A DNA stretch of 64,000 bases from positions 148,582-212,581 of the forward strand of contig NZ_CP113864.1 of the NCBI RefSeq assembly GCF_026914285.1. Reading direction: 5' to 3'. Below are positions 1 through 64,000 of this stretch, piece by piece (positions within the stretch are counted from its first letter, which is position 1; each line of letters opens with the position of its first letter). The notes under the pieces were generated by a model. It saw only the letters and a program-made list of their open reading frames with translations, was not told the origin of the DNA and searched no databases. Source of the stretch: Caldicellulosiruptor naganoensis (GTDB lineage: Bacteria > Bacillota > Thermoanaerobacteria > Caldicellulosiruptorales > Caldicellulosiruptoraceae). A program made the position numbers and the translations under genes.

Positions 1-556
1 TAAAATCCTATTGTAATATGTATACCTATTTTTGCTTCTGAATCATTTTTGGGACTTCTCAGCGGCGTAGAGTCTACTATCGCTATACTCATATCAGGTT
101 CTATTTCAGCTATTAATACATCTTTTATATCTTGCATGTATTCTTCTTCTATTTTTCTTGATAACTTTGCAAAATATGAATAGTCCGGACTTTCTTCTAT
201 ACCTACTACTTGCTTAAACTCTGTGTCTTGATTTATTCGATATTCTAATTCTCTGAAACTCTTTATCCCCTTTTTAACTTTATAAACCAAACAAGCTATT
301 ATCTGAAACAGATTAAATTTCCTCGGTCGTCCCCTTCTATTTTGCTTTATCTTCCTCGATAAAACTTCAGTAACCTTTTTATTACAAAAAGCAGCTTTGA
401 AAATTTCTCATTTTGTGATTTAATATTCATGTATATCTTTTCCCCCTTGTGTTTTTTTGTGGTTTTCTCTTAAATTAAAATTATAACACAAGGGGGATTT
501 TTTTCTTTTTTTACTGTGTTTACTCTATATGGTTATTTCTTTTATTCAACAACCCC
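1..556 (-). mobile_element. Partial copy (cut by the window edge) of a roughly 1.1-kb IS5/IS4-like insertion sequence, in inverted orientation relative to the copy at 11373..12474
   Basis: Bases 1-556 are the near-exact reverse complement of about 11376-11931. The match includes the subterminal hairpin cccccttgtgtt...aacacaaggggg and the end motif ttttattcaacaacc. Similarity stops at about 556. Confidence 0.8.
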
Positions 557-885
557 TGTTTAAAAAATTAATATTTAGACTATCATCTTTGTATAAGAAG
601 TTATCTCCTTTATTTTTTCAGCTTAATTCTATTCTCCATTCTTTACTTTCCTTATATCCTGAATTTAGTTATAGTCTACAAACAAAATTATTACAATATT
701 GTTTTTTGCTACATTTACTCTATGTAGCAATCTTTTTATTTAACAATTGGTGTATTTTTCCTATTTCCAAACTTATCATTTTAAAAACACAAGAAAATTT
801 AAGAAATTTTGAGCTATTTAAAGAAAAGTGTATTCTGAGCTCAAAATTTAGTTGAAAATGGTCTAAAAAAAAAAAAAAAACGGGA

Positions 886-915
886 TTGACAGAGTGAAAA
901 TGTATAAGATAAAAT
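886..915 (+). promoter_or_regulatory. Sigma-A-like promoter candidate (TTGACA-N18-TAAAAT) upstream of the bacteriocin ABC exporter, preceded by an A16 tract (865-880)
   Basis: ttgaca at 886-891 and taaaat at 910-915. It lies about 110 bp upstream of the ATG at 1026. Confidence 0.4.
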
Positions 916-1025
916 TTGCATAGAAATTCCAAGAAGAAATTTACAGAAAAAATAGTCCAAGTACAAAACAGACTAAATAAGATAATAAAGAAGGAAACAT
1001 ATTAAAAATCAAGTGGGATGAAGAG

Positions 1026-3230
1026 ATGAGTAAAAGATACTATTGTGTAAAGCAGCATGATATAACCGATTGTGCAGCAGCGAGCATAGCAACAATTTGC
1101 TTGCAATATGGAAAAGAAGTATCGATAGCCAGAATAAGGCAGATAGCAGGGACAGACAGGTTTGGCACCACAGCATATGGAGTTGTAAAAGCGGCAAAAG
1201 AGCTTGGATTTGAAGCAAAAGCAGTCAGGGCAGAAGCAAAAGAAGCAATATTTGAGAAGATACCACTTCCGTGTATAGCACATGTACTGATAGATGGCAA
1301 GCTATTTCATTATGTAGTAATACATGAAATAAAAAAAGAAAGGATAGTAATAGCAGACCCTGCAAAGGGAATAGTTAAGCTAAAGCCAGAAGAGTTTTTT
1401 AAAATATGGACAGGCATTTTGATATTTCTTGTGCCAAATGAGAGGTTCAAGAAAGGTAAGCAAGAGGGAGTTTTGAAGAAGTTTTTTAAACTGCTGGGTT
1501 TGCAGAAGAGCTTGATATTGAATATTTTTGCAGTGTCAGTTGTATATACCTTGCTTGGTATAGCGGCAGCATTTTATTACAAGTTTTTGATGGATGATGT
1601 AATACCAAATCTTTTGAAGAATACACTTCACGTTATAGCAGCAGGTGCGATACTGATTACAATATTCAAGGTGATATTAGGAGCATTCAGGGTAAGGCTT
1701 TTGATACATTTAAGTCAAAGATTAGATATTAAGCTGATGCTGGGGTATTATGAACATGTGATTAAGCTTCCGATGAGTTTTTTTGGTAGCAGGAAGATAG
1801 GGGAGATAATTTCGAGGTTTATGGACGCGTCAAAGATAAGGGATGCGGTATCAGGTGCAACGCTGACGCTAATGATAGACAGCATAATGGCAGTGGTAGG
1901 CGCAATTATTTTATACCTGCAAAATTCCACGCTGTTTTTTATATCGCTTGTGATGGTTTTGTTATATGCAGCAGTAGTGTTTGGATTTAACAGGGCATTG
2001 AGGGAAGCGAACAGGCAGGAGATGGAAGACAATGCAATTTTAACATCGTATTTGGTAGAGTCACTGAATGGGATAGAGGTAGTAAAGGCATTTAATATAG
2101 AAGAGGATGTAAATTTTAAGACTGAGAGCAAGTTTGTAAAGCTTTTGAAAGATGTTTTCAAGGTAGCGAATTTAAACAATTTGCAAAGTAATATAAGCAG
2201 TGCAATAGCAGCGGTAGGAGTTATAGTGATACTGTGGGTAGGTGCAGACAAGGTAATAAATGGGCAGATGAGCATAGGAGAGTTGTTTACGTTCAATGCA
2301 CTGCTTGCATACTTTGTAGACCCGATAAAAAATCTGATAGGATTGCAGCCGATGTTGCAGACGGCGATAGTTGCAGCCGAAAGGCTTAGTGAGATTTTGG
2401 AACTTGAGAGTGAGTTTCAAGGTGATGAAGACAGGAAATTATCACCCAGTTTGAAGGGAGATATAGAGATAGAGGGTTTGAACTTCAGATACGGTACAAG
2501 ACAGCTTGTGCTGAGGGATATAAATCTTAAGATAAGAAGAGGAGAGAAGATAGCGATAGTAGGTGAGAGTGGTTCAGGTAAGACCACGTTAGCAAAATTG
2601 CTTTTAGGATTTTATGATTATGAAAGCGGAGAGATAAGAATAAATGGCTATAACTTAAAGGATATAAACAAGAAGTATTTGAGGGAGAAGATAGCATATA
2701 TATCTCAAGACATTTTCTTGTTCAGTGGGACGATATTTGAGAATCTGGTGCTTGGAAACAGAAATTTAAAAATGGAAGAAGTAATTGAAGTGAGCAAATT
2801 AACAACACTGGACGAGTTTGTAGCAAAACTTCCTTTGAGATACAATACCATGATAGAAGAGAATGGAGCTAATTTGTCAGGCGGGCAGAAACAGCTAATA
2901 GCAATAACCAGGGCACTTTTAAAAAATCCTGAGATAATAATAATGGATGAAGCGACCAGTAACCTTGACTCTGTAACCGAGCAGGCGATAGGAAAGGTAA
3001 TAGAGAAGGTATGTGAGGGGATAACCACTATAATAATAGCGCACAGGCTATCTACGATTTTAAAATGTGACAGGGTTGTGGTAATGCATGAAGGCAGGAT
3101 AGTAGAGGTAGGGACACATGAAGAACTCATGGCAAAGAAAGGATATTATTATAACCTGTGGAGAGAGCAGCTGATGGGACTTGAGCAAAAAGGACTTTTG
3201 GATTCTGTTGGGAGTGCAACATTAAGATGA
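1026..3230 (+). CDS. Bacteriocin/peptide-export ABC transporter (permease plus ATPase) with an N-terminal C39 double-glycine peptidase domain (ComA/LagD type)
   Basis: The N-terminus has QHDITDCAAASIATI (C39 catalytic Cys context) and HYVVIHE...ADP (His/Asp). Six TM segments follow. Walker A is GESGSGKTT, the signature is LSGGQKQ, Walker B is IIIMDEATS. The gene is 734 aa. Confidence 0.9.
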   Translation: MSKRYYCVKQHDITDCAAASIATICLQYGKEVSIARIRQIAGTDRFGTTAYGVVKAAKELGFEAKAVRAEAKEAIFEKIPLPCIAHVLIDGKLFHYVVIHEIKKERIVIADPAKGIVKLKPEEFFKIWTGILIFLVPNERFKKGKQEGVLKKFFKLLGLQKSLILNIFAVSVVYTLLGIAAAFYYKFLMDDVIPNLLKNTLHVIAAGAILITIFKVILGAFRVRLLIHLSQRLDIKLMLGYYEHVIKLPMSFFGSRKIGEIISRFMDASKIRDAVSGATLTLMIDSIMAVVGAIILYLQNSTLFFISLVMVLLYAAVVFGFNRALREANRQEMEDNAILTSYLVESLNGIEVVKAFNIEEDVNFKTESKFVKLLKDVFKVANLNNLQSNISSAIAAVGVIVILWVGADKVINGQMSIGELFTFNALLAYFVDPIKNLIGLQPMLQTAIVAAERLSEILELESEFQGDEDRKLSPSLKGDIEIEGLNFRYGTRQLVLRDINLKIRRGEKIAIVGESGSGKTTLAKLLLGFYDYESGEIRINGYNLKDINKKYLREKIAYISQDIFLFSGTIFENLVLGNRNLKMEEVIEVSKLTTLDEFVAKLPLRYNTMIEENGANLSGGQKQLIAITRALLKNPEIIIMDEATSNLDSVTEQAIGKVIEKVCEGITTIIIAHRLSTILKCDRVVVMHEGRIVEVGTHEELMAKKGYYYNLWREQLMGLEQKGLLDSVGSATLR

Positions 3231-4627
3231 GAGAGGTAATATATGATTTTGGTGAACTTAGAGAAAGCAAGCTTTTGTATGAATCAGAGATTCCAAGGTA
3301 TGGACTTTTTATTACATATATTTTGCTTGCCTTAGTGATAGGACTTGTTTTGTGGAGTGTGGTAGGAAAAATTGATATAAATGTGAAGGTTCAAGGGATA
3401 ATAAGACCCTGGGAAGATGAAGCAAAGGTGATAAGTTATGTTGGAGGGAAGGTAAAAGAGGTTTTTGTAAAAGAAGGTGAATATATAAAGAAAGGTGATA
3501 TTTTATTTAAGATTGATGATGAGGAATATGTGAAGAAGAGGGATTTTTTGGAACAGCAACTTAGCGAATATGAGAAAAAAGTTAATGATTTAAAAGAATT
3601 GAGAAATAGCATAGAAAAAGGAGAAAGCCTCAGGAATAAAAATAATGCATACTATTTGAGGTACTTGAGCTATAGTTATGAGGTAAACAAGCTAAGAAAA
3701 GCTGCAGAAGAAGCAAGAGTGCAAAGAGAATACAGTATAATGGAATTTAAAAAGCAGATGGAGAGTTTGGATGAGAAGATTAAAAATATTAATAGATTTG
3801 AAAGCACGTTAAAAGAAGTAAAGGAAGTTGTAAGCAAAGGCGAGCAAGTTAAGCTAACGAAATACGACATAGGGTATTTGGAATTTATATTGAGTGAAAT
3901 AGAGGCTTACAATCAGCAGGTGAAGACAAAATTGGATGGTAGTAATATACAGAAGAAGATTTTAATATCGAAAATAGATTCAAAACTTGATGAGCAGAGA
4001 GAGTCAAAAAGTGAGATGATTTTGCAGAAACAGAAAATAGAAGGGCAGCTTGATTTGTTAAACATTTCGGGTGATGATACAAAAGAAGAAATTGAAAAGT
4101 ATAAGTTTGAAATGCTACAGCAGATTGATAATGAGATTAGTAATTTAAGCAGTGAAATAAAGAATTTAAAAATCAGTTTAGGTGAAACAGAGAAGTTGAT
4201 AGAAAGCTGTAATATAAGAGCGGAAAAAGATGGATATGTAGAATACAGTGCAAATCTTCTCAATGGAGCGGTGATAAATAGCGGAGCTGAGATTGGCAGA
4301 ATAGTTGGCAGTGGGTCAAGAGGATTTAGGGTTATTGGATACATACCAAACACAAAAAGCAGTGGCATAGAAAGAGGGCAAAGAGCAAAGGTAAAGATAG
4401 CAGGAGCAGATGTGTTGAAAGTATTGGAAGGGAAGGTTGTAAGGGTATCGCAGGATATAAAGGCAATAGGCCAGAGTGGGCAAGGGTTTTATGAGGTTGA
4501 GGTAGAAGTAAAGAAAGTTCCAAAAGGTATTAATTTGAGGGCAGGGCAGGCATGTGAGATGAGCATAGTGGCTAGGCAGGAGCGGTTGATTGAATGGGTA
4601 TTAAAGAAGTTGGGATTGAGGTTTTAA
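3227..4627 (+). CDS. HlyD-family secretion accessory (membrane-fusion) protein for the bacteriocin exporter
   Basis: It has an ATGA overlap with the upstream ABC gene and an N-terminal TM helix (LFITYILLALVIGLVLW). Long coiled-coil segments and a C-terminal beta-barrel-like region are present. The gene is 466 aa. Confidence 0.8.
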   Translation: MREVIYDFGELRESKLLYESEIPRYGLFITYILLALVIGLVLWSVVGKIDINVKVQGIIRPWEDEAKVISYVGGKVKEVFVKEGEYIKKGDILFKIDDEEYVKKRDFLEQQLSEYEKKVNDLKELRNSIEKGESLRNKNNAYYLRYLSYSYEVNKLRKAAEEARVQREYSIMEFKKQMESLDEKIKNINRFESTLKEVKEVVSKGEQVKLTKYDIGYLEFILSEIEAYNQQVKTKLDGSNIQKKILISKIDSKLDEQRESKSEMILQKQKIEGQLDLLNISGDDTKEEIEKYKFEMLQQIDNEISNLSSEIKNLKISLGETEKLIESCNIRAEKDGYVEYSANLLNGAVINSGAEIGRIVGSGSRGFRVIGYIPNTKSSGIERGQRAKVKIAGADVLKVLEGKVVRVSQDIKAIGQSGQGFYEVEVEVKKVPKGINLRAGQACEMSIVARQERLIEWVLKKLGLRF

Positions 4628-4637
4628 GGTGAGGCAA

Positions 4638-4668
4638 CAACCCTTTCATCAGCCGGCTGTGAGGGTTG
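4638..4668 (+). promoter_or_regulatory. GC-rich compound palindrome/hairpin (caaccct-N17-agggttg; loop contains cagccggctg) immediately 3' of the HlyD gene and about 65 nt upstream of precursor peptide 1
   Basis: A 7-bp stem is seen in sequence. There is no following T-tract, so it is not a canonical terminator. A paralogous structure lies at 5513-5540. Confidence 0.45.
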
Positions 4669-4733
4669 GGATATAGCTAAAATAAAAAATCATATTAAGC
4701 ATTCGTAAAATATATAAAGGAAGGAGGAGAAAT

Positions 4734-4994
4734 ATGGTAACTGTAATGCCAATGAATGAATTTATAAAATTGACAGAAGAGGACTTGATGATGATTGATG
4801 GTGGAGTATCTGGATGGGGAATTGCTTGTGGTGTTTTTACAATTGTAGCTGGTGCTTGTGCTGTTGTAGGTGGTGTTGCTGCTATGTTTGCCCCCGAGCC
4901 AGTTGCAACAAAAGTTGTAGGCTATTCAGCAATTGTTGGAGGAATTGCAACAATTGGTGCAGGTATTACAGGAATTATGTGGGCTTTAGAATAA
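4734..4994 (+). CDS. Class II bacteriocin precursor 1 (double-glycine leader; glycine-rich hydrophobic core peptide)
   Basis: The RBS is ggaggag. The leader ...MNEFIKLTEEDLMMIDGG is followed by a 62-aa Gly/Ala/Val-rich core, VSGWGIACGVFTIVAGACAVVGG... It lies directly downstream of the C39-ABC and HlyD genes. Confidence 0.75.
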   Translation: MVTVMPMNEFIKLTEEDLMMIDGGVSGWGIACGVFTIVAGACAVVGGVAAMFAPEPVATKVVGYSAIVGGIATIGAGITGIMWALE

Positions 4995-5180
4995 AGAAGC
5001 TTAGTTTAGTATTGAGTATTTGTTTGCAAATAATATGCAAATATTCAACTTGCACTTTTTGTGATATCAATTTATGGGCTTTTTGACACAAAGATGCTTT
5101 TTTAATAGTTTTTATAATGTTTTTATTTTTACTAATAAATTTAGCACTTTGTATTTTGTACTTTAGGCAAAGCGAAAGGA

Positions 5181-5387
5181 ATGATTATAAATATGAAAAG
5201 GAAAATAGGTAAGTTAATAATAGTGATAAGTGGTTTTGTTATTTCGATCTGTGGTTTACTAAATCTTATGATACTGGCAAATCCCACAAAAAAAGTTTTA
5301 TTTATTATAGGTCCCCTCTTGATAATATGTGGAATGATTGCAATAAAATTTGGATTTAATTTACTAAAAGGTAATAAGAATAGTTAA
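5181..5387 (+). CDS. Small two-TM membrane protein (candidate bacteriocin immunity protein)
   Basis: This is a 68-aa ORF with two hydrophobic helices, positioned between precursor genes. There is no homology evidence. Confidence 0.35.
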   Translation: MIINMKRKIGKLIIVISGFVISICGLLNLMILANPTKKVLFIIGPLLIICGMIAIKFGFNLLKGNKNS

Positions 5388-5462
5388 TTTTATTTAATGA
5401 AAATATAGAAAATATATACGTTGAATTTTTTAGTCAGAAAATGGAAAGTTATTGAGACACTT

Positions 5463-5540
5463 GATTGAATGGATATTAGAGAAATTGGGATTGAGATTAT
5501 AAGGATAGGCAACAACCTCTTTTGCGGCCGCAGGAGGTTG
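5463..5540 (+). repeat. Duplicated copy of the HlyD 3'-end/intergenic junction (paralog of 4588-4668) ending in a GC-rich hairpin (caacctc-N14-gaggttg; loop contains gcggccgc)
   Basis: gattgaatggatattagagaaattgggattgagattataaggataggcaacaacctc versus gattgaatgggtattaaagaagttgggattgaggttttaaggtgaggcaacaaccc are about 80% identical. Confidence 0.7.
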
Positions 5541-5577
5541 GGGTAGATAAAAAACAAAAAGAAAGGGGGAATCAAAA

Positions 5578-5784
5578 ATGGTAAATGAAAGTATTATTAA
5601 AAATGGATATTTTGTTGAACTTCAAAATAGTGAAATGGAAATTGTAAATGGTGGCTGGATTAACACATTTATAAATGTTGCGAAATGGACTTTTAAAGTT
5701 ATTGAGTATCTTGGCATAGTAGATGCATTACGAGAGTTTGGAAGAGGTTTTATTGATGGTTGGAATGAAGCAACACGCAGATGA
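5578..5784 (+). CDS. Class II bacteriocin precursor 2 (double-glycine leader)
   Basis: The RBS is aaaggggg. The leader MVNESIIKNGYFVELQNSEMEIVNGG is followed by a 42-aa Trp-rich amphipathic core, WINTFINVAKWTFKVIEYLG... Confidence 0.7.
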   Translation: MVNESIIKNGYFVELQNSEMEIVNGGWINTFINVAKWTFKVIEYLGIVDALREFGRGFIDGWNEATRR

Positions 5785-5818
5785 GTAATTTTTTAATTAT
5801 TCAAACTAAAAGAAGGGG

Positions 5819-6031
5819 GTGAATTTTGTGTATAAATTTATACAACTTGATGAAAGTGAAGCTTTAATAATAAATGGTGGAGAAACTCTTTTTTATGACA
5901 TTGGTAAAGCTCTAGGATATGGATTGGGTAAATTATGGAATTTCATTAGTAATCTCCCGTCATATTTTATTCAAAATCCACCTGTTGGTGGTCCGCCAAA
6001 TATCTATAGTCGCTATATATACTTTATTTAG
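5819..6031 (+). CDS. Class II bacteriocin precursor 3 (double-glycine leader; GTG start, possibly at 5828)
   Basis: The RBS is aagggggtg. The leader (M)YKFIQLDESEALIINGG is followed by a core ETLFYDIGKALGYGLGKLWNF... It is co-oriented with precursor 2 and 34 nt downstream of it. Confidence 0.6.
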   Translation: MNFVYKFIQLDESEALIINGGETLFYDIGKALGYGLGKLWNFISNLPSYFIQNPPVGGPPNIYSRYIYFI

Positions 6032-6050
6032 ATTAACAAGTATCAAGGAG

Positions 6051-6098
6051 CGACACCTTTCCGCAGAAGACGGAAAGGTGTCGTGGTTATTTAAAATT
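6051..6098 (+). terminator. Rho-independent terminator after precursor 3
   Basis: A perfect 13-bp stem, cgacacctttccg/cggaaaggtgtcg, is followed by a T-rich run. Confidence 0.8.
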
Positions 6099-6124
6099 TT
6101 ACATTTTAAGAATGGAGGATATTA

Positions 6125-6853
6125 ATGGAATACAACAAAAGCAGAGTTATAGAAGGTAAAAGCATTTTAAAATATATAGGTATTTTTTTATTCTCTAATA
6201 TAATATTACCAGGCATATTTTTTGCAATTATCTTTGGCAATGATATTCCATATATAGCTGTAATAGGTAGTATATGGAGCACTACTTTATTTTTTATAGT
6301 ATTTTGCAAAAGGGAGATAGAGACTTTATTTAATAATTCTATTTCAAAAATCAAAAGCAAACTGAATACTAAAAAGATATTATTTATTCTAATATTTGGT
6401 TTTTTGATAAATGTTATATTAAGTATTTTTGGAAGCATAATGATGTCTCAAGAAATTTCTGGCAAAAATAAAGTTTCTAATGATTTAATAAACGACATAG
6501 CTATGTATATGAAGGGCAACAATTATTTTACAAATGCAATAATGATGTTAGCAATAGTAATATCTCTTGGAATATTAGGGCCTATTATTGAAGAGGTTGT
6601 TTTTAGAGGACTTATTCTTCAAGCGCTGATGAATAAAATGAACATTGTAATGGCTATATTAATTGAGTCATTACTGTTTAGTATATTTCATTCGAATTTA
6701 TTTCAAGTTATTATTACGTTTATGTTTGGAATACTATTATCAATTGTTTGTATTCGTTTTGAGTCGATAATTGCTTCTATTATTTTACATATAGGTTTTA
6801 ATATGTCTTTTTTACTTAAAATATTATGTACAATTATTTTAAGTAAAATCTAA
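6125..6853 (+). CDS. CPBP-family (CAAX protease/Abi) intramembrane metalloprotease, bacteriocin-immunity type
   Basis: Motifs EEVVFRGL, FSIFH and HIGFN are present in a multi-TM context. Confidence 0.8.
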   Translation: MEYNKSRVIEGKSILKYIGIFLFSNIILPGIFFAIIFGNDIPYIAVIGSIWSTTLFFIVFCKREIETLFNNSISKIKSKLNTKKILFILIFGFLINVILSIFGSIMMSQEISGKNKVSNDLINDIAMYMKGNNYFTNAIMMLAIVISLGILGPIIEEVVFRGLILQALMNKMNIVMAILIESLLFSIFHSNLFQVIITFMFGILLSIVCIRFESIIASIILHIGFNMSFLLKILCTIILSKI

Positions 6854-7154
6854 AATATTTGAACTACAATGCATGGCTTTTTTTAGTTCTAAAGACTATT
6901 ACTCCAAAATTGTAATAGTAATGTATTTTCAATTATTTTTACACATTCATGTTGACAATTTTATAGTTTCTTGATGATAGCAAACTAAATCAAACAAAAT
7001 TTTTTGATATGGTAAATGAGAAAAAGTACATCAATAGTATGTAGCTATACAGTAGGCAAGTATGTGTGAAGGGTATAACAGAGAAAATTAATTATTATAG
7101 TAAAATAAATTTTTACAAACATACGAATGCTGGATTGTAAATGTTTTAAAGAGT

Positions 7155-7217
7155 CTGATAATGCTTATCTTAAGAATTTTTGCAAAAGGCTATAACTGCA
7201 ATATAGCCGTTTGCAAA
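7155..7217. repeat. Roughly 60-bp direct repeat (second copy 8997-9062) flanking the IS4-like element; it contains an imperfect palindrome ttgcaaaaggctata-N7-tatagccgtttgcaa
   Basis: gataatgctNatNtt...tttNtgcaaaaggctataactgcaata is present in both copies. The second copy forms the 5'UTR of the ABC-2 permease gene. Confidence 0.6.
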
Positions 7218-7458
7218 ATGAATAGATGTACAAACCATAAAATAGGAATACAGGAATAAAAGTCAAGAGGCTGCATAGGTAAATTGTGCTATTTACACAC
7301 AATAACAACATTATCAGCAACGTATGCAACTATAAATGTATTACCAAATAATTCAAAAGCCAAAAAAGGCAAAATTATATCAAACCCTTTAAAAAGGGTT
7401 TTTAGTGTGGGCAATTTGTAAAGGATTAAAAATGCATTTTTTAGAGTTAAGAGAAATC

Positions 7459-8901
7459 TTAGGCAATAAGTTTTTTAAGTTTTTGAAGTTTTTTGTAAGA
7501 GATATTTTGGTGATGTTTTAGTATGGCATAAGAGAGAATAAAGAGTAAAAGCATACAAATAGCAGAGAGTAAGAAGTCAGAAAAAAGTGAAATATGGTCA
7601 TATGAGAAAATGGTATCATGACCGAGAAAAGACTTTAGATTAAAAATAGTTTGCTCGATAGTAACTCTGGATTTGTAAAGTTGATAAAACTGGTCAGAAT
7701 TTCTATCGATACCTGGATAATACCGCAGGTTGGCATCCGGGTATGTATAGAACATCCTACCTGACTTAGAAGTAGTACAAGGATGTGGGCAAGTGCAAAA
7801 GCGTTTATTGTCTTTAATCTGAGAGCAAGGGCAGCGCCATTTAATTCTTGGGGAGCGATTTTTACCATTACAAAGACCTTCGTAGATAAAAGGTTTATTT
7901 AGTTTATTACAGAAGGGTATACCGTTTTGTGAGATAGTGATGTTAGGGTCAGAGGTAGGAGTATATGAGGTTTGGTTAGAATTTCTGGGGTTAATAGGGA
8001 TTATGACTTTAGAGAAATTGAAATCTTTGATGAGAGAAGAATAGACCATGTAAGAGTCAAGAGCACTGTCGGCGATAAAGGTTGAAAACTGATTGGATTG
8101 GAAATTGTGGTTTAGGTTAATCAAAGCGGGAATAAGAGCTTTTGAATCAGAGATAGCTTTAGAAAAAGCAGGGTCTTGAGGGTCATCAGAAGAAGGACAG
8201 AAGGCAGGAGTGATTACAAGAGGTAAACCAAATCCATTAGTGATGATAGCGAATTTGTATCCATAGCAGAAATGACCATTAGCGAACATACGAGTGATAT
8301 AAGGTGAAGCAGAAGCAGATTTGGGGAGGTTTGAGTATGTGAGATAATACACAGCAGAGGAAGTAAGGTTAGGGTTTTGAGATTTAGTTTTTCTGAGCAT
8401 AGATTGGATGAACTTAGGGTTATTTTCTTTGAGCATAGGAACTAAGGCGGTTGTGTCGAATATGATGCAAGAAGCAAGATCAGGGTTTATTTCAAGTGCA
8501 ATATTTTGAGCATATTTTGCGAGGTTATAAAAGACGTTTTCGATTTCGGAGCAAAAGATTTTTCTAAATCTTGAGAATGTAGAGATAGAGGGTATAGTAT
8601 CGAAGTTGCAGAAAGATTTAAGCTGGTAAGAGTTGAGCAAGACAGCACGGAGTTGAGTTAAGGTAGAGAATTTGAAGATTTTTTGGATGAAGAAAGCACA
8701 TAACATAGATTGCAAAGAGAAGCATCTATGTTTACCGAAGTATTTATAGTAGGCTTTAAAGAAGGATTGAGGGATGAAGCTTTTGATATTGATGTATTTG
8801 TTGAAGAAGCCAAGAAGGTTATGAGGGTTATTGAGAGCGAGGTTTTTAACGTCCTCATAAAGTTCTAAAAAAGAGAGTTGTTTATTATGATTTTTAAACA
8901 T
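7459..8901 (-). CDS. Intact DDE transposase of an IS4/IS1182-like insertion sequence
   Basis: This is a 480-aa ORF with DDE-region signatures (IIFDTTAL, FIADSALDS, YQLYKSRVTIEQTIFNLKS). The element ends were not resolved. Confidence 0.65.
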   Translation of the reverse strand: MFKNHNKQLSFLELYEDVKNLALNNPHNLLGFFNKYINIKSFIPQSFFKAYYKYFGKHRCFSLQSMLCAFFIQKIFKFSTLTQLRAVLLNSYQLKSFCNFDTIPSISTFSRFRKIFCSEIENVFYNLAKYAQNIALEINPDLASCIIFDTTALVPMLKENNPKFIQSMLRKTKSQNPNLTSSAVYYLTYSNLPKSASASPYITRMFANGHFCYGYKFAIITNGFGLPLVITPAFCPSSDDPQDPAFSKAISDSKALIPALINLNHNFQSNQFSTFIADSALDSYMVYSSLIKDFNFSKVIIPINPRNSNQTSYTPTSDPNITISQNGIPFCNKLNKPFIYEGLCNGKNRSPRIKWRCPCSQIKDNKRFCTCPHPCTTSKSGRMFYTYPDANLRYYPGIDRNSDQFYQLYKSRVTIEQTIFNLKSFLGHDTIFSYDHISLFSDFLLSAICMLLLFILSYAILKHHQNISYKKLQKLKKLIA

Positions 8902-9072
8902 TTTATCCTCCTCTTCATAGAAAATATGTTTTATACAGTTATATTTTACACTATCTATGAGGAGGAAGGAATACCTTTTTGAAGATTGTATAAAGCTTGA
9001 TAATGCTCATTTTGAGCGTTTCTGCAAAAGGCTAAAAAGGCTATAACTGCAATAGCAAAGGAGGTAGCACAA

Positions 9073-10242
9073 TTGTTATTGTATGCTGAAATCCAAAAAA
9101 TTCTCAAAAGCAAAAAATTTTTTATTGCCTTAATAATCACAATTGGTTTCAATCTTTTTTATTGCTGGTTTGTGTATAATTATGAGAACAAAAGTGTTGA
9201 ATCTACAAAACAATATATTGCAGATACAGAAAGACAGATAAAGGAATTGCAGCAGAAATTAAAAAAAGAAAAAGACGACATGAAGAAAAGATTATATCAG
9301 GAACAAATTAATGAATTGAATAGAATTGTTCAAAAGGAAAAATTAAAAATGCAATATGCTTCTAATCCTAAGAAGGAAATAGAAGAAAGAGCCCGATATT
9401 ACAAGATGAGGTATGAAATTTCTCAGAAAGCTGGTGACTATAAAGAGCTTGAAATTAATAAGGTAAATTATCAGATTTTAAATGAAAATATAAAGAGGAA
9501 AAAATATTATAGTGTTGGTGGACAATTTGATGGATGGACTTATTTACTTAGTCAATCGTACGGAATAGCATTTTTTATAATTATTGTTTTAGCTTTGCTT
9601 ATTGGAAGTGGTATAGTTTCAGATGAATATAAGGAAGGGACAGCGAAGATTTTAAAAACTATGCCTGTGAAAAGAAGTAATATTATTTTAAGCAAATTTA
9701 TTGCAACTGTTTTGACTGTGTCCGCATTGGTCATTGGTATACAAATTGTATTTTTCATAGTTTTAAATCTTATAACAGATTCTTTTAAATACTATGATGT
9801 ATATTGTAATTGGATTTCGAGATACAAGGTGATAGGTTTTAAAGTGTATCCTGTTTTAGATAACGTGAAGTTATTAACTTTACTTGAAAGCAGCATATTA
9901 CAGTTTATGACAGAAATAGTAATTATTTTAGCTATATCTGGAATTATTGTATTTTTCTCTTCTATATTTGAAAACGGAGTATTTACGAGTATTAGTTTTA
10001 TTGCAATAATAGTAATTATAAGTATACTTCGTCAAAAGATGCTTATGATAAAAACACCAGTATTGAAGCTATTGTCATTGATATTTCCTTGGGAACTATC
10101 TGTTGTATACACGAATTATTTGCCAAATGAGTTGGATTGGATTTATGCTTCAACCTATGTTGTTATAGGGTTGAATTTACTGCTAACAATTATCTTTGTA
10201 TTGGGTTCTATAGAAATATTTAAACATAAAGAAAAAGTATAA
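9073..10242 (+). CDS. ABC-2 type transporter permease (N-terminal TM, coiled-coil ectodomain, C-terminal multi-TM bundle)
   Basis: It is 389 aa with a TTG start after the RBS aaaggagg. The membrane topology and its pairing with the downstream ATPase support the call. Confidence 0.6.
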   Translation: MLLYAEIQKILKSKKFFIALIITIGFNLFYCWFVYNYENKSVESTKQYIADTERQIKELQQKLKKEKDDMKKRLYQEQINELNRIVQKEKLKMQYASNPKKEIEERARYYKMRYEISQKAGDYKELEINKVNYQILNENIKRKKYYSVGGQFDGWTYLLSQSYGIAFFIIIVLALLIGSGIVSDEYKEGTAKILKTMPVKRSNIILSKFIATVLTVSALVIGIQIVFFIVLNLITDSFKYYDVYCNWISRYKVIGFKVYPVLDNVKLLTLLESSILQFMTEIVIILAISGIIVFFSSIFENGVFTSISFIAIIVIISILRQKMLMIKTPVLKLLSLIFPWELSVVYTNYLPNELDWIYASTYVVIGLNLLLTIIFVLGSIEIFKHKEKV

Positions 10243-10290
10243 TATAGTGTAAAAATAAAATTTGGTAATATCTAAAGGAGGCATAAAAAA

Positions 10291-11238
10291 TTGGCTGAAA
10301 ATGGATTAGAAAAAGTGATAAAAGTAAACGATGTGAACAAAAGAATAGGGAACTCTCAAATTCTAAAAGAAATAAACTTTTCAATAGAAAAAGGAGAGAT
10401 TGTTGGTCTTGTAGGACCAAATGGTGCTGGCAAAAGCACATTAATGAAAATACTGGCAGGTTTATGGTTACCAAAACCAAAAGGGAAATGTTATATTTTG
10501 GGATGTGATGTAACTAAGGAACAAGAAAGAATAGAGGTTTTAAGAAGAGCGTCATTTTTTATCGAAACACCAGCACTGTATCTTAAACTTAGTGGTTATG
10601 ATAATATAGAATTGTATGCTAAACTAAAATATGGGAGTGCCTTTAACGTTAAAGATGAGGTTAATAGGTTAGCACCATTTTTTGAATTAGAAAATAAGAT
10701 ATTAAAAAGAAAGGCAAAAACATATTCATTGGGAACAAAGCAAAAGGTTAGTTTACTTCAAATGTTTATTGGCAACCCTGAGGTGTTGATATTGGATGAA
10801 CCTTTTAATGGATTGGATCCAACCACCACAATTAAAGTTAAAGAACTCTTAAAAACACGATGGAGAGAAAATAACATAACCGTTTTAATCTCATCACATA
10901 TATTAAGTGATATAGAGGAGTTATGTTCAAGAATTATTTTTATCAAAAATGGTTCAATAATATTAGACAAAAATAAAGAAGAATTGTTAAAAAGAAATAC
11001 AGTAGTGATTTTTCATTTTACTGAAAAGGAGCATGTTGATATAGCGTGCAGGTTAATAAAAGAAAAATTACCATATATAACTGTAGAAACTCAGTTTAAT
11101 AACTCTATAAAAGTTCATAATCTAAATTCTCATTATGATGTTTTAGATATATTACAGAATGAGGGTATAAAAGTTCGAGACATAGAAGAACAAAAAATGA
11201 GTTTAGTAGATTTTTACAAACAACTTTATTTACAATAA
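10291..11238 (+). CDS. ABC transporter ATP-binding protein (partner of the 9073 permease; putative bacteriocin immunity/export)
   Basis: Walker A is GPNGAGKST, the signature is LGTKQKV, Walker B is LILDEPFNGLD. Confidence 0.85.
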   Translation: MAENGLEKVIKVNDVNKRIGNSQILKEINFSIEKGEIVGLVGPNGAGKSTLMKILAGLWLPKPKGKCYILGCDVTKEQERIEVLRRASFFIETPALYLKLSGYDNIELYAKLKYGSAFNVKDEVNRLAPFFELENKILKRKAKTYSLGTKQKVSLLQMFIGNPEVLILDEPFNGLDPTTTIKVKELLKTRWRENNITVLISSHILSDIEELCSRIIFIKNGSIILDKNKEELLKRNTVVIFHFTEKEHVDIACRLIKEKLPYITVETQFNNSIKVHNLNSHYDVLDILQNEGIKVRDIEEQKMSLVDFYKQLYLQ

Positions 11239-11372
11239 TCAAGAACTTTTTAAATTAAAAGATATACCTATTAGAGATAAAAATAGTTACAGAAGAAATA
11301 GGAGTTACTCTATAGTTTGCTAAGATTAGCGAACAATTACAAGGAAGTATAACAAAATATATTTTAAAATAG

Positions 11373-12474
11373 AGATTGTTGAATAAAAGAAATAACCATA
11401 TAGAGTAAACATAGAAAAAAAAGAAAAAATCCCCCTTGTGTTATAATTTTAATTTAAGAGAAAAACACAAAAAAACACAAGGGGGAAAAGATATACATGA
11501 ATATTAAATCACAAAATGAGAAATTTTCAAAGCTGCTTTTTGTAATAAAAAGGTTACTGAAGTTTTATCGAGGAAGATAAAGCAAAATAGAAGGGGACGA
11601 CCGAGGAAATTTAATCTGTTTCAGATAATAGCTTGTTTGGTTTATAAAGTTAAAAAGGGGATAAAGAGTTTCAGAGAATTAGAATATCGAATAAATCAAA
11701 ACAAAGAGTTTAAGCAAGTAGTAGGTATAGAAGAAAGTCCGGACTATTCATATTTTGCAAAGTTATCAAGAAAAATAGAAGAAGAATACATGCAAGATAT
11801 AAAAGATGTATTAATAGCTGAAATAGAACCTGATATGAGTATAGTGATAGTAGACTCTACGCCGCTTAGAAGTGCCAAAAATGATTCAGAAGCAAAAATA
11901 GGTATACATATTACAATAGGATTTTACAGGGGATACAAATTACATTTTTTGTGTACAGGTAAAGAAGAAGTAATACCACTTTTCTGGATTTTACAGAGGC
12001 AAATGAATAGACGTGCGACAAGAAGAGCTTTTGTATAGGGCATGGGGCTCTTTGGCTGTGAGATTGTATTAGCAGATGCGGGATACGATTGTAGTAGAAT
12101 AGTTTAATATAGCAAATGAGCTTAAAGTTAAATTTGTTGCCGGGATAAACAAAAGAAACATGAAAGATATAAACAATGTTAGCAATAGTTTTAAAAGCAA
12201 GAACATAAGATTTTTAGAAACTGAAGAGGGTAAAAAGTTATACAGGCAGAGAACAAAGATTGAAAGACTACTTAGCAAATTAAAAGGTGAATATAATCTT
12301 GAGAATGTAAGGCTCAAGGGATTTAGAAATTATAAAAGGTATATTGATTGGATACTAACCTGTTTGAGCAACTTCTTAGAAAGTTAGAAGGTAAAAAGTT
12401 TTCTTTCGCTTATGAATGGAATCAATAATTTATGTTTGTTTTATGCATTGCTGGTAATATTTTTTATTCAACAA
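11373..12474 (+). mobile_element. Roughly 1.1-kb IS5/IS4-like insertion sequence with terminal inverted repeats (ggttgttgaataaaa / ttttattcaacaacc)
   Basis: TIRs at 11373-11390 and 12458-12474. An internal subterminal hairpin is present. There is an inverted partial second copy at 1-556. Confidence 0.75.
11637..12387 (+). pseudogene. Degenerate DDE transposase of the IS (in-frame TAG at 12036, 1-nt frameshift near 12102)
   Basis: The N-terminal part spans 11637-12038. The LADAGYD (DDE) segment after the TAG is in the same frame. The C-terminal part, ...YRQRTKIERLLSKLKGEYNLE..., lies in the +1 frame. Confidence 0.7.
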
Positions 12475-12500
12475 CCTAATTATATAAAACATAAAAATAT

Positions 12501-13220
12501 TTAAACACCCTTGATTTTATCAGACCATATAATTTTATGTATCTGAAGCTGCACTCTTGTATCAAAAAGCTTGTTTTCAATAAGAAATTTTACAATTTCA
12601 GCGGGTTTTATCATTCCAAAGACAGGACTGAAAAAGATATTGCACCTTGGCTTGAAGGTCTTTATTATTCTTTCCGCACTTTTTAAATCTTCGAATGTGC
12701 CAACAACAAACTTGAGCACATCTTTTTTGCCAAGAAAGTTGATATTGTCAACAATCATCCTGTCTTCCATACCGCTTGATGGGCACTTGTAATCCATGGT
12801 GATAATAACATCTCGTGGCAGATTTTTTATGCTGACAGAACCGTTTGTTTCGACGTTGACCTCAAATCCTTCTCTTATTAATCTGTCTATTAATAAGTAA
12901 ATATAAGGTTGTATAAGAGGCTCTCCACCAGTGAGCGTAACTCTTTTAATTTCTGTTGAAGCAATAAAGTTCATGAGATTATCAACATCAATTTCTTCAT
13001 ATTCTGGATTTTCATTTGCGTACTTTGTATCACACCAAGAACAACTGAGATTACATCCTGCAAACCGCACAAACACGGCAGGATATCCACTTCTTATGCC
13101 TTCTCCTTCGATACTTACAAATTTTTCCACTACATTAAATTTGATAGTATTTTCGTTCTTAATGGTTTGAGCCGACAATGATACCATCACCCTTTTTGAA
13201 ATCTTCTTTAATTTTAACAT
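12501..13220 (-). CDS. queE: 7-carboxy-7-deazaguanine synthase (radical SAM QueE), paralog 1; start codon ambiguous
   Basis: Motifs VSIEGEG and FVRFAGCNLSCSWCDTKY (CxxxCxxC). The N-terminal core is about 85% identical to the ORF at 63067..63732. Confidence 0.8.
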   Translation of the reverse strand: MLKLKKISKRVMVSLSAQTIKNENTIKFNVVEKFVSIEGEGIRSGYPAVFVRFAGCNLSCSWCDTKYANENPEYEEIDVDNLMNFIASTEIKRVTLTGGEPLIQPYIYLLIDRLIREGFEVNVETNGSVSIKNLPRDVIITMDYKCPSSGMEDRMIVDNINFLGKKDVLKFVVGTFEDLKSAERIIKTFKPRCNIFFSPVFGMIKPAEIVKFLIENKLFDTRVQLQIHKIIWSDKIKGV

Positions 13221-13307
13221 ATTGACAACTTTCTATTCAAAGAGTAAAATTTAATTCGTATCAAAAATATTTATATTCGAAATATTCGATACGAAATAAT
13301 TTATTAC

Positions 13308-13751
13308 ATGGTGGTGCAAATGGAATTAAGAGAAAAGAAAATAAGGCTTTTAAGGTTACTAAAAGAAGTGTCAGTCAAAATAAAAGAGGCGCTAAAGTAT
13401 AGAAGGGATGAATTTGAAATACCTGCACCTCATTGGATGATAATGGCGATGCTTGATGAAAACGGAAAAATGAAGGTGGGTGATTTGAGCAAAAAGATTG
13501 GTCTTTCAAACAGCACAGTGTCAGGAATATTAGATAAGTTGGAAGAACAGGGGTTTATTGAAAGAATTAGAAGTAATGAAGACAGGAGAGTTGTTTGGGT
13601 GCAAACAACTCAAAAGTTCAAAGAATGTCTCTACGAGCACTTCAAAGAGGCAGAAAAGCAGTTTGAAAATTTACTTAGCAAAGCAACAGAGGATGAGATA
13701 GACAAAGTGCTTGAAGGTTTTGAAACACTCAAAAGAATCTTGGAAAGATAA
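13308..13751 (+). CDS. MarR-family transcriptional regulator
   Basis: A winged-HTH segment (KVGDLSKKIGLSNSTVSGILDKLEEQGFIERIRSNEDRRVV) in a 147-aa ORF. Confidence 0.85.
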   Translation: MVVQMELREKKIRLLRLLKEVSVKIKEALKYRRDEFEIPAPHWMIMAMLDENGKMKVGDLSKKIGLSNSTVSGILDKLEEQGFIERIRSNEDRRVVWVQTTQKFKECLYEHFKEAEKQFENLLSKATEDEIDKVLEGFETLKRILER

Positions 13752-13787
13752 AAACTCAAAATATAATAGCAAAAGGGTGATTGTAAA

Positions 13788-16013
13788 TTGAAGAAGGTTT
13801 TGAAATATCTAAAACCTTACACGCTACTTGTTTTAGCAGCAATTTTGTTTGTATTCATTCAAGCCATGAGTGAGCTCACGCTGCCAGATTATATGTCAAA
13901 AATAGTAAATGTGGGGATACAGCAAAGCGGTATCGAAAATGCAGTACCTGAGGCTATAAGAAGTTCTACCATGGAAAAGGTGCTTTTGTTTGTCCCGCAA
14001 AATAAAAAAGATGATATTTTGAGCATGTATAAGCGTGTGACAAAAAATTCTGTTGATTACAGTAAGTATCTCAAAAAATATCCTATTTTATCAAGGGAAG
14101 ATGTCTATGTATTAAAGACAAAAGAAAAGGACAAGATTGATAAGGTAAATGTTGATTTAGGCAAGGCGATTTTGGCTGCTTTTGGCATTGAAAAGATGAT
14201 GTCAAGTGCAAAAGGCAAAAGTTTTAACTTTAATGGCAGGCAAATACCAGCCGGAGTAGACCTTTTTGCTATCTTAAAACAGCTTCCACAGCAGCAGGTT
14301 ATGCAGATTCAGCAGGAAATCAACAAAAAGTTTGCATCGCTTGGCGACAGCATGATAGTTCAGGCAGCAGCTTCTGCAATAAAAGATGAGTATAAAAAGA
14401 TTGGAATAGACATAGGCAAAATACAGACTTCATATATCATCAAGATGGGTCTTTTGATGCTTCTTTTGACATTGATTTCAGCAATCTCAACCGTTTTAGT
14501 TGCTATCTTTGCTGCAAAATCTGCAGCAGGCGTTGCAAGGGATATGAGAAAAGATGTGTTTTCTACGGTTGAGAGCTTTTCGATTGAGGAATTTGACAAG
14601 TTTTCAACAGCATCGCTCATCACAAGAACAACAAACGATATCATGCAGATTCAGATGCTTCTTGTGATTTCAATCAGAATGATATTCTTTGCACCTGTAA
14701 TGGGAATTGGAGGTGTGTTCAAAGCACTTTCAAAGAGCCATTCAATGTCGTGGATCATTGCGCTTGCTGTGATTGTACTTCTGGGGCTTATCATGATTTT
14801 GTATGCCATTGCAATGCCAAAGTTTATGATTATGCAAAAGCTGATAGATAAGCTAAACCTTGTGGCAAGAGAAAATCTGTCTGGTATCATGGTTGTTCGT
14901 GCATTCAACGCACAGAAGTTTGAAGAAGAGAGGTTTGACGAGGCAAACAAAGATCTTACAAAAGTAGGTCTTTTTGTTAACAGGGCAATGGCAGTGCTTT
15001 TCCCGTCCATGATGTTTATCATGAACGGTGTGACGCTTTTGATTGTATGGGTAGGATCTCACTATATTCAAAATTCGAGCATGCAGGTTGGTGACATGCT
15101 TGCGTTCATGCAGTATTCTATCCAGATAATCTTTGCGTTCTTGATGCTTTCCATGCTATTTATATTAGTACCAAGAGCAGCTGTATCAGCAAGACGTGTT
15201 GAAGAAGTGCTGTCAACACAGCCTTCAATTAAAAATCCTGCAAAGCCTGAAGAGTTCAAAGAGGACTTGAAAGGAATGGTAGAGTTCAAAAACGTGTCGT
15301 TTAAATACCCTGGTGCAGAAGAATATGTTTTACAGAACATAAACTTCAAGATCCTGCCTGGTCAGACAGTTGGAATTATTGGAAGGACAGGAAGTGGGAA
15401 GAGCACTCTTGTAAACCTTATCATGAGGTTTTATGATGCAACAGAAGGGCAGGTTTTGGTAAACGGCGTTGATGTTAAAAAGGTAAGGCTGGAAGATTTA
15501 AGATCAAAGATAGGGTATGTTCCGCAAAAAAGCTGGCTTTTCAGCGGCACAATCAGGTCAAACCTCAAGATTGGCAACGACTTTGCAACAGATGAGGATT
15601 TAAGGCAGGCTGCTGAGATTGCACAGGCACTTGAATTTATAGAGGAAAAGCCACAAAAGTTTGATACTGAGATTGCACAAGGTTGAAGCAACGTCTCAGG
15701 TGGGCAAAAACAAAGACTTTCGATTGCAAGAGCGCTTGTCAAAAATCCTGATATTTATATATTTGACGAGAGCTTTTCGGCTCTTGACTTTAGAACTGAG
15801 CTGAAACTCAGGAGAGCTTTGAAAGAAAAGCTAAAAGACAAAACTGTAATAATAGTGTCTCAAAGAATTGCAACCTTGCTTCACGCAGACCAGATAATAG
15901 TGCTCGAAGATGGCAAAGTTGTCGGTATTGGAAAGCATGAGGAGCTTCTAAAAAGCTGTGAAACATACAGAGAATTAGCACTTTCGCAGCTTCCAGAGGA
16001 GGCAGTTTCATGA
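13788..16013 (+). pseudogene. ABC exporter permease/ATPase (heterodimer half, with a large first extracellular loop) interrupted by an in-frame TGA at 15684-15686
   Basis: The TMD and Walker A (GRTGSGKST) precede ...EIAQG*SNVSGGQKQRLSIARAL...IYIFDESFSALD in the same frame. The stop replaces the conserved Gly of GERG. Confidence 0.8.
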
Positions 16014-17893
16014 CTGAAAGACAGGACAGACCCTCACAGATGCATCTAAGAAGGCCAAGAAGACATGGTCCGGGACCTATGGGACCTGGGTTTGTGGGTG
16101 AAAAGCCCAAGGATTTTAAAACTGCTATGAAAAAGCTCATAAGGTATTTATCTGCTTACAAGGTTTCACTTGTTGCAGTGATGGTTCTTGCAATGCTATC
16201 TGCTGCATTTTCAATTGCAGGACCTAAAATACTTAGCAAAGCAATAACAAAGATATTCGAAGGCATCATGAACAGAATAACAGGCACAGGAAATGGCATT
16301 GATTTTGAGTATGTTGGTAAAATCGTTTTAATTTTGCTGGGGCTGTATATTGTAAGTGCTCTTTTTGGCTACATTCAGGGCTGGATAATGTCAGGCATTT
16401 CGATGAAGCTAACATACAGACTCAGAAAAGAGATCTCTCAAAAGATTAACAGGCTTCCTTTGAAGTACTTTGAAGGCACAAACCAGGGTGAGATACTGTC
16501 AAGAATCACAAACGATGTTGACACACTCACACAGACATTAAATCAGAGCCTCACACAGATAATAACCTCAACAACGATGGTTATCGGCGCGCTGATAATG
16601 ATGCTCAGCATAAATGTCTTGATGACAGTTGTTGCACTGCTTATAATCCCTTTTTCTTTTTCAGTTGTTGCGCTCATAATTGGGAAGTCACAAAAGTTTT
16701 TCATGCAACAGCAGGAATATTTAGGGCATGTGAATGGTCATGTTGAAGAGGTTTACGGTGGACACGTTGTTATCAAGGCTTTCAATGCTGAGAAAAAGAG
16801 CATAGAAAAGTTCAATAGCCTCAATGACAAGTTATATGATGCTGCATGGAAATCACAGTTTTTGACAGGCGTCATGATGCCGCTTATGAACATCATAGGT
16901 AATCTTGGGTATGTTGTTGTGACAGTACTTGGTAGTTACCTTACAATAAAAGGAGCAATTGAGGTTGGCGACATTCAGGCGTTTGCCCAGTATATAAGGT
17001 CGTTCACACAGCCCATTGCCCAAATCGCCAACATCTCAAACATCCTGCAGCAAACAGCTGCTTGTAGCGAAAGGGTGTTTGAGTTTCTGGAACAAGAGGA
17101 AGAAGTTCCAGATACACCAAATCCGGAGATTAAGCTTGACAGAATAAAAGGAGATGTAGAGTTTAGAAACGTCAGGTTTGGTTACAGACCAGACAAGGTT
17201 GTTATAAACAACTTTTCAGCAAGAATCAAAGCTGGGCAGAAGATTGCAATTGTTGGTCCGACAGGTGCAGGAAAGACCACAATTGTAAAGCTTTTGATGA
17301 GGTTTTACGATGTTAATGATGGAAGCATCTTGACAGATGGTCATGACATAAGGGAATTTAGGCGCGAAGATTTGAGGTCGTTTTTTGGCATGGTGCTTCA
17401 GGACACATGGCTGTACAATGGCACAATCAAAGACAACATCCGTTATGGCAAGCCAGATGCAACAGATGAAGAAGTAATAAGAGCTGCAAAGCTTGCACAT
17501 GCAGACCATTTTATAAGAACATTGCCACAGGGTTATGATACAGTGCTAAATGAAGAAACAACAAATATTTCTCAAGGTCAAAAACAGCTTTTGACAATTG
17601 CAAGGGCAATCCTCAAAGACCCCAAAATTTTGATACTTGACGAGGCAACAAGCTCTGTTGACACTTTGACAGAGATCCAGATACAAAAGGCAATGGACAA
17701 TCTCATGAAAGGAAGGACATCGTTTATAATAGCCCACAGGCTTTCGACAATAAGAAACGCAGACCTCATTTTGGTCATGGACCATGGCGACATTGTTGAG
17801 CAAGGTACACACAAAGAACTTTTGCAAAAAGGCGGATTTTATGCTCAGCTTTACTACAGCCAGTTCGAAAAGGAAGAAGAGCTTGCAGGATAA
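16010..17893 (+). CDS. ABC exporter permease/ATPase (heterodimer partner, intact)
   Basis: Six-TM domain. Walker A is GPTGAGKTT, the signature is ISQGQKQLL, Walker B is ILILDEATSSVD. ATGA overlap with the upstream gene. Confidence 0.9.
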   Translation: MTERQDRPSQMHLRRPRRHGPGPMGPGFVGEKPKDFKTAMKKLIRYLSAYKVSLVAVMVLAMLSAAFSIAGPKILSKAITKIFEGIMNRITGTGNGIDFEYVGKIVLILLGLYIVSALFGYIQGWIMSGISMKLTYRLRKEISQKINRLPLKYFEGTNQGEILSRITNDVDTLTQTLNQSLTQIITSTTMVIGALIMMLSINVLMTVVALLIIPFSFSVVALIIGKSQKFFMQQQEYLGHVNGHVEEVYGGHVVIKAFNAEKKSIEKFNSLNDKLYDAAWKSQFLTGVMMPLMNIIGNLGYVVVTVLGSYLTIKGAIEVGDIQAFAQYIRSFTQPIAQIANISNILQQTAACSERVFEFLEQEEEVPDTPNPEIKLDRIKGDVEFRNVRFGYRPDKVVINNFSARIKAGQKIAIVGPTGAGKTTIVKLLMRFYDVNDGSILTDGHDIREFRREDLRSFFGMVLQDTWLYNGTIKDNIRYGKPDATDEEVIRAAKLAHADHFIRTLPQGYDTVLNEETTNISQGQKQLLTIARAILKDPKILILDEATSSVDTLTEIQIQKAMDNLMKGRTSFIIAHRLSTIRNADLILVMDHGDIVEQGTHKELLQKGGFYAQLYYSQFEKEEELAG

Positions 17894-17918
17894 AAAGACA
17901 TTTTACCATATAAGTTGT

Positions 17919-17960
17919 GGGCCCTGGATGGCTATATTTCCCAGGGTACTTTTGTTTTCT
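17919..17960 (+). terminator. Rho-independent terminator after the ABC exporter operon
   Basis: Stem gggccctgg/ccagggtac followed by a T-run. Confidence 0.6.
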
Positions 17961-18149
17961 CTTGACTTTGTCAGTTAGGAGGAGTTTTTGAGCTAACAAA
18001 AAATAACAAAGTCTTAATTTATGCGGGTTTTGAGAATAGAAAAATAAAAAATTTTAAAAATTGTAGTGACAAATTATAGTCTGAAATGTGCTATAAATAC
18101 TTGACATTTTGAATATTTTGTGGTACAACTACTCAAAATACCCTTGAGG

Positions 18150-18740
18150 AGTTACCATATGTTTGTCAAAATAACTAATGCTGGCGGTTACCAGTATGTT
18201 AGATTAGTCGAAAACTATCGTGAAAATGCCAAGGAAAAACAAAGAGTGTTATTTAATTTTGGCAGACTTGATCTTTTCAAAAGTGATCCTGCTTTTAAAA
18301 ACATTGTAAAAAAACTATCCGACATTGTTGAAAAAACAACTACTGGAAATACAAAAGCTGTTACTATTGAATCTGAAAGAGGATGTATCGGATGCAGTTA
18401 TAAAAAATTGGGGATACATTGTATTCAGAAAGTTATGGGAAGAACTTGAAATAGATAAGTTTTCAAAAGAGAAAGCAACAAAAGGGAGAAAGATAAAATT
18501 TGATGTAGACAAAGTAAGTTTTTTAATGACCATACAGAGATTGATAGAACCTATGAGCAAACTAAGAACTTATCATCAGAGAAATAAATATTTTGGATTT
18601 GAAGAGGATATAGATTTAAATCAGTTGTACAGGTGTTTAGATTTTCTTGACAGTATAAAAGAGGATTTAGAGACGTATCTGTATCAGAAAAATAGGGATT
18701 TATTTAAGATGGTAGTTGATGTAGTTTTTATGACGTGACG
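18150..18740 (+). pseudogene. N-terminal fragment of an IS1634-family transposase (frameshifted, truncated)
   Basis: MFVKITNAGGYQYVRLVENYRENAKEKQRVLFNFG... continues in a second frame and ends without a catalytic domain. Confidence 0.5.
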
Positions 18741-18799
18741 ACAATATACTTTGAGAGTTGTAGAGCCGATGAACTTAAAAATTTTAGTAGAGACTTGTC

Positions 18800-20040
18800 A
18801 AGAATTTTGTGTTTCCACGTCAATAGCGCATATTGTAGAGCTGTAATATATTGTAACTACATTTTTTAAGAATAGGTATTCTGTTTTTCCACTTGCCCCG
18901 ACGCAAGTTTTCTCTTTGTAAATATATGTTTATCTTTAAAACTTCTACAGATTGAAAATAACCACCGGAGTTTATTCTTATCTTTTCAATCATACTGTTA
19001 ACACTTTCTACTGCATTGGTAGTATAGATATGCTTTCTTAAATCTTCAGGATACTTCATATGTGCAAGATAGAACTCTGCTTTTTTGGAAATACCCTTTA
19101 TGAATCTGGGGTATTTTGAGAAATATTGATTACAAAGTTCTTTAAACTTTAAAACTGCTTCATCAAAGTAAGAAGAGGAAGTTCTTAATTTATCAAGTTC
19201 TTTGTTGAAAACAGAAGCATCATATCAAGTCTATTTTTTTCTAACGTTGCGTTGAAGGTGAACAAAAAAAGCTTTATGGTCGGCAAGGGGATAAGCGAGC
19301 CGAGCAGCATCGATTATGCCTGGGAAATTATTGCTTACAACTATTAAGACTTTTTTAAGACCTCTTGTAATTAAGTCGTCAAAGACTCTCATCCAATCGG
19401 CTTTGTTTTCTTTGCCGAAGAAAGGACAGAATACCGAAGATATCTTTTTTGCCTTCTAAATCAATACCGAGGACAACATAGCAAGTAGCTTGTTTAACTT
19501 TTGAGTTATCTTTAATTTCGCTTTTGAATAACCGTCAATGATAAGAGCAAAAGCACAACCATCGAAGTTCTCTTTGTTTGAAAAGTTGAAGCTCGTTTTT
19601 AAGATCGTTTTAGATTTTTTCGATTTCGTCTTCAGAATAAGGCAGATTCATGCTTTTAAGAGTTTGGACAAGAGAACGCTCAAGAGTAACCGTTGACATA
19701 CTTGTGACATAAGCAGGGAAGTAGTTGAGCTGTCAACCCTTTTGTAGCGAAAAGAAGAGAATAGAAGGTCGAAAGTTCTAAGGGCGTGTACGAGGAACAG
19801 AAATTTCAAGACACAAGGCAGGTGTTGCAAGTTTTACTTCAATAGAAGCCATTGCCCTTATCGTTTTTGTTTTTCGCAAGGTAAACAGTTCTTTCTGATA
19901 ACATAAAGCAATCGAGCAAGTTTTCCAAAAGCTGTTTTAAAGCTGGGCGAGTAGGATCATCACAGGAAGCAATACATATTTAATACTTGCTCGATAGCCA
20001 TATTTTTAGCGGTTTCAAAAATTTCATTTTTCTCCATAAT
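18800..20040 (-). mobile_element. Degenerate IS256-family element (transposase with multiple frameshifts/stops)
   Basis: Minus-strand translation begins MEKNEIFETAKNMAIEQVLN..., has an internal VVLGIDLEGKKDIFGI segment, and ends C-terminally ...YPEDLRKHIYTTNAVESVNSMIEK. The pieces lie in different frames. Confidence 0.6.
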
Positions 20041-20712
20041 CGTGAGCCCCCTTTGGTGATTATTTCAACACTAATTATACAGTGGACACAATTTTATTTT
20101 AACTCCCTGATATGTTTTTTGGCATTTTTATTACAGAGGACATTGGAATATATTTTGAGGAAAAAAGGTAAAGGAATAAGTAGTGAAGGGAATAATGGAA
20201 GCAATAAATTCAAATGAATTTTATTGAAATAGAGATAAAAGGGAAGAAATATTTGATAAAGCAAAGGACAGAAGGAGGAGCTGGAGATATACTGAATGTG
20301 ATGAAGATAAGGGGGCCAAAAAATTTCATCACATATGAGAAAGGCTTAGAATTTATTGGTATTAGCAAATGATGTAGTGACAAAATTGAGGTCCATATTT
20401 TGTTAATCCCAGTCCCCCCAAGCTTTTTGAGTTTCAAACTGACAAAGTCAAGAAATAGTTTATCTTTGAATTCACTCTTTTTAACTAAAAGAAAAAAGGG
20501 CTCAAAAAGAGGATATTTTGTACTGAATTCATACGCAAGCTTACCAGTATCAAATGAATATGTCTTTTTACACCTCAATTAATATTTCTATTTTTGACTT
20601 TTTGACGTAACAAGTTTGTTTTGCATACATTATTTTTATTATTGTCCCAAACTCTTTTGGCAACTAGAAAATGCCTGTAGTTCAAAAAATATTAATGATT
20701 AAAAATTCTATA

Positions 20713-22065
20713 TCAATATGGTACAACCAAAATTTCCTCATTATTCAAAGGATTATTAAAATATAAAATATTTGAACAAGGTTCGGTTTGTAATAGTAAT
20801 CTTTTATCATAAAGAGAAAAAAACTTAAAAATGGTGTTATTAGATTTCAAATATTCCATTGTTACAAGGTAGCCATCACTTTCACAAATATCTATACATC
20901 TTTCTTTTTTGTTAAACTTAAATGTGTTGTAATTCTTAGTAACTATTTTTTCTCCTAAATAGAGAGCTTCTATAATACTTATTTCTTGATTTTCAAGTAT
21001 TTCTCTTGCAATGTAAAGAACATCTTTTTTATCAATCTTCTTTACTTTAATAATTTTGTAATTAGCATAAATAGAATTTTCTAATATTTTTTCTCTGATT
21101 GTACAAATAAGATGTGAAGAATTATTCTTATCAAGAAGATTAATTTTGTAAAATTCAGATTTATTTTCATTAACATATGTTTTAAGATAATAATAGTTAT
21201 CATTCTCAATGAAATAAAAGGGTAAGACAGCATCGAATTGAGTACAGGTAAAAGTGTATTTTTCGAAGTCTACTGTATCTTTTAAAATATCAACTTTTAA
21301 TTGTTCAATAGGATATATTATGTGTTTTTGAGAAAAATGATCGGTTGAAACAATATCACTTCTTTCTTTATTATTGACAAGGAGATCATGTTTTTCGGAA
21401 TTTCCAAGGTTGCTAATTTCGAAAAATAAGTATTTCGAATCAAACAAATGTACTTGGACCACGTCGATATTTTTTATTTTTTTTGATAATCGAGAAGACA
21501 ATAGATAATATTTTTTTGCTATAATGTCAATAAAAATAAACAATGGGTCAAACCTTTCTAATTGGCCTTTTTTGTCAAGATATGGAAATAATTTTACGAA
21601 GATATATCTTTTATCTAATAATTTTGCATGTATTGAATATTTAGTTTTACAAAAAAGCCTGTTATCAAAGTCTTCCAATTCTAAAAGGAGAGGAATGTCT
21701 ATTATATCCTCTTCTTCTAACTCAGAGTTCAGTTTTTTTATATGGAGTTTGAGACAAGAAGTAAAAGAGCTATGAATTGTAAATATATCTTCGCACATAT
21801 CATTATATAAAATTTTAACATCATTGGAAACTTTAAAATATTTAGATTTATATTTTTTAGTATCAATATAAAATACTCCCGTCTGATATAATTTAAATGG
21901 ATGTTTATAAGTCCAACAAAAAATTTTATTATTTTTGTAAAGACAAAAGTTTGAAAATTCTCTAGTATTATAATTTGATAAATATTCTTTTAAACTATCA
22001 AATAAGCAAATTTTCTTCAATTGGTTAACCTCCTTATAATATTCAGTATATTGGCATAGAGGCAC
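20713..22065 (-). CDS. Hypothetical protein (450 aa, no recognisable motif) in very AT-rich DNA
   Basis: An uninterrupted 1353-nt ORF in roughly 25% GC sequence, which is unlikely by chance. An RBS-like ggaggttaacc lies upstream. Confidence 0.5.
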   Translation of the reverse strand: MPLCQYTEYYKEVNQLKKICLFDSLKEYLSNYNTREFSNFCLYKNNKIFCWTYKHPFKLYQTGVFYIDTKKYKSKYFKVSNDVKILYNDMCEDIFTIHSSFTSCLKLHIKKLNSELEEEDIIDIPLLLELEDFDNRLFCKTKYSIHAKLLDKRYIFVKLFPYLDKKGQLERFDPLFIFIDIIAKKYYLLSSRLSKKIKNIDVVQVHLFDSKYLFFEISNLGNSEKHDLLVNNKERSDIVSTDHFSQKHIIYPIEQLKVDILKDTVDFEKYTFTCTQFDAVLPFYFIENDNYYYLKTYVNENKSEFYKINLLDKNNSSHLICTIREKILENSIYANYKIIKVKKIDKKDVLYIAREILENQEISIIEALYLGEKIVTKNYNTFKFNKKERCIDICESDGYLVTMEYLKSNNTIFKFFSLYDKRLLLQTEPCSNILYFNNPLNNEEILVVPY

Positions 22066-22129
22066 CTATTTTAAAAAAATAAAATTTTAAGTAGTGCTTA
22101 AAATATAAAAATAGGTGCCGCTATTCGGT

Positions 22130-22899
22130 TGGTTTTAATTAATCTATGGGTGGAATATATGAGCAGAACCAAGTATTTTTATCCACTGATTGCTAATTAC
22201 CGTATGAAAATGAGGATAATAATTGGGAGATTCTTTGTGAGCTGAATGATATTCTATCATACCATACACACGTGTGGCAGTTAGTGCTAATTTTTCTGCA
22301 AGTGCATAATTTTTGCAAAAGACATTGTAATTAAATTTAGCCTTATTATCATCTCTTTCAAAATCAGCTGCTTGAACTCTTTCTTATGCTGTAAAAAAAT
22401 CTATAGCTCTACCAATATACACGTTTCCATTGTATATATATGCTTCATAATAGTCATAACTGCTGTTTTTAATCTTTTCGATTATATCTGTAACAATTAC
22501 ACATGTTACTCCACCAATTACTATTGCATGTAAGATTGCTAAAAGAGCAGAAATTAATGCCTCACTTAATCCCAATGCAATAGGCAAAGCTATAGCAAAC
22601 TGTGCCGAGACAGTATCAGAATCACCAATATTATACTCTTCCTTTATTTTTTTATCAATCAATTTTGCTTTTAAATTCTCACCATCAAAGTATTCTACTT
22701 TTACAGAAAAGTTTTTTCTTCTGGGATTGATGTGTCTAAACTTTTATCAAACTTTTTATTTTTGATTGGCTTAACTTTTAATTTTATCTCATTTGTATCT
22801 TTGTCAAGCGTAGCAATATACTTGTATCCTTCATACTCAGCTTCTGCTGCTTTAATTTTTTTGTCAACATCATAGACCTTTATTTTGTCTTTCCAAACA
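22130..22899 (-). pseudogene. Decayed gene of unknown function (frameshift in a T6/A6 run at 22712-22717 plus a premature TAA)
   Basis: Protein-like translation continues across frames: ...IPEEKTFL* // KNFSVKVEYFDGENLKAKLIDKKIKEEYNIG...DFFTA* // ERVQAADFERDD... Confidence 0.35.
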
Positions 22900-23922
22900 T
22901 CATATCTTGGCTTTGCAAAGCTGACAGAATTGATAAGAAAATTTGAATCTCACAAGACCAAAGCCAAATATATTATCTTTACCTTTTTCACCGAGGTCTT
23001 CAGAAAGTTTTAGGAGTAGATTATAGATTTTATCTTTGTTTATGCTGTGTTTAGGTGGCAAGCCCCACTTTTCTGGTTTGCTTAAGATAAGAGCGATAAT
23101 TGCTGTCAGGTGTGCAGCAGCAACAGAGTTTCCGCTTGAGAGTTTGTAGCTATTGTTTGGAGCTGTGGACAAAATATTTTCACCATAAGAGCAAAAATCA
23201 ATTTTGCCTTGAGAAGAAAACTGCGATATTTGGTTTTTGTAGTTGACAGAAGCAACAGAAATAACCTCATTGTATGATGCAGGAAAGCCTGCTTTTGAAC
23301 CAAATGAATTTCTTGCCGAGGCAACAATGATTATTCCATGTTTTGTTGCTTTTAAAACAGCTTTTCAGAGTTTTGGATTATCAGATGAGGTGGAAAAACT
23401 CATGTTTACAATGTTAATCTTGTTTTTTATACAAAAATCAAGAGCACGTACAACGAGGTCAACTTTTCCTTCAAGTTTTTTATTTAAGATTTTTAAGATG
23501 TAGATTTCAGCTTCAGGTGCAATGCCAACAATACCAAAGTTATTATTTTGAGCTGCGATTATACCAGCGATAAAAGTTCCGTGTCCTGTTTCATCCACGG
23601 CAGGTTTGTTTGGTTCTATAAAGTTAATAGTTTTGATGATATTTGCACCTTTTAAATCAGGATGATTCAGGTCAATACCAGAATCCAGAATAGCAATTTT
23701 TACATTTTTGCCTCTTGTAAGTTTCCATATTTTTGTGATACCAAGTTTTTTGTAGCTCCATGGAATAATTTGCTTTTTAAGGGCTTGTTGAGGGTTTTGG
23801 GTAGAAGGATTATTACTCATGTAGAGATTAGCAGCAAGTATTGATGATAATATTGCAAAGATAGCACCTGACAGTAAAAAAAGCTTCTTGTGTTTGTGCA
23901 ACAAGTTAAAACCTCCTAACAA
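22900..23922 (-). pseudogene. Subtilisin-like S8 serine peptidase with signal peptide, interrupted by an in-frame TGA (about 23363-23365)
   Basis: The D motif is ILDSGID, the H motif is HGTFIAG, and the region ...GIIIVASARN...GNSVAAAHLTAIIALILSK (N/S motifs) lies after the stop in the same frame. Confidence 0.7.
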
Positions 23923-24319
23923 AATAAATAGGATTAAAGTATTTAAGAGGTGTTAAGCATAATGATAGTTATCAACTCCTTTCAATGGATAAAATAGCTA
24001 TAAATACTTATATCAAAAAAAACGTAATAGGTAAATTGCATAAATTTTATTTTCTTCATGTAGAGAGTTTAAATAAATGGAATTGTTGAAAAAACTAAGA
24101 ATAACTTTAGTATAGCTTTTTAACCAAAACTCAAACTGTCTACAATATTTATCATGAGATTGTAAACTAATTTTATTTCAACTTTCTGCAAAAGTCAGAT
24201 TAAAAATAAATCTAATTTTTCCCATAGTGCAAAGATATTTACTACAGCTAAAAAATGTGCGAAAATAATAGACAGAAATTTAAATAAGATTAAAAGTCTA
24301 CAGGGGGAGGCCTTCTATT

Positions 24320-24913
24320 TTGAATACAAAAGAATATTTTAACAGTTTAGCAGATAAATGGGATGTACTTATAAAGCATGATATTGACAAGATAGAGTTT
24401 TTATTAGGTCTTCTAAAAATTAAAAAAGGTTCATATATTTTAGATGTGGGTTGTGGTACAGGTGTTTTGACAGAGCATTTGTTAAAAAGGGTTGGAAGTG
24501 AAGGTAAAGTTTTTGGTGTGGATTTTTCAGAAAAGATGATAGACATAGCTAAGAGTAAATTTAAGGATTTTCCAAATGTTGAGTTTATAGTTGAAGATGT
24601 CAATTTATTGACTTTCAAAAACTATTTTGATTACATAATCTGTTATTCGGTATTTCCACATTTTGAAGATAAGAAAAAGGTTTTAAAACAGCTACATAAA
24701 ATGCTCAAAAATGGTGGAATTCTTTTAATTGCTCATTCACAGTCAAGAAAGGCTATTAATCAACTTCACAAAAGTTTGCCTGCTCCCGTGAATAATCATT
24801 TTCTTCCTAATACTTATTTCATCAAAATGATTGCTAAGAAGTATTTTTTTAATATAAAGACTATTGATAATGGTGAAATTTTTGCGATTGTCTTGAAAAA
24901 GAAAAATCTTTAA
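24320..24913 (+). CDS. Class I SAM-dependent methyltransferase
   Basis: Motif I is ILDVGCGTGVLT. It is 197 aa with a TTG start after the RBS agggggagg. Confidence 0.8.
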   Translation: MNTKEYFNSLADKWDVLIKHDIDKIEFLLGLLKIKKGSYILDVGCGTGVLTEHLLKRVGSEGKVFGVDFSEKMIDIAKSKFKDFPNVEFIVEDVNLLTFKNYFDYIICYSVFPHFEDKKKVLKQLHKMLKNGGILLIAHSQSRKAINQLHKSLPAPVNNHFLPNTYFIKMIAKKYFFNIKTIDNGEIFAIVLKKKNL

Positions 24914-24954
24914 ATTGATGAAAGTGAATCTTTTAACTTGATAAGAAAAACGGC

Positions 24955-25140
24955 AGTAAATTTTTTATTGATTTTGAGTATTTTACTTCTGATTACCTCT
25001 CAAGTAGTTCTTCCAACAATTTTTTTAAAGCTGAACAAGAAAAATCTTGCTAATGACAATGTTGGTCTAATACTTTTTCTATGGCTATATTTTTAACAGT
25101 TTCACAGGTATTTTTATCCTTTGAGCCAACCTCCCTTATA
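24955..25140 (-). pseudogene. Second, short IS256-family transposase N-terminal remnant
   Basis: Minus-strand ETVKNIAIEKVLDQHCH...SALKKLLEELLER parallels ETAKNMAIEQVLNMYCF...PALKQLLENLLD of the element at 18800-20040. Confidence 0.4.
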
Positions 25141-25189
25141 ACACTATAATATATCAGGTATATGTCATGCACAATTTTATTTTAACCCC

Positions 25190-25585
25190 TTGCGTTTTTG
25201 GGATAATATAGTATTAAAAGCAGCAAATGTTAATACAAAGGAATACAGTGCAAAAGAACATGTGAGCCATCTATTATCAGATAGGATGAGTTCAAACCCA
25301 AGAGGATGGAGCAAACAAGGAGCAGAAGTGATGGTAAAGATATTGAGTTTTAAGTATAATGGTGTAAACTTGAAAGAAGCATATTTAAAAGAAATTTGTA
25401 GCAATGAAGAGAATGAAGAAAAAATATTAAAAGAAATTGTAAGAAAAAATGTTAAGAAGATAAAGAAACAGATTGAGGAGACGAGGAATAATGTACCAAT
25501 TTTAGCAAGAGGAAAAGTTGATTTGACGTTTAGAGTACTGAAAGGGCTAAGTACTGGAGATTTCTTAAATGCAGTCGTGTTTTAA
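25190..25585 (+). pseudogene. C-terminal fragment of an ISLre2/UPF0236-family transposase
   Basis: ...SHLLSDRMSSNPRGWSKQGAEVMVKILSFKYNG... has no N-terminal catalytic portion. Confidence 0.45.
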
Positions 25586-25716
25586 TAAAAAATTTCCCTA
25601 CAAACTCTTGACACTATCAAAGAAGAGTGTGAACTTGAGAATGTTTTTGGTTTGGAGTAAGATATAATGTAGCAAAATAAAGAAAAATTCTTGCAGTAAG
25701 AGAGGATTTATATAAG

Positions 25717-27940
25717 ATGCTTCAACACATAAAAGGTATGGTAAGCGATATTATATATAGAAACTTAGAAAGCAACTACACAGTGTTTGAGATACTCTGC
25801 GATGATGAGGTTTTCACAGCAGTTGGAGTTGTACCAGACATTGTAATTGGTGAAAAGGTAAAGGTGTACGGAGAGTTTTATGTCCACCCGATCTATGGTC
25901 AGCAGCTTAAAGTGTCGTACCTTGAAAAGCTTTTGCCAGAGACGAAGGATGAAATTTACCTCTACCTTTCTTCAGGTGTCATCAAAGGCATTGGGCAGAA
26001 GACTGCAAAGAGGATTGTTGATACATTTGGCGATGATACAATGAGAATTTTGCAGGAAGAGCCGGAAAAACTTTTATCAATCCGGGGCATGATCCCTGAA
26101 AAAGTTGAGAGGATAAAGAATATGTTTTCATTCCAGAAGTTTTTGAAAGACATCATGACAATATTTTCCCAGTATGGACTTTCACAAAACCATGCAATGA
26201 AACTTTTTAAATTGTATGGTTTTTCAGCTTTGGGGCTACTTTATGACAACCCCTATTTTTGCTTGATGTATTTCCAGAGCTTGACTTTAAAAAGGTTGAC
26301 AGGCTTGCATTTGACTTGGGAGTTTCACCTGACGATATGAGAAGGATTTCAGCAAAGATTGTAAATCTTTTAAACATAGGTAGCAACAATGAAGGACATA
26401 CATGCCTGCCAAAAGAAAAACTTATTTTGCATGTTTCAAAGGCGCTTGAACAAGATACAGAAAAGGTAGAAGAAGCACTTGACAGTCTTGTAAAAGCAAA
26501 GAGAGTTGTTATTGATACTATTGACGGCCTTGAGATGGTTTTTTATATGGATTTTTTGAGTGCGAAAGGTATATCGCAGAAAAAATTGTCTCAATGGTGA
26601 AAGAATACGATGACATTTTAGACATAGATGAAAGGATTTTTGAGTTTGAAAAGAAAAACAATATAGTTTTTTCTCAGAATCAAAAAAAAGCTATCAAGAT
26701 GGCCCTAACTCAAGGTGTAAGTCTGATTACAGGAGGGCCCGGTACAGGCAAGACTACGATTATAAAATGTATAATAGAGATATTTGAACAGGAAGGCAAG
26801 AAGGTTTTTCTTTGCGCACCAACTGGAAGGGCAGCAAAGAGGATGCAAGCAGCCTGCCAGAAAGAGGCAAAGACTATTCACAGACTTTTGGAAATGACTG
26901 TAACAGACTCTCAAGTATTTTTTCAAAAAGGGCCCAATAATCCTTTGAGATGTGATGTCATTATAGTTGATGAGATGAGCATGGTAGACAGCTACATCAT
27001 GTACTATCTTCTTTCTGCAACAAAAGATACAACAGGACTTGTTTTAGTTGGCGATAAAGACCAGCTTCCTTCTGTTGGTGCAGGAAATATCTTAAAAGAC
27101 CTGATAAGAAGCGATGTTGTTCCATATGTAAAGCTTACTGAAGTATACAGGCAAAGTGAAGATAGCTTTATAGTTCTAAATGCACACAGGATAAACAATG
27201 GAGAGTTTCCGCACCTTCAGAAAAACAGCGATTTTTATTTTATTCAGAAAAATTCTCAGGAGGAAATACTAAAAACAATTGTTGAACTTGTAACAAAAAA
27301 GCTACCAAACTACTTATCAGCCGACCCACTGACAGATATTCAAGTTTTATGCCCGTCTAAAAAGGGAATTGTTGGAATGTACAATATAAACAAAGTGCTT
27401 CAGCAATATTTAAATCCCAAAGATGGGTCCAAAAAAGAGGTTGTGTACAAAGAGAACACCTTCAGAGTTGGCGACAAGGTTATGCAGATTAAAAACAACT
27501 ACTCGCTTGAGTTTACAATTATTGAAGGTGAGGAGAAAGGTAAGGTCTCAACAGGGATATTCAACGGCGATATTGGGGTTATTAAGGACATTGACAGGGC
27601 AGGCGGTGCAATGGAGATTGTATTTGACGATGACAAGCTTGTATTTTACGACTTTTCGCTCTTGGATGACTTGGAACTTTCTTATGCAATGACAGTTCAC
27701 AAATCCCAAGGGTCTGAGTTTAGGTGCATTGTAATGCCAGTTGTTGAGACCTACCCGATTTTAATGACAAGAAACCTTCTGTACACAGCAGTTACGCGCG
27801 CAAAAGAGCTTGTTGTGCTGGTGGGTAAAAAAAGTGCCTTGGAGTACATGATAGCAAACCAAAAAGAGGCTATGCGATATTCAGCACTTTACGACTTTTT
27901 AAAAAGGAAGCTAAAAGATACGCAATTGCAAGCTTTATGA
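25717..27940 (+). CDS. recD2: RecD2-like ATP-dependent DNA helicase, split into 3 ORFs by two single-base frameshifts at homopolymers (T5 at 26256-26260; A6 at 26580-26585)
   Basis: An N-terminal HhH region is followed by GGPGTGKTT (Walker A), IIVDEMSMVD (Walker B) and C-terminal helicase motifs. The total length of about 741 aa matches RecD2. Adding 1 nt to each run restores the frame. Confidence 0.8.
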
Positions 27941-28425
27941 TATCAGGTATTACAAATGGTGCAACACCTACCAAAAAAGCCTTTTTTAAAGTAAGATGAG
28001 CAGCAGCTGCTAAAAACAAAAATCCCAATGTATAAATTAAGCACAGACCGACAATGAGAGCAAAAGCTGCGTTTATAATATCATTTTTTATTGGCTTTTT
28101 TGTATTTATATAGCTTGTTACAAATGCAGCAATTGGAAAAGCTATTAAATACCCACCTGTTGGTCCAACAAACTTAGAGAGCCCACCAGAAAATCCTGCA
28201 AAAACAGGGACCCCAACAGCACCTAAAAGGTCATAGACAAGAAGGCTTAAAAAAGCATACTTTGGTGGCAAAATTAAGCTTGCCAAGAAAATTGCAAAAA
28301 CTTGCATAGTAAACGGCACAGGACCGATTTGGAATAGAGATTTGGCTACATGCAGCAACTACTGCTGCAAAAAGGGCAGAGAGAACGAGCATTTTTGTTG
28401 TATATGTGCTCTTTGTATATTTCAT
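27870..28425 (-). CDS. bioY: BioY biotin transporter (ECF S-component) with an apparent 1-nt insertion near 28328-28330
   Basis: The N-terminal part MKYTKSTYTTKMLVLSALFAAVVAACSQISIP and the downstream part GPVPFTMQVFAIFLA... lie in adjacent frames. Confidence 0.65.
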
Positions 28426-28726
28426 ATTTTTTGCCCCCTTAAAGTAAACTTTCTATTTAAAAATGGTTTACTAAAAATATAGCAAGGAAGTAGACAATTG
28501 TCAAGAAGGATGATGGGTGGTTTTGAAAAATCAAAAGAATTTAAATAAATGAGATGAAAAGAAAAAGATTTCGGTACTGCTTTTTTAAATTAATGTAGGT
28601 ATTGACAACTTTGTATGGTTGTATTATTATAGATATAAAAAGGCACATTTTTAATTTTCTTTGGTTCCAAACTCTGGTTTTAAAGAAACATAAAAAGTTT
28701 AGTAAAAATTTGGAGGGAAATAAATT

Positions 28727-30184
28727 ATGAAAAGACTTTTGTCAGTTATACTTATTATACTTTTAAGCTTGAGTGTTTTGCCTACAGCTGGTGCAAAGAA
28801 TGAAGTTAGTGTTACTTATGTGATAAAACCGTCGTTTGATTTTGGTGATGTAAGAGATTTTCACGAAGGGTTTGCTGCAGTGGAAAAAGGAGGTAAGTGG
28901 GGTTTTGTAGATAAGAGAGGTAAAGTTATTGTGCCTTTTATATATGATGAAGTATGGGATTTTCATGAAGGGCTTGCAAAGGTAAAGAAAGAAAACAAGT
29001 GGGGTTTTATAGACAAGACAGGAAAAGTAGTTGTGCCTTTGACATTTGATGATGTATTTAGTTTTTTTGAAGGACTTGCGAGAGTGAAAAAAGGAAACAA
29101 GTGGGGGATTATAGACAAGACAGGCAACGAAATTGTTCCTTTGATATATGACGATGTATCGGATTTTTATGAAGGACTTGTAGCAGTAAAAAAAAGTGGT
29201 AAGTGTGGAGTTATAGACAAGGCAGGTAAAGAGGTTGTACCTATAGTATATGATGAGATTAGATTTTTTTCAGAAGATCTTTTAGCAGTAAATAAAGGAG
29301 GCAAGTGGGGATTTGTAGACAAAACAGGCAAAGTGATTGTACCTATAGTATATGATGAGATAGACTATTTTCTTGAAGGGATTGCAAAGGTAAAGAAAAA
29401 AGGTAAGTGGGGATTTATAGACAAAACAGGCAAAGTTGTGGTGCCTATAATATATGACGAGATAGAATATAATTTTCTTGAGGGGATTGCAAAGGTTAAG
29501 AAAGGAGGCAAGTGGGGTTTAGTAGACAAAACTGGTAAAGAAGTTGTGCCTTTAATATACGATGAGATTGGTTTTATTTCCGAAGGGCTTGCGGCAGTAG
29601 CTAAAGAAGGAAAGTGGGGGTTTGTTGACAAGACGGGCAAAGTAGTTGTACCTTTAACATATGATTTGGTAGGGTCTTTTTGCGAAGGGCTTGCAGATGT
29701 GAAGAAGGGAAGAAAATGGGGGTTTGTAGACAAGACCGGCAAAATAGTTGTGCCCATAATATATGAGGCTGTAGCAGGATTTTCCAATAAATTGGCAGTA
29801 GTAAAAAAAGATGGCAGATATGGTGTTGTAGACAAGACAGGTAAGGTTGTTGTACCTTTTTTATATGATTGGATAGGGGATTTTTATGAAGGACTTGCAC
29901 TGGCAAATAAAGATGGAAAGAAAGGCTATATAAATAAAGAGGGAAAAGTAGTTGTACCTCTCATATATGATTGGTTAGCAAGTTGCTTTAAGGATGGGTT
30001 GGCAATAGCAAATAGAGGAGGCAAGTGGGGTTTTGTAGACAAAACTGGTAAAGAAGTTGTGCCTTTAATATATGAAAGCGTAAGAGAATTTTCAGAAGGT
30101 CTTGCGTGGGTTAAAAAGAACGGCAAGTGGGGGATTATTGCAAATCCTCTTAAGACCAAAAACCTGCCGGTAAAAAGCAAATAA
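28727..30184 (+). CDS. Secreted WG-repeat (KWG) protein composed of about 12 tandem ~40-aa repeats
   Basis: A signal peptide is followed by repeated GKWGFVDKTGKVVVPxIYDEVxDFxEGLAxVKK units. Confidence 0.8.
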   Translation: MKRLLSVILIILLSLSVLPTAGAKNEVSVTYVIKPSFDFGDVRDFHEGFAAVEKGGKWGFVDKRGKVIVPFIYDEVWDFHEGLAKVKKENKWGFIDKTGKVVVPLTFDDVFSFFEGLARVKKGNKWGIIDKTGNEIVPLIYDDVSDFYEGLVAVKKSGKCGVIDKAGKEVVPIVYDEIRFFSEDLLAVNKGGKWGFVDKTGKVIVPIVYDEIDYFLEGIAKVKKKGKWGFIDKTGKVVVPIIYDEIEYNFLEGIAKVKKGGKWGLVDKTGKEVVPLIYDEIGFISEGLAAVAKEGKWGFVDKTGKVVVPLTYDLVGSFCEGLADVKKGRKWGFVDKTGKIVVPIIYEAVAGFSNKLAVVKKDGRYGVVDKTGKVVVPFLYDWIGDFYEGLALANKDGKKGYINKEGKVVVPLIYDWLASCFKDGLAIANRGGKWGFVDKTGKEVVPLIYESVREFSEGLAWVKKNGKWGIIANPLKTKNLPVKSK

Positions 30185-30203
30185 TTCGTATCAGAACAAC
30201 AAA

Positions 30204-30250
30204 AGGGGGTTTTAGCAAATTATGCTAAAATCCCCTCAATTTATTTTTGC
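30204..30250 (+). terminator. Rho-independent terminator after the WG-repeat gene
   Basis: ggggttttagca-AATT-atgctaaaatcccc followed by a T-rich run. Confidence 0.55.
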
Positions 30251-30912
30251 TACTATTTACATCCTGCAGACTTTAAAAAAATATGCTTTTGTGGTACCTA
30301 TTAAAGCATTGGGGAAACTTAAAATGTAATCAAATGCTGGATTGAAACAGCAGGAGAAAAAGGAATGCAAATTCCACCGCCAGATGAATATAAAGAAGAA
30401 AAGTAGAGTGAAAACTTGTTTTGCGCACTCCAAAGTTGCTCAATAAGCGCCTGTCAGAGGAAGCCAAAAATGAAGGAGTTAGCTTAAATTCTTTTATTCA
30501 ACATATAGTTTCAAATGCTTTAGGATTTAGTGACAATAAATCACATGGAATGGCTATTGATCTTGATGTTCTATATAAAGGGAAAATCAGATAAATGAGA
30601 AAAAGCAGGGTGCAAGGTTCCATGCTTTTTTTTCGTAACACAATTCTCCTATCCCCGTTTATAATTATAAAAATCTTTCCATCCAGCATAAAGCCGTTGT
30701 GTAAATTTTCTCATTGTGATAATATGTTATACAACAATGAAAATCAATTCTCAGAATCTCAATTTTAGGTCGAATTTTGTCGAAAGCTGTTGGAAAAAAG
30801 TTGTTTTTAAACTGCATGTGATTTGCATTTTTGAGGCTTTAGCAAGGCTAAGCTGTAGAATTTTTTAGCTTATTCTGACTTTGAAAAAAAGGTAAAAAAT
30901 TAAAGAAATGAG

Positions 30913-32947
30913 ATGGGTTTTAAGTTGGCTTTTTTGATTGAGCTTGCTGTTGGTATAGCAATTCTTTATTTTTTCTTAAAAACTCGTAGGACTTAGGATA
31001 ATACCAAACGACAAAGTGGGAATTGTTGAAAAGTGGTGGTCATTCCGAGGTTCTTTGAATGAACAGATTATAGCCTTAAAAGGTGAGGCAGGTTTTCAGC
31101 CAGAGGTGTTAAGAGGTGGTATTCACTTCAGAACTCCTCTTATGTACAAGGTCCACGTAGTCCCGCTTGTGACAATTCCCCAAGGGCAGATAGGCTACGT
31201 CTTTGCACGTGATGGGAAGCCTCTTGAGCCGACACAAACTCTGGGTAAAGCCGTCCCTGAGTGCAACAACTTTCAGGATGTGAGAGCTTTTTTGGAAAAC
31301 GGTGGTCCAAAAGGTCCGCAAAGAGGTATTTTGCGTGAAGGTACTTATGCTTTTAACCTTGCGCAGTTCATTGTCTTCACAGAAGACAAGATTTATTATC
31401 TTCCAATGGGCAACAAAGAAGAAAAAGAAATGATAGATAACATGGCACAGATTTTAAGACAGCGAAATGCCTTCCGACCGATTATAATCACAGAGGACAA
31501 AGAGGGAATTGTTACAGTACATGATGGACCGTCTTTGCCAAGTGGTGATATTGTTGCACCAACTGTTGGCGATGACCCATCTGACCCTGAGACTTATCAC
31601 AACAACTTCCAGGACCCCGAAAAATTCTTAAAAGCAGGTGGTTTTAGAGGAAGGCAGCTTCAGGTTCTTGTTGAGGGCACCTATTTTATAAACCGCCTTT
31701 TTGCAACAGTTGAGCTTATTGACAAGACAGTCGTCGAGGTTGGTTATGTTGGAGTTGTTGTATCATATGTTGGACCAAAAGAGCAGAACACATCAGGTGA
31801 AGATTACAAACATGGTGAGCTTGTTGAGAAAGGCTTCAGAGGCGTTTGGAAAGATCCTCTAATGCCGGGCAAATACGCTTTTAACACATATGCTGGAAAA
31901 ATTGTCAAAGTACCAACGACAAATATAATATTAAAATGGATAAGCAACCAGACAGGCACGCACCGCTATGACGAAAACCTCAAAGAAGTAAGTTTAATCA
32001 CAAAAGATGCGTTTGAACCGTCGCTACCATTGGCAGTTGTTCTTCACATAGACTACAGGAAAGCTCCTTTGGTTGTCCAAAGATTTGGAGATTTGAAGAT
32101 GCTTGTTGAGCAGACTCTTGACCCGATGGTATCTGCATACTTTAAAAATATAGGGCAGAAAAAGACTCTCATTGAGCTTATTCAGCAAAGAGATGAGATT
32201 CAGAAAATGGCATCTGAAGAGATGAAAGAGAGATTTGCTCATTACAACTTGGAACTTGAAGAGGTTTTAATTGGAACGCCAATGTCATCTCCAAACGATA
32301 ACAAGATAGACGCAATTTTAGAGCAGCTTCGCGACAGGCAAATTGCCCTTGAGCAGATAGAAACATATTCGCGCCAGCAAAAAGCAGCAGAAAAAGAAAG
32401 AGAGCTCAGAGAGGCAGAAGCTCGGGCTGCCCAGCAAAAACTTTTGACAGAGTCTGAGATAAACATTCAGATTCAGACAAACCAAGGAAAGGCAGAATAT
32501 CAGAGGTCACTTCAAGAAGCTCAGAAGATAAAAGCATTGGCTGAGGCAGAAGCAGAGAAAGAAGCGCGAATTGGTATTGGCCGGGCAATTGCAATCGAGG
32601 AGCAGGTAAAGGCATACGGCGGACCGCAATATCAAGTTCTGCAGGATGTCATGGGCAAGTTTACTCAGGCTTTGGAGAAAACTGGCATCGATATTGTTCC
32701 TGAAACAGTTGTTGCAATGGGTGAGAAGGCTTCTTCTGCATCTTTCAATGCGTTTGAAATGCTACTGACTTTGCTTTTGACAAAAGAACTTGGTATTGAA
32801 TTCAAGGTAAAAGAGACAGAGGATGAGAATGTCAAAAAGATAAAGCAGGAGATACTAAATTCAATACTTCTTGCAAAGGAAAGTGATAAGAAGGAAGAAA
32901 TCAAAGAGAATTCACAGAATCTACAACAGGAAAATAATGTATCTTAA
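30913..32947 (+). CDS. Flotillin/SPFH (band-7) domain protein; the N-terminal TM helix is in a different frame because of a 1-nt indel in the A5 run at 30978-30982
   Basis: MGFKLAFLIELAVGIAILYFFLK (TM) is followed by ...LVGLRIIPNDKVGIVEKWW... and a C-terminal flotillin-type EA/coiled-coil region (AEARAAQQKLL...AEAEAEKEARIG). Confidence 0.75.
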
Positions 32948-32982
32948 GGTGTAAGATTTTAAATATTCTATTCCTAAAAAGT

Positions 32983-33033
32983 GCGGCTCTGGGGAAGGAA
33001 TGTTTCAAAATATGCCAGAGCCGCTTTGCTTTT
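32983..33033 (+). terminator. Rho-independent terminator after the flotillin gene
   Basis: Stem gcggctctgg/ccagagccgc followed by tttgctttt. Confidence 0.7.
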
Positions 33034-33164
33034 CAGAAAAAGACACTACAAAATTTGAGTTTTGTATGCTAAAATAATTTCATATAGATTGCAAACGTTT
33101 GCCCAAAATAAGCTATGGGTATAAATTAATTAGAACAAATTGAAAAAGGGGAGAAACAAGAAAG

Positions 33165-35243
33165 ATGTCAGTTTTAGAAAAACTTGTTGAGATTCTGAAT
33201 AATAAAGCAAAAGAGTGGGATGCAAAAAACGATTTCAGAGTACCAAAACTTTGGGATAGTTTCGGCTATGATGGGTTTGAGAAAAAAGAAAACAATGATG
33301 GTACAATCTCAGTAAACCCTTATAAGTTTGTTGCACAGGCGATAGAAAAAGCAATTTTGCCTTATATGAAAGATAACACTGATTATCTTCAGCCACTTTC
33401 TAAAATACTTTCTAAACACAATAGACCTTCAGAAAAAACTTATAGCAGCTGGATCGAAAAGAGCAGTGTATATGGTATGCAAATTCGTACATTTTCAGCC
33501 TGGGATCATGACTTATCAAAAGAACTTGAACTTGAAAATAGCTTCGGTCTAAAAGATACAGGTACATTTGTTAAAACAATTGCACTGCTGCCTCATATAA
33601 AAAGAATGGGTTTTGATGCCATTTACGCTCTTCCAATTACCAAAAACAGCACAAGGTATAAAAAAGGTGAGATGGGCTCGCCTTATGCAGTCAAGAACTT
33701 TTTTGAACTTGACCCAGTGCTTTTTGACCCTATGGCAGATAAGCTTTCAATAGATGAACAATTTAAAGCTTTGATTGAAGCGTGCCATATTCTTGACATA
33801 AGATTTATAATTGATATTATTCCACGCACATCTGCAAGGGACTCTGATTTTATACTGGAACATCCTGACTGGTTTTACTGGATTAAAATAGAGGATTTAG
33901 AAGACTACGGTCCACCAAAGCTGACTTTGATAAAAGAGTTTACAAAGGCAAATGAAGAAAATATTGAGCTTATATACAAGGATCCGGCTGTGCAAAAGCA
34001 TATTAAAAAGTTTGTACCATCACCTGACAGGTTTGACCCTCAAAAGTGGCAAAGTATAAAAGAAAGGTGCGAAAAAGACAAAAACCTTGACTTTTTCGAG
34101 CTAATTGAAAAAGAGATTGGGATAACTACTGCACCAGCTTTTTCAGACTGTCTTAATGACCCGCAGCCGCCATGGTCAGATGTGACGTATTTGAGGCTGT
34201 ATCTTGACAATCCTGTGCAGTCTGCAAAGTATGTAGATGAAAGCCAGCCGCCGTATATTCTTTTTGATATTATAAGAGGAAATATCTTCAAAGGCAAAAA
34301 GCCAAACAAAGAGCTTTGGGAAAAAATTGCAAGCATCATTGTACATTACCAGAAGAACTTTGGTATAGATGGTGCAAGGATTGACATGGGTCATGCTCTT
34401 CCAAAAGAACTGGAAGACATGATAATTTCAAATGCCAGAAAAGTAGACCCCGAATTTTGCTTTATTGCAGAAGAACTTTCGATGAATGCACACAGAAAAG
34501 CAAAAGAGTCAGGGTATGACATGATAATAGGTGATCTTTGGGCAAGAGAACCACGATACTATCAAGGAACGCTGAAAAAGGTTTTGGATATACTTTTGCA
34601 GCTTGAAGTTCCTGTTTTTGCGGCATGTGAGATTCCAGACAGTCCGCGCGCAGCTTCAAGGCTTGGAAAAAGAGAATTTTCACGGTTTGCGACAGTTTTA
34701 AATTTCTTTTTACCAAACAGTGTGCTTTTTGTCACGTGCGGGCAGGAAGTTTATGAAGTTCAGCCAATGAATTTAGGTCTTGACCCGCAACCAGAAGGCA
34801 AGTTTATGCTTTCTAAATCAGACCCTCTTTATGGTAAGCTTGCGTTTTTTGATAAATACGCCCTTCACTGGACAAACGAAGGTGCAGATGAAATGATAGC
34901 TTTAATTGAAGAAGTAGCTAAGATAAGAAAAGAATATTTGGACTTTATGAGTGAAGAAAACTTTTTCAAGATTCCTCACAACAGCAAATTTGTCTTGGCA
35001 TTTGGATACAAACTTTTTACTGAACATGAGAAGCAGTACCTGATTGTGGTTGCAAATGCTGATATTTTACGAAAAAGAAAAATAAGGTTGGATTTGATGA
35101 AAGCAGGTTTATTTGATGTGGGGAAAGGAAGACAAATTGAGTGTATCTACTCTCTAAAAGGAGATAAAAATAATGCTTACGATTTTCCACATGTTACAGT
35201 TGATATGGAAACTCTTGATATAAAAATTTTGAAGGTAAAATAA
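33165..35243 (+). CDS. Alpha-amylase-family (GH13-like) protein, intracellular
   Basis: A GFDAIYALPI beta2-like strand, ILDIRFIIDIIP (region I-like), GIDGARIDMGHALP (region II) and CFIAEELS (region III Glu) are present. Confidence 0.55.
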   Translation: MSVLEKLVEILNNKAKEWDAKNDFRVPKLWDSFGYDGFEKKENNDGTISVNPYKFVAQAIEKAILPYMKDNTDYLQPLSKILSKHNRPSEKTYSSWIEKSSVYGMQIRTFSAWDHDLSKELELENSFGLKDTGTFVKTIALLPHIKRMGFDAIYALPITKNSTRYKKGEMGSPYAVKNFFELDPVLFDPMADKLSIDEQFKALIEACHILDIRFIIDIIPRTSARDSDFILEHPDWFYWIKIEDLEDYGPPKLTLIKEFTKANEENIELIYKDPAVQKHIKKFVPSPDRFDPQKWQSIKERCEKDKNLDFFELIEKEIGITTAPAFSDCLNDPQPPWSDVTYLRLYLDNPVQSAKYVDESQPPYILFDIIRGNIFKGKKPNKELWEKIASIIVHYQKNFGIDGARIDMGHALPKELEDMIISNARKVDPEFCFIAEELSMNAHRKAKESGYDMIIGDLWAREPRYYQGTLKKVLDILLQLEVPVFAACEIPDSPRAASRLGKREFSRFATVLNFFLPNSVLFVTCGQEVYEVQPMNLGLDPQPEGKFMLSKSDPLYGKLAFFDKYALHWTNEGADEMIALIEEVAKIRKEYLDFMSEENFFKIPHNSKFVLAFGYKLFTEHEKQYLIVVANADILRKRKIRLDLMKAGLFDVGKGRQIECIYSLKGDKNNAYDFPHVTVDMETLDIKILKVK

Positions 35244-35310
35244 AAAGTTGACACTTTCCTTACACAGGCAAAGAGGTAAAATAAAAAATATAAATTTGAT
35301 GTGCAAGGAG

Positions 35311-36126
35311 ATGAATTTTCAAAAGATGAAAAAGATTTATTATTGTTTTCCTGGTGGCAGGTTCAAAGCACTGACAATGAGCTATGACGATGGCAAAAAG
35401 CAGGATATAAAACTTGTTGAAATTTTAAACAAGTATAGAATTAAAGGGACATTTAATTTAAACGCTGGACTTTTGGGCCAAAGTGATAGAATTTCAAAAG
35501 AAGATGTAAAAAAGCTTTATGAAGGTCATGAGGTTGCATCGCATACTTACAATCATCCAACAATTGCAAGGTGTCCTCATGACCAAGTAGTTCAGCAGAT
35601 AATTGAGGACAGAAAGATTTTAGAAGACATCGTTGGATATCCAGTAAGAGGGCTTGCCTATCCAAATGGATCTTATACACCTGAGATAAAAAAGCTTTTG
35701 CCATACTGTGGAATTGATTATGCAAGAATAGTTGGGGATAGTTTTGATTTTTCTCTTCCGTTTGATTTTTATGAATGGAAGGCAACCTGCCACCATAACC
35801 ATAATCTTTTAAAACTTGCAGAGCAGTTTTTAAGCTTTTATAAAAAGCAATATCTGTATCTTTTTTATGTCTGGGGACACAGCTATGAGTTTGACAATGA
35901 CAACAACTGGGATTTAATTGAAGAGTTTTGCAAAATGGTAGGTGACCAACCGGATATCTGGTATGCAACAAACATCGAGATTGTTGACTACATAAAAGCC
36001 TTGCAAAATCTCAAGTTTTCAGCAAACGGCGACTTTGTATACAACCCATCTTCAATTGACGTCTGGATTTCTGTAGATGATAAGATTGTTAAGGTTGAAG
36101 GTGGGAAGATAACAAAGCTTTTATAA
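35311..36126 (+). CDS. Polysaccharide deacetylase (CE4 family)
   Basis: TMSYDDG (motif 1) and EVASHTYNHP (His motif). Start chosen at the ATG after the RBS caaggag. Confidence 0.75.
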   Translation: MNFQKMKKIYYCFPGGRFKALTMSYDDGKKQDIKLVEILNKYRIKGTFNLNAGLLGQSDRISKEDVKKLYEGHEVASHTYNHPTIARCPHDQVVQQIIEDRKILEDIVGYPVRGLAYPNGSYTPEIKKLLPYCGIDYARIVGDSFDFSLPFDFYEWKATCHHNHNLLKLAEQFLSFYKKQYLYLFYVWGHSYEFDNDNNWDLIEEFCKMVGDQPDIWYATNIEIVDYIKALQNLKFSANGDFVYNPSSIDVWISVDDKIVKVEGGKITKLL

Positions 36127-36528
36127 TAGATAAAAAGAACATTAGAGGGGCTTGGTAGAAAGTAATTTTTCCAAAACCCCTCTTTTTTTATTACCTTATA
36201 AAGTTAGTAAATACCTTTGCCTCTTTAGGAGGCTCCAAAATGCTGCCTTTTCCATTTTCAACAAGCTTCAAAAGCCAAGCCATGTTTTTGCCAAGCACTT
36301 TCATAATCAGGACGCCTTCTTCATCCTGCAAAACTTTATTTTTTCACTTTTCACAATATCGTCTTATTATACATGTGCAAATTAAACAAATTTAGACAAG
36401 AAGGCATATATTTTTTGTAAAAGGTGCTTGACAGGGTAGCTTTCATGTTCTATAATGAAATTAATCACAAATGAGCATAAATGATTAAATTCATTCATCA
36501 AAATGAGCATAAACGAAAGGTAAATAAA

Positions 36529-37281
36529 ATGTTTGCTGAGGAAAGAAAAAGTAAAATTGCGCAGATAATAAAAAGTGGGCAAAGTGTTAAGGTTTCAGAG
36601 CTTGCAAAGCTGTTTGGAGTGTCAGAGTCAACCATCAGAAGAGATTTGGCAGAGCTTGAAGCTCTGGGGATAATAAAAAGAACCCATGGTGGGGCGGTCA
36701 ACAATTTCATTGCCTCTTTCGAGCCTTCTTTTGCAGAAAAAGAAGATAAATTTGCAAAAGAAAAAGAATATATAGGAAAGCTTGCAGCAAACATGATTTG
36801 TGAAGGAGACACAGTTATTTTAGATTCAGGTACAACAACCCAGTATATTGCAAGAAATTTAACAGCAAGAAATGTTACTGTTATAACTAATTCAGTAAAT
36901 ATAGCTTATGAACTATCAAACAATGACAATATTGAAGTTATTGTTACGGGTGGGGTTATAAGAACAAAGACAAAAGCTCTTGTTGGAGATATAACGCAAA
37001 GCATACTCAGACAGTTTAGGGTTGACAAAGCTTTTGTGGCAGCAAACGGAGTGTCGATAGAGTTTGGAGTGACAACGCCAAGCCATGTTGAGGCTGCTAT
37101 AAAAAGAGCAATGATAGAAAATGCAAAAGAGGTTTTTTTGGTTGCAGACAGTTCAAAATTTGGCCAGGTTACTTTTTCACTCATATGTCCTGTGGAAAGG
37201 CTTGATTATATTATAACTGATAAGATGGATGACAGACAGAAAGCTGAGTATGAAAAACTTGGTGTGAAGGTGATAACATAA
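36529..37281 (+). CDS. fruR: DeoR-family transcriptional repressor of the fructose operon
   Basis: An N-terminal HTH (VKVSELAKLFGVSESTIRRDLAELE) is followed by a DeoR C-terminal sugar-binding domain. It lies upstream of fruK and the fructose PTS genes. Confidence 0.85.
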   Translation: MFAEERKSKIAQIIKSGQSVKVSELAKLFGVSESTIRRDLAELEALGIIKRTHGGAVNNFIASFEPSFAEKEDKFAKEKEYIGKLAANMICEGDTVILDSGTTTQYIARNLTARNVTVITNSVNIAYELSNNDNIEVIVTGGVIRTKTKALVGDITQSILRQFRVDKAFVAANGVSIEFGVTTPSHVEAAIKRAMIENAKEVFLVADSSKFGQVTFSLICPVERLDYIITDKMDDRQKAEYEKLGVKVIT

Positions 37282-37308
37282 AATTTTAAGTTTCAAGGTG
37301 GGATTGAA

Positions 37309-38256
37309 TTGATCTATACAGTCACACTAAATCCAGCAATAGATATGACAGTGTATATCGATGAGCTTAAAAAAGGACAAGTAAACAGAAGTAGCCTTTG
37401 TATAGTAGATGCAGGTGGAAAAGGCATAAATGTTTCAAAGGTTATAAAATCCTTGGGCGGAGAATCAATTGCACTTGGTTTTTTAGGAAATGACAATAAA
37501 GACTGGTTTTTGAAATACTTAAAAAACATGCAGATTGATTATGACTTTATTTTTGTAGATGGTCTTACACGAACAAATATCAAAATTGTTGAGACAGCAC
37601 AAAAAGTTTATACTGACCTCAATCAAAACGGTTTTGAAGTGAGGAAGAAAGACATAAACCTTTTGTTTGATAAGATAGATAGAATTGCAAAAAGTGATGA
37701 CATCTTTGTGCTCTCAGGAAGCCTTCCACCTGGTGCAGATGAAGATGTGTATGTAGAGCTTATAAGAATGCTAAAACGAAAAGGCGCAAAAATTATATAT
37801 GATGCCGACGGAAAAGCGCTTGAGAGCGGTGTTTTAGAAAAACCAGATGTTATAAAACCTAATATCCATGAATTTAAGTGTCTTTTTGATGTCGATGAAA
37901 ATGATTTAAATTCTATTGTAAGTTCAGCAAGAAAACTTATAGAAAATGGGATAAAAAAGATTTTGATTTCGATGGGACCAAAGGGTGCAGTTTTTGTGAC
38001 AGAAAACATGGAGTTGTTTGCAAATGCAGCTGAGGCTAAAGTAAAAAGCACAACAGGCGCTGGCGACTCAATGGTTGCAGCTATTTCTTATGGGCTTTCA
38101 CAAAATATGGATGATGTATCTATTTTCAAGCTTGCTTTAGCCTGTGCAGCGGCAAAGGTTTCAAAGGAAGGTGTAAAGGCGCCTGAGAGAGATGAGATTG
38201 AGGAGTTTTTGAAAAAAATAAAATTAGAAAGGCTGGGGGAAGTAAGATGGATATAA
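37309..38256 (+). CDS. fruK: 1-phosphofructokinase (PfkB family)
   Basis: MIYTVTLNPAIDMT..., GGKGINVSKV and a C-terminal GAGDSMVAA motif. Confidence 0.85.
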   Translation: MIYTVTLNPAIDMTVYIDELKKGQVNRSSLCIVDAGGKGINVSKVIKSLGGESIALGFLGNDNKDWFLKYLKNMQIDYDFIFVDGLTRTNIKIVETAQKVYTDLNQNGFEVRKKDINLLFDKIDRIAKSDDIFVLSGSLPPGADEDVYVELIRMLKRKGAKIIYDADGKALESGVLEKPDVIKPNIHEFKCLFDVDENDLNSIVSSARKLIENGIKKILISMGPKGAVFVTENMELFANAAEAKVKSTTGAGDSMVAAISYGLSQNMDDVSIFKLALACAAAKVSKEGVKAPERDEIEEFLKKIKLERLGEVRWI

Positions 38257-38696
38257 AAGCTTTGTTTTCACCATCAAGAATGAGTTTTGACTTGCAGGCA
38301 GAAACAAAGGAAGAGGTTATTGACGAGCTTATAGATCTTCTCTATAAAGATGGAAAACTATCTGACAAAGAAAAGTTTAAAAAAGCAGTTATAAAACGTG
38401 AAGAAGAATTTTCAACAGGTATAGGTATGGGCATTGCAATTCCTCATGGGAAAGATAGTTCAGTTTTAGAGCCTTGTATTACCTTTGGTGTTTCTAAAAA
38501 AGGGGTAGATTTTGATTCTATGGATGGAGAGCCTGCATATATATTCTTTCTAATTGCAGTTCCCGAAAATGCGGATGATACACATCTTCATGTATTGAGT
38601 TTTATATCACGAAAACTTATGCATGAAGATGTGAGAAAAAAATTATATAATGCTAAGTCTTTTGAAGATGTCATAACTGCTTTTGAAGAAAAATAA
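38247..38696 (+). CDS. PTS fructose-specific EIIA component
   Basis: A PTS_EIIA_2-type domain with GIAIPHGK (phosphorylatable His). 149 aa. Confidence 0.8.
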   Translation: MDIKALFSPSRMSFDLQAETKEEVIDELIDLLYKDGKLSDKEKFKKAVIKREEEFSTGIGMGIAIPHGKDSSVLEPCITFGVSKKGVDFDSMDGEPAYIFFLIAVPENADDTHLHVLSFISRKLMHEDVRKKLYNAKSFEDVITAFEEK

Positions 38697-38717
38697 AAAA
38701 TGAGGAGGAATAGGAAG

Positions 38718-40082
38718 ATGAAAAAAATAGTGGCTGTCACATCTTGCCCCACTGGAATTGCCCACACGTACATGGCGGCAGAGGCACTTCAGATGGCGGC
38801 AAAAGAACTTGGGGTTGAAATTAAGGTTGAGACAAGAGGTTCTGTCGGTGCAGAAAACGAGATAACACCCGAAGATTTAAAAGAGGCACATGCAGTTATA
38901 CTTGCATGCGACACAAAGATTGATGAAGACAGGTTCCAAGGGCTTCCAATTGTTCGAGCAAGTGTGAAGGATGCTATCAAAGACCCCAAAGGACTTATCA
39001 CAAAAGCAATGAACATGGAAAAGAAAGATTATGTTGACAAGGTCTTTGAGGCAAAAAAAGAAGCAAAAGAAAAGGCAACAGGTGTGTACAAGCACCTAAT
39101 GACAGGTGTTTCTTATATGATTCCATTTGTTGTTGCAGGTGGTATTTTAATTGCAATATCTTTTGCATTTGGAATTAAAGCTTTTGAGAAAAAAGGAACA
39201 CTTGCAGCAGCGCTCATGGACATAGGCGGTGGCAGTGCATTTTATCTCATGGTTCCAATTCTGGCTGGCTTTATTGCATTTTCGATTGCAGACAGGCCTG
39301 GGCTTGTACCAGGAATGATAGGTGGGCTTTTGGCAAATAAGCTTGGAGCAGGTTTTTTGGGCGGCATTGTTGCAGGGTTTGCAGCTGGGTATTTAGTTGC
39401 ATGGCTTAAGAAAATCATAAAGCTGCCAAAGACAATGGAAGGTTTGATGCCAGTATTGATACTTCCTGTTTTGTCAACATTGATTATTGGTTTGGGTATG
39501 ATATATGTTGTAGGCGAACCTGTTGCAGCTTTAAATAAGGCAATGACTGAATGGCTCAAGAGCATGAGCAGTGGTAGTGCTGCGTTACTTGGAATAATTT
39601 TGGGTTTGATGATGGCGTTTGATATGGGTGGACCTGTCAACAAAGCTGCATATACATTTGCTGTATCAACTTTGGCGGCAGGTCAGCCATCAACGATAAT
39701 GGCAGCTGTCATGGCAGCTGGCATGACACCACCACTTGGACTTGCACTTGCAACCTTGATAGCAAAGGATAAATTTACAACAGAAGAAAGAGAAGCAGGA
39801 AAGGCGGCATTCTTCCTTGGAATTTCATTTATAACCGAAGGTGCAATCCCGTTTGCTGCAGCTGATCCACTTAGAGTTATTCCATCTATTATGGTAGGTT
39901 CAGCTGTGACTTCTGCCTTGAGCATATTGTTTAAAGCCACATTAGCAGTGCCTCATGGTGGAATATTTGTTTTGCCAATTCCGAATGCAGTTGGTAATTT
40001 GCCATTGTATGCACTTGCAATTTTGATAGGTACCATTGTGACAGCACTTATGGTTTCGGCCTTGAAACCTAAAAAGGTATAA
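38718..40082 (+). CDS. fruA: PTS fructose-specific EIIBC component
   Basis: EIIB has VTSCPTGIAHTYMAAEAL (Cys site). EIIC is a multi-TM domain. The RBS is gaggagg. Confidence 0.85.
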   Translation: MKKIVAVTSCPTGIAHTYMAAEALQMAAKELGVEIKVETRGSVGAENEITPEDLKEAHAVILACDTKIDEDRFQGLPIVRASVKDAIKDPKGLITKAMNMEKKDYVDKVFEAKKEAKEKATGVYKHLMTGVSYMIPFVVAGGILIAISFAFGIKAFEKKGTLAAALMDIGGGSAFYLMVPILAGFIAFSIADRPGLVPGMIGGLLANKLGAGFLGGIVAGFAAGYLVAWLKKIIKLPKTMEGLMPVLILPVLSTLIIGLGMIYVVGEPVAALNKAMTEWLKSMSSGSAALLGIILGLMMAFDMGGPVNKAAYTFAVSTLAAGQPSTIMAAVMAAGMTPPLGLALATLIAKDKFTTEEREAGKAAFFLGISFITEGAIPFAAADPLRVIPSIMVGSAVTSALSILFKATLAVPHGGIFVLPIPNAVGNLPLYALAILIGTIVTALMVSALKPKKV

Positions 40083-40143
40083 AGGTAGGGCAGGGCATCC
40101 TGCCTTTTCTTCTTGTAAAAATAATTTACTTGGAGGGAAGAAA

Positions 40144-40404
40144 ATGGTTGAAGCAAAAGTGATTTTGCAAAATCCAACAGGCCTTCATGCAAGACCTGCT
40201 AGTATATTTGTCACACAGGCGGCTAAATTTAAGAGTGATATATTTATCGTCAAAGACGGCAAGGAAGTGAACGCAAAAAGCATATTGAATATTTTGGCAA
40301 TAGGGGCTAAAAAAGGTGATGAGATTACTTTAAAAGTCACTGGTGAGGATGAAAAAGAGGCTTTAGATACTTTGGTAAAACTTCTTGAAGGGTTGAATAA
40401 GTAG
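40144..40404 (+). CDS. ptsH: Phosphocarrier protein HPr
   Basis: GLHARPAS (His15 region) and the SIL region (Ser46 context) in an 86-aa ORF. Confidence 0.85.
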   Translation: MVEAKVILQNPTGLHARPASIFVTQAAKFKSDIFIVKDGKEVNAKSILNILAIGAKKGDEITLKVTGEDEKEALDTLVKLLEGLNK

Positions 40405-40422
40405 AAAAAGATGGAGGTATAA

Positions 40423-42093
40423 GTGTATATGATCACAGGAATACCTGTATCAGAAGGAATTGGAATTGGGAAAGCTGTAATTGTCAAAAAAGAATATAGC
40501 ATAAAGCGCTGTAGCGTAGATAATATTGACAAAGAGATAGAAAGATTTTTGGATGCTATTGATAAAGCTAAAAAAGAGATTTTAGAGATTAAAAAACATG
40601 CAGAGCAAAACCTTGGTCCAGATAAAGCCATGATATTTGATGCACACCTTTTAATTCTTGACGACCCTGAGTTTGTTAAAATGGTGAAAGAAAAGATACA
40701 GCAAGGAACAAATGCAGAATGGGCAGTTGATGAGTCAGCAAAGTTTTATGAAAGCTTGCTCTTGAGCTTGGATGATGAGTATATGAGAGAGAGGGCAAAC
40801 GATATTAAGGATGTATCTAAAAGACTTATCAGGATTCTTAGTGGTGAAAGTGATTCAGAGGCAGGTTTAAAAAATCTTGCTGAGGGCAGTATTATTGTGG
40901 CTGAGGATTTGACACCTTCTGAAACTGCTCAGATGGACAAAACAAAAGTAACTGGTTTTGTTACACAACAGGGCGGAAAGACATCTCACACAGCTATAAT
41001 TGCCCGAACATATGAGATTCCTGCAATAGTAGGTGTAAAAGGTGCTCTTGAGAAAATAAAAGATGGTGATGTTGTAATTGTAGATGGATATCAAGGTATG
41101 GTTTTAATCAACCCTGACAAGCAGACACTTGAAGAATATGAAAAGAGAATAAAAGAGGAAAAACAGAAAAAGGAAGAACTGAAAAGATTTGTTGCAACAG
41201 AAGTTAAAACCAAGGACGGCAAAAAAATTAAGGTGTATGCCAACATCGCTCTTCCTGACGAGGCTGAGATTGCGATAAAAAATGGCGCAGAGGGAATTGG
41301 ACTTTTCAGAACAGAGTTTTTGTTTATGAACCGCAGTTCACCACCTTCAGAAGATGAGCAGTTTGCTGCATACAAAGCTGTGCTTGAGAAGATGGAAGGG
41401 AAGCCTGTTATTATAAGAACATTGGATGTTGGAGGAGACAAAAATATTCCGTATTTGAACATAGAAAATGAGCTCAACCCATTTTTAGGTTACAGGGCAA
41501 TAAGGCTTTGTTTAGGTTACAAAGAACTGTTTAAAACACAACTAAGAGCGCTTTTGAGGGCATCAATTTATGGAAATCTAAAAATAATGTTTCCTATGAT
41601 AACCACTGCTGGCGAACTAAAAGAGGCAAAAAGCATTTTGCAAGAAGCTAAAGAAGAATTGAAAAAACAGGGAATAGAGTTTTCAGAAAAAATAGAAATT
41701 GGCATAATGATTGAGACACCTGCTGCAGCACTTGTTTCGGACATTCTTGCCGATGAGGTAGACTTTTTCAGCATAGGTACGAATGACCTTATCCAATATA
41801 CACTTGCAATTGACAGGACAAATGAAAAGGTCTCGTACTTGTATGACCCATTGAATACCGCAGTTTTGAGGTTAATTAAAATGATAGTTGAAAATGCGCA
41901 CAAAAAAGGAAAAGAAGTTGGAGTTTGTGGAGAGATAGCTTCTGATGAGAATATTGTACCAATCTTGATTGGCCTTGGTGTTGATGAACTTAGTGTAAAT
42001 CCTGCAAAGGTTTTAAGTGTTAAAAAGAAGATAATAGAAACTGATTTTAATATAGAAAAAAACAAAGTAAATGGATATTTGCAAATAAGCTAA
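40423..42093 (+). CDS. ptsI: Phosphoenolpyruvate-protein phosphotransferase (Enzyme I)
   Basis: GGKTSHTAIIAR (active His), and the PEP-utilising C-terminal domain has the catalytic Cys within VGVCGE. Start is GTG 40423 or ATG 40429. Confidence 0.9.
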   Translation: MYMITGIPVSEGIGIGKAVIVKKEYSIKRCSVDNIDKEIERFLDAIDKAKKEILEIKKHAEQNLGPDKAMIFDAHLLILDDPEFVKMVKEKIQQGTNAEWAVDESAKFYESLLLSLDDEYMRERANDIKDVSKRLIRILSGESDSEAGLKNLAEGSIIVAEDLTPSETAQMDKTKVTGFVTQQGGKTSHTAIIARTYEIPAIVGVKGALEKIKDGDVVIVDGYQGMVLINPDKQTLEEYEKRIKEEKQKKEELKRFVATEVKTKDGKKIKVYANIALPDEAEIAIKNGAEGIGLFRTEFLFMNRSSPPSEDEQFAAYKAVLEKMEGKPVIIRTLDVGGDKNIPYLNIENELNPFLGYRAIRLCLGYKELFKTQLRALLRASIYGNLKIMFPMITTAGELKEAKSILQEAKEELKKQGIEFSEKIEIGIMIETPAAALVSDILADEVDFFSIGTNDLIQYTLAIDRTNEKVSYLYDPLNTAVLRLIKMIVENAHKKGKEVGVCGEIASDENIVPILIGLGVDELSVNPAKVLSVKKKIIETDFNIEKNKVNGYLQIS

Positions 42094-42102
42094 AATAATA
42101 AA

Positions 42103-42172
42103 GGCTGTTATAGGCTTGGGTTTAAAGGCAGCTTTGCTATTGCCTATAGCAGCCTTTTGGCTTTTGATTTTT
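42103..42172 (+). terminator. Terminator after ptsI
   Basis: Stem ggctgttatagg/cctatagcagcc followed by ttttggcttttgattttt. Confidence 0.55.
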
Positions 42173-42417
42173 ATCAACTTAATTTTTAGTTTTTCAAAAT
42201 TTTGAGACAAACACTTAAAAAATAGTGATGGTATTCCTCACAATCATAGCTGTAAAATGAAAAAAGACAACAAATTTGAAATATAAAATTTTGCAGTAAA
42301 AAGGCTAAGGCGATGCAGAAAAAAGCAAAGCTTTAGCCTTTTTGTTTTCAAAATACTCAAAATGTGGTATTTTAAAATATATAAATTTATTTCACAAGAA
42401 AAAGGAGGAGTTTTAGG

Positions 42418-43347
42418 GTGTTTAAAAATTTCTTGCAAGATTCATTTTTCTACACTAAAAGATACTATGGCTACATATTTGGTCTTGTGGTTATATCATT
42501 TATTTTTGTTCTTCTGTCGGTTGTCATTTTACTAATACTTGGCATTTTGTTGGCTATGTTGATGGGCGTGGATATCTCCACGGCGTTGCTATTGAATGAT
42601 AAAGATATTTTTCCTTTTTTAAGTAGCAGATTTATTTTCTATTTAATTTTAATGGTGCTTCTTTTGGTGATATGGTTATTTTTGGCAGTAGCTTTTGTCC
42701 AATATCCACTTGTAAAAACCTTTATTGAAATCACAAGAGAAAAGGAAATATATAAAAGACCTTTTAGTATTTACTTTGAAAAGATAAAAGAAAAAAATCT
42801 CTTAATGGGTTTGAAAATAATTGGCTTAGGATTGTTATTGATGTTTATAATAGGACCAATATTTGGTATAGGCATTGTTTGTATAGCTGAGGCAGAAACT
42901 ATAATTAATATTTTAGCGCGGCTTGTGGTAATTATAGTTGGAATTGTAGGTGTAATATTTGGAGTTTACTTTTTCTTAAGGCTAATGTATGCAAATGCAG
43001 CATTGGTAGATAAGGATTTGGGAATTTTAGAAAGTATAAGAGAAAGCTTAAAGCTTACAAAAGGAAAAATGGGCTTTGTGATAGCAGCTTTTGTATATAG
43101 CACTATTGTATCAATAATTTTCCAAATACCACTTTATATAGTGGATATACTGTTTAAAACAGGTTCATTCCAAGAAAGTGCACTCTTTATTATTTTAAGC
43201 CTGGCAGGATTTGTTCTTTACCTTATAGCAGTGCCTTACTTTGTAATTATACAGTATCTTCCGTACAATATTCTAAATAGCTACAATAAGGGTGAGAATC
43301 ATCAAGACAAACAAATTGACCAGACTGATGATTATGTGATTGGTTAA
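42418..43347 (+). CDS. Polytopic membrane protein of unknown function (DUF975/GDPD-membrane-domain-like)
   Basis: A 309-aa ORF with about 6 hydrophobic helices. Homology is inferred only from composition and pattern. Confidence 0.5.
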   Translation: MFKNFLQDSFFYTKRYYGYIFGLVVISFIFVLLSVVILLILGILLAMLMGVDISTALLLNDKDIFPFLSSRFIFYLILMVLLLVIWLFLAVAFVQYPLVKTFIEITREKEIYKRPFSIYFEKIKEKNLLMGLKIIGLGLLLMFIIGPIFGIGIVCIAEAETIINILARLVVIIVGIVGVIFGVYFFLRLMYANAALVDKDLGILESIRESLKLTKGKMGFVIAAFVYSTIVSIIFQIPLYIVDILFKTGSFQESALFIILSLAGFVLYLIAVPYFVIIQYLPYNILNSYNKGENHQDKQIDQTDDYVIG

Positions 43348-43379
43348 CGCTGCAAAACATTTTAGTGAGGAGAATGACA

Positions 43380-44165
43380 ATGGCCAGGGTCATTTCAGTC
43401 AGTGATTTATTTATGGACTATGGGCAGGGGAATGTTCTCAATGGAATCAGCTTTGAAGTTGAGGCTGGGCAGATTATAGGGTACATCGGACCAAATGGAG
43501 CAGGCAAGAGCACCACAATTAAAATCTTTTTGGGAATTATTACAAATTATAAAGGCAAGGTTGAGATTTTTGGCGAGGATATCAGAGGGAAGTATCTTTA
43601 CAAAAAAAGAATAGGATATGTTCCAGAGGTAATTGAGCTTTATGAAAGCCTTACTGCAATGGAGTACTTAAATTTTGTGGGTCAGCTTTATGGTCTTGAT
43701 GAGAGGACTGTTAAAAAAAGAGCTTTAGATCTTATTGAAATTTTTGATTTGAAAGATGCCATAAATTCAAGACTTTCTACATATTCAAAAGGTATGAAAC
43801 AAAAACTTGCAATTATTTCAAGCTTAATTCACAATCCTGACCTTTTGTTCTTTGATGAACCCTTGACAGGTCTTGATGCAAATTCAGCAACAATCTTTAA
43901 AGAATTATTGAGAGAACTCAAAAAAGAAGGCAAAACCATCTTTTATTCCTCGCACATTATGGAAGTTGTTGAAAAGGTGAGTGACCGGATTATTCTCTTA
44001 AACAAAGGTACAATTGTTGCAGACGGTTCTTTTGAAGAACTTGCACAAAAACTTAAACAAAGTAATTTAGAGCAGCTTTTCAATGAGCTAACAGGATTTA
44101 CTAATCATCAGGAAATTGCAAAAGAAGTTGTAAAAGTGATAAAGGGTGAAAAAGGTGAGGGATAG
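43380..44165 (+). CDS. ABC transporter ATP-binding protein
   Basis: Walker A is GPNGAGKST, the signature is YSKGMKQKL, Walker B is LLFFDEPLTGLD. Confidence 0.85.
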   Translation: MARVISVSDLFMDYGQGNVLNGISFEVEAGQIIGYIGPNGAGKSTTIKIFLGIITNYKGKVEIFGEDIRGKYLYKKRIGYVPEVIELYESLTAMEYLNFVGQLYGLDERTVKKRALDLIEIFDLKDAINSRLSTYSKGMKQKLAIISSLIHNPDLLFFDEPLTGLDANSATIFKELLRELKKEGKTIFYSSHIMEVVEKVSDRIILLNKGTIVADGSFEELAQKLKQSNLEQLFNELTGFTNHQEIAKEVVKVIKGEKGEG

Positions 44166-44262
44166 TATTGCGGTAAGATTATTAGATTTGTTTTCTCCTT
44201 TGATAAAAAAAGCAGGTATTGATTATGCCACTTTAAAAATTCTTTTGCGATAAAAATTTTTA

Positions 44263-45848
44263 GTGGCAAAAAGAAGTGTGCCCACCCTGCAGAAGTCTTC
44301 TGTTGCAGATAAATTGTCGAAGATTTTCTATATCATTCTTCAATTTTTCATAGGTTTTATTCCTGCGGTGTTTCTTTTAATCAACAGTACAATGTTTGTG
44401 AGAATTTCACTAAACATTGTGATTTTGCTTTTTTTAGTTGTCTCAACTATAATATCAGACTTTTCGTGGTTTATATTAGACATTACAGAGAAGAATATTA
44501 TTTTGACAAAACCGGTTGATGATAAGACATATGCTTTTGCGAAAACATATTTTATTGTTGTTATGCTTTTTTCACGTACATTTTTGGTATTTATAATTTC
44601 TCTAATAGTGGGTGCTATAAAGTATAAACTGTCATTTTTTTTTTTTTTTATTGCTGTTAATCTACCTACTTGTTCTTTTATTTTCATACTGCTTATGTAA
44701 CCTTTTATATGCAGGTATTTTAGTGTATTTTGATGGTGAAAAACTAAGGGATGTCATAGTGGGTTTTCAGATTACTTTGATGGTTGTTTTTTACTATTTT
44801 TTACCAGTTATCGGGGCAAATATTTGAAGCACTTGCGAAAGCCAATTTTTCAAAAGTACGTTCTTGGTGGCTGTATATTTTACCAACATCATGGTTTGCA
44901 AGCTTATTTGAGTATTTGTATGGAAGCAATAGAAGTTTATTGAATCTATTCTTAGGAGTTATGGCAATAGTAATTACACTGTTTTTGGTATATCTTCATA
45001 TTTCTTATACAGGCAAAATTTTAGAAAAAAATCTTGTAAAACTAAACGCAGGTGAAATTGAAGTAAAACCCAAAATTTACAAAATAGGATTTATAAGCAA
45101 TGTCTTGTTGAGAAATGGAGTTCAAAGAGCTTCATATATATTTGCAAAAGCTCAGCTAAAAAGAGACAGGGGATTAAAGAGCAGTATATATCCAAGCCTT
45201 GCCTCATTTTTGGTAATTGCCATAGCACCGGTAATAAGAGAGGCTTTTCAGAAAAAATCGGTCCTTGATGTTTTTTCAAAAGAATTTTTTTTTTATTATT
45301 CAATGTATGTTTTTAAAACAGGTATGATTTTGAGATTTCAGATGGTACAGATAACAAGCAACAAAAACGCTGCATGGATATATCAGGTTTTACCAATAGA
45401 AAGACCTTTTGATATTAAAAAAGGGGCATATTTAGCTTTTGTCTTTACAATAGGTGTAAGACTATTCCTCATACTTTCAATAATACTTTTTATTTTAATC
45501 CACAATTCAATAATTGACTATTTGACAATGTTCTTTATATTGATGTTCTTTTCTCTTTTAGTATTTCCACTTGCAACCCAGCAAATGCCTTTTTCAAGGG
45601 CAGTGCAAGAGCCGCCACAGGGCAAAAAAAGTACAGGGCTTTGGTATTTGGTGTATATGGCTTTGGGTGCTGCTTTAGGATTTGTCCACTATTTTTGGAT
45701 CAAAAAATATAAACTCTATTTTTTAATAGGATTAATAATAGTTGATGTTATTTTGTGGCTTGTTAGATTTGAAATAGCAGATGATTCTGAGAGGGAAGAG
45801 ACTACAAAGAACAATGAAAAAACCATTATTCCTTACAAAAGGTGGTAG
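44263..45848 (+). CDS. ABC transporter permease, fragmented into 2 ORFs around a T15 homopolymer (44635-44649) and adjacent T5/T6 runs
   Basis: Both ORFs are polytopic membrane protein segments. Frames change within T-runs. The combined length of about 525 aa is typical of a permease of this type. Confidence 0.5.
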
Positions 45849-45915
45849 AGATATTTAAATTAATTTTTGTCATGTGGTAGTTGAATCAATACTGTAGAAA
45901 GGAAGGGGCTGAAGA

Positions 45916-46713
45916 ATGATTTCAAGCACGTTAAAGGAAGTGGTTAAATACATTGGATTGTTTGTGCTAAGTACTATTGCAATGGAGGTTATAACTTTTA
46001 TATTTAACAACGATAAATCTGAAAATATAATTTCTCCTATTATATATTACATTGGGATTTTCCTGTTATTTTTAGTATTTACAACAATTTCCCTGAAGAG
46101 AAGAAAAATAAATATTTTAGAGATATGTAATTTTCGAAAAATAACTTTTAAAGATGCTGTTTTCACAATAGTGTTGGCAACAGCTTATTCATTTGTTATT
46201 AGTGCTATTTATACTATTTTAGACTCAAAAGGTATAATAACTCCTTTCAGAGAAGAATATGAAAATTCGATGCAAAGATTTATTGACAACACTAAAACAG
46301 AGCTGGTAATATTTACAATTGTGATAGCAGCACCATTTTTTGAGGAGTTAATGTTCAGAGGTTTAATTTTTGGTACGATGCTTAGAAATCAGATAAATAT
46401 ATTTTTAGCAGTAACTGTTCAAGCACTACTTTTTGGATTGTTTCACTTTGATTTATATCAGGGAATGGATGCTTTTTTTGCTGGAATATTTTCAGCGTTT
46501 GTTTTGTACTGTACAAATTCAATATGGAACTCTATTATATTTCATGCTGTTAGTAACTCTTTTGGGCTTATTAGTTTGATTTATAACATAAATGAAAGTA
46601 CAGAAAGTTACTTACCAATAATGTATTATATATTTATGTTAGTAATTGGAATTATCTTAATGTACGCGCCAATGAGATATTTTTTCAGGAGAAAATCAGA
46701 AATAAAAAATTAA
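45916..46713 (+). CDS. CPBP-family (CAAX/Abi) intramembrane metalloprotease
   Basis: FEELMFRGLIFG, FGLFH and FHAVSN motifs. Confidence 0.8.
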   Translation: MISSTLKEVVKYIGLFVLSTIAMEVITFIFNNDKSENIISPIIYYIGIFLLFLVFTTISLKRRKINILEICNFRKITFKDAVFTIVLATAYSFVISAIYTILDSKGIITPFREEYENSMQRFIDNTKTELVIFTIVIAAPFFEELMFRGLIFGTMLRNQINIFLAVTVQALLFGLFHFDLYQGMDAFFAGIFSAFVLYCTNSIWNSIIFHAVSNSFGLISLIYNINESTESYLPIMYYIFMLVIGIILMYAPMRYFFRRKSEIKN

Positions 46714-46784
46714 AAAATAAAAATAAAGAGGAGTTATTGCATCTTAGAATAACTCCTCTTTTAGTTTTAAAGTCTTAAAAGATG

Positions 46785-47933
46785 TTATTTGGTAATAGAA
46801 ATTCCAGCCATTTTGAGTATATTTTCAACGTTTTTCATCATTGTTTCAATATCTTTGTCTGAAAGCTTGCTTATATTTGCCCCCTTTGATATGTCAATCT
46901 TTGTTATCTTAACCGGTTGATTTAAGGAATTAATGACGCCATCTAAATTGAACATGATTTTGAGGTTATTAGAATCTTTTAAATAAAAATATAGCCTTTC
47001 ACCTTTGAGGGTATTTTTGCTATCAATTCTCATTCTATACTGGAAGGTAAATGGAGGAATTTGAGGAGCTACGCTGTCTATCTGGTAAACTGCTTCTTTT
47101 ACCATTTGTGGATAATTTGATTCGGCTTGCTTCATGATTTCGTCAATGTTTAAAGTGGTACTTTTATCAAGCTGCTGAGCATTCAAAATGGATTGTGCAT
47201 CTTCAAGAATCATCTTTGTAATGCTGAGAACAAACTCTTTTGTTGCCTTGTCATCCGCAGCTTTTGTCAAAATGGCTTTTAAAAGGTCAAGGGAAGAGTT
47301 CTTATTGAATTCGAAAATAATCTCATCACAGCTTTCCTTTTTACCATTGCTAAATGTAAGTTCAACTTTTTGGCTAGATAGCTTTGCACAAGATGCAAGT
47401 TTTGGTAAAACAATGTCTGCATAGCTTGCAATAAGAGCTTGAAGCTGAGGATTGTTTTGAATATCAAAAAGTTTTATATACTTGTTTACATCAATCTGTA
47501 CAGGCATATTGGCATATGCGTCGCTTAGCTTCACATAAAGTGGCTTTGAATAAATTTGTGGGAAGTTGTATGCAACATATTCTTTGTTAACATACATTGA
47601 ACCTTTCAAGAGTTCTTTATTATTGTAATAAAGGGCAATTTGCATACTGCTTTCGTATTTTGAAACGTCTGAAATAACCCTGCCCTTGATGTACATTTTT
47701 TTGAAAAACTCTTCTAACTTTTTGCTATTCTCTGTTGCATTGTTTCCTGCAGAATACCTCAAATCAATTCTGAACTCTTCATCAATAGTTTTGCTACCCT
47801 GAGCCTGAGCATAAGCTAAGCCCGCTTTTAAAAGAGGAGTAGAGATCGTTTGAGAATATGCAACAGAGCTTAGAAGTAAACTCAAAAGCAAGACAAATAC
47901 AATACTTACGTTTAATAAGGTTTTCCTTTTCAA
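46785..47933 (-). CDS. Secreted/lipoprotein-like hypothetical protein
   Basis: A signal peptide MKRKTLLNVSIVFVLLLSLLLSSVAYSQ in a 382-aa ORF with no recognised domain. Confidence 0.55.
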   Translation of the reverse strand: MKRKTLLNVSIVFVLLLSLLLSSVAYSQTISTPLLKAGLAYAQAQGSKTIDEEFRIDLRYSAGNNATENSKKLEEFFKKMYIKGRVISDVSKYESSMQIALYYNNKELLKGSMYVNKEYVAYNFPQIYSKPLYVKLSDAYANMPVQIDVNKYIKLFDIQNNPQLQALIASYADIVLPKLASCAKLSSQKVELTFSNGKKESCDEIIFEFNKNSSLDLLKAILTKAADDKATKEFVLSITKMILEDAQSILNAQQLDKSTTLNIDEIMKQAESNYPQMVKEAVYQIDSVAPQIPPFTFQYRMRIDSKNTLKGERLYFYLKDSNNLKIMFNLDGVINSLNQPVKITKIDISKGANISKLSDKDIETMMKNVENILKMAGISITK

Positions 47934-48186
47934 AACATTTACCCCCTCGCAGATTTTGATTAAAAAACTGTGTATATGTCAAGTATATACAATAGAAGTT
48001 AAACTGTCAAGAAATTTTTGAAATAACAAATAAAACCTTGGAATACTTCTCTAAGTTATTTGATTTATTAGATTTCAAGAAGCCTCTTTACACTTTCTTT
48101 ACGATTTAATCATAGTTTGTTCATAGTAAATGGGTATTATAAATATTGTAGTCGGCAAATTAAAATTATGAAAGGAGATGAAAATC

Positions 48187-48464
48187 ACATGATGGGGCAT
48201 TTTTATAGAGATTTTGACGGTCTTTGGGGATTTCACATGATTGGAGGGTGGATAATGGGTATACTTTTTCTAATTGTCTTTGTTGCTTTGGTAATTTATG
48301 TTGTCAACAAATTAAGCCATATATATTTGCAGACTAAAAGAGATACTTTGTCAAAATCAGAGGCAGATGATGAAGCATTGCGAATTTTAAATACCAGATT
48401 TGCAAACGGCGAGATATCCGAGGAAGAGTATGAAAGAAAGAAAAAGATAATTTTAAACAGATAG
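48187..48464 (+). CDS. SHOCT-domain membrane protein
   Basis: One TM helix plus a C-terminal ...LNTRFANGEISEEEYERKKKIILNR (SHOCT). Confidence 0.55.
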
Positions 48465-48552
48465 TAAACAATGACAAAAATCTACAAAATTTTAGGCTGT
48501 CGCACATTTTTACTGCGACAGCCTATTTATTAATTTGGTCAACTACTTATCA

Positions 48553-49101
48553 TTAATAATTCTCAGCTCTAATCTCAAAGAAAGACTGTGGATGTTTGCA
48601 AGCTGGGCATACCTTTGGAGCTTCTTTGCCAACATGTACATAGCCGCAATTTCTGCACTTCCAAACAACAACATCATCTTTTACGAATACCTTGCCGTTT
48701 TCAACATTTTCAAGAAGCTTTCTGTATCTTTCCTCATGCTTTTCTTCAACCTTTGCAACAAACTCAAATGCAGTTGCAATCTCATCAAAACCTTCTTCCC
48801 TTGCAACTTTAGCAAACTCTTTGTACATCTCTGCCCATTCGTAATGTTCGCCTTCTGCAGCAGCTTTGAGGTTTTCTGCCGTGTTACCAATTCCGTTTAA
48901 GAACTTGAAAAATAGCTTTGCATGTTCCTTTTCATTTTCAGCTGTCTCTTCAAAGATTGCTGCAATCTGCTCATATCCTTCTTTTCTTGCCTGTGATGCA
49001 AAGTAAGTATATTTGTTTCTTGCCTGAGACTCACCAGCAAATGCTGCCCATAAGTTCTTTTCTGTCTGTGTTCCTTTCAAATCTTTCATTTCAAAACTCA
49101 A
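48553..49101 (-). CDS. rbr: Rubrerythrin
   Basis: A di-iron four-helix-bundle ([26 protein letters not shown]) and a C-terminal rubredoxin-like CRNCGY...CPAC. Confidence 0.9.
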
Positions 49102-49113
49102 CCTCCCAACAAC

Positions 49114-49524
49114 TTAGTTATTTTTATTTTTACAATAAGGGCAGATGCCCTTATAGTAGACATAAATCTCATCAACAATAAATTCAGAAGAAAGAGAAGA
49201 TTGAATAAAATCTGGTTTTACTGAAAAGTCATAAATTTTGCCACAGCTTTTGCACCGAAAATGACCATGCACTGATGTATCTGCGTCAAAGCGTGCAATA
49301 TTTTCTTCAATTGTAATTACCTGCGCAAGTCCTTTTTCTACAAATAAACTTAAAGTGTTGTACACAGACGTTTTTGAAAGTGTAGGAATCTCAAGGACTA
49401 AGCTGCTGTAAATCTCATCTACTGTTGGATGAGTTTTGTGGTTTACTAAATATTCGTAAACTTTAAGCCTTATCAGCGATGGTTTTATTCCCTTTTGTAA
49501 TAGCTTGCTTTTTAAAAAAGCCAA
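49114..49524 (-). CDS. Fur-family transcriptional regulator (PerR-like)
   Basis: A Fur fold with structural Zn sites CKSCGK...CPYC. It is co-oriented with and upstream of rbr. Confidence 0.85.
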   Translation of the reverse strand: MAFLKSKLLQKGIKPSLIRLKVYEYLVNHKTHPTVDEIYSSLVLEIPTLSKTSVYNTLSLFVEKGLAQVITIEENIARFDADTSVHGHFRCKSCGKIYDFSVKPDFIQSSLSSEFIVDEIYVYYKGICPYCKNKNN

Positions 49525-49584
49525 ATCAGAAATTTTTACTTCCCCCTTGTAGATTTAATTTTAGATTGTACTTATTACATTTTT

Positions 49585-49613
49585 ATTATATTTTCAATAT
49601 TGAAATTTGTCAA
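49585..49613 (-). promoter_or_regulatory. Consensus sigma-A promoter (TTGACA-N17-TATAAT) of the perR-rbr operon with a perfect 12-bp palindrome TTCAATATTGAA in the spacer (putative Fur/PerR box)
   Basis: Minus-strand TTGACA at 49613-49608, TATAAT at 49590-49585 and the palindrome at 49593-49604. Confidence 0.6.
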
Positions 49614-49619
49614 GAAAAA

Positions 49620-49683
49620 TTTTTTACAAAAAGTAAAGAGGGCTGTGATTTCAAGCTTCTTTTACCTTTTCAAGCAGCCCTCC
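49620..49683 (-). terminator. Terminator of the alpha-glucosidase gene
   Basis: Stem gagggctg/cagccctc with a T-run on the transcribed (minus) strand. Confidence 0.5.
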
Positions 49684-49699
49684 TTTTAAAGTCGCCCTT

Positions 49700-51367
49700 T
49701 TATATTTTATATACCCTTGCTTCATATGGTTTTAAAACAATTTTTTCTTGAATGTTATCATCTACTTCATAGTTACTTATTAAAAGTTCAGGTTTTTGAG
49801 TGAATATTTCTTTTGGTGCTAAAAACTCACTTTCTTCTTCAGAAAAGTTCATGACAACAAGAAGCCTTTCACCTTCATAATTTCTTGTATATGCAAAAAT
49901 TTTTTCGTCGTCTTCATAAAGCATCTGTACATCACCATATACAATGACAAGATGTTTTTTTCTAAGTTCAATCAATTTCTTATAGTAATAAAACACCGAA
50001 TTTTTATCTTCTAAAGCTTTTTTAACATTTATTTCCTTATAATTTGGATTTACCTTTATCCATGGGGTGCCTTTTGTAAATCCTGCGTTTTCAGAATCAT
50101 CCCACTGCATTGGTGTTCGTGCGTGGTCTCTGCTTCTTTTGTTTAAGATTTCTAAAAGCTCTTCGTCTGATTTTCCAAGCTTTTTCATCTCTTTGTACCA
50201 GTTGAGTGTTTCAATGTCTCTGAACTCATCAATACTTTCGAACTTGCAGTTTGTCATACCAATCTCTTCGCCTTGGTAAATATAAGGAGTTCCCTGCCAT
50301 GTGTGAAGCAGGGTTGCCAAAAGCTTTGCAGACTCAACCCTATACTTTTTGTCGTTTCCAAAGCGTGAGACCATTCTTGGCTGGTCATGGTTGTTAAGAT
50401 AAAGTGAATTCCAGCCCTTGTCTTTTAAAGCTAAGTACCACTTGTACATTATCTTTTTCAAATCAGTGAGTTTCCAAGGTTTTATATTCCACTTGCTGCC
50501 GCTACAGTCCATATCCATATGTTCAAAATGAAAGAGCATATTAAGCTCATTTCTGTCATACTCCAAATATAGCTTTGCAATTTCGGGTGTGACAAATGGG
50601 GTTTCGCCAACTGTCATGATATCATATTTGCTAAGAACTTCTCTGTTCATTTCCTGAAGATATTCATGCACTCTTGGACCGTTGGCATAGTATTTAAAAC
50701 CAATCAAACCTCCTTGATTTTCATCCGGGTCATCTGGCAGTCCTTCAACTTTCGAAATAAGATTAATTACATCCATTCTAAAACCATCTATGCCTTTATC
50801 AAGCCACCATTTCATCATTTTGTAAATTTCTTGTCTGACTTTTGGATTGTCCAAATTGAGGTCTGGCTGCTTTACAGCAAAAAGGTGAAGATAATATTCT
50901 CCTGTCAGCTCATCGTATTCCCAAGCAGAACCACTGAAGAATGATGTCCAGTTGTTAGGTGGTCCCCCATTTTTGCCAGGTCGCCAGAAATAAAAATCTC
51001 TGTAAGGATTGTCTTTTGATTTTCTGGACTCCAAAAACCATTTATGTTCATCAGATGTGTGGTTTACAACTAAGTCCATTAAAATTTTAATTCCTCTTTT
51101 GTGAGCTTGAATCAAGAGCCTATCAAAATCTTCCATTGTACCAAACTCATCCATGATGTCATAGTAATCACTGATGTCATAACCATTGTCAGCGTTTGGA
51201 GATTTGTAAATAGGATTTAGCCAAATGACGTCTACTCCAAGCTCTTGAAGATAATCAAGTTTTTCTATTATTCCTGACAAATCTCCAATTCCATCACCAT
51301 TTGAGTCATAAAAGCTTCGAGGATAGATTTGATATACAACAGCTTCCTTCCACCACTTTTTTAGCAA
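49700..51367 (-). CDS. GH13 oligo-1,6-glucosidase/alpha-glucosidase
   Basis: MLKKWWKEAVVYQIYPRSF, DLVVNHTSDEH, GFRMDVINLISK and a catalytic EVW-type region. 555 aa. Confidence 0.85.
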   Translation of the reverse strand: MLKKWWKEAVVYQIYPRSFYDSNGDGIGDLSGIIEKLDYLQELGVDVIWLNPIYKSPNADNGYDISDYYDIMDEFGTMEDFDRLLIQAHKRGIKILMDLVVNHTSDEHKWFLESRKSKDNPYRDFYFWRPGKNGGPPNNWTSFFSGSAWEYDELTGEYYLHLFAVKQPDLNLDNPKVRQEIYKMMKWWLDKGIDGFRMDVINLISKVEGLPDDPDENQGGLIGFKYYANGPRVHEYLQEMNREVLSKYDIMTVGETPFVTPEIAKLYLEYDRNELNMLFHFEHMDMDCSGSKWNIKPWKLTDLKKIMYKWYLALKDKGWNSLYLNNHDQPRMVSRFGNDKKYRVESAKLLATLLHTWQGTPYIYQGEEIGMTNCKFESIDEFRDIETLNWYKEMKKLGKSDEELLEILNKRSRDHARTPMQWDDSENAGFTKGTPWIKVNPNYKEINVKKALEDKNSVFYYYKKLIELRKKHLVIVYGDVQMLYEDDEKIFAYTRNYEGERLLVVMNFSEEESEFLAPKEIFTQKPELLISNYEVDDNIQEKIVLKPYEARVYKI

Positions 51368-51555
51368 TGTAAATTCCTGCTCCTTTCAATAAAGTGTGGT
51401 ATATCAATAGTATAACATAAATTTTACAAAAACAGTAGACATTACTTGCTATACAAAACATTTTCGAGACAAAAAATACTAAACTATTCTTTTGAGGAAA
51501 AAAATTTATCAAAAATTAAGCAAGAAAGCTCCATCTTCTGTAAAATGGAGATGAA

Positions 51556-52182
51556 TTACTTTTTTATTTCATGTTCTTTATCAGTAAGAGAAATATAAAA
51601 GGTAGCAAGTTTTTCCTTGTTCTTGTATATCATAACGATCAGATTTAAAAACCACAAAGTAAGAAGATAAACAGAAAAATTGTTTAAATATAAATATGCT
51701 CCCACAATTGTAAAACCAAGTACTACCATAAAAGCATCCTCTTGTGTTGTTGTACGGCCACCATGCTTTAGCTTTTTCGCTATTAAAAAGAGCAGGGCAA
51801 GTACTACCGCATAGAAGAGAGAAACCCTAAAACAAGTTGTAGCACTCCACACTCCAAATGTAGTTGCAATTGTTTTTCCACCTCTGAATCTTAGAAAAGG
51901 CGAAAATGCATGTCCCAAGATTGGTGCGATTGCAGCAGGGATAATATATGACTTTGGCAGGTATCCCTTTTCAACAAAATAAACAAGGGGAAAATAACCT
52001 TTTGCAAAATCGAGGAATACTCCTAAAAGTCCAATTTTGACTCCAGCTGCTTGAATTAAGTTAAAAGCTCCTGGATTTCCGTCGCCAACCGCTGTTATAT
52101 CCTTTTTAACAAGCTTTCCAAGCCAGTAAGAGAACATCAGCGACCCACAGAAAAATTCCAAAAGAGTGATTGCAGCAAGCAT
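51556..52182 (-). CDS. PlsY-like glycerol-3-phosphate acyltransferase family membrane protein
   Basis: A GDGNPGAFN motif (compare GSGNxGATN) in a multi-TM context. Confidence 0.55.
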   Translation of the reverse strand: MLAAITLLEFFCGSLMFSYWLGKLVKKDITAVGDGNPGAFNLIQAAGVKIGLLGVFLDFAKGYFPLVYFVEKGYLPKSYIIPAAIAPILGHAFSPFLRFRGGKTIATTFGVWSATTCFRVSLFYAVVLALLFLIAKKLKHGGRTTTQEDAFMVVLGFTIVGAYLYLNNFSVYLLTLWFLNLIVMIYKNKEKLATFYISLTDKEHEIKK

Positions 52183-52184
52183 TT

Positions 52185-53282
52185 TTATTTACCCCCTACT
52201 TTAATTTGTCTTCCTTTCCAGTAGACACTTCTAATAAACTTTACTTGATAAAAAGAGTACAAAAGCATTAATAAAAAATACGCAGTAGGAATAAAGTGCA
52301 GTATGGGAAGTACAATGCCAAAATTACCTATATATATTTGAAGGTATAATATCTGAATAACATAGAGAATATAACCTATTAAAAATTTAGTTGCTAAAGG
52401 ATGATGAATATACAGCAAAATGGGTGTTAAGAAGCCTGTTAAGACAAGTCCAAAAGCCCACAGGGCAATTAAAAAGACTGTCTTTGTGTTTAAAAGCTGC
52501 ATGCTTAAAGCTGCACTCTTTGCAATTCCTTCAAGTTGGCTTTTCATTCCATTTGGATACATTCTAAATGTTACAGCACCGAGTCCTAAAAAATTTTCGA
52601 CTTTTATTCCATTTTCGCAAAATAGTTTCCCAAGACTTAAATCATCCGTTACTCTGTCGCGTATACATTTATGTCCGCCAACCTTTTCGTAATCTTTTCT
52701 AAAAACTGCTATACATGAACCATACATTCCTTTGCTTCTGGTCTTTCTTTCATAAGGTGACATAAAAGCAAACACACTGAGAATATTAACAATTAAACAC
52801 AATCTTTCATAAAACTGCTCTGTCTTGTGATATGGTATAACCGAAATTGCACCATTTGTTGAAAAAAGCGTTTTTACAATTCTTTCTATACCATCTTTGG
52901 ATAATCTCACATCAGCATCTAAGAATATCAGTATATCACCTGTTGAGTTTAAATACCCATTCCAAAGAGCCCAATTTTTACCTGTCCAGCCTGGAGGCAA
53001 AGGAGGGTTCTTAATTAATTTAACGCCGAATTTTCTGGCAATCTTAGAAGTATTATCTTCAGAAAAATCATCTACAACGATTATTTCATCGGGGACAGTA
53101 GTTTGGCTAAAAAGACTTTTGAGCAGGTAGGGCAGATTTTTCTCTTCATTCCGAGCAGGTATTATTACTGAAATCTTCTGATTTAGTTCAAGAGAATCGT
53201 CCTTAGTGTCTGCCAGAAATATTTTTGAGAAAAGGAAAAATCCCGAAGCTATGCCCAGGATGAAAATAATAAAAAATATCAT
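52185..53282 (-). CDS. Family 2 glycosyltransferase with C-terminal membrane domain
   Basis: VIIPARNEE...IIVVDDFSEDNT (DxD context) with TM helices. Confidence 0.8.
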   Translation of the reverse strand: MIFFIIFILGIASGFFLFSKIFLADTKDDSLELNQKISVIIPARNEEKNLPYLLKSLFSQTTVPDEIIVVDDFSEDNTSKIARKFGVKLIKNPPLPPGWTGKNWALWNGYLNSTGDILIFLDADVRLSKDGIERIVKTLFSTNGAISVIPYHKTEQFYERLCLIVNILSVFAFMSPYERKTRSKGMYGSCIAVFRKDYEKVGGHKCIRDRVTDDLSLGKLFCENGIKVENFLGLGAVTFRMYPNGMKSQLEGIAKSAALSMQLLNTKTVFLIALWAFGLVLTGFLTPILLYIHHPLATKFLIGYILYVIQILYLQIYIGNFGIVLPILHFIPTAYFLLMLLYSFYQVKFIRSVYWKGRQIKVGGK

Positions 53283-53488
53283 AAAAAAACCAGCTCCTTT
53301 TTTAAGAGGGAAAAAATATTGCTGAGCATGTTTATTATATTATATATCAATTTGAATTATTGTTTAAATGAAATAATATCAATAACCTCCTTTCTAACAT
53401 CTTGAGTTCACAAAAAAGAAAAAATTCTCAATAAGTAGACTTTTAATATTCTAAAAAGTATGTTATAATATTAACAAACAAAATATTT

Positions 53489-53615
53489 GCTCCTGACTTA
53501 GAGGGCAAAATGGCCTGATAAGGAGGGGATGTAAAAGATGAAGAGAAAGATATCCACCTCTTTTGGCTAAAGATGATGCTTTGGATACCCAAAAGGTCAG
53601 GAGAGGTGGATTTTT
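53489..53615 (+). promoter_or_regulatory. Leader region with a 10-codon uORF (MKRKISTSFG, 53538-53570), alternative pairing (ctcctgac...gtcaggag) and a terminator-like hairpin (atccacctc...gagaggtggat + T7) upstream of the TM1266-hydG operon; possible attenuator
   Basis: The complementary segments and T-tract are seen directly in sequence. A regulatory role is inferred. Confidence 0.35.
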
Positions 53616-53646
53616 TATTTTTACATTAAAGGGGAATGGTGCTTTT

Positions 53647-53892
53647 ATGGAAAGGAGAATTGGTGTTATTGGAATTGTTGTTGAAAACAGAAAAGAGGTG
53701 TCAGATAAGCTCAACAAAATCCTAAGTGAACATGGTGATATTATTGTTGGCAGAATGGGTATCCCGTATAGAGAAAGAGGGCTTTGTGTAATCGCGCTAA
53801 TAGTTGATGGAACAACTGATGAGATTGGTGCGCTCACAGGAAAGCTTGGGGCTCTGAGCGGTGTTAAGGTAAAAAGTGCTCTTACAAAATAA
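53647..53892 (+). CDS. TM1266-family small ACT-like protein (putative [FeFe]-hydrogenase system regulator)
   Basis: MERRIGVIGIVVENRKEVSDKLNKILSEHGDIIVGRMGIPYRERG..., in the usual position upstream of hydG. Confidence 0.55.
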   Translation: MERRIGVIGIVVENRKEVSDKLNKILSEHGDIIVGRMGIPYRERGLCVIALIVDGTTDEIGALTGKLGALSGVKVKSALTK

Positions 53893-53913
53893 AGATTGGA
53901 GTGTGGTTTGAAA

Positions 53914-55347
53914 ATGTTCAAAAAAGACCAGTGGGAAAGAGCTGAATTTATAAATGATGAGATGGTTTTTGAGATTCTTGAAAAGGGAAAACAAAACCAA
54001 GATAGGGCAGAAGATATAATTCAAAAAGCATTGAATCTGCATGGGCTTGAGCCAGAAGAAGTTGCAGCACTTCTTTATATAGATGATAAAGACCTTTTAG
54101 AAAAACTTTTCAAAGCTGCAAAGCAGGTAAAAGAGAGAATCTATGGAAAGAGAATTGTTCTTTTTGCCCCGCTTTACATCAGTAACTTTTGCGTAAATAA
54201 TTGCCGCTATTGTGGCTATCACAGATCAAACACTAAAATGAAAAGAAGAAAACTTACTATGGATGAGATACGAAAAGAGGTTGAGATAATTGAATCTCTT
54301 GGGCACAAAAGAATTGCTCTTGAGCTTGGAGAAGACCCAAAAGAAGCTCCAATTGAATATGTTATAGATGCCATAAACACTATATACTCTGTTTACAAGG
54401 AAAAAGGCAATATCAGAAGAGTAAATGTCAACATTGCTGCAACCACAATTGAAGAATATAGAATGCTAAAAGAAGCAAAAATAGGCACATATGTGCTTTT
54501 CCAGGAAACATACCACAGGCCAACATATGAATACATGCACCCCGAAGGACCAAAATCAGATTACGATTGGCATACAATGGCAATGGACAGAGCAATGCAA
54601 GGCGGAATTGACGATGTTGGCTTAGGGGTTTTATTTGGGCTTTATGACTACAAGTTTGAGGTTGTAGGATTGATTTTACATGCAAAGCATTTAGAGGAGA
54701 GGTTTGGTGTTGGACCGCATACAATTTCTGTGCCACGAATTCGCCCTGCCGAAGGTGTTGAGGTGACAAAAGAGAAATATCCATACTTAGTATCTGATGA
54801 CGAGTTCAAAAAAGTTGTTGCAATAATTCGACTTGCCGTGCCATACACAGGCATGATTTTATCAACAAGAGAAAGACCAGGGTTTAGGGAAGAGGTAATT
54901 GACCTTGGAATTTCTCAAATTAGCGCTGGGTCTTGTACAGGTGTTGGTGGATATACACTTGAGTACCAAGGAAAATCCACGGGTGATTTAGATGAAGATC
55001 TTGCACAGTTTGAAGTAGAAGATAAAAGAAGTCCTGATGAGGTCATAAGAACTCTTTGTGAGGCAGGTTATATTCCAAGCTACTGTACAGCTTGCTACAG
55101 AAGAGGAAGAACTGGGGATTTGTTTATGCAATATGCAAAGACAGGTGATATTCAAGACTTTTGCACTCCAAATGCGCTTTTGACTTTTATGGAATACTTA
55201 GAAGACTATGGCTCTGAGAAAACAAAGCAAATAGGAAGAGAGCTTATTTACAAGAGTCTTCTTGAAATCAAAGATGAAAAGATGAGGAAAGAGACAGAAA
55301 AAAGGCTTGAGATGATACGACAGGGTGAGAGAGATTTATACTTCTAA
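53914..55347 (+). CDS. hydG: [FeFe]-hydrogenase H-cluster radical SAM maturase HydG
   Basis: CVNNCRYCGY (radical SAM) and a C-terminal CTACYRRGRTGDLFMQ auxiliary cluster motif. About 477 aa. Confidence 0.8.
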   Translation: MFKKDQWERAEFINDEMVFEILEKGKQNQDRAEDIIQKALNLHGLEPEEVAALLYIDDKDLLEKLFKAAKQVKERIYGKRIVLFAPLYISNFCVNNCRYCGYHRSNTKMKRRKLTMDEIRKEVEIIESLGHKRIALELGEDPKEAPIEYVIDAINTIYSVYKEKGNIRRVNVNIAATTIEEYRMLKEAKIGTYVLFQETYHRPTYEYMHPEGPKSDYDWHTMAMDRAMQGGIDDVGLGVLFGLYDYKFEVVGLILHAKHLEERFGVGPHTISVPRIRPAEGVEVTKEKYPYLVSDDEFKKVVAIIRLAVPYTGMILSTRERPGFREEVIDLGISQISAGSCTGVGGYTLEYQGKSTGDLDEDLAQFEVEDKRSPDEVIRTLCEAGYIPSYCTACYRRGRTGDLFMQYAKTGDIQDFCTPNALLTFMEYLEDYGSEKTKQIGRELIYKSLLEIKDEKMRKETEKRLEMIRQGERDLYF

Positions 55348-55381
55348 CAGCTAAAAAAACTAAAAAACAATATAAAACATT

Positions 55382-55416
55382 AACGGGGCTATTTAAATTA
55401 TAGCCCCGTTTTTGCT
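55382..55416. terminator. Bidirectional rho-independent terminator between hydG and the response regulator
   Basis: aacggggctata/tatagccccgtt followed by a T-run. Confidence 0.8.
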
Positions 55417-55779
55417 GTTTTGTTCATCTTCTATTTGTTTTATTATATGCTCAATTGCAAGTTTTGAAAATGGCTTTCGCACAAACTCATATGCTCCACA
55501 TTTCTTGGCTTCTTTTTCAATATCTGGCTGAGATATTGCGGAGATTATAATGACCTTTACCTCGGGGACAATGTTTTTTAAGATACAAGTTGCTGTGAGG
55601 CCGTCCATATCAGGCATTGTAATATCAAGTGTGACAATATCAGGCTTTAGGTCTTCAATATGTTCGATGAGCTCTGATGCTGATGAAAATTCTGCAATAA
55701 CTTGATGTCCTAATGAAGTGAATATGTCTTTTAGGATCTGTCTTATAAATTGGGCATCATCAACAATACAGATTTTCAT
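55393..55779 (-). CDS. Stand-alone CheY-like response-regulator receiver protein
   Basis: MKICIVDD...DITMPDMDG...KVIIISA (Asp pocket, phospho-acceptor Asp, K). Confidence 0.8.
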   Translation of the reverse strand: MKICIVDDAQFIRQILKDIFTSLGHQVIAEFSSASELIEHIEDLKPDIVTLDITMPDMDGLTATCILKNIVPEVKVIIISAISQPDIEKEAKKCGAYEFVRKPFSKLAIEHIIKQIEDEQNSKNGAII

Positions 55780-55936
55780 GTTATATCTCCTCTTTGACAT
55801 TGTCAAATATTTTCAATAGCACTATAATATATTATAATGCTTTTTCAGAAAAAAAACAACGCTGTTTATATAAAATTTTAAGAAAAAAAAATCAAGACTG
55901 TAATTTAAAAAAGTTTAAGTGTAAAGAGGTAAGACT

Positions 55937-56650
55937 ATGCTTAGGAAGGAAAATCTTAAGATAGGTAACTATTCAATATATCAAGATACAGATTTTTTCT
56001 TATACGGAACAGATGCGGTTGTGCTCAGCGATTTTATTCAAGTTAAGAAAAATGACATTGTTGTTGAATTTGGGACAGGAAACTTGATAATTCCTATTCT
56101 GCTGTGGGCAAAAAACAAGAGATTCAAAAAGCTATACGCATTGGAGATTCAAAAAGAGGTATGTGAACTTGCAATTCTCAACAGGAATATAAACAACCTT
56201 CAAGACAAAATTGAGGTAATAAATGCGGATTTAAAGGATGCGCTAAAAATCTTTGGTTCAGAATTTGCAAATGTTGTTTTTACAAATCCGCCTTATAGAA
56301 AGGTAAACAGCGGTACAATAAATCCAAACATTAAAAAAGCTATTGCAAGGCATGAGATTATGTGCACAATCGAAGATGTTGTAAAAAGCGCTATGCAGAT
56401 TCTAAAGTTTGGCGGAAGGTTCTATATGGTTTACAGAAGTGACAGACTTACTGATGCACTTTATTATCTCAGACTTTACAAGTTAGAGCCAAGTTTGATA
56501 AGATTTGTACACCAGAATAAAGATAAAGAGTCTTCGCTCGTTTTGATTGAGGCCAAAAAAGGCAAGCAGTGCACACTCAAAGTTGACAAGCCACTTTTTA
56601 TTGATGAAATGGAATATTATGGTGAACTTGAAAAAGAAGATTCGGAGTGA
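55937..56650 (+). CDS. N6-adenine-type methyltransferase (tRNA m6A37 methyltransferase-like, small MTase domain)
   Basis: VEFGTGNLIIP (motif I) and FTNPPY (motif IV). Confidence 0.7.
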   Translation: MLRKENLKIGNYSIYQDTDFFLYGTDAVVLSDFIQVKKNDIVVEFGTGNLIIPILLWAKNKRFKKLYALEIQKEVCELAILNRNINNLQDKIEVINADLKDALKIFGSEFANVVFTNPPYRKVNSGTINPNIKKAIARHEIMCTIEDVVKSAMQILKFGGRFYMVYRSDRLTDALYYLRLYKLEPSLIRFVHQNKDKESSLVLIEAKKGKQCTLKVDKPLFIDEMEYYGELEKEDSE

Positions 56651-56657
56651 GAAGAAC

Positions 56658-57518
56658 TTGAGTGGAAAACTTTTTATAGTCGGAACACCAATTGGAAATC
56701 TTGATGATATATCAAAAAGGGCATTAGATACCCTCAACATGGTGGATTTTATAGCCTGTGAGGATACAAGGGTTACAATTAAGCTTTTGAACCATTTTGG
56801 AATTAAAAAAAAGCTTGTGTCTTACCATGAGTTTAGCTCCAAAGAAAGAGAAGATATGATAATAGAGGAACTTAAGAGTGGCAAGAAGATTGCCTTGGTA
56901 TCAGATGCTGGAATGCCTCTTATCTCAGACCCAGGATATGAACTTGTAAGAAGGTGTATAAAAGAGGGAATTGACGTTACAGTAATTCCTGGCCCTTGTG
57001 CTTTTGTTTGTGCATTGGTAATTTCTGGACAAAATACTCGTAATTTCGTCTTTGAGGGGTTTTTGCCTAAAAATAAGAGATCAAAAAGAGAAAAACTTGA
57101 AAGTTTAAAATTTGAAAAAAGGACAATGGTGTTTTACGAAGCGCCTCACAAGCTTTTAGATACACTTTTACAGATGGCAGAGGTTTTTGGGAAGGATAGA
57201 GAGATTAGCATAGTGAAAGAGATCACGAAAATACACGAAAGTGTGATGCTAACAAGTATTGGTGAGGCAATAGAGTTTTTTAAGAAAAATCCCCCAAAAG
57301 GTGAGTATGTGATTATTGTAAGAGGATTTGAGGAGAGTGGCCAGCAAGACAGTAAGAGTTGTGACATGGGAGTTATAAAAAGTAAGCTTTATGAAAAAAT
57401 ATCTCGAGGACTTACCAAAAAAGAAGCTATAAAATTGGTGGCAGAAGAGCTGAAGATTGCCAAAAATATTGTTTACAAAGCTTCACTTGAACTTCAAGAT
57501 TTTTTCAATAAAGAATAA
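56658..57518 (+). CDS. rsmI: 16S rRNA (cytidine1402-2'-O)-methyltransferase
   Basis: LFIVGTPIGNLDDISKRALDTL...ACEDTR (tetrapyrrole-methylase fold, RsmI signature). TTG start. Confidence 0.85.
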   Translation: MSGKLFIVGTPIGNLDDISKRALDTLNMVDFIACEDTRVTIKLLNHFGIKKKLVSYHEFSSKEREDMIIEELKSGKKIALVSDAGMPLISDPGYELVRRCIKEGIDVTVIPGPCAFVCALVISGQNTRNFVFEGFLPKNKRSKREKLESLKFEKRTMVFYEAPHKLLDTLLQMAEVFGKDREISIVKEITKIHESVMLTSIGEAIEFFKKNPPKGEYVIIVRGFEESGQQDSKSCDMGVIKSKLYEKISRGLTKKEAIKLVAEELKIAKNIVYKASLELQDFFNKE

Positions 57519-57519
57519 A

Positions 57520-57557
57520 GGGTAGAGCCTTTTTATTTAAAAGCTCTACCCTTTTTA
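57520..57557. terminator. Bidirectional terminator between rsmI and abrB
   Basis: gggtagagc/gctctaccc followed by ttttt. Confidence 0.85.
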
Positions 57558-57584
57558 CCAGGGAATATTATTCATCCTGCAAAA

Positions 57585-57827
57585 TTAGCTCTTTTTGAGT
57601 TCCTCTAAGCAGTCTTTGCAAATATTTTTTCCTTTGTAGTAAACAACGTCTTTTGCATTTCCACAGAAGATACAAGCTGGTTCATACTTTCTGAGGATTA
57701 TCTTGTCGTCCTCAACAAAGATCTCCAAAGCGTCCTTTTCTGCAATGTCAAGTGTTCTTCTGAGCTCAATTGGAAGAACTATTCTACCAAGCTCGTCAAC
57801 CTTTCTTACGATACCTGTTGATTTCAT
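57585..57827 (-). CDS. abrB: AbrB-family transition-state regulator
   Basis: MKSTGIVRKVDELGRIVLPIELRR (swapped-hairpin domain). 80 aa. Confidence 0.85.
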   Translation of the reverse strand: MKSTGIVRKVDELGRIVLPIELRRTLDIAEKDALEIFVEDDKIILRKYEPACIFCGNAKDVVYYKGKNICKDCLEELKKS

Positions 57828-57853
57828 TTTTTATCTGCCTCCTTTCTACAAAT

Positions 57854-57860
57854 TTCGACA
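57854..57860. promoter_or_regulatory. Spo0A box (TGTCGAA on the abrB coding strand) in the abrB promoter region
   Basis: ttcgaca lies 27 nt upstream of the abrB ATG. Confidence 0.4.
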
Positions 57861-58109
57861 TTTTTTTTACAATGCTATTATACCATTGTTTCAATTTTAT
57901 GTCAAGAATTTTTTAAGTCTTTTTACAATATATTGTGAGACATCAAACTATAGCTTATATAGGTTTTATGTGAATATATTAGATTACTCCAGAGTTTTTG
58001 CACATTTTAGAATTTTTAAAAGTGTGTCTATCTAATTAGTGTAATAAAATAATTGTAACAAAAAGAAAGAAAAAACTGTAAATATGAATTGGCAAACTAT
58101 CTCTTATGA

Positions 58110-58126
58110 TTCGACATTTTTCGACA
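58110..58126. promoter_or_regulatory. Tandem Spo0A boxes (TTCGACAtttTTCGACA) followed by TTGACA, upstream of the LysM/M23 peptidase gene
   Basis: Two heptamers at 58110-58116 and 58120-58126. The match to the 0A-box consensus is exact. Confidence 0.4.
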
Positions 58127-58353
58127 GTTGTTGACATATTACATGTTAAAAATGGTACCCGATATAACAGCTAAGTTAAAGACAAATTTTCTCTCTTTGT
58201 TGTGCTGGATACGAAAATCAAACAATATTTGCCTTTGACACATCAAACAATCTAAATTAAAATTAAAGTATAGTATTTTGCATACTCAACATAGTATAAA
58301 TTATATAAGGGGATTATTAATACCCTTTTTATTTTTGTAAGGGGGGTGTTTTT

Positions 58354-60099
58354 GTGGCAAAGCATATGTCAAAAGGTAAATCAGCTGCCACAGCCACCGT
58401 TGCAGAAGAAAAAGCAAGATTTGTGTCAAAAAAACCTCAAGCTGCTGTAAAAGGAGAGGTTCATAAGGCTGATAGAAAAGCAGAAGAAAAAGAGAAGAAA
58501 GCTGGGTGCAAAGATAAAGCACTTGTTCAGCTAAAAACTCAATTTGCAAAAGAAGTAAATAAAATTAAAAGTAGCTGTGGTGGAAATTTGAAGTGGAATA
58601 AAATTCATTTAGATAGATTTTTGAGACAGATTAAAGTTGAAACAATAAATCCGGGAGAAACATATAAAAAATTTCAGAATAAATTTTCAAAGTTATTAGA
58701 AGGTATAATTTCTGAAATTTACAGAATTTTGTTGGGACTAAAGTACATAAAAAATGCACCAAATTATACTGAAATTGTTCTTAAGACAAAGATTTTTGCT
58801 ACCTTGAGTTTGATGATAGTCACACTATTTTTGATTATCAAAATGCCCTCTACATACAAAAAAGCGTATGCAGTTGTTTTGAACAATCAGGTTGTAGGGT
58901 ATGTAAAGAACAAGACAGAAGCACAAAACCTTCTTACCGAGATTGCAAAAGAAGTAAAGCAGAAGCACAACACCGACAGCTTTATCTTGCAAAACCAGAT
59001 ACAGCTGAAGGCTATAGAACCGGGCCAGTACCGTGAGACAAAAATTGATGATTTGAAAAGCACAATCATAGAAAAAGGAAAGGTGCTTGTAAAAAGGTAT
59101 GCGCTCTTTGTTGATTCAAATCCGTATTTTGTTTTTGAAAACCCTAAGCTTCCAGGCAAAATTCTTGAGAGATTGAAAAGTGTCTATTATGGCAGCAAAG
59201 CATCCCAAGCAAGGTTTAAAGAAAAGGTAGAGGTAAAACCAGTTTATGTATCACCTGATATGAAAGTAGCCGATGAAGAAAGTGCATTTACCAAGATTAT
59301 GTTTGGGAAAGACCAGGTGATAGAATATATAGTCAAAGAAGGAGACACTCTTTGGGATCTGTCAAGAAAATATAACCTTTCAGTGGATGATATATTTGCG
59401 TCAAACCCGGGACTTTCAGAGAAGATTATGCCTGGGCAAAAGATAAGACTTACAAAGGCAACACCTCTTATAAATGTTATGCTTGAAAAAGAAGTAGAAT
59501 ATGAAGAAGTGATTCCGAAGAAAGTAAATGTTGTAAAATCAGATAAGTATTATACTACTCAGACAATTGTCAAACAAGAAGGTAAAGATGGCAAGGCAAA
59601 GATTCGAGCAAAGATCGTGTATATGAATGGGCTTGAATATGACAGACAGATTATTTCTCAGCAGGTTATACAAAAACCTGTTGAGAGGATTGTTGTAGTT
59701 GGTACCAAAAAACCACCTGCATACTTTGCGACGGGAAGGTTTTCATTCCCAGCTTGGGGGACGTTGACATCAAGGTTTGGCTACAGGGGAAGAGGTTTTC
59801 ACGAGGGAATTGACATTGCTATGCCATGGGGTTCAAATGTATATGCAGCAGACGGCGGCGTTGTTGAATTTACAGGCTGGTCAGGCGGATATGGAAAGCT
59901 TATTATTATAAACCATCAAAATGGATATCAGACATACTATGGACATCTTAGTAAGATTTTGGTCTCGCCGGGACAGAAAGTTGCAAAAGGGCAGCTGATT
60001 GCAAAAAGTGGTTCAACTGGGCGTAGCACAGGGCCGCATCTTCACTTTGAAGTGAGGAAAAATGGAGTGCCACAAAATCCTTTGAGGTATTTGAGATAA
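58354..60099 (+). CDS. Membrane-anchored LysM-domain M23 family metallopeptidase
   Basis: LysM is VKEGDTLWDLSRKYNLSVDDIFASNPGL. M23 has HEGIDIA...GHLS...GPHLHFEV. Confidence 0.85.
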   Translation: MAKHMSKGKSAATATVAEEKARFVSKKPQAAVKGEVHKADRKAEEKEKKAGCKDKALVQLKTQFAKEVNKIKSSCGGNLKWNKIHLDRFLRQIKVETINPGETYKKFQNKFSKLLEGIISEIYRILLGLKYIKNAPNYTEIVLKTKIFATLSLMIVTLFLIIKMPSTYKKAYAVVLNNQVVGYVKNKTEAQNLLTEIAKEVKQKHNTDSFILQNQIQLKAIEPGQYRETKIDDLKSTIIEKGKVLVKRYALFVDSNPYFVFENPKLPGKILERLKSVYYGSKASQARFKEKVEVKPVYVSPDMKVADEESAFTKIMFGKDQVIEYIVKEGDTLWDLSRKYNLSVDDIFASNPGLSEKIMPGQKIRLTKATPLINVMLEKEVEYEEVIPKKVNVVKSDKYYTTQTIVKQEGKDGKAKIRAKIVYMNGLEYDRQIISQQVIQKPVERIVVVGTKKPPAYFATGRFSFPAWGTLTSRFGYRGRGFHEGIDIAMPWGSNVYAADGGVVEFTGWSGGYGKLIIINHQNGYQTYYGHLSKILVSPGQKVAKGQLIAKSGSTGRSTGPHLHFEVRKNGVPQNPLRYLR

Positions 60100-60115
60100 A
60101 GTATAGAGAATAATA

Positions 60116-60161
60116 AATGGGCTGGCCACTTCTCAAAAAACTTGTGGTCAGCCCATTTTAG
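60116..60161. terminator. Bidirectional terminator between the M23 peptidase gene and queC
   Basis: aatgggctggccac/gtggtcagcccatt followed by ttt. Confidence 0.7.
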
Positions 60162-60182
60162 TTTGCTGTACAATATTTACCT

Positions 60183-60851
60183 TTATTCCCACTCAATTTC
60201 AACCTCATATTCGATTGGATCTTTTACTCCTACCTTTTTGAAGGCTTCTATTCGCTCTGTACATGTTCCACATCTTCCACATGCTTTTTGTCCACCTTTG
60301 TAACAAGACCAGGTAAGGGAGTAGTCAACGCCAAGTTTTAGTCCAATATTTAATATATCCTCTTTTTTCAAATCAATATAAGGTGCTTCAAGCTCAACAG
60401 TATGATAATCACAAAGATAAATTGCCTTTTTCATTGCCTCAACAAATTCCTTTCTGCAATCAGGATAGATTGGATGGTCGCCAGCATGTGCACCATAAAA
60501 GAGCTTTTGTGCTTTAATTGAAATTGCATAAGCTGTTGCAAGGCTTAATAGCACCATGTTGCGATTTGGCACAACTGTCTGCTTCATAGTCTCATCTGTG
60601 TAATATCCTTCAGGTATCTGCCAGCTTGCCACAGTTAAGGCGGATGGTGCTAATTCTGCAAAAAAGGATATGTCAACAATTTTGTGTGGAACTTTCAAAA
60701 GCTCGCAGGTTTTTTTTGCAAACTCAAGCTCTTTGGCATGTTTTTGACCATAATTAAAGCTTATAGCGTATGTTTCATACCCTTTGTTTTTGACATCATA
60801 CAAAAGTGTGGTTGAATCCATGCCACCAGATAGCACAACTAAAGCTCTCAT
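60183..60851 (-). CDS. queC: 7-cyano-7-deazaguanine synthase
   Basis: VVLSGGMDSTT PP-loop and a C-terminal Zn motif CGRCGTC. Confidence 0.9.
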   Translation of the reverse strand: MRALVVLSGGMDSTTLLYDVKNKGYETYAISFNYGQKHAKELEFAKKTCELLKVPHKIVDISFFAELAPSALTVASWQIPEGYYTDETMKQTVVPNRNMVLLSLATAYAISIKAQKLFYGAHAGDHPIYPDCRKEFVEAMKKAIYLCDYHTVELEAPYIDLKKEDILNIGLKLGVDYSLTWSCYKGGQKACGRCGTCTERIEAFKKVGVKDPIEYEVEIEWE

Positions 60852-60886
60852 TTTTTGAAAATAACACTTCCTTTCTTTTTAGACTT

Positions 60887-61261
60887 TTACTTTGCAGCAA
60901 TAACATCAACTTCAACCAAAGCACCCGGCAAAAGTTTTGCTTCTACAGTTGTCCTTGCTGGATAGTTTTGTGTAAAAATAGTAGCATATACCTCATTGAA
61001 CTTTGCAAAGTCAGACAAGTTTGCAAGATATACAGTTACTTTCACAACATCGTCAAAGCAAAATCCAGCTTCTTTTAGTATAGCCCCAATGTTTTTAAAC
61101 ACAAGCTCAGTTTGAGATTTTATATCATCACCCTCTATTTTTCCTGTTTGTGGATTTATGGCAAGCTGACCAGATACAAATAGCGTATTGTTAATTAAAA
61201 TGGCATGTGAATACGGACCAACTGGTTTTGGAGCATCGTTTGCCACTATACACTTTTTCAT
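60887..61261 (-). CDS. ridA: RidA/YjgF-family reactive-intermediate deaminase
   Basis: PKPVGPYSHAI...VKVTVYL...RTTVEAKLLPGALVEVD. Confidence 0.85.
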   Translation of the reverse strand: MKKCIVANDAPKPVGPYSHAILINNTLFVSGQLAINPQTGKIEGDDIKSQTELVFKNIGAILKEAGFCFDDVVKVTVYLANLSDFAKFNEVYATIFTQNYPARTTVEAKLLPGALVEVDVIAAK

Positions 61262-61292
61262 TTCTATTCTTAGTTCTCCTTTCTTGAGGTTT

Positions 61293-61757
61293 TTATCCTA
61301 ATTTTTGACCGCAATATGGGCAGTACAAAAAGTTTTTTGAAACTCTATTTCCGCAGTTTGGACAAAAATCAGAGCCAACGCCACTGTGGTCTGTTGTTTG
61401 AAAATCTCTGAACAGTTCAACATCAGCAAGGGTAATAGATATGTTTGCACCACGTTCTAAGTCGTGTGCAAGTTCTGGGTTTGTGATAATATATATCTTT
61501 GAACAGCAGCTTGTTTGGATAAAATACCGTGTGTTCCATCGGAAAATTGGTATGAAAAAGAAATGGAAATAGTTGTATACTTTAAAGAGTGTATGTGTCC
61601 CCTTGCGAGTGCAAAATGGGCAGATCTCCACATCTATTTGTCGGATAGCTTTTGCCTTTTCTTCTATGCCAAAGATTCCTATAAAGAACATTGCTTTTAA
61701 AATCAACTCCGTAAAAATATTCTTTTTATATTTTATCATTTTAGCACTTCTTTTCAA
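61293..61757 (-). CDS. Zinc-ribbon domain membrane protein
   Basis: CPFCTRKG and CPNCGN...CPYCGQ flank a TM helix. Confidence 0.55.
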   Translation of the reverse strand: MKRSAKMIKYKKNIFTELILKAMFFIGIFGIEEKAKAIRQIDVEICPFCTRKGTHTLFKVYNYFHFFFIPIFRWNTRYFIQTSCCSKIYIITNPELAHDLERGANISITLADVELFRDFQTTDHSGVGSDFCPNCGNRVSKNFLYCPYCGQKLG

Positions 61758-61847
61758 CTTCCGAAAGAAACAAAAAATTTATTATGATATAATTTATGTA
61801 TGCTATAATTACTGACAATGCATTTATTTAAAAGGAGGGTTGGCAAA

Positions 61848-62042
61848 GTGACAGTAATATTTGTTGGTTCAAATAAACAAGTTACTGTAAAAGGGCCAAA
61901 GTCGGCTGAAAAGGTGGCAAAGGAGCTTGGAGTAAGCCTGGAATCGCATGTTTTTATTAAAGATGGTGAAATTGTTGCACCAGATGAAATTCTGCAGGAT
62001 GAAGACACAGTAGAAGTGATTTCGGCAATCTCTGGAGGTTAA
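61848..62042 (+). CDS. ThiS/MoaD-like ubiquitin-fold sulfur carrier ending in Gly-Gly (TtuB-like)
   Basis: A 64-aa ORF with a GTG start after the RBS aaaggaggg. The C-terminus is ...VISAISGG*. It lies immediately upstream of the PP-loop thiolase gene. Confidence 0.6.
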   Translation: MTVIFVGSNKQVTVKGPKSAEKVAKELGVSLESHVFIKDGEIVAPDEILQDEDTVEVISAISGG

Positions 62043-62062
62043 CAAAAAGGGGGATTGATTAG

Positions 62063-62983
62063 TTGAAGTGTATAAGGTGTAAACAAAAAGCAAAGATTTT
62101 GCTCAAAAGACACAACGCAGCATTTTGTGATAACTGCTTTTTGTATTATTACAGAAATCAGGTAAGCAAAAACATCAAAAGACACAGGATGTTTGACAAA
62201 AAGGACAGGATTTTGGTGGTCATCTCCGGTGGCAAAGACAGTATGGCGCTGTGGGATGTTTTGATAAAAGAAGGCTATGATGTTGTTGCTATGTATATAA
62301 ATCTTGGGATAGGGGAGTATTCCAACAGGTCACAAGAGGTTGTTGAGAAGTTTGCAAGCGTTCATAATCTTCCACTTATTGTGAAGGACATCAAAAAAGA
62401 GTATGGACTTGATATATACAAGCTTTCAAAGACTTTGAAACGAAGCCCTTGTTCAATCTGCGGGTCAATTAAAAGGTATCTATTTAACAAAGTGGCATAC
62501 GATGGAGGATTTTCGGCTGTTGCAACAGGTCACAACTTAGATGATGAGGCAGCAACACTTTTGGGAAATGTGCTCAGCTGGGAAGAAGGGTACCTTGCAA
62601 GGCAGGCCCCAGTACTACCTCAAACTCATCCAAAGCTTATAAAGAAAGTAAAGCCTCTTTATACTTTGACAGAAAGAGAAAACCTCTACTATGTGCTTTT
62701 AAACAAGATTGAGTTTTTGCATGAGGAGTGTCCTCACTCTGTTGGCGCACGTTCAATACTTTACAAAGAAGTGTTAAACAGGCTTGAAGAGAAAAGTCCG
62801 GGTACAAAGCAAAGGTTTATAAATAGTTTTCTTGAAAAAGGAAGAAAGCATTTTCAGGATGTTGCTGAAAAACTTGAACTGAGAGAGTGCAAAACTTGCG
62901 GTCAGGTTACAACAACAGAGGAATGTTCGTTTTGCAGGTTTGTGCGAATTTGCAATCAGCAGGAAAAGCAGCAGGATGTTTGA
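62063..62983 (+). CDS. TtuA/NcsA-family tRNA 2-thiolation PP-loop ATPase with N- and C-terminal zinc fingers
   Basis: CIRC...CDNC, VVISGGKDS (PP-loop), PCSICG...ECPHS (Fe-S cysteines) and CKTCG...CSFC. Confidence 0.75.
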   Translation: MKCIRCKQKAKILLKRHNAAFCDNCFLYYYRNQVSKNIKRHRMFDKKDRILVVISGGKDSMALWDVLIKEGYDVVAMYINLGIGEYSNRSQEVVEKFASVHNLPLIVKDIKKEYGLDIYKLSKTLKRSPCSICGSIKRYLFNKVAYDGGFSAVATGHNLDDEAATLLGNVLSWEEGYLARQAPVLPQTHPKLIKKVKPLYTLTERENLYYVLLNKIEFLHEECPHSVGARSILYKEVLNRLEEKSPGTKQRFINSFLEKGRKHFQDVAEKLELRECKTCGQVTTTEECSFCRFVRICNQQEKQQDV

Positions 62984-63066
62984 AATAGACAAGGGCTGGC
63001 AGTTAATTGATCTTTTCACCTATTTCCTTGCCAGCCCTTTTGGCTTTTTTGATCATATCGATTTTT

Positions 63067-63732
63067 TCAGACTCCTCTTTCTCTATCTGGCCAGATTATT
63101 TTGTGAAGCTGAAGCTGAAGCCGGCAGTTTTGAAGCTTGTTTTGTATCATAAAATCCACAATTTCTTTTGGTTCGATTTTTCCATACACCGGGCTAAAAT
63201 AGATGTTACAGCTTGGCTCAAATGTGCGGATTATTTCAACAGCCCTTTGCAAATCTTGTCTTGTCCCCACAACAAATTTTAAAACGTCCTGCTTTCCAAG
63301 ATGCTTTATGTTTTCAAGGAACATCTTATCTTCCATGCCGCTGGATGGACATTTGTAGTCCATTGTGATAATGGCATTTCTGTTCACATCTCTTATATCA
63401 ACAGACCCATTTGTTTCAATATTAACTTCAAAGCCTTCTTTGATAAAAGCGTCAATGAGCTCATGTATATGAGGCTGTATCAAAGGCTCACCGCCTGTCA
63501 GCGTAACTTTTTTAAAACCTGTTGATTTTGCATATTCGAGTATTTGTTGGGCAGCCATCTGGTCATATTCAGGGTTTTGAGTGGCATATTTTGTATCACA
63601 AAAAGAGCAAGAGAGATTGCACCCTGCAAATCTGATAAAAATGGCCGGATACCCACTTCTTATTCCTTCACCTTCAATGCTGACAAACTTTTCAACAACT
63701 TTAAAAGATGCTTTGTCCAACATCTTTTCCAC
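63067..63732 (-). CDS. queE: 7-carboxy-7-deazaguanine synthase (QueE), paralog 2
   Basis: VSIEGEG and FIRFAGCNLSCSFCDTKY. 221 aa. Confidence 0.85.
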   Translation of the reverse strand: MEKMLDKASFKVVEKFVSIEGEGIRSGYPAIFIRFAGCNLSCSFCDTKYATQNPEYDQMAAQQILEYAKSTGFKKVTLTGGEPLIQPHIHELIDAFIKEGFEVNIETNGSVDIRDVNRNAIITMDYKCPSSGMEDKMFLENIKHLGKQDVLKFVVGTRQDLQRAVEIIRTFEPSCNIYFSPVYGKIEPKEIVDFMIQNKLQNCRLQLQLHKIIWPDRERGV

Positions 63733-63876
63733 CCTGCACTTTGTGGTTTTTGATAGTTATAAGATTAATATACACATAAGAAAAATGCAACAAAAAAGCC
63801 ACCTCTTGAATATACCCAAGAGATGGCAAAATTTCAAATGAGCTTATTTATCAGCATCCAGGCAGGACACAAAACC

Positions 63877-64000
63877 AACTCTATCCCCCAACGGCAGGCT
63901 ACAAACCAAAGCGGTAGTTTGGTTAATACAGGAACAGCAGGAACTTTATTTCAATCCCCAAAAGGCAGGCTACAAACCAAGAGAAATGGGAGTATCAAAA
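63877..64000 (-). CRISPR. Probable start of a CRISPR array (two 30-bp repeats, 71-bp period; minus-strand repeat GTTTGTAGCCTGCCTTTTGGGGATTGAAAT), continuing past the window end
   Basis: Copy A at 63877-63906 (aactctatcccccaacggcaggctacaaac) and copy B at 63948-63977 (atttcaatccccaaaaggcaggctacaaac) are 25/30 identical. The spacer is 41 nt. The repeat has GTTTG...ATTGAAAT termini typical of type I/III repeats. Confidence 0.45.

Follow-up and report, generated by a model that had tools for sequence, protein, structure and literature searches.

A predicted class II bacteriocin locus with one exporter and three double-glycine-leader peptides in Caldicellulosiruptor naganoensis

The exporter PCAT1, for which a structure is available (PDB 4RY2), and the lactococcin G-type two-peptide bacteriocins are the described systems with which the locus analyzed here is compared. 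PCAT1 residue G135 contacts leader position −4, and the LahT-type pairing has V/I at −4 (PMC6959990); the PCAT leader consensus used here, L(−12)..E/D(−8)..hydrophobic(−7)..hydrophobic(−4)..GG, is from the same source. The GxxxG glycines are reported to form the peptide-peptide contact (PMC12765074). A literature search found no paper with expression, secretion, or killing data for any such Caldicellulosiruptor locus.

The window, i.e., the whole 64-kb stretch of DNA that was analyzed, comes from Caldicellulosiruptor naganoensis, an extreme thermophile and hot-spring cellulose degrader; the original prediction had guessed a thermophilic, cellulolytic host. All of the open reading frames named there (exporter, HlyD protein, three peptides, small TM protein, and CPBP) are present on the + strand. 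Judged by sequence, positions 1026 to 6853 represent a genuine, if fairly ordinary, locus for class II (unmodified, double-glycine-leader) bacteriocins. The earlier description of the system as uncharacterized stands for experimental work; NCBI, however, already auto-annotates the locus as bacteriocin related and labels pepA and pepB class IIb bacteriocins. Overlooked previously was the extension of the system past 6853, to the end of an ABC-2 transporter at 11238 and to flanking IS copies.

Exporter, accessory protein, and peptide leaders

The first gene (1026..3230, + strand) encodes a 734-aa PCAT exporter with a C39 peptidase, a 6-TM ABC domain, and a nucleotide-binding domain (TIGR01193, PF03412, PF00664, and PF00005). 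The protein scored 711 bits against TIGR01193 (cutoff, 524) and aligned end to end with PCAT1 (806 bits), with Q10, C16, H95, and D111 matching PCAT1 Q15, C21, H99, and D115. Absence of the catalytic Cys/His had been named as an outcome that would overturn the bacteriocin assignment; in the alignment both are present (C16/H95, equivalent to PCAT1 C21/H99). The position of PCAT1 G135 is occupied by Ile131, which fits a LahT-type pairing with V/I at leader position −4. The dN/dS of the exporter gene relative to that of the syntenic locus L009 was 0.08. The next gene (3227..4627, + strand) encodes a 466-aa LcnD/HlyD-type accessory (membrane fusion) protein (PF13437 and PF13533) with one N-terminal TM segment at about residues 22 to 53. 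It scored 105 bits against TIGR01000 (bacteriocin_acc), which is under the cutoff, and PF25887 (HB_LcnD) is recorded for an identical protein.

When a GG-leader regular expression was run on the 64-kb window in six frames, only pepA, pepB, and pepC matched. A strong, correctly spaced Shine-Dalgarno sequence precedes each of the three genes, and all three leaders fit the PCAT consensus; the confinement of the pattern to three open reading frames with these features indicates more than chance. Family models, alignment with the solved homologue, and comparative genomics agree with the original view that a C39-peptidase ABC exporter and an HlyD partner export double-glycine class II peptides. In the proposed export step, which homology to PCAT1 strongly supports, the amphipathic helix (L-12, E/D-8, L/M/A-7, and I/V-4) of each 18- to 26-residue leader would dock on the C39 domain of a dimeric PCAT, and Cys16/His95/Asp111 would cleave the precursors after Gly-Gly. 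ATP binding and hydrolysis would then drive the cargo through the transmembrane cavity, with the LcnD/HlyD-type accessory protein helping.

ComA is another homologue of the exporter (559 bits), the leader type is identical, and related leaders gave weak matches to ComC models, as might be expected if the peptides were signaling pheromones (ComC/BlpC type) that leave through a ComA-like exporter rather than antimicrobials. We regard this as highly improbable. No histidine kinase or response regulator was found within 30 kb, in agreement with the original prediction, or in the orthologous loci examined; the cores, at 42 to 62 residues, greatly exceed pheromones in length; they are accompanied by immunity-type genes (CPBP, a two-TM protein, and an ABC-2 transporter); and the pepB core is homologous to a bacteriocin family.

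Beta-like and alpha-like peptides beside a CPBP/Abi protease

Three separate, very different peptides had been predicted. The composition described for each core holds (pepA, 19% Gly and 19% Ala; pepB, 3 Trp; pepC, 6 Tyr, 6 Gly, and 5 Pro), but pepB and pepC are read here as beta-like and alpha-like halves of one bacteriocin. pepB (5578..5784, + strand; 68 aa) consists of a 26-aa leader (...SEMEIVNGG) and a 42-aa core (5,004 Da) with GxxxG at core residues 31 to 35. Against NF038034, the lactococcin G-beta/enterocin 1071B model (cutoff, 37 bits), it scored 27.5 bits as the full peptide and 21.2 bits as the core alone (E = 2.5e-4). The pepB orthologue in L009 scored 24.2 bits with the lactococcin G-beta/enterocin 1071B model, and the C. 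bescii orthologue, which lies at the same locus position and shares 46% identity with pepB over 28 residues (BLASTP E = 3e-10), passed the curated cutoff with 44.1 bits. BLASTP of pepB against LcnG-beta itself gave no alignment.

pepC (5828..6031, + strand) has an 18-aa leader (...SEALIINGG) and a core with GxxxGxxxG at residues 8 to 16 and a Pro/Tyr-rich tail. Its GG leader, as predicted, is real; the core, given previously as 50 aa, is likely 49 aa (5,618 Da) in a 67-aa precursor, since the GTG at 5819 overlaps the Shine-Dalgarno sequence AAGGGGG (5812 to 5819) and the likely start is therefore the GTG at 5828. Gene callers likewise gave 67 aa. The peptide scored 26.6 bits against NF038035 (cutoff, 37), and its segment ETLFYDIGKALG can be aligned with ESVFYKIGEGVG from a bona fide alpha peptide; this alpha-side similarity spans just 11 to 12 residues and is lost when the leader is taken off. 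Orthologues of pepC are found in L009 and C. saccharolyticus.

Profile-profile comparison with hhalign gave E values of 4.9e-5 for beta against beta (23 columns) and 1.3e-3 to 2.4e-4 for alpha against alpha, versus 0.086 to 0.55 for the beta-alpha cross-comparisons. For both peptides, the GxxxG glycines, and no other positions, make up the invariant alignment columns. In L045, a 58%-identical PCAT has next to it a bona fide beta-then-alpha pair with scores of 48.3 and 59.3 bits. The arrangement of adjacent beta-like and alpha-like genes with a CPBP gene after them was found in the window, in L009, in two alleles of C. bescii, and in C. saccharolyticus. Unlike the lactococcin G peptides, each with a charge of +4, the pepB and pepC cores are nearly neutral (net charge, +1) and are without cationic tails.

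That pepB and pepC each kill alone, so that the locus would hold three independent one-peptide class II bacteriocins served by one exporter, seems to us quite unlikely. Each peptide does have its own leader and Shine-Dalgarno sequence, pepB and pepC fall under the curated cutoffs of the two-peptide models, and an IS lies between their orthologues in L009; however, the beta-like and alpha-like genes are neighbors in every locus that has either, their GxxxG motifs align with experimentally essential ones, the profile matches are reciprocal and specific, and one immunity-type gene, not one per peptide, follows the pair. As their sequences suggest, pepB and pepC most likely constitute a single class IIb bacteriocin, a distant relative of lactococcin G/enterocin 1071.

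The gene after the pair (6125..6853, + strand) encodes a 242-aa CPBP/Abi (Rce1-like) intramembrane protease (PF02517, 66.9 bits) in which three of three motifs are intact (EEVVFR at 156 to 161, FSIFH at 185 to 189, and HIGFN at 222 to 226). It is the probable pepB/pepC immunity protein: the window, L009, L099, L100, and L101 all have a CPBP gene 3' of the peptide pair. Its occurrence in L003, a pepA locus without pepB/pepC, makes this assignment of its specificity tentative. Family models and comparative genomics support both immunity candidates put forward earlier, the CPBP/Abi protease and the small TM protein described below.

From the sequence relationship and gene order, we infer that pepB and pepC would act jointly, with pepB G31xxxG35 and pepC G8xxxG12 packing the helices against each other to give a pair that penetrates membranes. 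This pair may, by analogy to lactococcin G and enterocin C, dock on a membrane protein receptor such as UppP/BacA and would permeabilize related Gram-positive cells, while the CPBP/Abi protease would protect the producer. Further downstream lie an ABC-2 permease (9073..10242, + strand; PF12679), whose synteny with the locus extends to L009, C. saccharolyticus, and C. kronotskyensis (dN/dS, 0.20), and its ABC ATPase partner (10291..11238, + strand; PF00005, 93.5 bits); synteny with L009 stops at 11249. This transporter would probably add accessory self-protection.

A hydrophobic hairpin peptide and its two-TM neighbor

pepA (4734..4994, + strand; 86 aa), preceded by a GGAGG Shine-Dalgarno sequence, has a 24-aa leader (...EEDLMMIDGG) and a 62-aa hydrophobic core (5,910 Da; net charge, −1; GRAVY, 1.40). 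It scored 22.5 bits against TIGR03949 (cutoff, 21.5). The AF2 model (pLDDT, 76.8) comprises helices at 7 to 51 and 57 to 85, a predicted helical hairpin with a PEP turn. An exhaustive search returned 52 cluster representatives, mostly 75- to 105-aa GG-leader peptides; pepA is a member of this small, uncharacterized family of helical-hairpin peptides. Three of the matches are RHS proteins (TIGR03696, 70 to 75 bits) with the hairpin at the extreme C terminus, the position reserved for toxin domains, and an RHS C terminus shares 52% identity with the pepA core (E = 2e-13). Each of the three RHS genes is followed within 13 to 27 nt by a 58- to 78-aa two-TM gene.

A comparable gene, immA (5193..5387, + strand), follows pepA and encodes a basic protein with two hydrophobic TM segments, most likely of 64 aa from the ATG at 5193 (alternative, 5181). 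It is co-conserved with a pepA homologue in L003 to L008 (62.8 bits), and pepA and immA form a conserved two-gene cassette, a point that had been overlooked. The dN/dS values of 0.28 (pepA core) and 0.23 (immA) indicate that both are under purifying selection. Small two-TM genes also lie 3' of distant pepA relatives and of RHS C-terminal genes, and the similarity of immA to these is marginal at best. immA is the probable pepA immunity protein.

An alternative is that pepA is no toxin and instead is a secreted or membrane-inserted hydrophobic peptide that serves some other purpose, as may the PCAT1 cargo CtA (we found no function stated for CtA in the PCAT1 papers), and that immA is an unrelated small membrane protein. 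An anionic to neutral, extremely hydrophobic peptide is unusual for a secreted bacteriocin, which counts against the toxin reading; related Clostridia PCAT loci carry other long Gly/Ala-rich hydrophobic cargos (e.g., L030); and a structure search with pepA gave nothing significant (best E, 0.2), with no significant match to any known toxin. Nevertheless, we consider this alternative unlikely given the RHS C-terminal module with its two-TM follower, the maintenance of the pepA-immA pair by selection, and the other peptide/TM pair at the same site in L009, typical behavior of a toxin-immunity cassette. In the toxin reading, suggested by the connection to RHS proteins and by the conserved pairing of the two genes, the pepA hairpin would insert into target membranes on its own and immA would neutralize it.

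Expression and history of the locus

The best site of a promoter scan (11/12 matches), TTGACA-18-TAAAAT after an A16 tract (886..915, + strand), lies ~110 nt upstream of the exporter in a region (785 to 1026) almost invariant in L009 and is a putative promoter. A conserved GC-rich hairpin of allelic type 1 (4633..4669, + strand) lies directly 3' of the HlyD stop; the A-rich sequence after it indicates that it is not a canonical terminator. All of the Caldicellulosiruptor loci that were examined have a hairpin at this post-HlyD position; it takes two allelic forms, between which the stem changes are compensatory. A second copy, of type 2 (5508..5541, + strand), lies directly upstream of pepB and is almost identical to the one directly 3' of HlyD in C. 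saccharolyticus and C. bescii DSM 6725. Between pepC and CPBP is a terminator/attenuator-like hairpin with a 14-bp stem (6050..6084, + strand), whose L009 equivalent differs in sequence. Expression would depend on a single sigma-70-type promoter close to consensus, with conserved hairpins where the cargo segments join and no dedicated quorum-sensing kinase/regulator within 30 kb.

Also upstream of pepB is a remnant copy of the HlyD 3' end, comprising its final ~42 nt (5461..5502, + strand), which reads LIEWILEKLGLRL* and is 87% identical to window positions 4586 to 4646. L009, otherwise 82 to 89% identical, carries another peptide and TM gene in place of the pepA-immA segment. These sequences point to a pepA-immA cassette added between HlyD and pepB, with the HlyD 3' remnant as the apparent insertion scar.

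IS elements lie around and inside the locus, and decay is possible. Two degenerate IS5-like copies (left, 1..566, − strand, an inner part with the rest upstream of the window; right, 11362..12489, + strand), 97.7 to 97.9% identical and inverted, bracket a ~10.8-kb island. In the right copy, the transposase open reading frames are broken (133 aa and 75 aa), and two have weak DDE matches (PF13751 and PF01609). An IS1182-like (DUF772/DDE) transposase (7459..8901, − strand) separates the CPBP and ABC-2 genes; it is absent from this site in L009, where a related IS lies between the pepB and pepC orthologues, and the C. saccharolyticus HlyD gene is split by a transposase. Such observations would suit a locus that is silent and in decay and is passively carried along between the IS copies. 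We find that decidedly unlikely: every gene in the window has its full length, the same as that of its orthologues, dN/dS is 0.08 to 0.33 for the large genes, the catalytic and CPBP motifs are intact, as are the promoter and the Shine-Dalgarno sequences, and the internal IS is intergenic.

The explanation that we favor, and consider probable as a whole, is one export machine with two toxin/immunity modules (pepA/immA and pepB/pepC/CPBP). The three peptide genes would then most likely yield two predicted toxins, a lactococcin G-like two-peptide bacteriocin and a separate hydrophobic hairpin. At least nine named Caldicellulosiruptor taxa carry the exporter locus, in which the cargo cassettes can be swapped; of these cassettes, we propose that pepB/pepC/CPBP is the ancestral, genus-wide cargo.

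Exporter, accessory protein, and leader peptides

All of the open reading frames (ORFs) that the original prediction listed between positions 1026 and 6853 were found on the forward strand. A peptidase-containing ABC transporter (PCAT; 734 aa, 1026-3230) overlaps by four bases the gene for an HlyD-type protein (466 aa, 3227-4627). The peptide gene pepA follows (86 aa, 4734-4994), then immA, encoding a small membrane protein (5181/5193-5387; the start is most likely 5193, giving 64 aa), the peptide genes pepB (68 aa, 5578-5784) and pepC (67 to 70 aa, ending at 6031), and a gene for an Rce1-like/CPBP protein (242 aa, 6125-6853). GGAGG-type ribosome-binding sites were read in the DNA 7 to 9 nt ahead of the pepA, pepB, and CPBP starts. 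For pepC, GTG 5819 falls within the Shine-Dalgarno sequence of the gene itself, and GTG 5828 is therefore most likely the real start, which yields a 67-aa product made up of 18 leader and 49 core residues; two gene callers also picked the 67-aa product. The core sizes and compositions first described held for the peptides, except that the pepC core has 49 residues, not 50. For cleavage after GG, the predicted masses of the mature peptides are 5910.0 Da (pepA), 5003.7 Da (pepB), and 5618.4 Da (pepC). The proposal of a thermophilic, cellulolytic, Clostridia-like host was borne out by identical proteins on record from Caldicellulosiruptor naganoensis (GCA_000955735.1, contig LACN01000003.1); Caldicellulosiruptor grows at about 70°C or above.

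The exporter was examined by family models and by alignment. It scored 711.3 bits against TIGR01193 (peptide cleavage/export ABC transporters), above the curated cutoff of 523.85, and is built from C39 (PF03412, 131.9 bits), ABC_membrane (PF00664, 175.2 bits), and ABC_tran (PF00005, 120.4 bits) domains. It aligned end to end with PCAT1 of Clostridium (Acetivibrio) thermocellum (806 bits), and Q10, C16, H95, and D111 aligned with PCAT1 Q15, C21, H99, and D115. The Cys and His, plus the Asp and the oxyanion Gln, separate PCATs from the inactive C39-like domains of HlyB-type transporters; in the PCAT1-CtA cryo-EM structure, the catalytic C21 and H99 contact the Gly-Gly (PMC6959990). A missing Cys/His pair in the N-terminal domain had been named as grounds for rejecting the system; because C16 and H95 align with the catalytic PCAT1 residues, that objection does not apply. 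By family score, architecture, and predicted catalytic residues, the exporter qualifies as a PCAT. The accessory gene is of the LcnD/HlyD type, with one N-terminal transmembrane (TM) segment.

The likeness to PCAT1-CtA (PDB 4RY2 and 6V9Z) extends from the shared architecture and conserved Gln/Cys/His/Asp residues to the leader-binding Ala50 (PCAT1 A55), to the pepA leader (24 residues, the same length as that of CtA) and its ∼60-residue hydrophobic cargo, and to the host, likewise a thermophilic cellulolytic member of the Bacillota. Unlike in PCAT1, Ile131 replaces Gly135 at the contact for leader position −4, translational coupling links the exporter to the LcnD/HlyD accessory gene, and the C. 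naganoensis locus holds three cargos plus immunity genes. PCAT1 G135 packs on the substrate Met at −4, and a LahT-type arrangement has been linked to a small beta-branched −4 residue (PMC6959990); Ile131 is of the LahT type, and the −4 residues of the pepA, pepB, and pepC leaders are I, V, and I. None of the three peptides showed similarity to any deposited chain in a search of PDB sequences, and the idea that pepA is a CtA homologue was therefore dropped. The PCAT1 literature found assigns no function to CtA.

PCAT substrate leaders have the consensus L(−12)xxxE(−8)L(−7)xxxxG(−2)G(−1) (PMC6959990), and class II precursors were defined here by an N-terminal leader of 15 to 30 residues fitting it. 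All three leaders fit, with L−12, D−8, L−7, I−4, and GG in pepA; L−12, E−8, M−7, V−4, and GG in pepB; and L−12, E−8, A−7, I−4, and GG in pepC. When all six frames of the 64-kb window were scanned with the GG-leader pattern, only these three genes matched.

The exporter is widespread in the genus. At 90% identity, its cluster comprises 63 proteins drawn from at least nine named Caldicellulosiruptor taxa (C. bescii, C. obsidiansis, C. kronotskyensis, C. acetigenus, C. morganii, C. saccharolyticus, C. changbaiensis, C. owensensis, and strain F32). In these genomes, one to several small genes for GG-leader peptides come after the exporter and HlyD genes, and CPBP and/or ABC-2 transporter genes come next. 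A scan of genome contigs with the exporter, the source of comparison loci L045, L017, L030, and L071, gave a best match of 62% identity in Ruminococcus; it returned no Caldicellulosiruptor despite the 90% cluster, so that its negative is uninformative.

In the NCBI annotation, pepA and pepB appear as "class IIb bacteriocin, lactobin A/cerein 7B family," pepC and immA as "hypothetical," and the exporter as "peptidase domain-containing ABC transporter." The scores of pepA (22.5 bits, residues 12 to 49) and pepB (24.0 bits, residues 12 to 30 only) against TIGR03949 (lactobin A/cerein 7B) do exceed its cutoff of 21.5, but most of the match lies in the leader, with a few Gly-rich residues of the core. 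Membership therefore says little about the cores, and the lactobin/cerein name is imprecise: unlike lactobin A/cerein 7B, the pepA core belongs to a PEP-turn hairpin family and the pepB core resembles lactococcin G-beta, as described below.

pepB and pepC as a putative two-peptide bacteriocin

Of the HMM searches suggested with the original prediction, the C39 model matched the exporter, while PF10439 (Bacteriocin_IIc) and the lactococcin-like Pfam models matched none of pepA, pepB, and pepC at an E value of ≤0.1. The NCBIfam models were more informative. pepB scored 27.5 bits against NF038034 (lactococcin G-beta/enterocin 1071B) and pepC, with its leader, 26.5 to 26.6 bits against NF038035 (lactococcin G-alpha/enterocin 1071A), each below the curated cutoff of 37, and neither peptide matched the other's model. 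After removal of the leader, the pepB core still matched the beta model (21.2 bits; E = 2.5e-4), as did its orthologue from a hot-spring metagenome (24.2 bits), and the pepC core gave no match to the alpha model. In C. bescii DSM 6725, the first peptide, which occupies the equivalent place in the locus, scored 44.1 bits, above the beta cutoff of 37; over 28 residues, this pepB orthologue shares 46% identity with the pepB core (E = 3e-10). Clear orthologues of both genes lie adjacent in C. saccharolyticus. In an uncultured Eubacteriales bacterium (locus L045), a PCAT 58% identical to the window exporter is accompanied by a bona fide pair, whose beta gene (48.3 bits) likewise precedes the alpha gene (59.3 bits); the L045 alpha peptide begins ESVFYKIGEGVG, and the pepC counterpart is ETLFYDIGKALG.

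The peptides were then compared by residue and by profile, using as known sequences the lactococcin G peptides as printed in PMC13447968 and the L045 pair. The only invariant columns were pepB F28, G31, and G35 in the beta alignment (A8) and pepC G8, G12, and Y13 in the alpha alignment (A9). pepB G31xxxG35, within an AYEFxKGFxxG segment, corresponds to G18xxxG22 of the known beta peptides, and pepC G8xxxG12 corresponds to G7xxxG11 of LcnG-alpha and G8xxxG12 of EntC1. In a model of enterocin C with BacA, the alpha and beta GxxxG motifs are essential and make direct helix-helix contact (PMC12765074). Profile-profile comparison (hhalign) gave an E value of 4.9e-5 over 23 columns for beta versus beta and 1.3e-3 to 2.4e-4 over 11 to 12 columns for alpha versus alpha, against 0.086 to 0.55 for the alpha/beta cross-comparisons; the alignments were shallow, and the E values are those of single comparisons. 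The relationship was visible to profile methods only, and BLASTP of the pepB core against LcnG-beta gave no alignment. AlphaFold2 rendered pepB as one long helix (pLDDT, 70), which informs on helical propensity only.

The genes are arranged as a pair: pepB and pepC are separated by 43 nt and followed by a hairpin and then by a single immunity-type gene, that for CPBP, and four other Caldicellulosiruptor loci have the same pepB-pepC-CPBP arrangement. In class IIb bacteriocins, by functional definition, both peptides are needed, in about equimolar amounts, for optimal activity. Taken together, the model scores, motifs, and gene order give good support to pepB as a predicted divergent member of the lactococcin G-beta lineage; pepC is moderately supported as its alpha-type partner, because the alpha-side similarity is short. 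The two look like one two-peptide bacteriocin. UppP/BacA may be proposed as the receptor, purely by analogy.

Like lactococcin G, lactococcin Q, enterocin 1071, and enterocin C, the pair is encoded by two adjacent GG-leader genes, and it shares with the lactococcin G family the (Y/R)EFx(K/R)GFxxG segment of pepB, including the beta GxxxG, and the E(S/T)xFxxIGxxxG segment of pepC, including the alpha G8xxxG12. Unlike the prototypes of that family, pepB is extended by 13 residues at its N terminus, the beta gene comes before the alpha gene, a Pro/Tyr-rich tail ends pepC, and the host grows at about 70°C or above. Each core has a net charge of +1, without a cationic C-terminal tail, whereas the lactococcin G peptides carry +4 each. 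The neighboring immunity-type gene encodes a CPBP protease rather than a LagC-type protein.

CPBP/Abi proteins were recognized by PF02517 together with the motifs EExxxR, FxxxH, and HxxxN/D. The window protein scored 66.9 bits and has EEVVFR at 156, FSIFH at 185, and HIGFN at 222. The three intact motifs and its recurrent position after the peptide pair are consistent with the earlier proposal that it serves in immunity; on position and conservation, CPBP is a candidate immunity protein of pepB/pepC. For class II loci, immunity proteins of the Abi/CPBP kind (PlnI, PlnLR, and SkkI, for example) were reportedly described by Kjos et al. (2010, J Bacteriol), and SilX, a CAAX protease, is also said to be discussed in the literature. 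CPBP resembles the PlnI/PlnLR/SkkI-type Abi proteins in being polytopic and Rce1-like, with the three motifs, directly downstream of a peptide pair, but it has no sequence-specific assignment to any characterized immunity protein.

A word-indexed homologue search returned only one to three relatives per peptide, which understates the families; the pepB/pepC relatives in C. bescii and C. saccharolyticus surfaced only through exporter cluster members and their contexts. A scan of metagenome contigs with the pepB alignment returned only the known contig, with patterns that were all leader derived.

pepA, immA, and a C-terminal module of RHS proteins

When 1.84 billion representative proteins were searched exhaustively by profile, 52 relatives of pepA were retrieved at an E value of ≤1e-3. 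Nearly all are peptides of 75 to 105 residues with GG leaders, and the family core has two Gly/Ala-rich hydrophobic stretches joined by a linker, ...PEP(T/V)xxTK.... One distant relative scored 17.5 bits against PF10439, below its cutoff. AlphaFold modeled the pepA precursor as a helical hairpin with its turn at APEPV (pLDDT, 76.8). A Foldseek search of the PDB with this model gave nothing significant; the top nonsignificant matches were hairpins of alpha-pore-forming toxins, which we do not count as evidence.

The small TM protein had been put forward as a second immunity candidate, and conservation favors this. In contigs of subsurface and other metagenomes, a relative 67% identical to pepA is directly followed by an immA homologue (62.8 bits), and the two adjoin another PCAT/HlyD/CPBP set. 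Both window genes are under purifying selection (dN/dS of 0.28 for pepA and 0.23 for immA).

Three of the 52 family hits (P0026, P0048, and P0049) are not small peptides but fragments of RHS proteins. They match the TIGR03696 RHS core with 70 to 75 bits (cutoff, 32.5) and carry a pepA-like hairpin at the extreme C terminus, where the module homologous to the pepA core occupies the last ∼57 residues. Over 58 residues, one of these C termini shares 52% identity with the pepA core (E = 2e-13 with composition adjustment). In polymorphic toxins, this C-terminal position is occupied by the toxin domain (PMC3482391). On all three RHS contigs, a gene of 58 to 78 residues with two hydrophobic segments lies 13 to 27 nt downstream; distant peptide-type relatives of pepA are likewise trailed by two-TM genes of 61 to 63 residues.

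The RHS link provides independent, though indirect, support and suggests that the pepA core may be a membrane-acting toxin and immA its immunity protein. We infer that pepA and immA form a separate putative toxin-immunity cassette. As in RHS polymorphic toxins, the pepA core is homologous to a C-terminal module, and an immA-like two-TM gene follows; unlike in those toxins, pepA, itself not an RHS protein, is a free-standing GG-leader peptide with predicted PCAT export and no RHS shell. The sole two-TM pore-type module in the polymorphic-toxin survey, Tox-WTIP, is proteobacterial, with RxxR and W-TIP motifs (PMC3482391); the pepA module differs from it in both domain and motifs.

Other genes were seen near members of this family. 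A conserved soluble protein of 137 to 157 aa (...YNVNV...IDIYIGV.PNIL; a faint DUF5085 match) accompanies pepA-family genes in three unrelated loci (L003, 9380-9853; L104, 4335-4808; L106, 1146-1559) and is absent from the window. L003, the metagenomic locus with a pepA homologue, also has several more small GG-leader or Gly-rich ORFs (2524-3683 and 3782-9107), one of them a C-terminal pepA-like fragment ending GIMWALE, and C39-peptidase gene fragments interrupted by group II intron reverse-transcriptase genes.

History, expression, and significance of the locus

The locus was compared with its syntenic counterpart L009-L014, from Great Boiling Spring samples at 77°C and assigned to C. owensensis per UniRef. 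Identity to L009 is 89% over the promoter, exporter, and HlyD gene (781-4682), 85% over pepB (5508-5795), 82% over pepC and CPBP (5808-7203), and 86.5% over ABC-2 permease and ATPase genes (8994-11249). The pepA-immA segment (4683-5507) has no match in L009, where another 86-aa Gly-rich peptide and an 80-aa TM protein take its place. Just ahead of pepB lies a 42-nt stretch left over from the 3' end of the HlyD gene (87% identity to 4586-4646).

A GC-rich hairpin (GGCAACAACC...GGTTGG) follows the HlyD stop (4633-4669), with a copy upstream of pepB (5508-5541). In every Caldicellulosiruptor locus examined, including L009, L099, L100, L101, and L102, it comes immediately behind the HlyD stop, and it exists as two alleles, which differ by compensatory changes in the stem and by the GC palindrome at the tip. 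Because A-rich sequence comes next, the hairpin is not a canonical terminator. An Rfam scan of 1-12600 found nothing relevant, and the conserved hairpins thus belong to no known RNA family. The "type 2" hairpin runs straight into the beta-like gene in C. saccharolyticus and C. bescii DSM 6725, which argues that the ancestral order is HlyD-hairpin-pepB-pepC-CPBP and that pepA-immA was added later in the window, apparently by recombination at this junction. The post-HlyD hairpin coincides with the cassette-exchange boundary.

The island (about 567-11361) is bracketed by two inverted copies, 97.7 to 97.9% identical, of a degenerate IS5-like element whose transposase ORFs are broken, one at 1-566 and continuing upstream (3004-4136 of L001, a record that also covers DNA upstream of position 1) and the other at 11362-12489. 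The copies frame the ∼10.8-kb bacteriocin island like a composite transposon, and synteny with L009 stops within about 200 bp of each. An IS1182-like element is intergenic, between the CPBP and ABC-2 genes; since the ∼40-bp sequences flanking it are only about 80% alike, no target-site duplication is claimed. All coding genes of the island are intact, with dN/dS values of 0.08 to 0.33 for the large ones.

Several observations concern the surroundings. A 923-bp direct repeat (98.2% identical; L001 2096-3018, equal to window −1474 to −552, and window 22570-23492) carries the 3' part of an S8 subtilase gene and brackets a ∼24-kb segment containing the bacteriocin island, a radical-SAM gene, and two ABC half-transporter genes, which suggests an insertion or duplication on a larger scale. 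About 1.4 kb upstream of position 1, adjoining an S8 peptidase fragment, a 59-aa ORF on the minus strand (L001 2009-2188) has a hydrophobic, Gly/Ala-rich C-terminal half (…AIALPWALGLLESLLYAILGVAGIIVVGGATYYLAET) and could be another bacteriocin-like peptide. A RecD2-type helicase apparently lies in two ORFs about 250 nt apart, an OB/HHH N-terminal part (25717-26340) and an AAA/SH3/UvrD_C part (26594-27940); the split could be a disruption or a frameshift. In C. saccharolyticus (L101; CP000679.1, 11202-13919), the HlyD-type gene is split by a Transposase_mut insertion, and that strain is probably unable to export pepB/pepC-type peptides though it keeps immunity-type genes.

The original prediction saw no kinase, response regulator, or inducer-peptide gene, and our searches agree: no histidine kinase or response regulator occurs among the large ORFs of window positions 1 to 30 kb, no pheromone-sized GG peptide occurs within 30 kb, and neither was found in the orthologous loci. 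The best promoter-like site in 12.6 kb is TTGACA-18-TAAAAT (886-915), with an A16 tract upstream, and the 240 nt around it are nearly invariant in L009. A hairpin with a 14-bp stem (6050-6084) follows pepC. In L009, genes for an ECF sigma factor, a zf-HC2 anti-sigma factor, and an ABC-2 transporter (4389-4892 and 3234-4382, minus strand) diverge from the exporter promoter; the sigma/anti-sigma genes are a candidate regulator, lost to the IS in the C. naganoensis copy. Expression may be constitutive, or may read through from one promoter with hairpins at the cargo junctions.

Full-text literature searches returned nothing on this locus or on class II peptides of Caldicellulosiruptor, a genus that appeared only in RiPP-mining papers (lanthipeptides, sactipeptides, and circularin-like peptides). 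The description of the peptides as uncharacterized stands in that respect, with the qualification that NCBI already labels pepA, pepB, and the exporter. The system type is standard (PCAT, accessory protein, GG-leader peptides, and immunity genes), and current understanding is not overturned by a textbook arrangement that automatic annotation had flagged. Judged from sequence comparison, two features appear modestly novel: a near-neutral, extended lactococcin-G-like pair in an extreme thermophile and a pepA hairpin family common to RHS toxins.

A wider reading is quite conceivable, if short of probable. The pepA core would be a previously undescribed portable two-helix PEP-turn membrane-toxin module, used either as a PCAT-exported GG-leader bacteriocin or as an RHS C-terminal warhead and always with a small two-TM immunity protein, and Caldicellulosiruptor would have a genus-wide hypervariable locus that swaps such modules and near-neutral lactococcin-G-like pairs by recombination at the conserved post-HlyD hairpin. 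If this is true, these would be peptide toxins working at 70°C or above.

If active, the peptides would represent class II bacteriocins of an organism that grows near 70 to 75°C, and such small unmodified peptides should be intrinsically heat stable. An active natural toxin/immunity pair could also serve for selection or counterselection in Caldicellulosiruptor, a genus engineered for biomass conversion. The predicted pepB/pepC pair would extend the lactococcin G family far outside the lactic acid bacteria, and a near-neutral variant without cationic tails bears on the parts played by charge and by GxxxG packing and receptor docking in the mechanism. Finally, the link between pepA and RHS proteins suggests that one membrane-toxin module may be common to two delivery routes.

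What the first reader, a model, noticed from the sequence alone, without database searches (positions are those of the whole stretch)
4588..5540. Duplicated gene-junction module with GC-rich palindromic hairpins in front of precursor genes
About 80 bp comprising the last about 40 nt of the HlyD gene plus the following hairpin (4588-4668) is repeated at 5463-5540, directly upstream of precursors 2 and 3. This suggests the precursor cassette was amplified by duplication of the junction. Both copies end in a 7-bp stem (caaccYc/gRgggttg). Its loop carries a GC-rich perfect palindrome (cagCCGGctg in copy 1; GCGGCCGC in copy 2) in an otherwise 35% GC region. Neither copy is followed by a T-tract. 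They therefore look more like processing sites or protein-binding operators than terminators. They sit about 65 nt before each precursor ATG.
Basis: seen in the sequence. Interest (0 to 1): 0.55.

Follow-up and report, generated by a model that had tools for sequence, protein, structure and literature searches.

The report
Conserved hairpin at bacteriocin transporter–cargo junction
The repeated piece is real. It is a conserved stem-loop that follows the export gene (HlyD) in every related bacteriocin locus of the heat-loving genus Caldicellulosiruptor, and the second copy is the leftover tail of a lost second export gene, not a fresh duplication.

Summary
**Observation confirmed.** Window 4586-4688 (last 13 HlyD codons, stop, GC-rich hairpin, A-rich tail) recurs at 5461-5560. 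Identity is 81% over the first 70 nt, against 0 matches expected by chance.

**Origin.**
- The window is Caldicellulosiruptor naganoensis.
- The same junction follows every full-length HlyD in about 14 related loci.
- It comes in two hairpin alleles: A (tip CAGCCGGCTG) and B (tip GCGGCCGC).
- Copy 2 is not a copy of copy 1. Its hairpin and leader are 84% identical to the C. acetigenus junction but 64% identical to copy 1.
- Its 42-nt HlyD remnant still reads in frame (LIEWILEKLGLRL*), and most codon differences from intact family members are synonymous.
- It is therefore a scar of a second transporter module.
- The precursor 1 / small membrane protein cassette (about 4690-5460) lies between the two junction copies. 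The same gene pair occurs in unrelated metagenome loci.

**Function (inferred, not shown).**
- The lower stem is kept in 98.9% of cells, through C-G, U-A and U-G changes that work only on the sense strand.
- None of the 16 copies has a T-tract.
- Half-site spacing varies by 2-3 bp.

I favour an intercistronic RNA hairpin that directs processing or stability of the operon mRNA. An operator, a terminator and a recombination site are the less likely rivals. The interest is moderate.

The parts
886..915 (+). Best sigma-70-like promoter match (TTGACA-18-TAAAAT) upstream of the ABC gene. Presumed operon promoter.
   Evidence: 11 of 12 matches. This is a consensus match only.
1026..3230 (+). C39-peptidase ABC exporter for double-glycine leader peptides.
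   Evidence: Peptidase_C39, ABC_membrane, ABC_tran; TIGR01193, 711 bits.
3227..4627 (+). HlyD-family accessory protein, 466 aa. It is 100% identical to a C. naganoensis protein.
4586..4627 (+). Repeat copy 1, coding part: last 13 codons of HlyD plus the stop (LIEWVLKKLGLRF*).
4628..4637 (+). 10-nt spacer between the stop codon and the stem. GGCAA (4633-4637) is near-invariant in all loci.
   Evidence: 97% pairwise identity.
4638..4668 (+). Hairpin 1, allele A: 8-bp lower stem, U-rich 5' bulge, 3-bp GC upper stem, CCGG loop.
   Evidence: (70.4 bits).
4669..4688 (+). A-rich tail of repeat copy 1 (GGATATAGCTAAAATAAAAA). No T-tract.
4734..4994 (+). Precursor 1: double-glycine leader, class IIb lactobin A/cerein 7B-like. 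Part of the inserted cassette.
5181..5387 (+). Small two-helix membrane protein (64-68 aa), a putative immunity partner of precursor 1. The pair is conserved in metagenome loci L025-L028.
   Evidence: 69% nt identity over 5188-5369.
5461..5502 (+). Relic of a second HlyD gene: 13 in-frame codons plus a stop (LIEWILEKLGLRL*). Codon differences from other family members are more often synonymous (3-6) than non-synonymous (1-3); against copy 1 they are 2 synonymous and 3 non-synonymous.
   Evidence: (tblastn HlyD aa 453-466).
5503..5512 (+). 10-nt spacer of copy 2, with the invariant GGCAA at 5508-5512.
5513..5540 (+). Hairpin 2, allele B: 8-bp lower stem with two base pairs swapped relative to copy 1, a UU bulge, a 3-bp upper stem and a GGCC loop. 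GCGGCCGC lies at 5524-5531.
   Evidence: -17.4 kcal/mol, z -3.2; 59.7 bits.
5541..5560 (+). A-rich tail of repeat copy 2. It runs into the ribosome-binding site of precursor 2.
5578..5784 (+). Precursor 2 (lactococcin G-beta-like). Ancestral cargo, collinear with L007, L013 and L017.
5819..6031 (+). Precursor 3 (lactococcin G-alpha-like).
6050..6084 (+). Canonical intrinsic terminator: 14-bp stem plus a T-rich tail. Presumed end of the operon.
   Evidence: (-25 kcal/mol, z -5.5).
6125..6853 (+). CPBP/Rce1-like membrane protease, the usual immunity-type partner of two-peptide bacteriocins.

Best explanation
**What it is**
- The repeated module is the conserved boundary between a transporter module (C39-ABC plus HlyD) and a swappable bacteriocin cargo, in a gene-cluster family specific to Caldicellulosiruptor.
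- It consists of the HlyD stop codon, a fixed 10-nt spacer ending in GGCAA, a two-tier GC-rich hairpin (allele A or B), an A-rich stretch, and then the ribosome-binding site of the first precursor.

**How copy 2 arose**
- Copy 2 is the scar of a second, allelic or paralogous transporter module. Its ABC and HlyD genes were lost, except for the last 13 codons.
- This happened when two cargo sets came to sit behind one transporter. One set is the foreign precursor 1 / immunity cassette. The other is the ancestral precursor 2 / precursor 3 / CPBP set.
- The origin of copy 2 as a relic is shown by comparison with other loci (about 0.85 confidence on that part).

**How it most likely works (inferred, about 0.45)**
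- The hairpin acts in the sense-strand RNA of a single ABC-HlyD-precursor transcript.
- It would serve as an intercistronic processing and stability determinant. An endonuclease of the RNase Y type would cut in the conserved single-stranded GGCAA-side flank, guided by the downstream stem.
- The short precursor mRNA would then be bounded by the 5' hairpin and the 3' terminator at 6050-6084. It would outlive the transporter mRNA and give the high precursor-to-transporter ratio that a bacteriocin needs.
For: **Copy 2 is a relic, not a duplicate**
- The repeat is real and non-random.
- The organism and family are identified.
- A covariance model over 220 kb (the window plus 13 loci) finds the element once after each full-length HlyD. 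Only two extra copies exist: window copy 2 and L011 6968-7018.
- Window 5461-5907 is collinear with HlyD-tail/hairpin/precursor 2 in L007, L013 and L017. Window about 4690-5460 has no counterpart in those loci.
- The pair precursor 1 plus small membrane protein recurs next to unrelated transporters.
- The relic reads LIEWILEKLGLRL*. Against the other family members its codon differences are 3-6 synonymous and 1-3 non-synonymous. Its hairpin and leader match L017 at 64/76, against 52/81 for copy 1.
- A further internal HlyD relic lies between cargo sets in L019.

**The hairpin acts as sense-strand RNA**
- The lower stem is paired in 98.9% of 92 cells. Pair 14-35 is CG in 8 sequences, UA in 2 and UG in 2. 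Pair 15-34 is UG in 6, CG in 4 and UA in 2. Partners slid by one column pair in only 68-71% of cells.
- RNAalifold independently predicts the same stem.
- All 13 wobble cells are U-G on the + strand. The + strand folds better than the - strand in 10 of 11 variants.
- Alleles A and B share the same architecture with different upper-stem sequences.
- GGCAA plus hairpin is 91% identical among allele-A loci. HlyD third codon positions are 78% identical, and the next 19 nt are 62% identical.
- There is no T-tract, and no terminator-like site is predicted between the promoter-like site at 886 and the terminator at 6050.

**Precedent for the mechanism**
- RNase Y cleavage a few nucleotides upstream of a guiding stem, with stabilisation of the downstream fragment, is described in PMC5449607 and PMC11321564.
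Against: - There are no transcript data. Co-transcription, cleavage and differential stability are all inferred.
- Covariation is thin. Only one pair has changes on both sides. All sequences come from one genus. 15 of 500 shuffles reach the observed covariation score.
- At 70 C the predicted stability is only -1 to -7 kcal/mol, against -11.9 for the real terminator.
- Some 20-codon windows of third positions are as conserved as the hairpin, at 0.93.
- Downstream cargo sets in L019 have no hairpin, so the element is not needed by every precursor cassette.
- The perfectly palindromic loops (CCGG, GGCC) are not required by an RNA hairpin.
- The presence of RNase Y in this genus was not checked.
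Confidence: 0.5

Rival explanations
1. DNA operator. The inverted repeat would be the binding site of a dimeric regulator that switches on a precursor promoter overlapping or just downstream of the palindrome.
For: - The tips, including the 4-nt loops, are perfect palindromes (CAGCCGGCTG, GCGGCCGC).
- A TAnA motif sits 2-4 nt after the stem in all copies and could be a weak -10 box.
- The L011 orphan copy stands in front of lanthipeptide-like precursors without a recognisable HlyD tail.
Against: - The distance between the CAACC and GGTTG half-sites varies: 19 nt in allele B and 21-22 nt in allele A.
- The invariant 5' flank GGCAA has no mirror image on the 3' side.
- Arm asymmetries are almost all U-G on one strand (13 cells, against 1 C-A cell), which a protein site does not require.
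- The 'TAnAnn' box usually lacks the final T, and the -35 position falls in GC-rich hairpin sequence.
- No two-component, Rgg, LytTR or XRE regulator lies in or next to the loci.
Confidence: 0.12
2. Atypical leaky terminator, or a 3'-end protector. The hairpin would end or stabilise the transporter (ABC-HlyD) transcript rather than serve the precursors.
For: - The element is tied to the HlyD 3' end, at a fixed 10 nt after the stop. It occurs once per HlyD and is absent before other cassettes.
- It is a GC-rich stem in AT-rich DNA.
Against: - None of the 16 copies has a U-tract. The locus's own terminator has one and is twice as stable.
- Precursors lie 37-65 nt downstream with no room for a separate promoter. 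Stopping transcription there would starve the cargo genes.
- A 3' protector would raise the transporter relative to the precursor, which is the opposite of what is needed.
Confidence: 0.15
3. Recombination site or hot spot. The junction or hairpin would act at the DNA level as the place where cargo cassettes are exchanged, by homologous or site-specific recombination or by hairpin-promoted breaks.
For: - Homology between loci ends within about 5-30 nt after the hairpin.
- All four combinations of hairpin allele and cargo leader exist. L014 is A with cargo 1, L023 is B with cargo 1, L013 and L007 are A with cargo 2, and L017 and window copy 2 are B with cargo 2.
- L014 and L017 are identical over the 60 nt upstream of the hairpin that were compared, and differ from the hairpin onward.
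- Two independent loci (the window and L011) keep an extra junction at a cassette joint.
Against: - No integrase or dedicated recombinase lies in the loci.
- Other cassette boundaries lack the element.
- No hybrid A/B hairpins were seen.
- The mosaic pattern is also what ordinary homologous recombination in the conserved transporter genes would give.
Confidence: 0.08
4. No function of its own. The hairpin would be conserved only because it hitch-hikes with the homogenised transporter genes. Copy 2 would be intact only because the truncation is recent.
For: - Some third-position windows in HlyD are as conserved as the hairpin.
- The relic's mostly synonymous differences indicate a recent truncation.
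- L019 lost its second junction without consequence.
Against: - Pairing is maintained through compensatory and wobble changes in 91 of 92 cells.
- Two sequence-different alleles have the same two-tier architecture.
- Conservation drops sharply from 91% to 62% at the 3' foot of the stem.
- The L011 orphan is intact while its upstream flank is unrecognisable as HlyD.
Confidence: 0.12

Closest known systems
RNase Y processing sites guided by a downstream stem (S. aureus saePQRS; cggR/gapR-gapA in B. subtilis and S. aureus)
   Same: - An intercistronic position in a co-oriented operon.
- A stable G-C-containing stem a few nucleotides downstream of a short conserved single-stranded stretch with G residues.
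- In the known cases, cleavage destabilises the upstream part and stabilises the downstream part, which shifts the expression ratio within the operon (PMC5449607, PMC11321564).
   Different: - Cleavage here has not been demonstrated.
- The stem is shorter: 8 + 3 bp, against 24 bp in sae.
- The organism grows near 70 C, where the stem is only marginally stable.
- There is no sequence similarity to the known sites.
Intergenic stem-loops in lantibiotic and bacteriocin operons, such as the one after nisA and other structural genes (from general knowledge, not checked here)
   Same: A GC-rich hairpin sits between the precursor gene and the machinery genes, and is used to set their stoichiometry.
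   Different: - In those operons the hairpin follows the precursor and acts as a leaky terminator or 3' stabiliser.
- Here it precedes the precursors, follows the transporter genes and lacks a U-tract.
Mosaic bacteriocin-immunity regions behind a conserved transporter, such as the pneumococcal blp locus (from general knowledge, not checked here)
   Same: - A conserved ABC transporter module with a hypervariable, recombining set of precursor and immunity cassettes.
- Relics of lost genes at the joints.
   Different: Here the boundary is marked by a specific conserved hairpin with two interchangeable alleles.
Rho-independent terminator
   Same: A GC-rich stem-loop downstream of a stop codon.
   Different: - There is no U-tract in any copy.
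- The downstream sequence is A-rich.
- Co-oriented genes follow within 37-65 nt.

Membership tests
Intrinsic (Rho-independent) terminator | GC-rich stem-loop | tested here: met
Intrinsic (Rho-independent) terminator | Run of T (U) immediately after the stem | tested here: not met
   The scan does not call either hairpin. All 16 copies are followed by G/A-rich sequence.
RNase Y-type guided processing site / 5' stabiliser | Conserved base-paired structure a few nt downstream of a single-stranded site, on the sense strand | tested here: met
   98.9% of cells are paired, all wobbles are U-G on the + strand, and RNAalifold predicts the same stem.
RNase Y-type guided processing site / 5' stabiliser | Lies inside one transcript (co-transcription of the flanking genes) | tested here: inconclusive
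   No terminator-like site lies between 886 and 6050, and no convincing promoter lies at the junction. These are consensus scans only.
RNase Y-type guided processing site / 5' stabiliser | Mapped RNase-dependent 5' end and a longer half-life of the downstream fragment | not testable with these tools
   Needs 5'-RACE, EMOTE or Northern blots.
RNase Y-type guided processing site / 5' stabiliser | RNase Y encoded by the organism | not tested
   Not looked for. It is expected for Firmicutes from general knowledge only.
Dimeric-regulator operator | Symmetric half-sites at fixed spacing | tested here: not met
   The spacing is 19 nt in allele B and 21-22 nt in allele A. The GGCAA flank is not mirrored.
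Dimeric-regulator operator | Positioned on a promoter, with a cognate regulator nearby | tested here: not met
   No -35/-10 pair is called at the junction. No regulator gene lies in the loci. The MarR gene at 13308 lies outside the IS-bracketed locus.
In-place segmental duplication | The two copies are each other's closest relatives | tested here: not met
   Copy 2's hairpin and leader match L017 at 64/76 and copy 1 at 52/81. The hairpin alleles differ.
Integron attC-like cassette site | A site at every cassette boundary, plus an adjacent integrase | tested here: not met
   The model finds no copies at other cassette boundaries. No integrase is present.
Dispersed REP/MITE-like repeat | Many copies scattered through the genome | tested here: not met
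   In 220 kb the element occurs only at HlyD ends plus two relic sites. Whole genomes could not be scanned.
Rfam families | Match to a curated covariance model | tested here: not met
Class II (double-glycine leader) bacteriocin locus | C39-ABC exporter, HlyD-type accessory protein, GG-leader precursors and immunity genes | tested here: met

The most novel reading that the evidence does not exclude
The junction hairpin is a dedicated docking or exchange site for bacteriocin cargo. It would be a conserved DNA or RNA element that both marks and promotes the swapping of precursor/immunity cassettes behind a shared transporter. Its two interchangeable alleles are built around rare restriction-type palindromes (CCGG; GCGGCCGC, which contains GGCC, a site at 0.47 of its expected frequency in this window). 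These could serve as break points for restriction-stimulated or hairpin-stimulated recombination.
Probability: 0.06. Interest if true: 0.7.

Novelty: new member of a known kind. Interest (0 to 1): 0.35.

Why it matters
- The finding shows how these thermophiles build multi-bacteriocin loci. Different cargo cassettes are stacked behind one transporter, and a recognisable junction scar is left behind.
- It identifies a genus-wide, structurally conserved non-coding element at the point where precursor and transporter expression must be uncoupled.
- If the hairpin does direct mRNA processing or stability at 70 C, it would be a compact, portable part for tuning gene ratios in engineered Caldicellulosiruptor operons.
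- It would also be an example of guided RNA cleavage in a thermophile.
- If it does nothing, the finding is still a clean case of a gene relic that could be misread as a duplication.

Tried and rejected
**Searches that gave nothing**
- Both genome-contig scans returned nothing: the HlyD protein and a 23-base junction pattern. A genome-wide census of the element was therefore impossible.
- Rfam gave no relevant family, at the gathering threshold over the whole window or at E <= 1 on 4400-6200.
- tblastn found no ABC or HlyD remnants upstream of copy 2 beyond the last 14 residues, and none upstream of the L011 orphan.
- No regulator was found near the locus.

**Readings considered and rejected**
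- A sigma-70 promoter reading of the junction. The TAnA motif after the stem lacks the final T in most copies, and the -35 position falls in the GC-rich stem.
- A sigma-54 reading of GGCAAC. The GG-to-GC spacing is wrong on inspection of the sequences.
- A Shine-Dalgarno-like stabiliser (GAGGTGA overlapping the stop). It is present only in some loci and absent in copy 2 and in the orphan.
- An alternative pairing of the HlyD tail (GAGGTT) with the 5' arm. It is not conserved in copy 2.
- Tandem duplication or amplification of a precursor cassette. The cargoes are unrelated, and copy 2 is closer to L017.
Full report
**1. The observation**

The repeat finder reports 4586-4655 vs 5461-5530 (70 nt, 81% identity) and a continuation at 4664-4688 vs 5536-5560 (76%). 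The two blocks are offset by a 3-nt length difference in the loop (alignment).
- A 35-nt degenerate pattern taken from the HlyD-tail part matches only these two places in the 64-kb window, with none expected in 100 shuffles.
- Hairpin 1 spans 4638-4668 and hairpin 2 spans 5513-5540. Each has an 8-bp lower stem, a short U-rich bulge on the 5' side, a 3-bp GC upper stem and a 4-nt loop (CCGG or GGCC).
- The two lower stems differ by two swapped base pairs (CAACCCT/AGGGTTG vs CAACCTC/GAGGTTG).
- Neither hairpin is followed by a T-run, so neither is called by the terminator scan. That scan does call the strong terminator at 6050-6084.
- One detail is wrong. The gap from stem to ATG is 65 nt for copy 1 but 37 nt for copy 2.

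**2. Context**

- The window is Caldicellulosiruptor naganoensis. The HlyD protein is 100% identical to a protein of that species, and the same locus is found on its assembly.
- The gene order on the + strand is as follows:
  - a promoter-like site at 886-915;
  - the C39-ABC exporter at 1026-3230;
  - HlyD at 3227-4627;
  - hairpin 1;
  - precursor 1 at 4734-4994 (lactobin A/cerein 7B-like);
  - a 64-68-aa two-helix membrane protein at 5181-5387;
  - the HlyD-tail relic and hairpin 2;
  - precursors 2 and 3 at 5578-6031 (lactococcin G beta/alpha-like);
  - the terminator at 6050-6084;
  - a CPBP protease gene at 6125-6853.

**3. The element in related loci**

- HlyD homologues at 77-91% identity exist only in Caldicellulosiruptor/Anaerocellum genomes and in metagenomes. 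Some genomes carry several paralogues.
- I fetched about 14 distinct loci. Every full-length HlyD is followed by the same junction: the stop codon, a 10-nt spacer ending in GGCAA, the hairpin, an A-rich stretch, and then the ribosome-binding site of a precursor gene.
- The hairpin comes in two alleles.
  - Allele A has the tip ATCAGCCGGCTG. It is found in window copy 1 and in most loci.
  - Allele B has the tip GCGGCCGC. It is found in window copy 2, C. acetigenus L017, C. obsidiansis L023 and the L011 orphan.
- A covariance model built from 12 distinct variants was searched over 220 kb. It finds the element once per HlyD, plus just two extra copies: window copy 2 (59.7 bits) and L011 6968-7018 (52.1 bits). 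The next best hit scores 16 bits.
- The element is therefore not a dispersed repeat. It is also absent from other cassette boundaries, such as those in L019.

**4. What copy 2 is**

- Window 5461-5907 is collinear with HlyD-tail/hairpin/precursor 2 of L007, L013 and L017. Those loci have the order ABC-HlyD-hairpin-two peptides-CPBP-ABC2, which is the window's order without precursor 1 and its partner.
- Window about 4690-5460 has no counterpart in any Caldicellulosiruptor locus fetched. However, the gene pair precursor 1 plus small membrane protein recurs in metagenome loci L025-L028, beside an unrelated transporter.
- The 42-nt relic still reads in frame as LIEWILEKLGLRL*. It differs from the other intact family members by 3-6 synonymous and 1-3 non-synonymous codons.
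- Its hairpin and leader match the C. acetigenus junction at 64/76, but match copy 1 at only 52/81.
- Copy 2 was therefore not copied from copy 1. It is what remains of a second transporter module after its ABC and HlyD genes were lost. The alternative wording is that a foreign cassette recombined in at the junction.
- The same kind of event recurs elsewhere.
  - L011 has an extra allele-B hairpin in front of lanthipeptide-like precursors. In L006 those precursors directly follow a full HlyD and its hairpin.
  - L019 keeps an internal HlyD fragment (aa 225-273, E = 5e-9) between two cargo sets.

**5. The junction as a module boundary**

- Homology between the window and other loci stops 5-30 nt after hairpin 1, at 4673-4699.
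- All four combinations of hairpin allele and cargo leader occur.
- L014 and L017 are identical over the 60 nt upstream of the hairpin that were compared, and differ from the hairpin onward.
- Recombination therefore reshuffles transporter, hairpin and cargo around this point.

**6. Is the hairpin selected, and at which level?**

- The 8-bp lower stem forms a standard pair in 91 of 92 cells. Sliding the partners by one column drops this to 68-71%.
- Pair 14-35 is C-G in 8 sequences, U-A in 2 and U-G in 2. Pair 15-34 is U-G in 6, C-G in 4 and U-A in 2.
- RNAalifold predicts the same stem on its own.
- All 13 wobble cells are U-G on the + strand, so they would be C-A mismatches on the other strand. 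The + strand folds better than the - strand in 10 of 11 variants.
- Alleles A and B share the same two-tier architecture with different upper-stem sequences.
- GGCAA plus hairpin is 91% identical among allele-A loci. HlyD third codon positions are 78% identical, and the 19 nt after the stem are 62% identical.
- There are several caveats.
  - Only one pair shows changes on both sides.
  - All the sequences come from one genus.
  - Some third-position windows reach 93% identity.
  - At 70 C the predicted stability is only -1 to -7 kcal/mol, against -11.9 for the real terminator.

**7. Mechanism**

- A terminator is excluded as the canonical kind. No copy has a U-tract, and the cargo genes follow within 37-65 nt.
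- An operator is unlikely.
  - The spacing between half-sites varies by 2-3 bp.
  - The invariant GGCAA flank is one-sided.
  - No promoter hexamers fit.
  - No regulator gene lies in these loci.
- The best fit is an intercistronic RNA hairpin in a single ABC-HlyD-precursor transcript. No terminator-like site lies between 886 and 6050. The hairpin would direct processing or differential stability.
- The closest documented mechanism is RNase Y cleavage a few nucleotides upstream of a guiding stem. In saePQRS this destabilises the upstream fragment and stabilises the downstream one, and similar rules hold for gapR/cggR (PMC5449607, PMC11321564).
- This step is inference. No transcript ends were available.

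**8. Novelty and verdict**

- No Rfam family matches.
- A literature search for Caldicellulosiruptor bacteriocins returned no title or abstract about this element.
- I file it as a new member of a known kind, namely operon-internal stem-loops and gene relics in mosaic bacteriocin loci.
- The 'amplification by duplication' reading is replaced by 'relic of a second transporter module'.
- 'Not a terminator' is upheld, and 'processing site' is favoured over 'operator'.
- The interest is moderate (0.35).

Noticed in passing
window 1-512 and 11415-12494 (L010 3002-4082 and 14987-16066): The whole bacteriocin locus is bracketed by inverted repeats of about 1.08 kb that are 98% identical. They carry transposase fragments, which gives a composite-transposon-like arrangement.
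   Followed up: partly
window 7459-8901 (-): An IS transposase gene (DUF772 / DDE_Tnp_1) lies between the CPBP gene and the ABC2 permease/ATPase genes. It is absent at this position in L013 and L017.
   Followed up: no
L001 4702-6472 and L002 4702-6464: A paralogous HlyD occurs in C. naganoensis (on another contig of the same genome) and in C. morganii. It is preceded only by the last ~100 codons of the C39-ABC gene. Upstream lies a different M50 / FtsX / ABC system. This paralogue therefore lacks its own full exporter.
   Followed up: partly
L019 11016-11162: C. changbaiensis keeps an internal relic of a second HlyD (aa 225-273, 53% identity, E = 5e-9) between two cargo sets. No junction hairpin is kept.
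   Followed up: yes
L011 6968-7018: An orphan allele-B hairpin without a recognisable HlyD tail lies 28 nt upstream of lanthipeptide-like precursors and a LanM gene. A perfect TATAAT box sits about 25 nt upstream of it.
   Followed up: partly
window 4903-4976: Three 21-nt periodic repeats lie inside precursor 1, in the glycine- and alanine-rich part of the mature peptide (family D2).
   Followed up: no
whole window: Some palindromic tetranucleotides are under-represented relative to a Markov expectation: CTAG at 0.07, GATC at 0.29 and GGCC at 0.47. The pattern is consistent with restriction-site avoidance. GGCC forms the loop of hairpin 2.
   Followed up: no
L025-L027, about 1-5100: In these metagenome loci the pre1/immunity homologues lie downstream of C39-peptidase gene fragments interrupted by group II intron reverse-transcriptase genes.
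   Followed up: no
window 25717-26340 and 26594-27940: A RecD2/YrrC-type helicase appears split into two ORFs: the OB/HHH N-terminal part and the AAA/SH3/UvrD_C part. This may be a frameshift or an insertion.
   Followed up: no

What the first reader, a model, noticed from the sequence alone, without database searches (positions are those of the whole stretch)
63877..64000. Probable CRISPR array beginning at the window edge
Two 30-bp repeats with a 71-bp period sit at 63877-63906 and 63948-63977. The distal copy carries 5 mismatches, typical of a degenerate terminal repeat. On the minus strand the repeat reads GTTTGTAGCCTGCCTTTTGGGGATTGAAAT (GTTTG...ATTGAAAT ends typical of type I-B/III repeats). 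A 41-nt spacer separates them and a new spacer begins before the window ends. Only two units are visible, so this is provisional.
Basis: seen in the sequence. Interest (0 to 1): 0.55.

Follow-up and report, generated by a model that had tools for sequence, protein, structure and literature searches.

The report
Old end of a CRISPR array

Summary
Confirmed and ordinary. The repeats lie exactly where stated: 63877-63906 and 63948-63977, 71-nt period, 5 mismatches between them.

The window matches Caldicellulosiruptor naganoensis NA10 contig LACN01000003.1 with no mismatch over 10,934 bp. That contig carries 17 further perfect copies of GTTTGTAGCCTGCCCTTTGGGGATTGAAAC beyond position 64000. In total there are 19 repeats and 18 unique spacers of 35-41 nt.

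The array is transcribed on the window's minus strand, from a leader outside the window. The leader has a perfect TTGACA-17-TATAAT promoter and is conserved upstream of dozens of related arrays. The window therefore holds the trailer (oldest) end, not the beginning. It also holds an intrinsic terminator at 63788-63827.

There are no cas genes within about 8 kb on the leader side, nor in the roughly 67 kb of contig on the trailer side. Another contig of the same genome has a complete type I-B operon (cas4-cas1-cas2-cas8b-cas7-cas5-cas3). That operon is flanked by two arrays with the identical repeat and homologous leaders, so this array is most likely served in trans.

Spacer 2 resembles C. bescii plasmid pATHE02. 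I could not locate a Cas6 or Cas10 gene for this species.

Novelty: already known. Interest: low.

The parts
63877..63906 (-). Repeat 19, the terminal degenerate repeat (GTTTGTAGCCTGCCGTTGGGGGATAGAGTT). It has 6 mismatches to the array consensus, and the 3' ATTGAAAC tag is lost.
   Evidence: No Rfam CRISPR-DR2 match, even at E<=1.
63907..63947 (-). Spacer 18, 41 nt, the oldest and leader-distal spacer (AAAGTTCCTGCTGTTCCTGTATTAACCAAACTACCGCTTTG on the minus strand).
   Evidence: No match in phages, plasmids, viral contigs or the organism's own held sequence.
63948..63977 (-). Repeat 18, the penultimate repeat (GTTTGTAGCCTGCCTTTTGGGGATTGAAAT). It has 2 mismatches to consensus, and its tag reads ATTGAAAT.
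   Evidence: Rfam CRISPR-DR2 scores 32.7 bits, below the gathering score of 37.
63978..64000 (-). The 3' 23 nt of spacer 17 (36 nt in full). The rest of the array lies past the window end at extended coordinates 64001-65109 (L001 8615-9723): 17 perfect repeats and spacers 1-16.
   Evidence: The window-L001 overlap of 10,934 bp has 0 mismatches.
63788..63827 (-). Intrinsic terminator 49 nt downstream of the last repeat. Stem-loop GCCATCTCTTGGGTATATTCAAGAGGTGGC (63798-63827) is followed by TTTTTTGTTG (63788-63797). It separates the array transcript from queE.
   Evidence: L001 9897-9926, + strand: 13 pairs, 6 G-C. This is a consensus scan only; function is inferred.
63861..63873 (-). Possible vestige of a further decayed repeat (TTTGTGTCCTGCC against TTTGTAGCCTGCC, 11/13) a few bases past repeat 19. 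Weak evidence.
   Evidence: local alignment score 9, reached by 47 of 2000 shuffles.

Best explanation
The feature is the trailer (leader-distal, oldest) end of a genuine 19-repeat, 18-spacer CRISPR array of Caldicellulosiruptor naganoensis NA10.

Shown:
- The array's structure, its unique spacers and its orientation signals.
- A leader that is conserved upstream of related arrays.
- An identical repeat and homologous leaders at the type I-B cas locus of the same genome.

Inferred:
- The array is transcribed on the window's minus strand from a sigma-70-type promoter in the leader, about 1.1 kb past the window end, and stops at a hairpin terminator inside the window, before queE.
- The precursor RNA is cut within each repeat by a Cas6-type endoribonuclease. 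This leaves the 8-nt 5' tag AUUGAAAC on each guide RNA.
- The guides are loaded onto the type I-B Cascade/Cas3 machinery encoded on another contig, which destroys matching plasmid or phage DNA.
- New spacers are added at the leader end by Cas1-Cas2-Cas4 acting in trans. The leader-distal repeats are therefore never renewed and have drifted. That is why the two in-window copies are degenerate.
For: The window is identical to LACN01000003.1 over 10,934 bp. The organism is named in PMC4432334 and PMC10019236.

The array has 19 repeats, 17 of them perfect, and 18 unique spacers of 35-41 nt. Rfam CRISPR-DR2 scores 42 bits against a gathering score of 37 for all 17 perfect repeats.

Orientation rests on several signals:
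- A 12/12 promoter with an extended TG lies 20 nt upstream of repeat 1, and a terminator follows repeat 19.
- The 244 nt next to repeat 1 are 81-88% identical upstream of arrays in 29 metagenome loci.
- The -35 and -10 boxes are conserved in 45 distinct leaders.
- Repeat decay occurs only at the distal end.

The same assembly, contig LACN01000012.1, carries cas4-cas1-cas2-cas8b-cas7-cas5-cas3. This operon is flanked by a 26-repeat and an 8-repeat array with the identical repeat on the same strand. Their leaders are 81% and 72% identical to this one.

A metagenome contig with the same repeat has the full I-B operon, with every protein above its NCBIfam cut-off. The related repeat family sits directly downstream of I-B cas1b in two unrelated Bacillota.

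Spacer 2 matches C. bescii plasmid pATHE02 at 29/32. Five of the 7 full-length mismatches fall at third codon positions. The only two plasmid records hit among 72,556 are both from Caldicellulosiruptor.

The AUUGAAAC tag, and an AUUGAAAU variant, were shown by RNA-seq for 30-nt repeats of C. thermocellum (PMC3479195).
Against: - No cas gene lies within about 8 kb on the leader side or about 67 kb on the trailer side, so use in trans is inferred.
- No Cas6 or Cas10 protein labelled C. naganoensis appeared in the protein searches, although other Caldicellulosiruptor species have them. The processing enzyme in this genome is therefore unidentified.
- Seventeen of 18 spacers have no detectable target. 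The one match is diverged (29/36) and would not be significant on its E-value alone (0.3).
- Rfam reports its CRISPR-DR2 matches on the opposite strand.
- The repeat has no significant secondary structure (z about 0).
- There are no expression data.
Confidence: 0.9

Rival explanations
1. The array is a fossil. It was once supplied by a neighbouring cas locus, is now stranded far from cas genes, and no longer acquires spacers or contributes to immunity.
For: No cas genes on about 75 kb of surrounding contig. Seventeen of 18 spacers have no known target. The two distal repeats are decayed. A 2.9-kb duplicated RecD2-BioY block ends 77 bp from the RecD2 start next to the leader, which suggests local rearrangement.
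Against: Seventeen repeats are still identical to each other and to the cas-linked arrays of the same genome. The leader keeps a perfect promoter and the motifs conserved in 45 related leaders. Decay limited to the distal repeats is normal for active arrays. Remote arrays sharing repeat and leader with a cas-linked array are commonly used in trans (established knowledge of multi-array genomes).
Confidence: 0.12
2. The guide RNAs from this array mainly arm a type III (Csm/Cmr) RNA-sensing complex rather than type I-B Cascade.
For: In metagenome contigs the identical repeat also lies next to Cas10/Csm1 (688 bits), Csm3 and Cas6 genes. Csx1 and a TIGR02221-family protein flank the C. naganoensis I-B operon. 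The spacer 2 guide would be complementary to the mRNA of its plasmid target gene.
Against: No Cas10/Csm1 attributed to C. naganoensis was found among 120 listed homologues or in the cluster members read. The only effector module shown in this genome is I-B. The orientation argument rests on a single spacer.
Confidence: 0.1
3. The two in-window copies are a chance or local duplication unrelated to CRISPR.
For: Only two imperfect copies are visible in the window, and neither reaches the Rfam gathering score.
Against: Seventeen further perfect copies with regular 65-69 nt spacing continue directly beyond the window on the source contig.
Confidence: 0.01

Closest known systems
The two cas-linked arrays of the same genome (C. 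naganoensis LACN01000012.1; L226 6220-7916 and 18261-18756), which flank the type I-B operon
   Same: Identical 30-nt repeat, same spacer length range, and homologous about 250-nt leaders at 81% and 72% identity.
   Different: This array is on another contig with no cas gene nearby. All spacers differ. Its trailer abuts queE.
Clostridium thermocellum 30-nt-repeat CRISPR loci processed by Cas6 Cthe_2303 (Richter et al. 2012, PMC3479195)
   Same: 30-nt repeat ending in ATTGAAAC, which yields the 8-nt AUUGAAAC 5' tag. A terminal-U tag variant also occurs there, like ATTGAAAT in window repeat 18.
   Different: The repeat interior differs. Processing has not been demonstrated in Caldicellulosiruptor, and the Cas6 of C. 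naganoensis was not located.
Rfam CRISPR-DR2 (RF01315)
   Same: The 17 perfect repeats score 42 bits against a gathering score of 37 over the full 30-position model.
   Different: The two in-window repeats fall below threshold (32.7 bits and no match). Rfam's model strand is opposite to the transcription direction inferred here.
Widespread thermophile repeat family GTTTGTAGCCTACCTATGAGGGATTGAAAC (Caldatribacterium, Armatimonadota, Ammonifex, Sulfobacillus, Desulforadius and others)
   Same: Same ends (GTTTGTAGCCT...ATTGAAAC), same 30-nt length, and direct linkage to type I-B cas1b.
   Different: Five interior positions differ. The GCCCTTTGGGG interior was found only in the Caldicellulosiruptor plasmid and in the metagenome contigs that share this array's repeat and leader. 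A Bacillota MAG (L061), 3 mismatches away, is the closest outside.

Membership tests
CRISPR array (generic definition) | Three or more near-identical direct repeats of 23-50 nt, regularly interspaced by unique spacers of similar length | tested here: met
   19 repeats of 30 nt, 17 of them identical. 18 unique spacers of 35-41 nt, period 65-71 nt. Only 2 repeats lie inside the window.
CRISPR array (generic definition) | A leader with a promoter at one end, conserved between arrays of the same repeat type | tested here: met
   TTGACA-17-TATAAT (12/12, extended TG) lies 20 nt before repeat 1. The 244-nt leader is 81-88% identical in 29 metagenome loci and 72-81% identical in the same genome. The leader lies outside the window.
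CRISPR array (generic definition) | Degenerate repeat(s) at the leader-distal end | tested here: met
   Repeat 18 has 2 mismatches and repeat 19 has 6. Repeats 1-17 have none.
CRISPR array (generic definition) | cas genes in the same genome, associated with the same repeat | tested here: met
   GCA_000955735.1 contig LACN01000012.1 carries cas4-cas1-cas2-cas8b-cas7-cas5-cas3 between two arrays with the identical repeat.
CRISPR array (generic definition) | Spacers derived from mobile genetic elements | tested here: inconclusive
   Spacer 2 matches pATHE02 at 29/32 (29/36 over full length), with mismatches concentrated at third codon positions and the hit in a same-genus plasmid. The database E-value is only 0.3, and the other 17 spacers have no match.
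CRISPR array (generic definition) | Transcription and processing into guide RNAs | not testable with these tools
   No RNA data available. Promoter and terminator are consensus predictions only.
Rfam CRISPR-DR2 (RF01315) | Covariance-model score at or above the gathering score of 37 bits | tested here: met
   42 bits for each of the 17 perfect repeats. The in-window copies score 32.7 bits and nothing, which is why the window-wide gathering scan was empty.
Type I-B-associated array | Repeat shared with arrays adjacent to a type I-B cas operon (Cas8b, Cas7/Csh2, Cas5b, Cas3, Cas1b) | tested here: met
   Shown in the same genome. Shown in metagenome locus L154, with all seven proteins above NCBIfam cut-offs.
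Type I-B-associated array | Repeat 3' end giving the 8-nt AUUGAAAC tag after Cas6 cleavage | tested here: met
   The consensus ends in ATTGAAAC. The tag was shown experimentally for C. thermocellum 30-nt repeats (PMC3479195). In-window repeat 18 has ATTGAAAT and repeat 19 has lost the motif. Cleavage itself was not tested.
Type I-B-associated array | A Cas6 endoribonuclease encoded in the genome | tested here: inconclusive
   Two Cas6 families lie next to arrays with this repeat in other Caldicellulosiruptor species and metagenomes. None was attributed to C. naganoensis, but the whole genome could not be scanned.
Type III-A-associated array | Cas10/Csm1 effector operon in the genome using the same repeat | tested here: inconclusive
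   Cas10/Csm1 and Csm3 lie next to identical repeats in metagenome loci. No C. naganoensis Cas10 was seen among the hits or cluster members.

The most novel reading that the evidence does not exclude
C. naganoensis may lack a recognisable Cas6, since none was attributed to it in any search here, while keeping three intact arrays and a complete I-B operon. If so, guide-RNA maturation from this array would use a non-canonical route, such as a host RNase or an unrecognised Cas6-like protein. The AUUGAAAU-tagged guide and the guide bounded by the decayed last repeat would then be natural test substrates.
Probability: 0.06. Interest if true: 0.4.

Novelty: already known. Interest (0 to 1): 0.08.

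Why it matters
It matters little beyond correct annotation. The result confirms that a two-copy, imperfect repeat at a window edge can be a real CRISPR array end. It also shows that threshold-based scans miss such ends: Rfam at gathering score found nothing in the window.

For the organism, it adds one remote array of 18 spacers to the I-B-linked arrays. It also gives a hint that C. naganoensis met a pBAS2/pATHE02-like plasmid. That is of practical interest because pBAS2-derived shuttle vectors are used in Caldicellulosiruptor genetics (my own knowledge, not tested here). A matching spacer could lower transformation efficiency.

Tried and rejected
- An exact-repeat scan of genome contigs found nothing. 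The degenerate scan returned 113 loci, none from Caldicellulosiruptor, so that collection apparently lacks the genus and could not supply the organism's cas loci.
- The array against phages gave no match.
- Four viral-contig scans gave 0 hits: cores of spacers 18, 17 and 2, and the repeat itself.
- No spacer of this array is shared with any of the 105 metagenome loci, and no queE synteny was found there.
- I checked for self-targeting of the 50 spacers of the three C. naganoensis arrays (the script's 51st was the pCALKR01 spacer) against about 125 kb of the organism's sequence. Only 11-16-nt chance matches appeared.
- Repeat folding gave weak 3-bp hairpins no better than shuffles, with no consistent structure between variants. 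I dropped the idea of a conserved hairpin with a compensatory change.
- I rejected Rfam's strand call as a guide to orientation, because promoter, leader conservation, decay polarity, terminator and co-orientation with cas operons all agree on the other strand.
- A full-text search for the AUUGAAAC string returned mostly irrelevant papers.
- The attempt to find the Cas6 and Cas10 of C. naganoensis through homologue searches and cluster listings failed.
- I looked for a preQ1 riboswitch upstream of queE. No Rfam match was found.

Full report
**Observation**

The window ends with two 30-nt copies at 63877-63906 and 63948-63977. They are 71 nt apart and differ at 5 positions. A 41-nt spacer lies between them, and 23 nt of a further spacer run to the window end (repeat finder family D2).

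Within the window the repeat has no other copy. The shared 14-mer is mildly more frequent than chance: 2 observed against 0.35 expected. A window-wide Rfam scan at gathering thresholds found nothing. On the window alone, then, the case was only suggestive.

**Extension beyond the window**

The adjacent gene (63067-63723, minus strand) encodes a radical-SAM QueE-like protein. An exact-protein look-up placed it on NCBI assembly GCA_000955735.1, contig LACN01000003.1 (93,890 bp), and returned 10 kb on each side as locus L001. The window and L001 overlap for 10,934 bp without a mismatch. L001 position equals 73724 minus window position.

The accession belongs to 'Thermoanaerobacter cellulolyticus' NA10 DSM 8991, now Caldicellulosiruptor naganoensis (PMC4432334 and PMC10019236).

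Beyond window position 64000 the contig carries 17 further copies, all identical: GTTTGTAGCCTGCCCTTTGGGGATTGAAAC. They are spaced 65-69 nt apart. The whole array is L001 8615-9847, with 19 repeats and 18 spacers of 35-41 nt, all different.

Against the consensus, the two in-window copies are:
- repeat 18, with 2 mismatches
- repeat 19, with 6 mismatches

With the permissive Rfam threshold, the 17 perfect repeats each score 42 bits on CRISPR-DR2 (gathering score 37). Repeat 18 scores 32.7 bits and repeat 19 does not match. That explains the empty window scan.

**Orientation and anatomy**

Five independent signals agree that the array is read on the window's minus strand (L001 plus strand), from a leader outside the window towards the window.

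- A 12-of-12 sigma-70 consensus (TTGACA, 17 nt, TATAAT, with an extended TG) lies at L001 8566-8594, 20 nt before repeat 1.
- The 244 nt next to repeat 1 are 81-88% identical to sequence immediately upstream of arrays in 29 metagenome loci. They are 81% and 72% identical to the leaders of two other arrays in the same genome.
- An alignment of 45 distinct leaders conserves a CTGGATAGACGGAA box, the -35 and -10 elements, and a TTGATATAATAAAATCAAG palindrome next to the first repeat.
- Repeat decay is confined to the far end.
- A 13-bp hairpin followed by a T-tract lies 49 nt after the last repeat, at window 63788-63827, before queE.

In addition, arrays of this repeat family are co-oriented with adjacent cas operons when read as GTTTG...GAAAC. 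Rfam reports its matches on the opposite strand. I give that no weight against these signals.

The window thus contains the trailer end, not the start, of the array. A 13-nt stretch just past repeat 19 (63861-63873) may be a vestige of one more repeat, but this is weak: 47 of 2000 shuffles score as well.

**cas genes**

Gene calls with Pfam hits for the whole window and both flanks show no cas gene for about 67 kb on the trailer side and about 8 kb on the leader side. The leader-side neighbours are a RecD2-like helicase and BioY.

The genome-contig collection proved to lack Caldicellulosiruptor. It did show that the wider repeat family (GTTTGTAGCCTACCTATGAGGGATTGAAAC and variants, 5-6 mismatches from this repeat) is spread over many thermophile phyla. 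In Desulforadius, that family sits directly downstream of I-B cas7-cas5-cas3-cas4-cas1b. In a Clostridiales MAG, it sits directly downstream of cas1b.

A metagenome scan with the exact repeat returned 105 loci. In L154 two such arrays flank cas4-cas1b-cas2-cas8b-cas7-cas5b-cas3, and every protein is above its NCBIfam cut-off. Clustering all ORFs near these arrays also found the following neighbours:
- Cas10/Csm1 (688 bits)
- Csm3
- a TIGR02221-family protein
- two Cas6 families
- Rpn-family nucleases
- a DUF234 ATPase

Using the L154 Cas8b as query, the second-best hit (91% identity) is annotated as from C. naganoensis. Its encoding contig is LACN01000012.1 of the same assembly. There, cas4-cas1-cas2-cas8b-cas7-cas5-cas3 is flanked by a 26-repeat and an 8-repeat array. 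Both carry the identical repeat on the same strand and have homologous leaders. A Csx1 and a TIGR02221-family gene lie alongside.

The array in the window therefore shares repeat and leader with cas-linked arrays of its own genome. That is the basis for inferring service in trans.

I could not find a Cas6 or a Cas10 attributed to C. naganoensis, although several other Caldicellulosiruptor species have them. The whole genome could not be scanned with these tools, so this stays open.

**Spacers**

The array has no match in the phage collection. In the plasmid collection only two of 72,556 records match, and both are from Caldicellulosiruptor.

- Plasmid pCALKR01 carries its own two-repeat mini-array with a near-identical repeat.
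- Spacer 2 matches C. bescii plasmid pATHE02 at 29 of 32 positions, inside a 330-aa ORF with sub-threshold tyrosine-recombinase similarity.

Over the full 36 nt of spacer 2 there are 7 mismatches, and 5 of them fall at third codon positions of that ORF (my reading against the annotation). This pattern is expected if the spacer came from a related plasmid's homologue. The E-value alone (0.3) would not carry the claim. The same-genus coincidence and the codon pattern do.

No spacer targets the organism's own held sequence. Viral-contig scans for three spacer cores and for the repeat were empty.

**Mechanism**

The following are shown:
- the array architecture
- the conserved leader
- the shared repeat with a complete I-B module in the same genome

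The following are inferred from established knowledge:
- Transcription starts at the leader promoter.
- Cas6 cleaves 8 nt from the repeat's 3' end, leaving an AUUGAAAC tag. This was shown by RNA-seq and in vitro for 30-nt repeats of Clostridium thermocellum, where AUUGAAAU variants are also processed (PMC3479195).
- Guide RNAs are loaded onto Cascade, with Cas3-dependent DNA degradation.
- New spacers are inserted at the leader end.

The repeat itself has no significant predicted structure.

For the in-window units specifically, spacer 18 would carry an AUUGAAAU tag and a 3' flank that has lost the Cas6 site. Its guide RNA, if made, depends on 3' trimming or on the terminator.

**Comparison and verdict**

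This is a standard member of a well-described class. It lies in a genus reported to carry multiple CRISPR arrays and up to six cas clusters (PMC7145573), and in a public genome. Nothing about repeat, spacers, leader or context departs from expectation.

Novelty is 'already known' and interest is low.

Noticed in passing
window 25634-28505, compared with extended coordinates 65408-68276 (L001 5448-8316): A 2.9-kb direct duplication at 92% identity carries a RecD2-like helicase and BioY. The in-window copy of the helicase is broken into 207-, 94- and 448-aa ORFs, while the copy next to the CRISPR leader is intact (741 aa). Weaker similarity (75%) continues into a 692-aa amylase-like gene (window 33180-35063). 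The duplication ends 77 bp upstream of the RecD2 start, so the CRISPR leader itself is unique.
   Followed up: partly
L120 3002-3097 (plasmid pCALKR01, NC_014719.1 12234-12329): A 15,970-bp Caldicellulosiruptor acetigenus plasmid carries a two-repeat mini-CRISPR array with one 36-nt spacer and no adjacent cas genes. Its first repeat is 1 mismatch from the C. naganoensis repeat. No target for its spacer was found in plasmids or phages.
   Followed up: partly
L001 8711-8746 (array spacer 2), compared with L119 301-332 (pATHE02, NC_012037.1 1812-1843): The spacer matches a 330-aa ORF of the small C. bescii plasmid at 29/32, with mismatches mostly at third codon positions. The ORF has only sub-threshold phage-integrase Pfam hits. 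The guide RNA would be complementary to the mRNA strand.
   Followed up: yes
metagenome loci L121-L225, for example L216 4911-6311, L121 8564-9697 and L216 1412-2389: The ORF families most often found next to arrays with this repeat include a 466-aa ATPase_2/DUF234 protein (14 loci) and two Rpn-family (PD-(D/E)XK recombination-promoting nuclease/transposase) clusters (11 and 7 loci). TnpB is also present. Their relation to the arrays was not examined.
   Followed up: no
L226 2246-2275: A solitary repeat-like sequence (3 mismatches, ending ATTGAAAT) lies about 4 kb upstream of array A in the C. naganoensis I-B locus, next to the csx1 gene.
   Followed up: no
window 1026-4627 and scattered sites (7459-8901, about 12000-12400, about 25100-25600): There is a bacteriocin-type ABC exporter with a Peptidase_C39 domain plus a HlyD-like partner. 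Several transposase fragments (DUF772, DDE_Tnp_1, UPF0236) are also present, which suggests an insertion-sequence-rich, rearranged region.
   Followed up: no
Genome-contig collection: Neither the exact repeat nor a degenerate pattern that should match Caldicellulosiruptor repeats returned any Caldicellulosiruptor record. The genus appears to be absent from, or masked in, that collection.
   Followed up: partly
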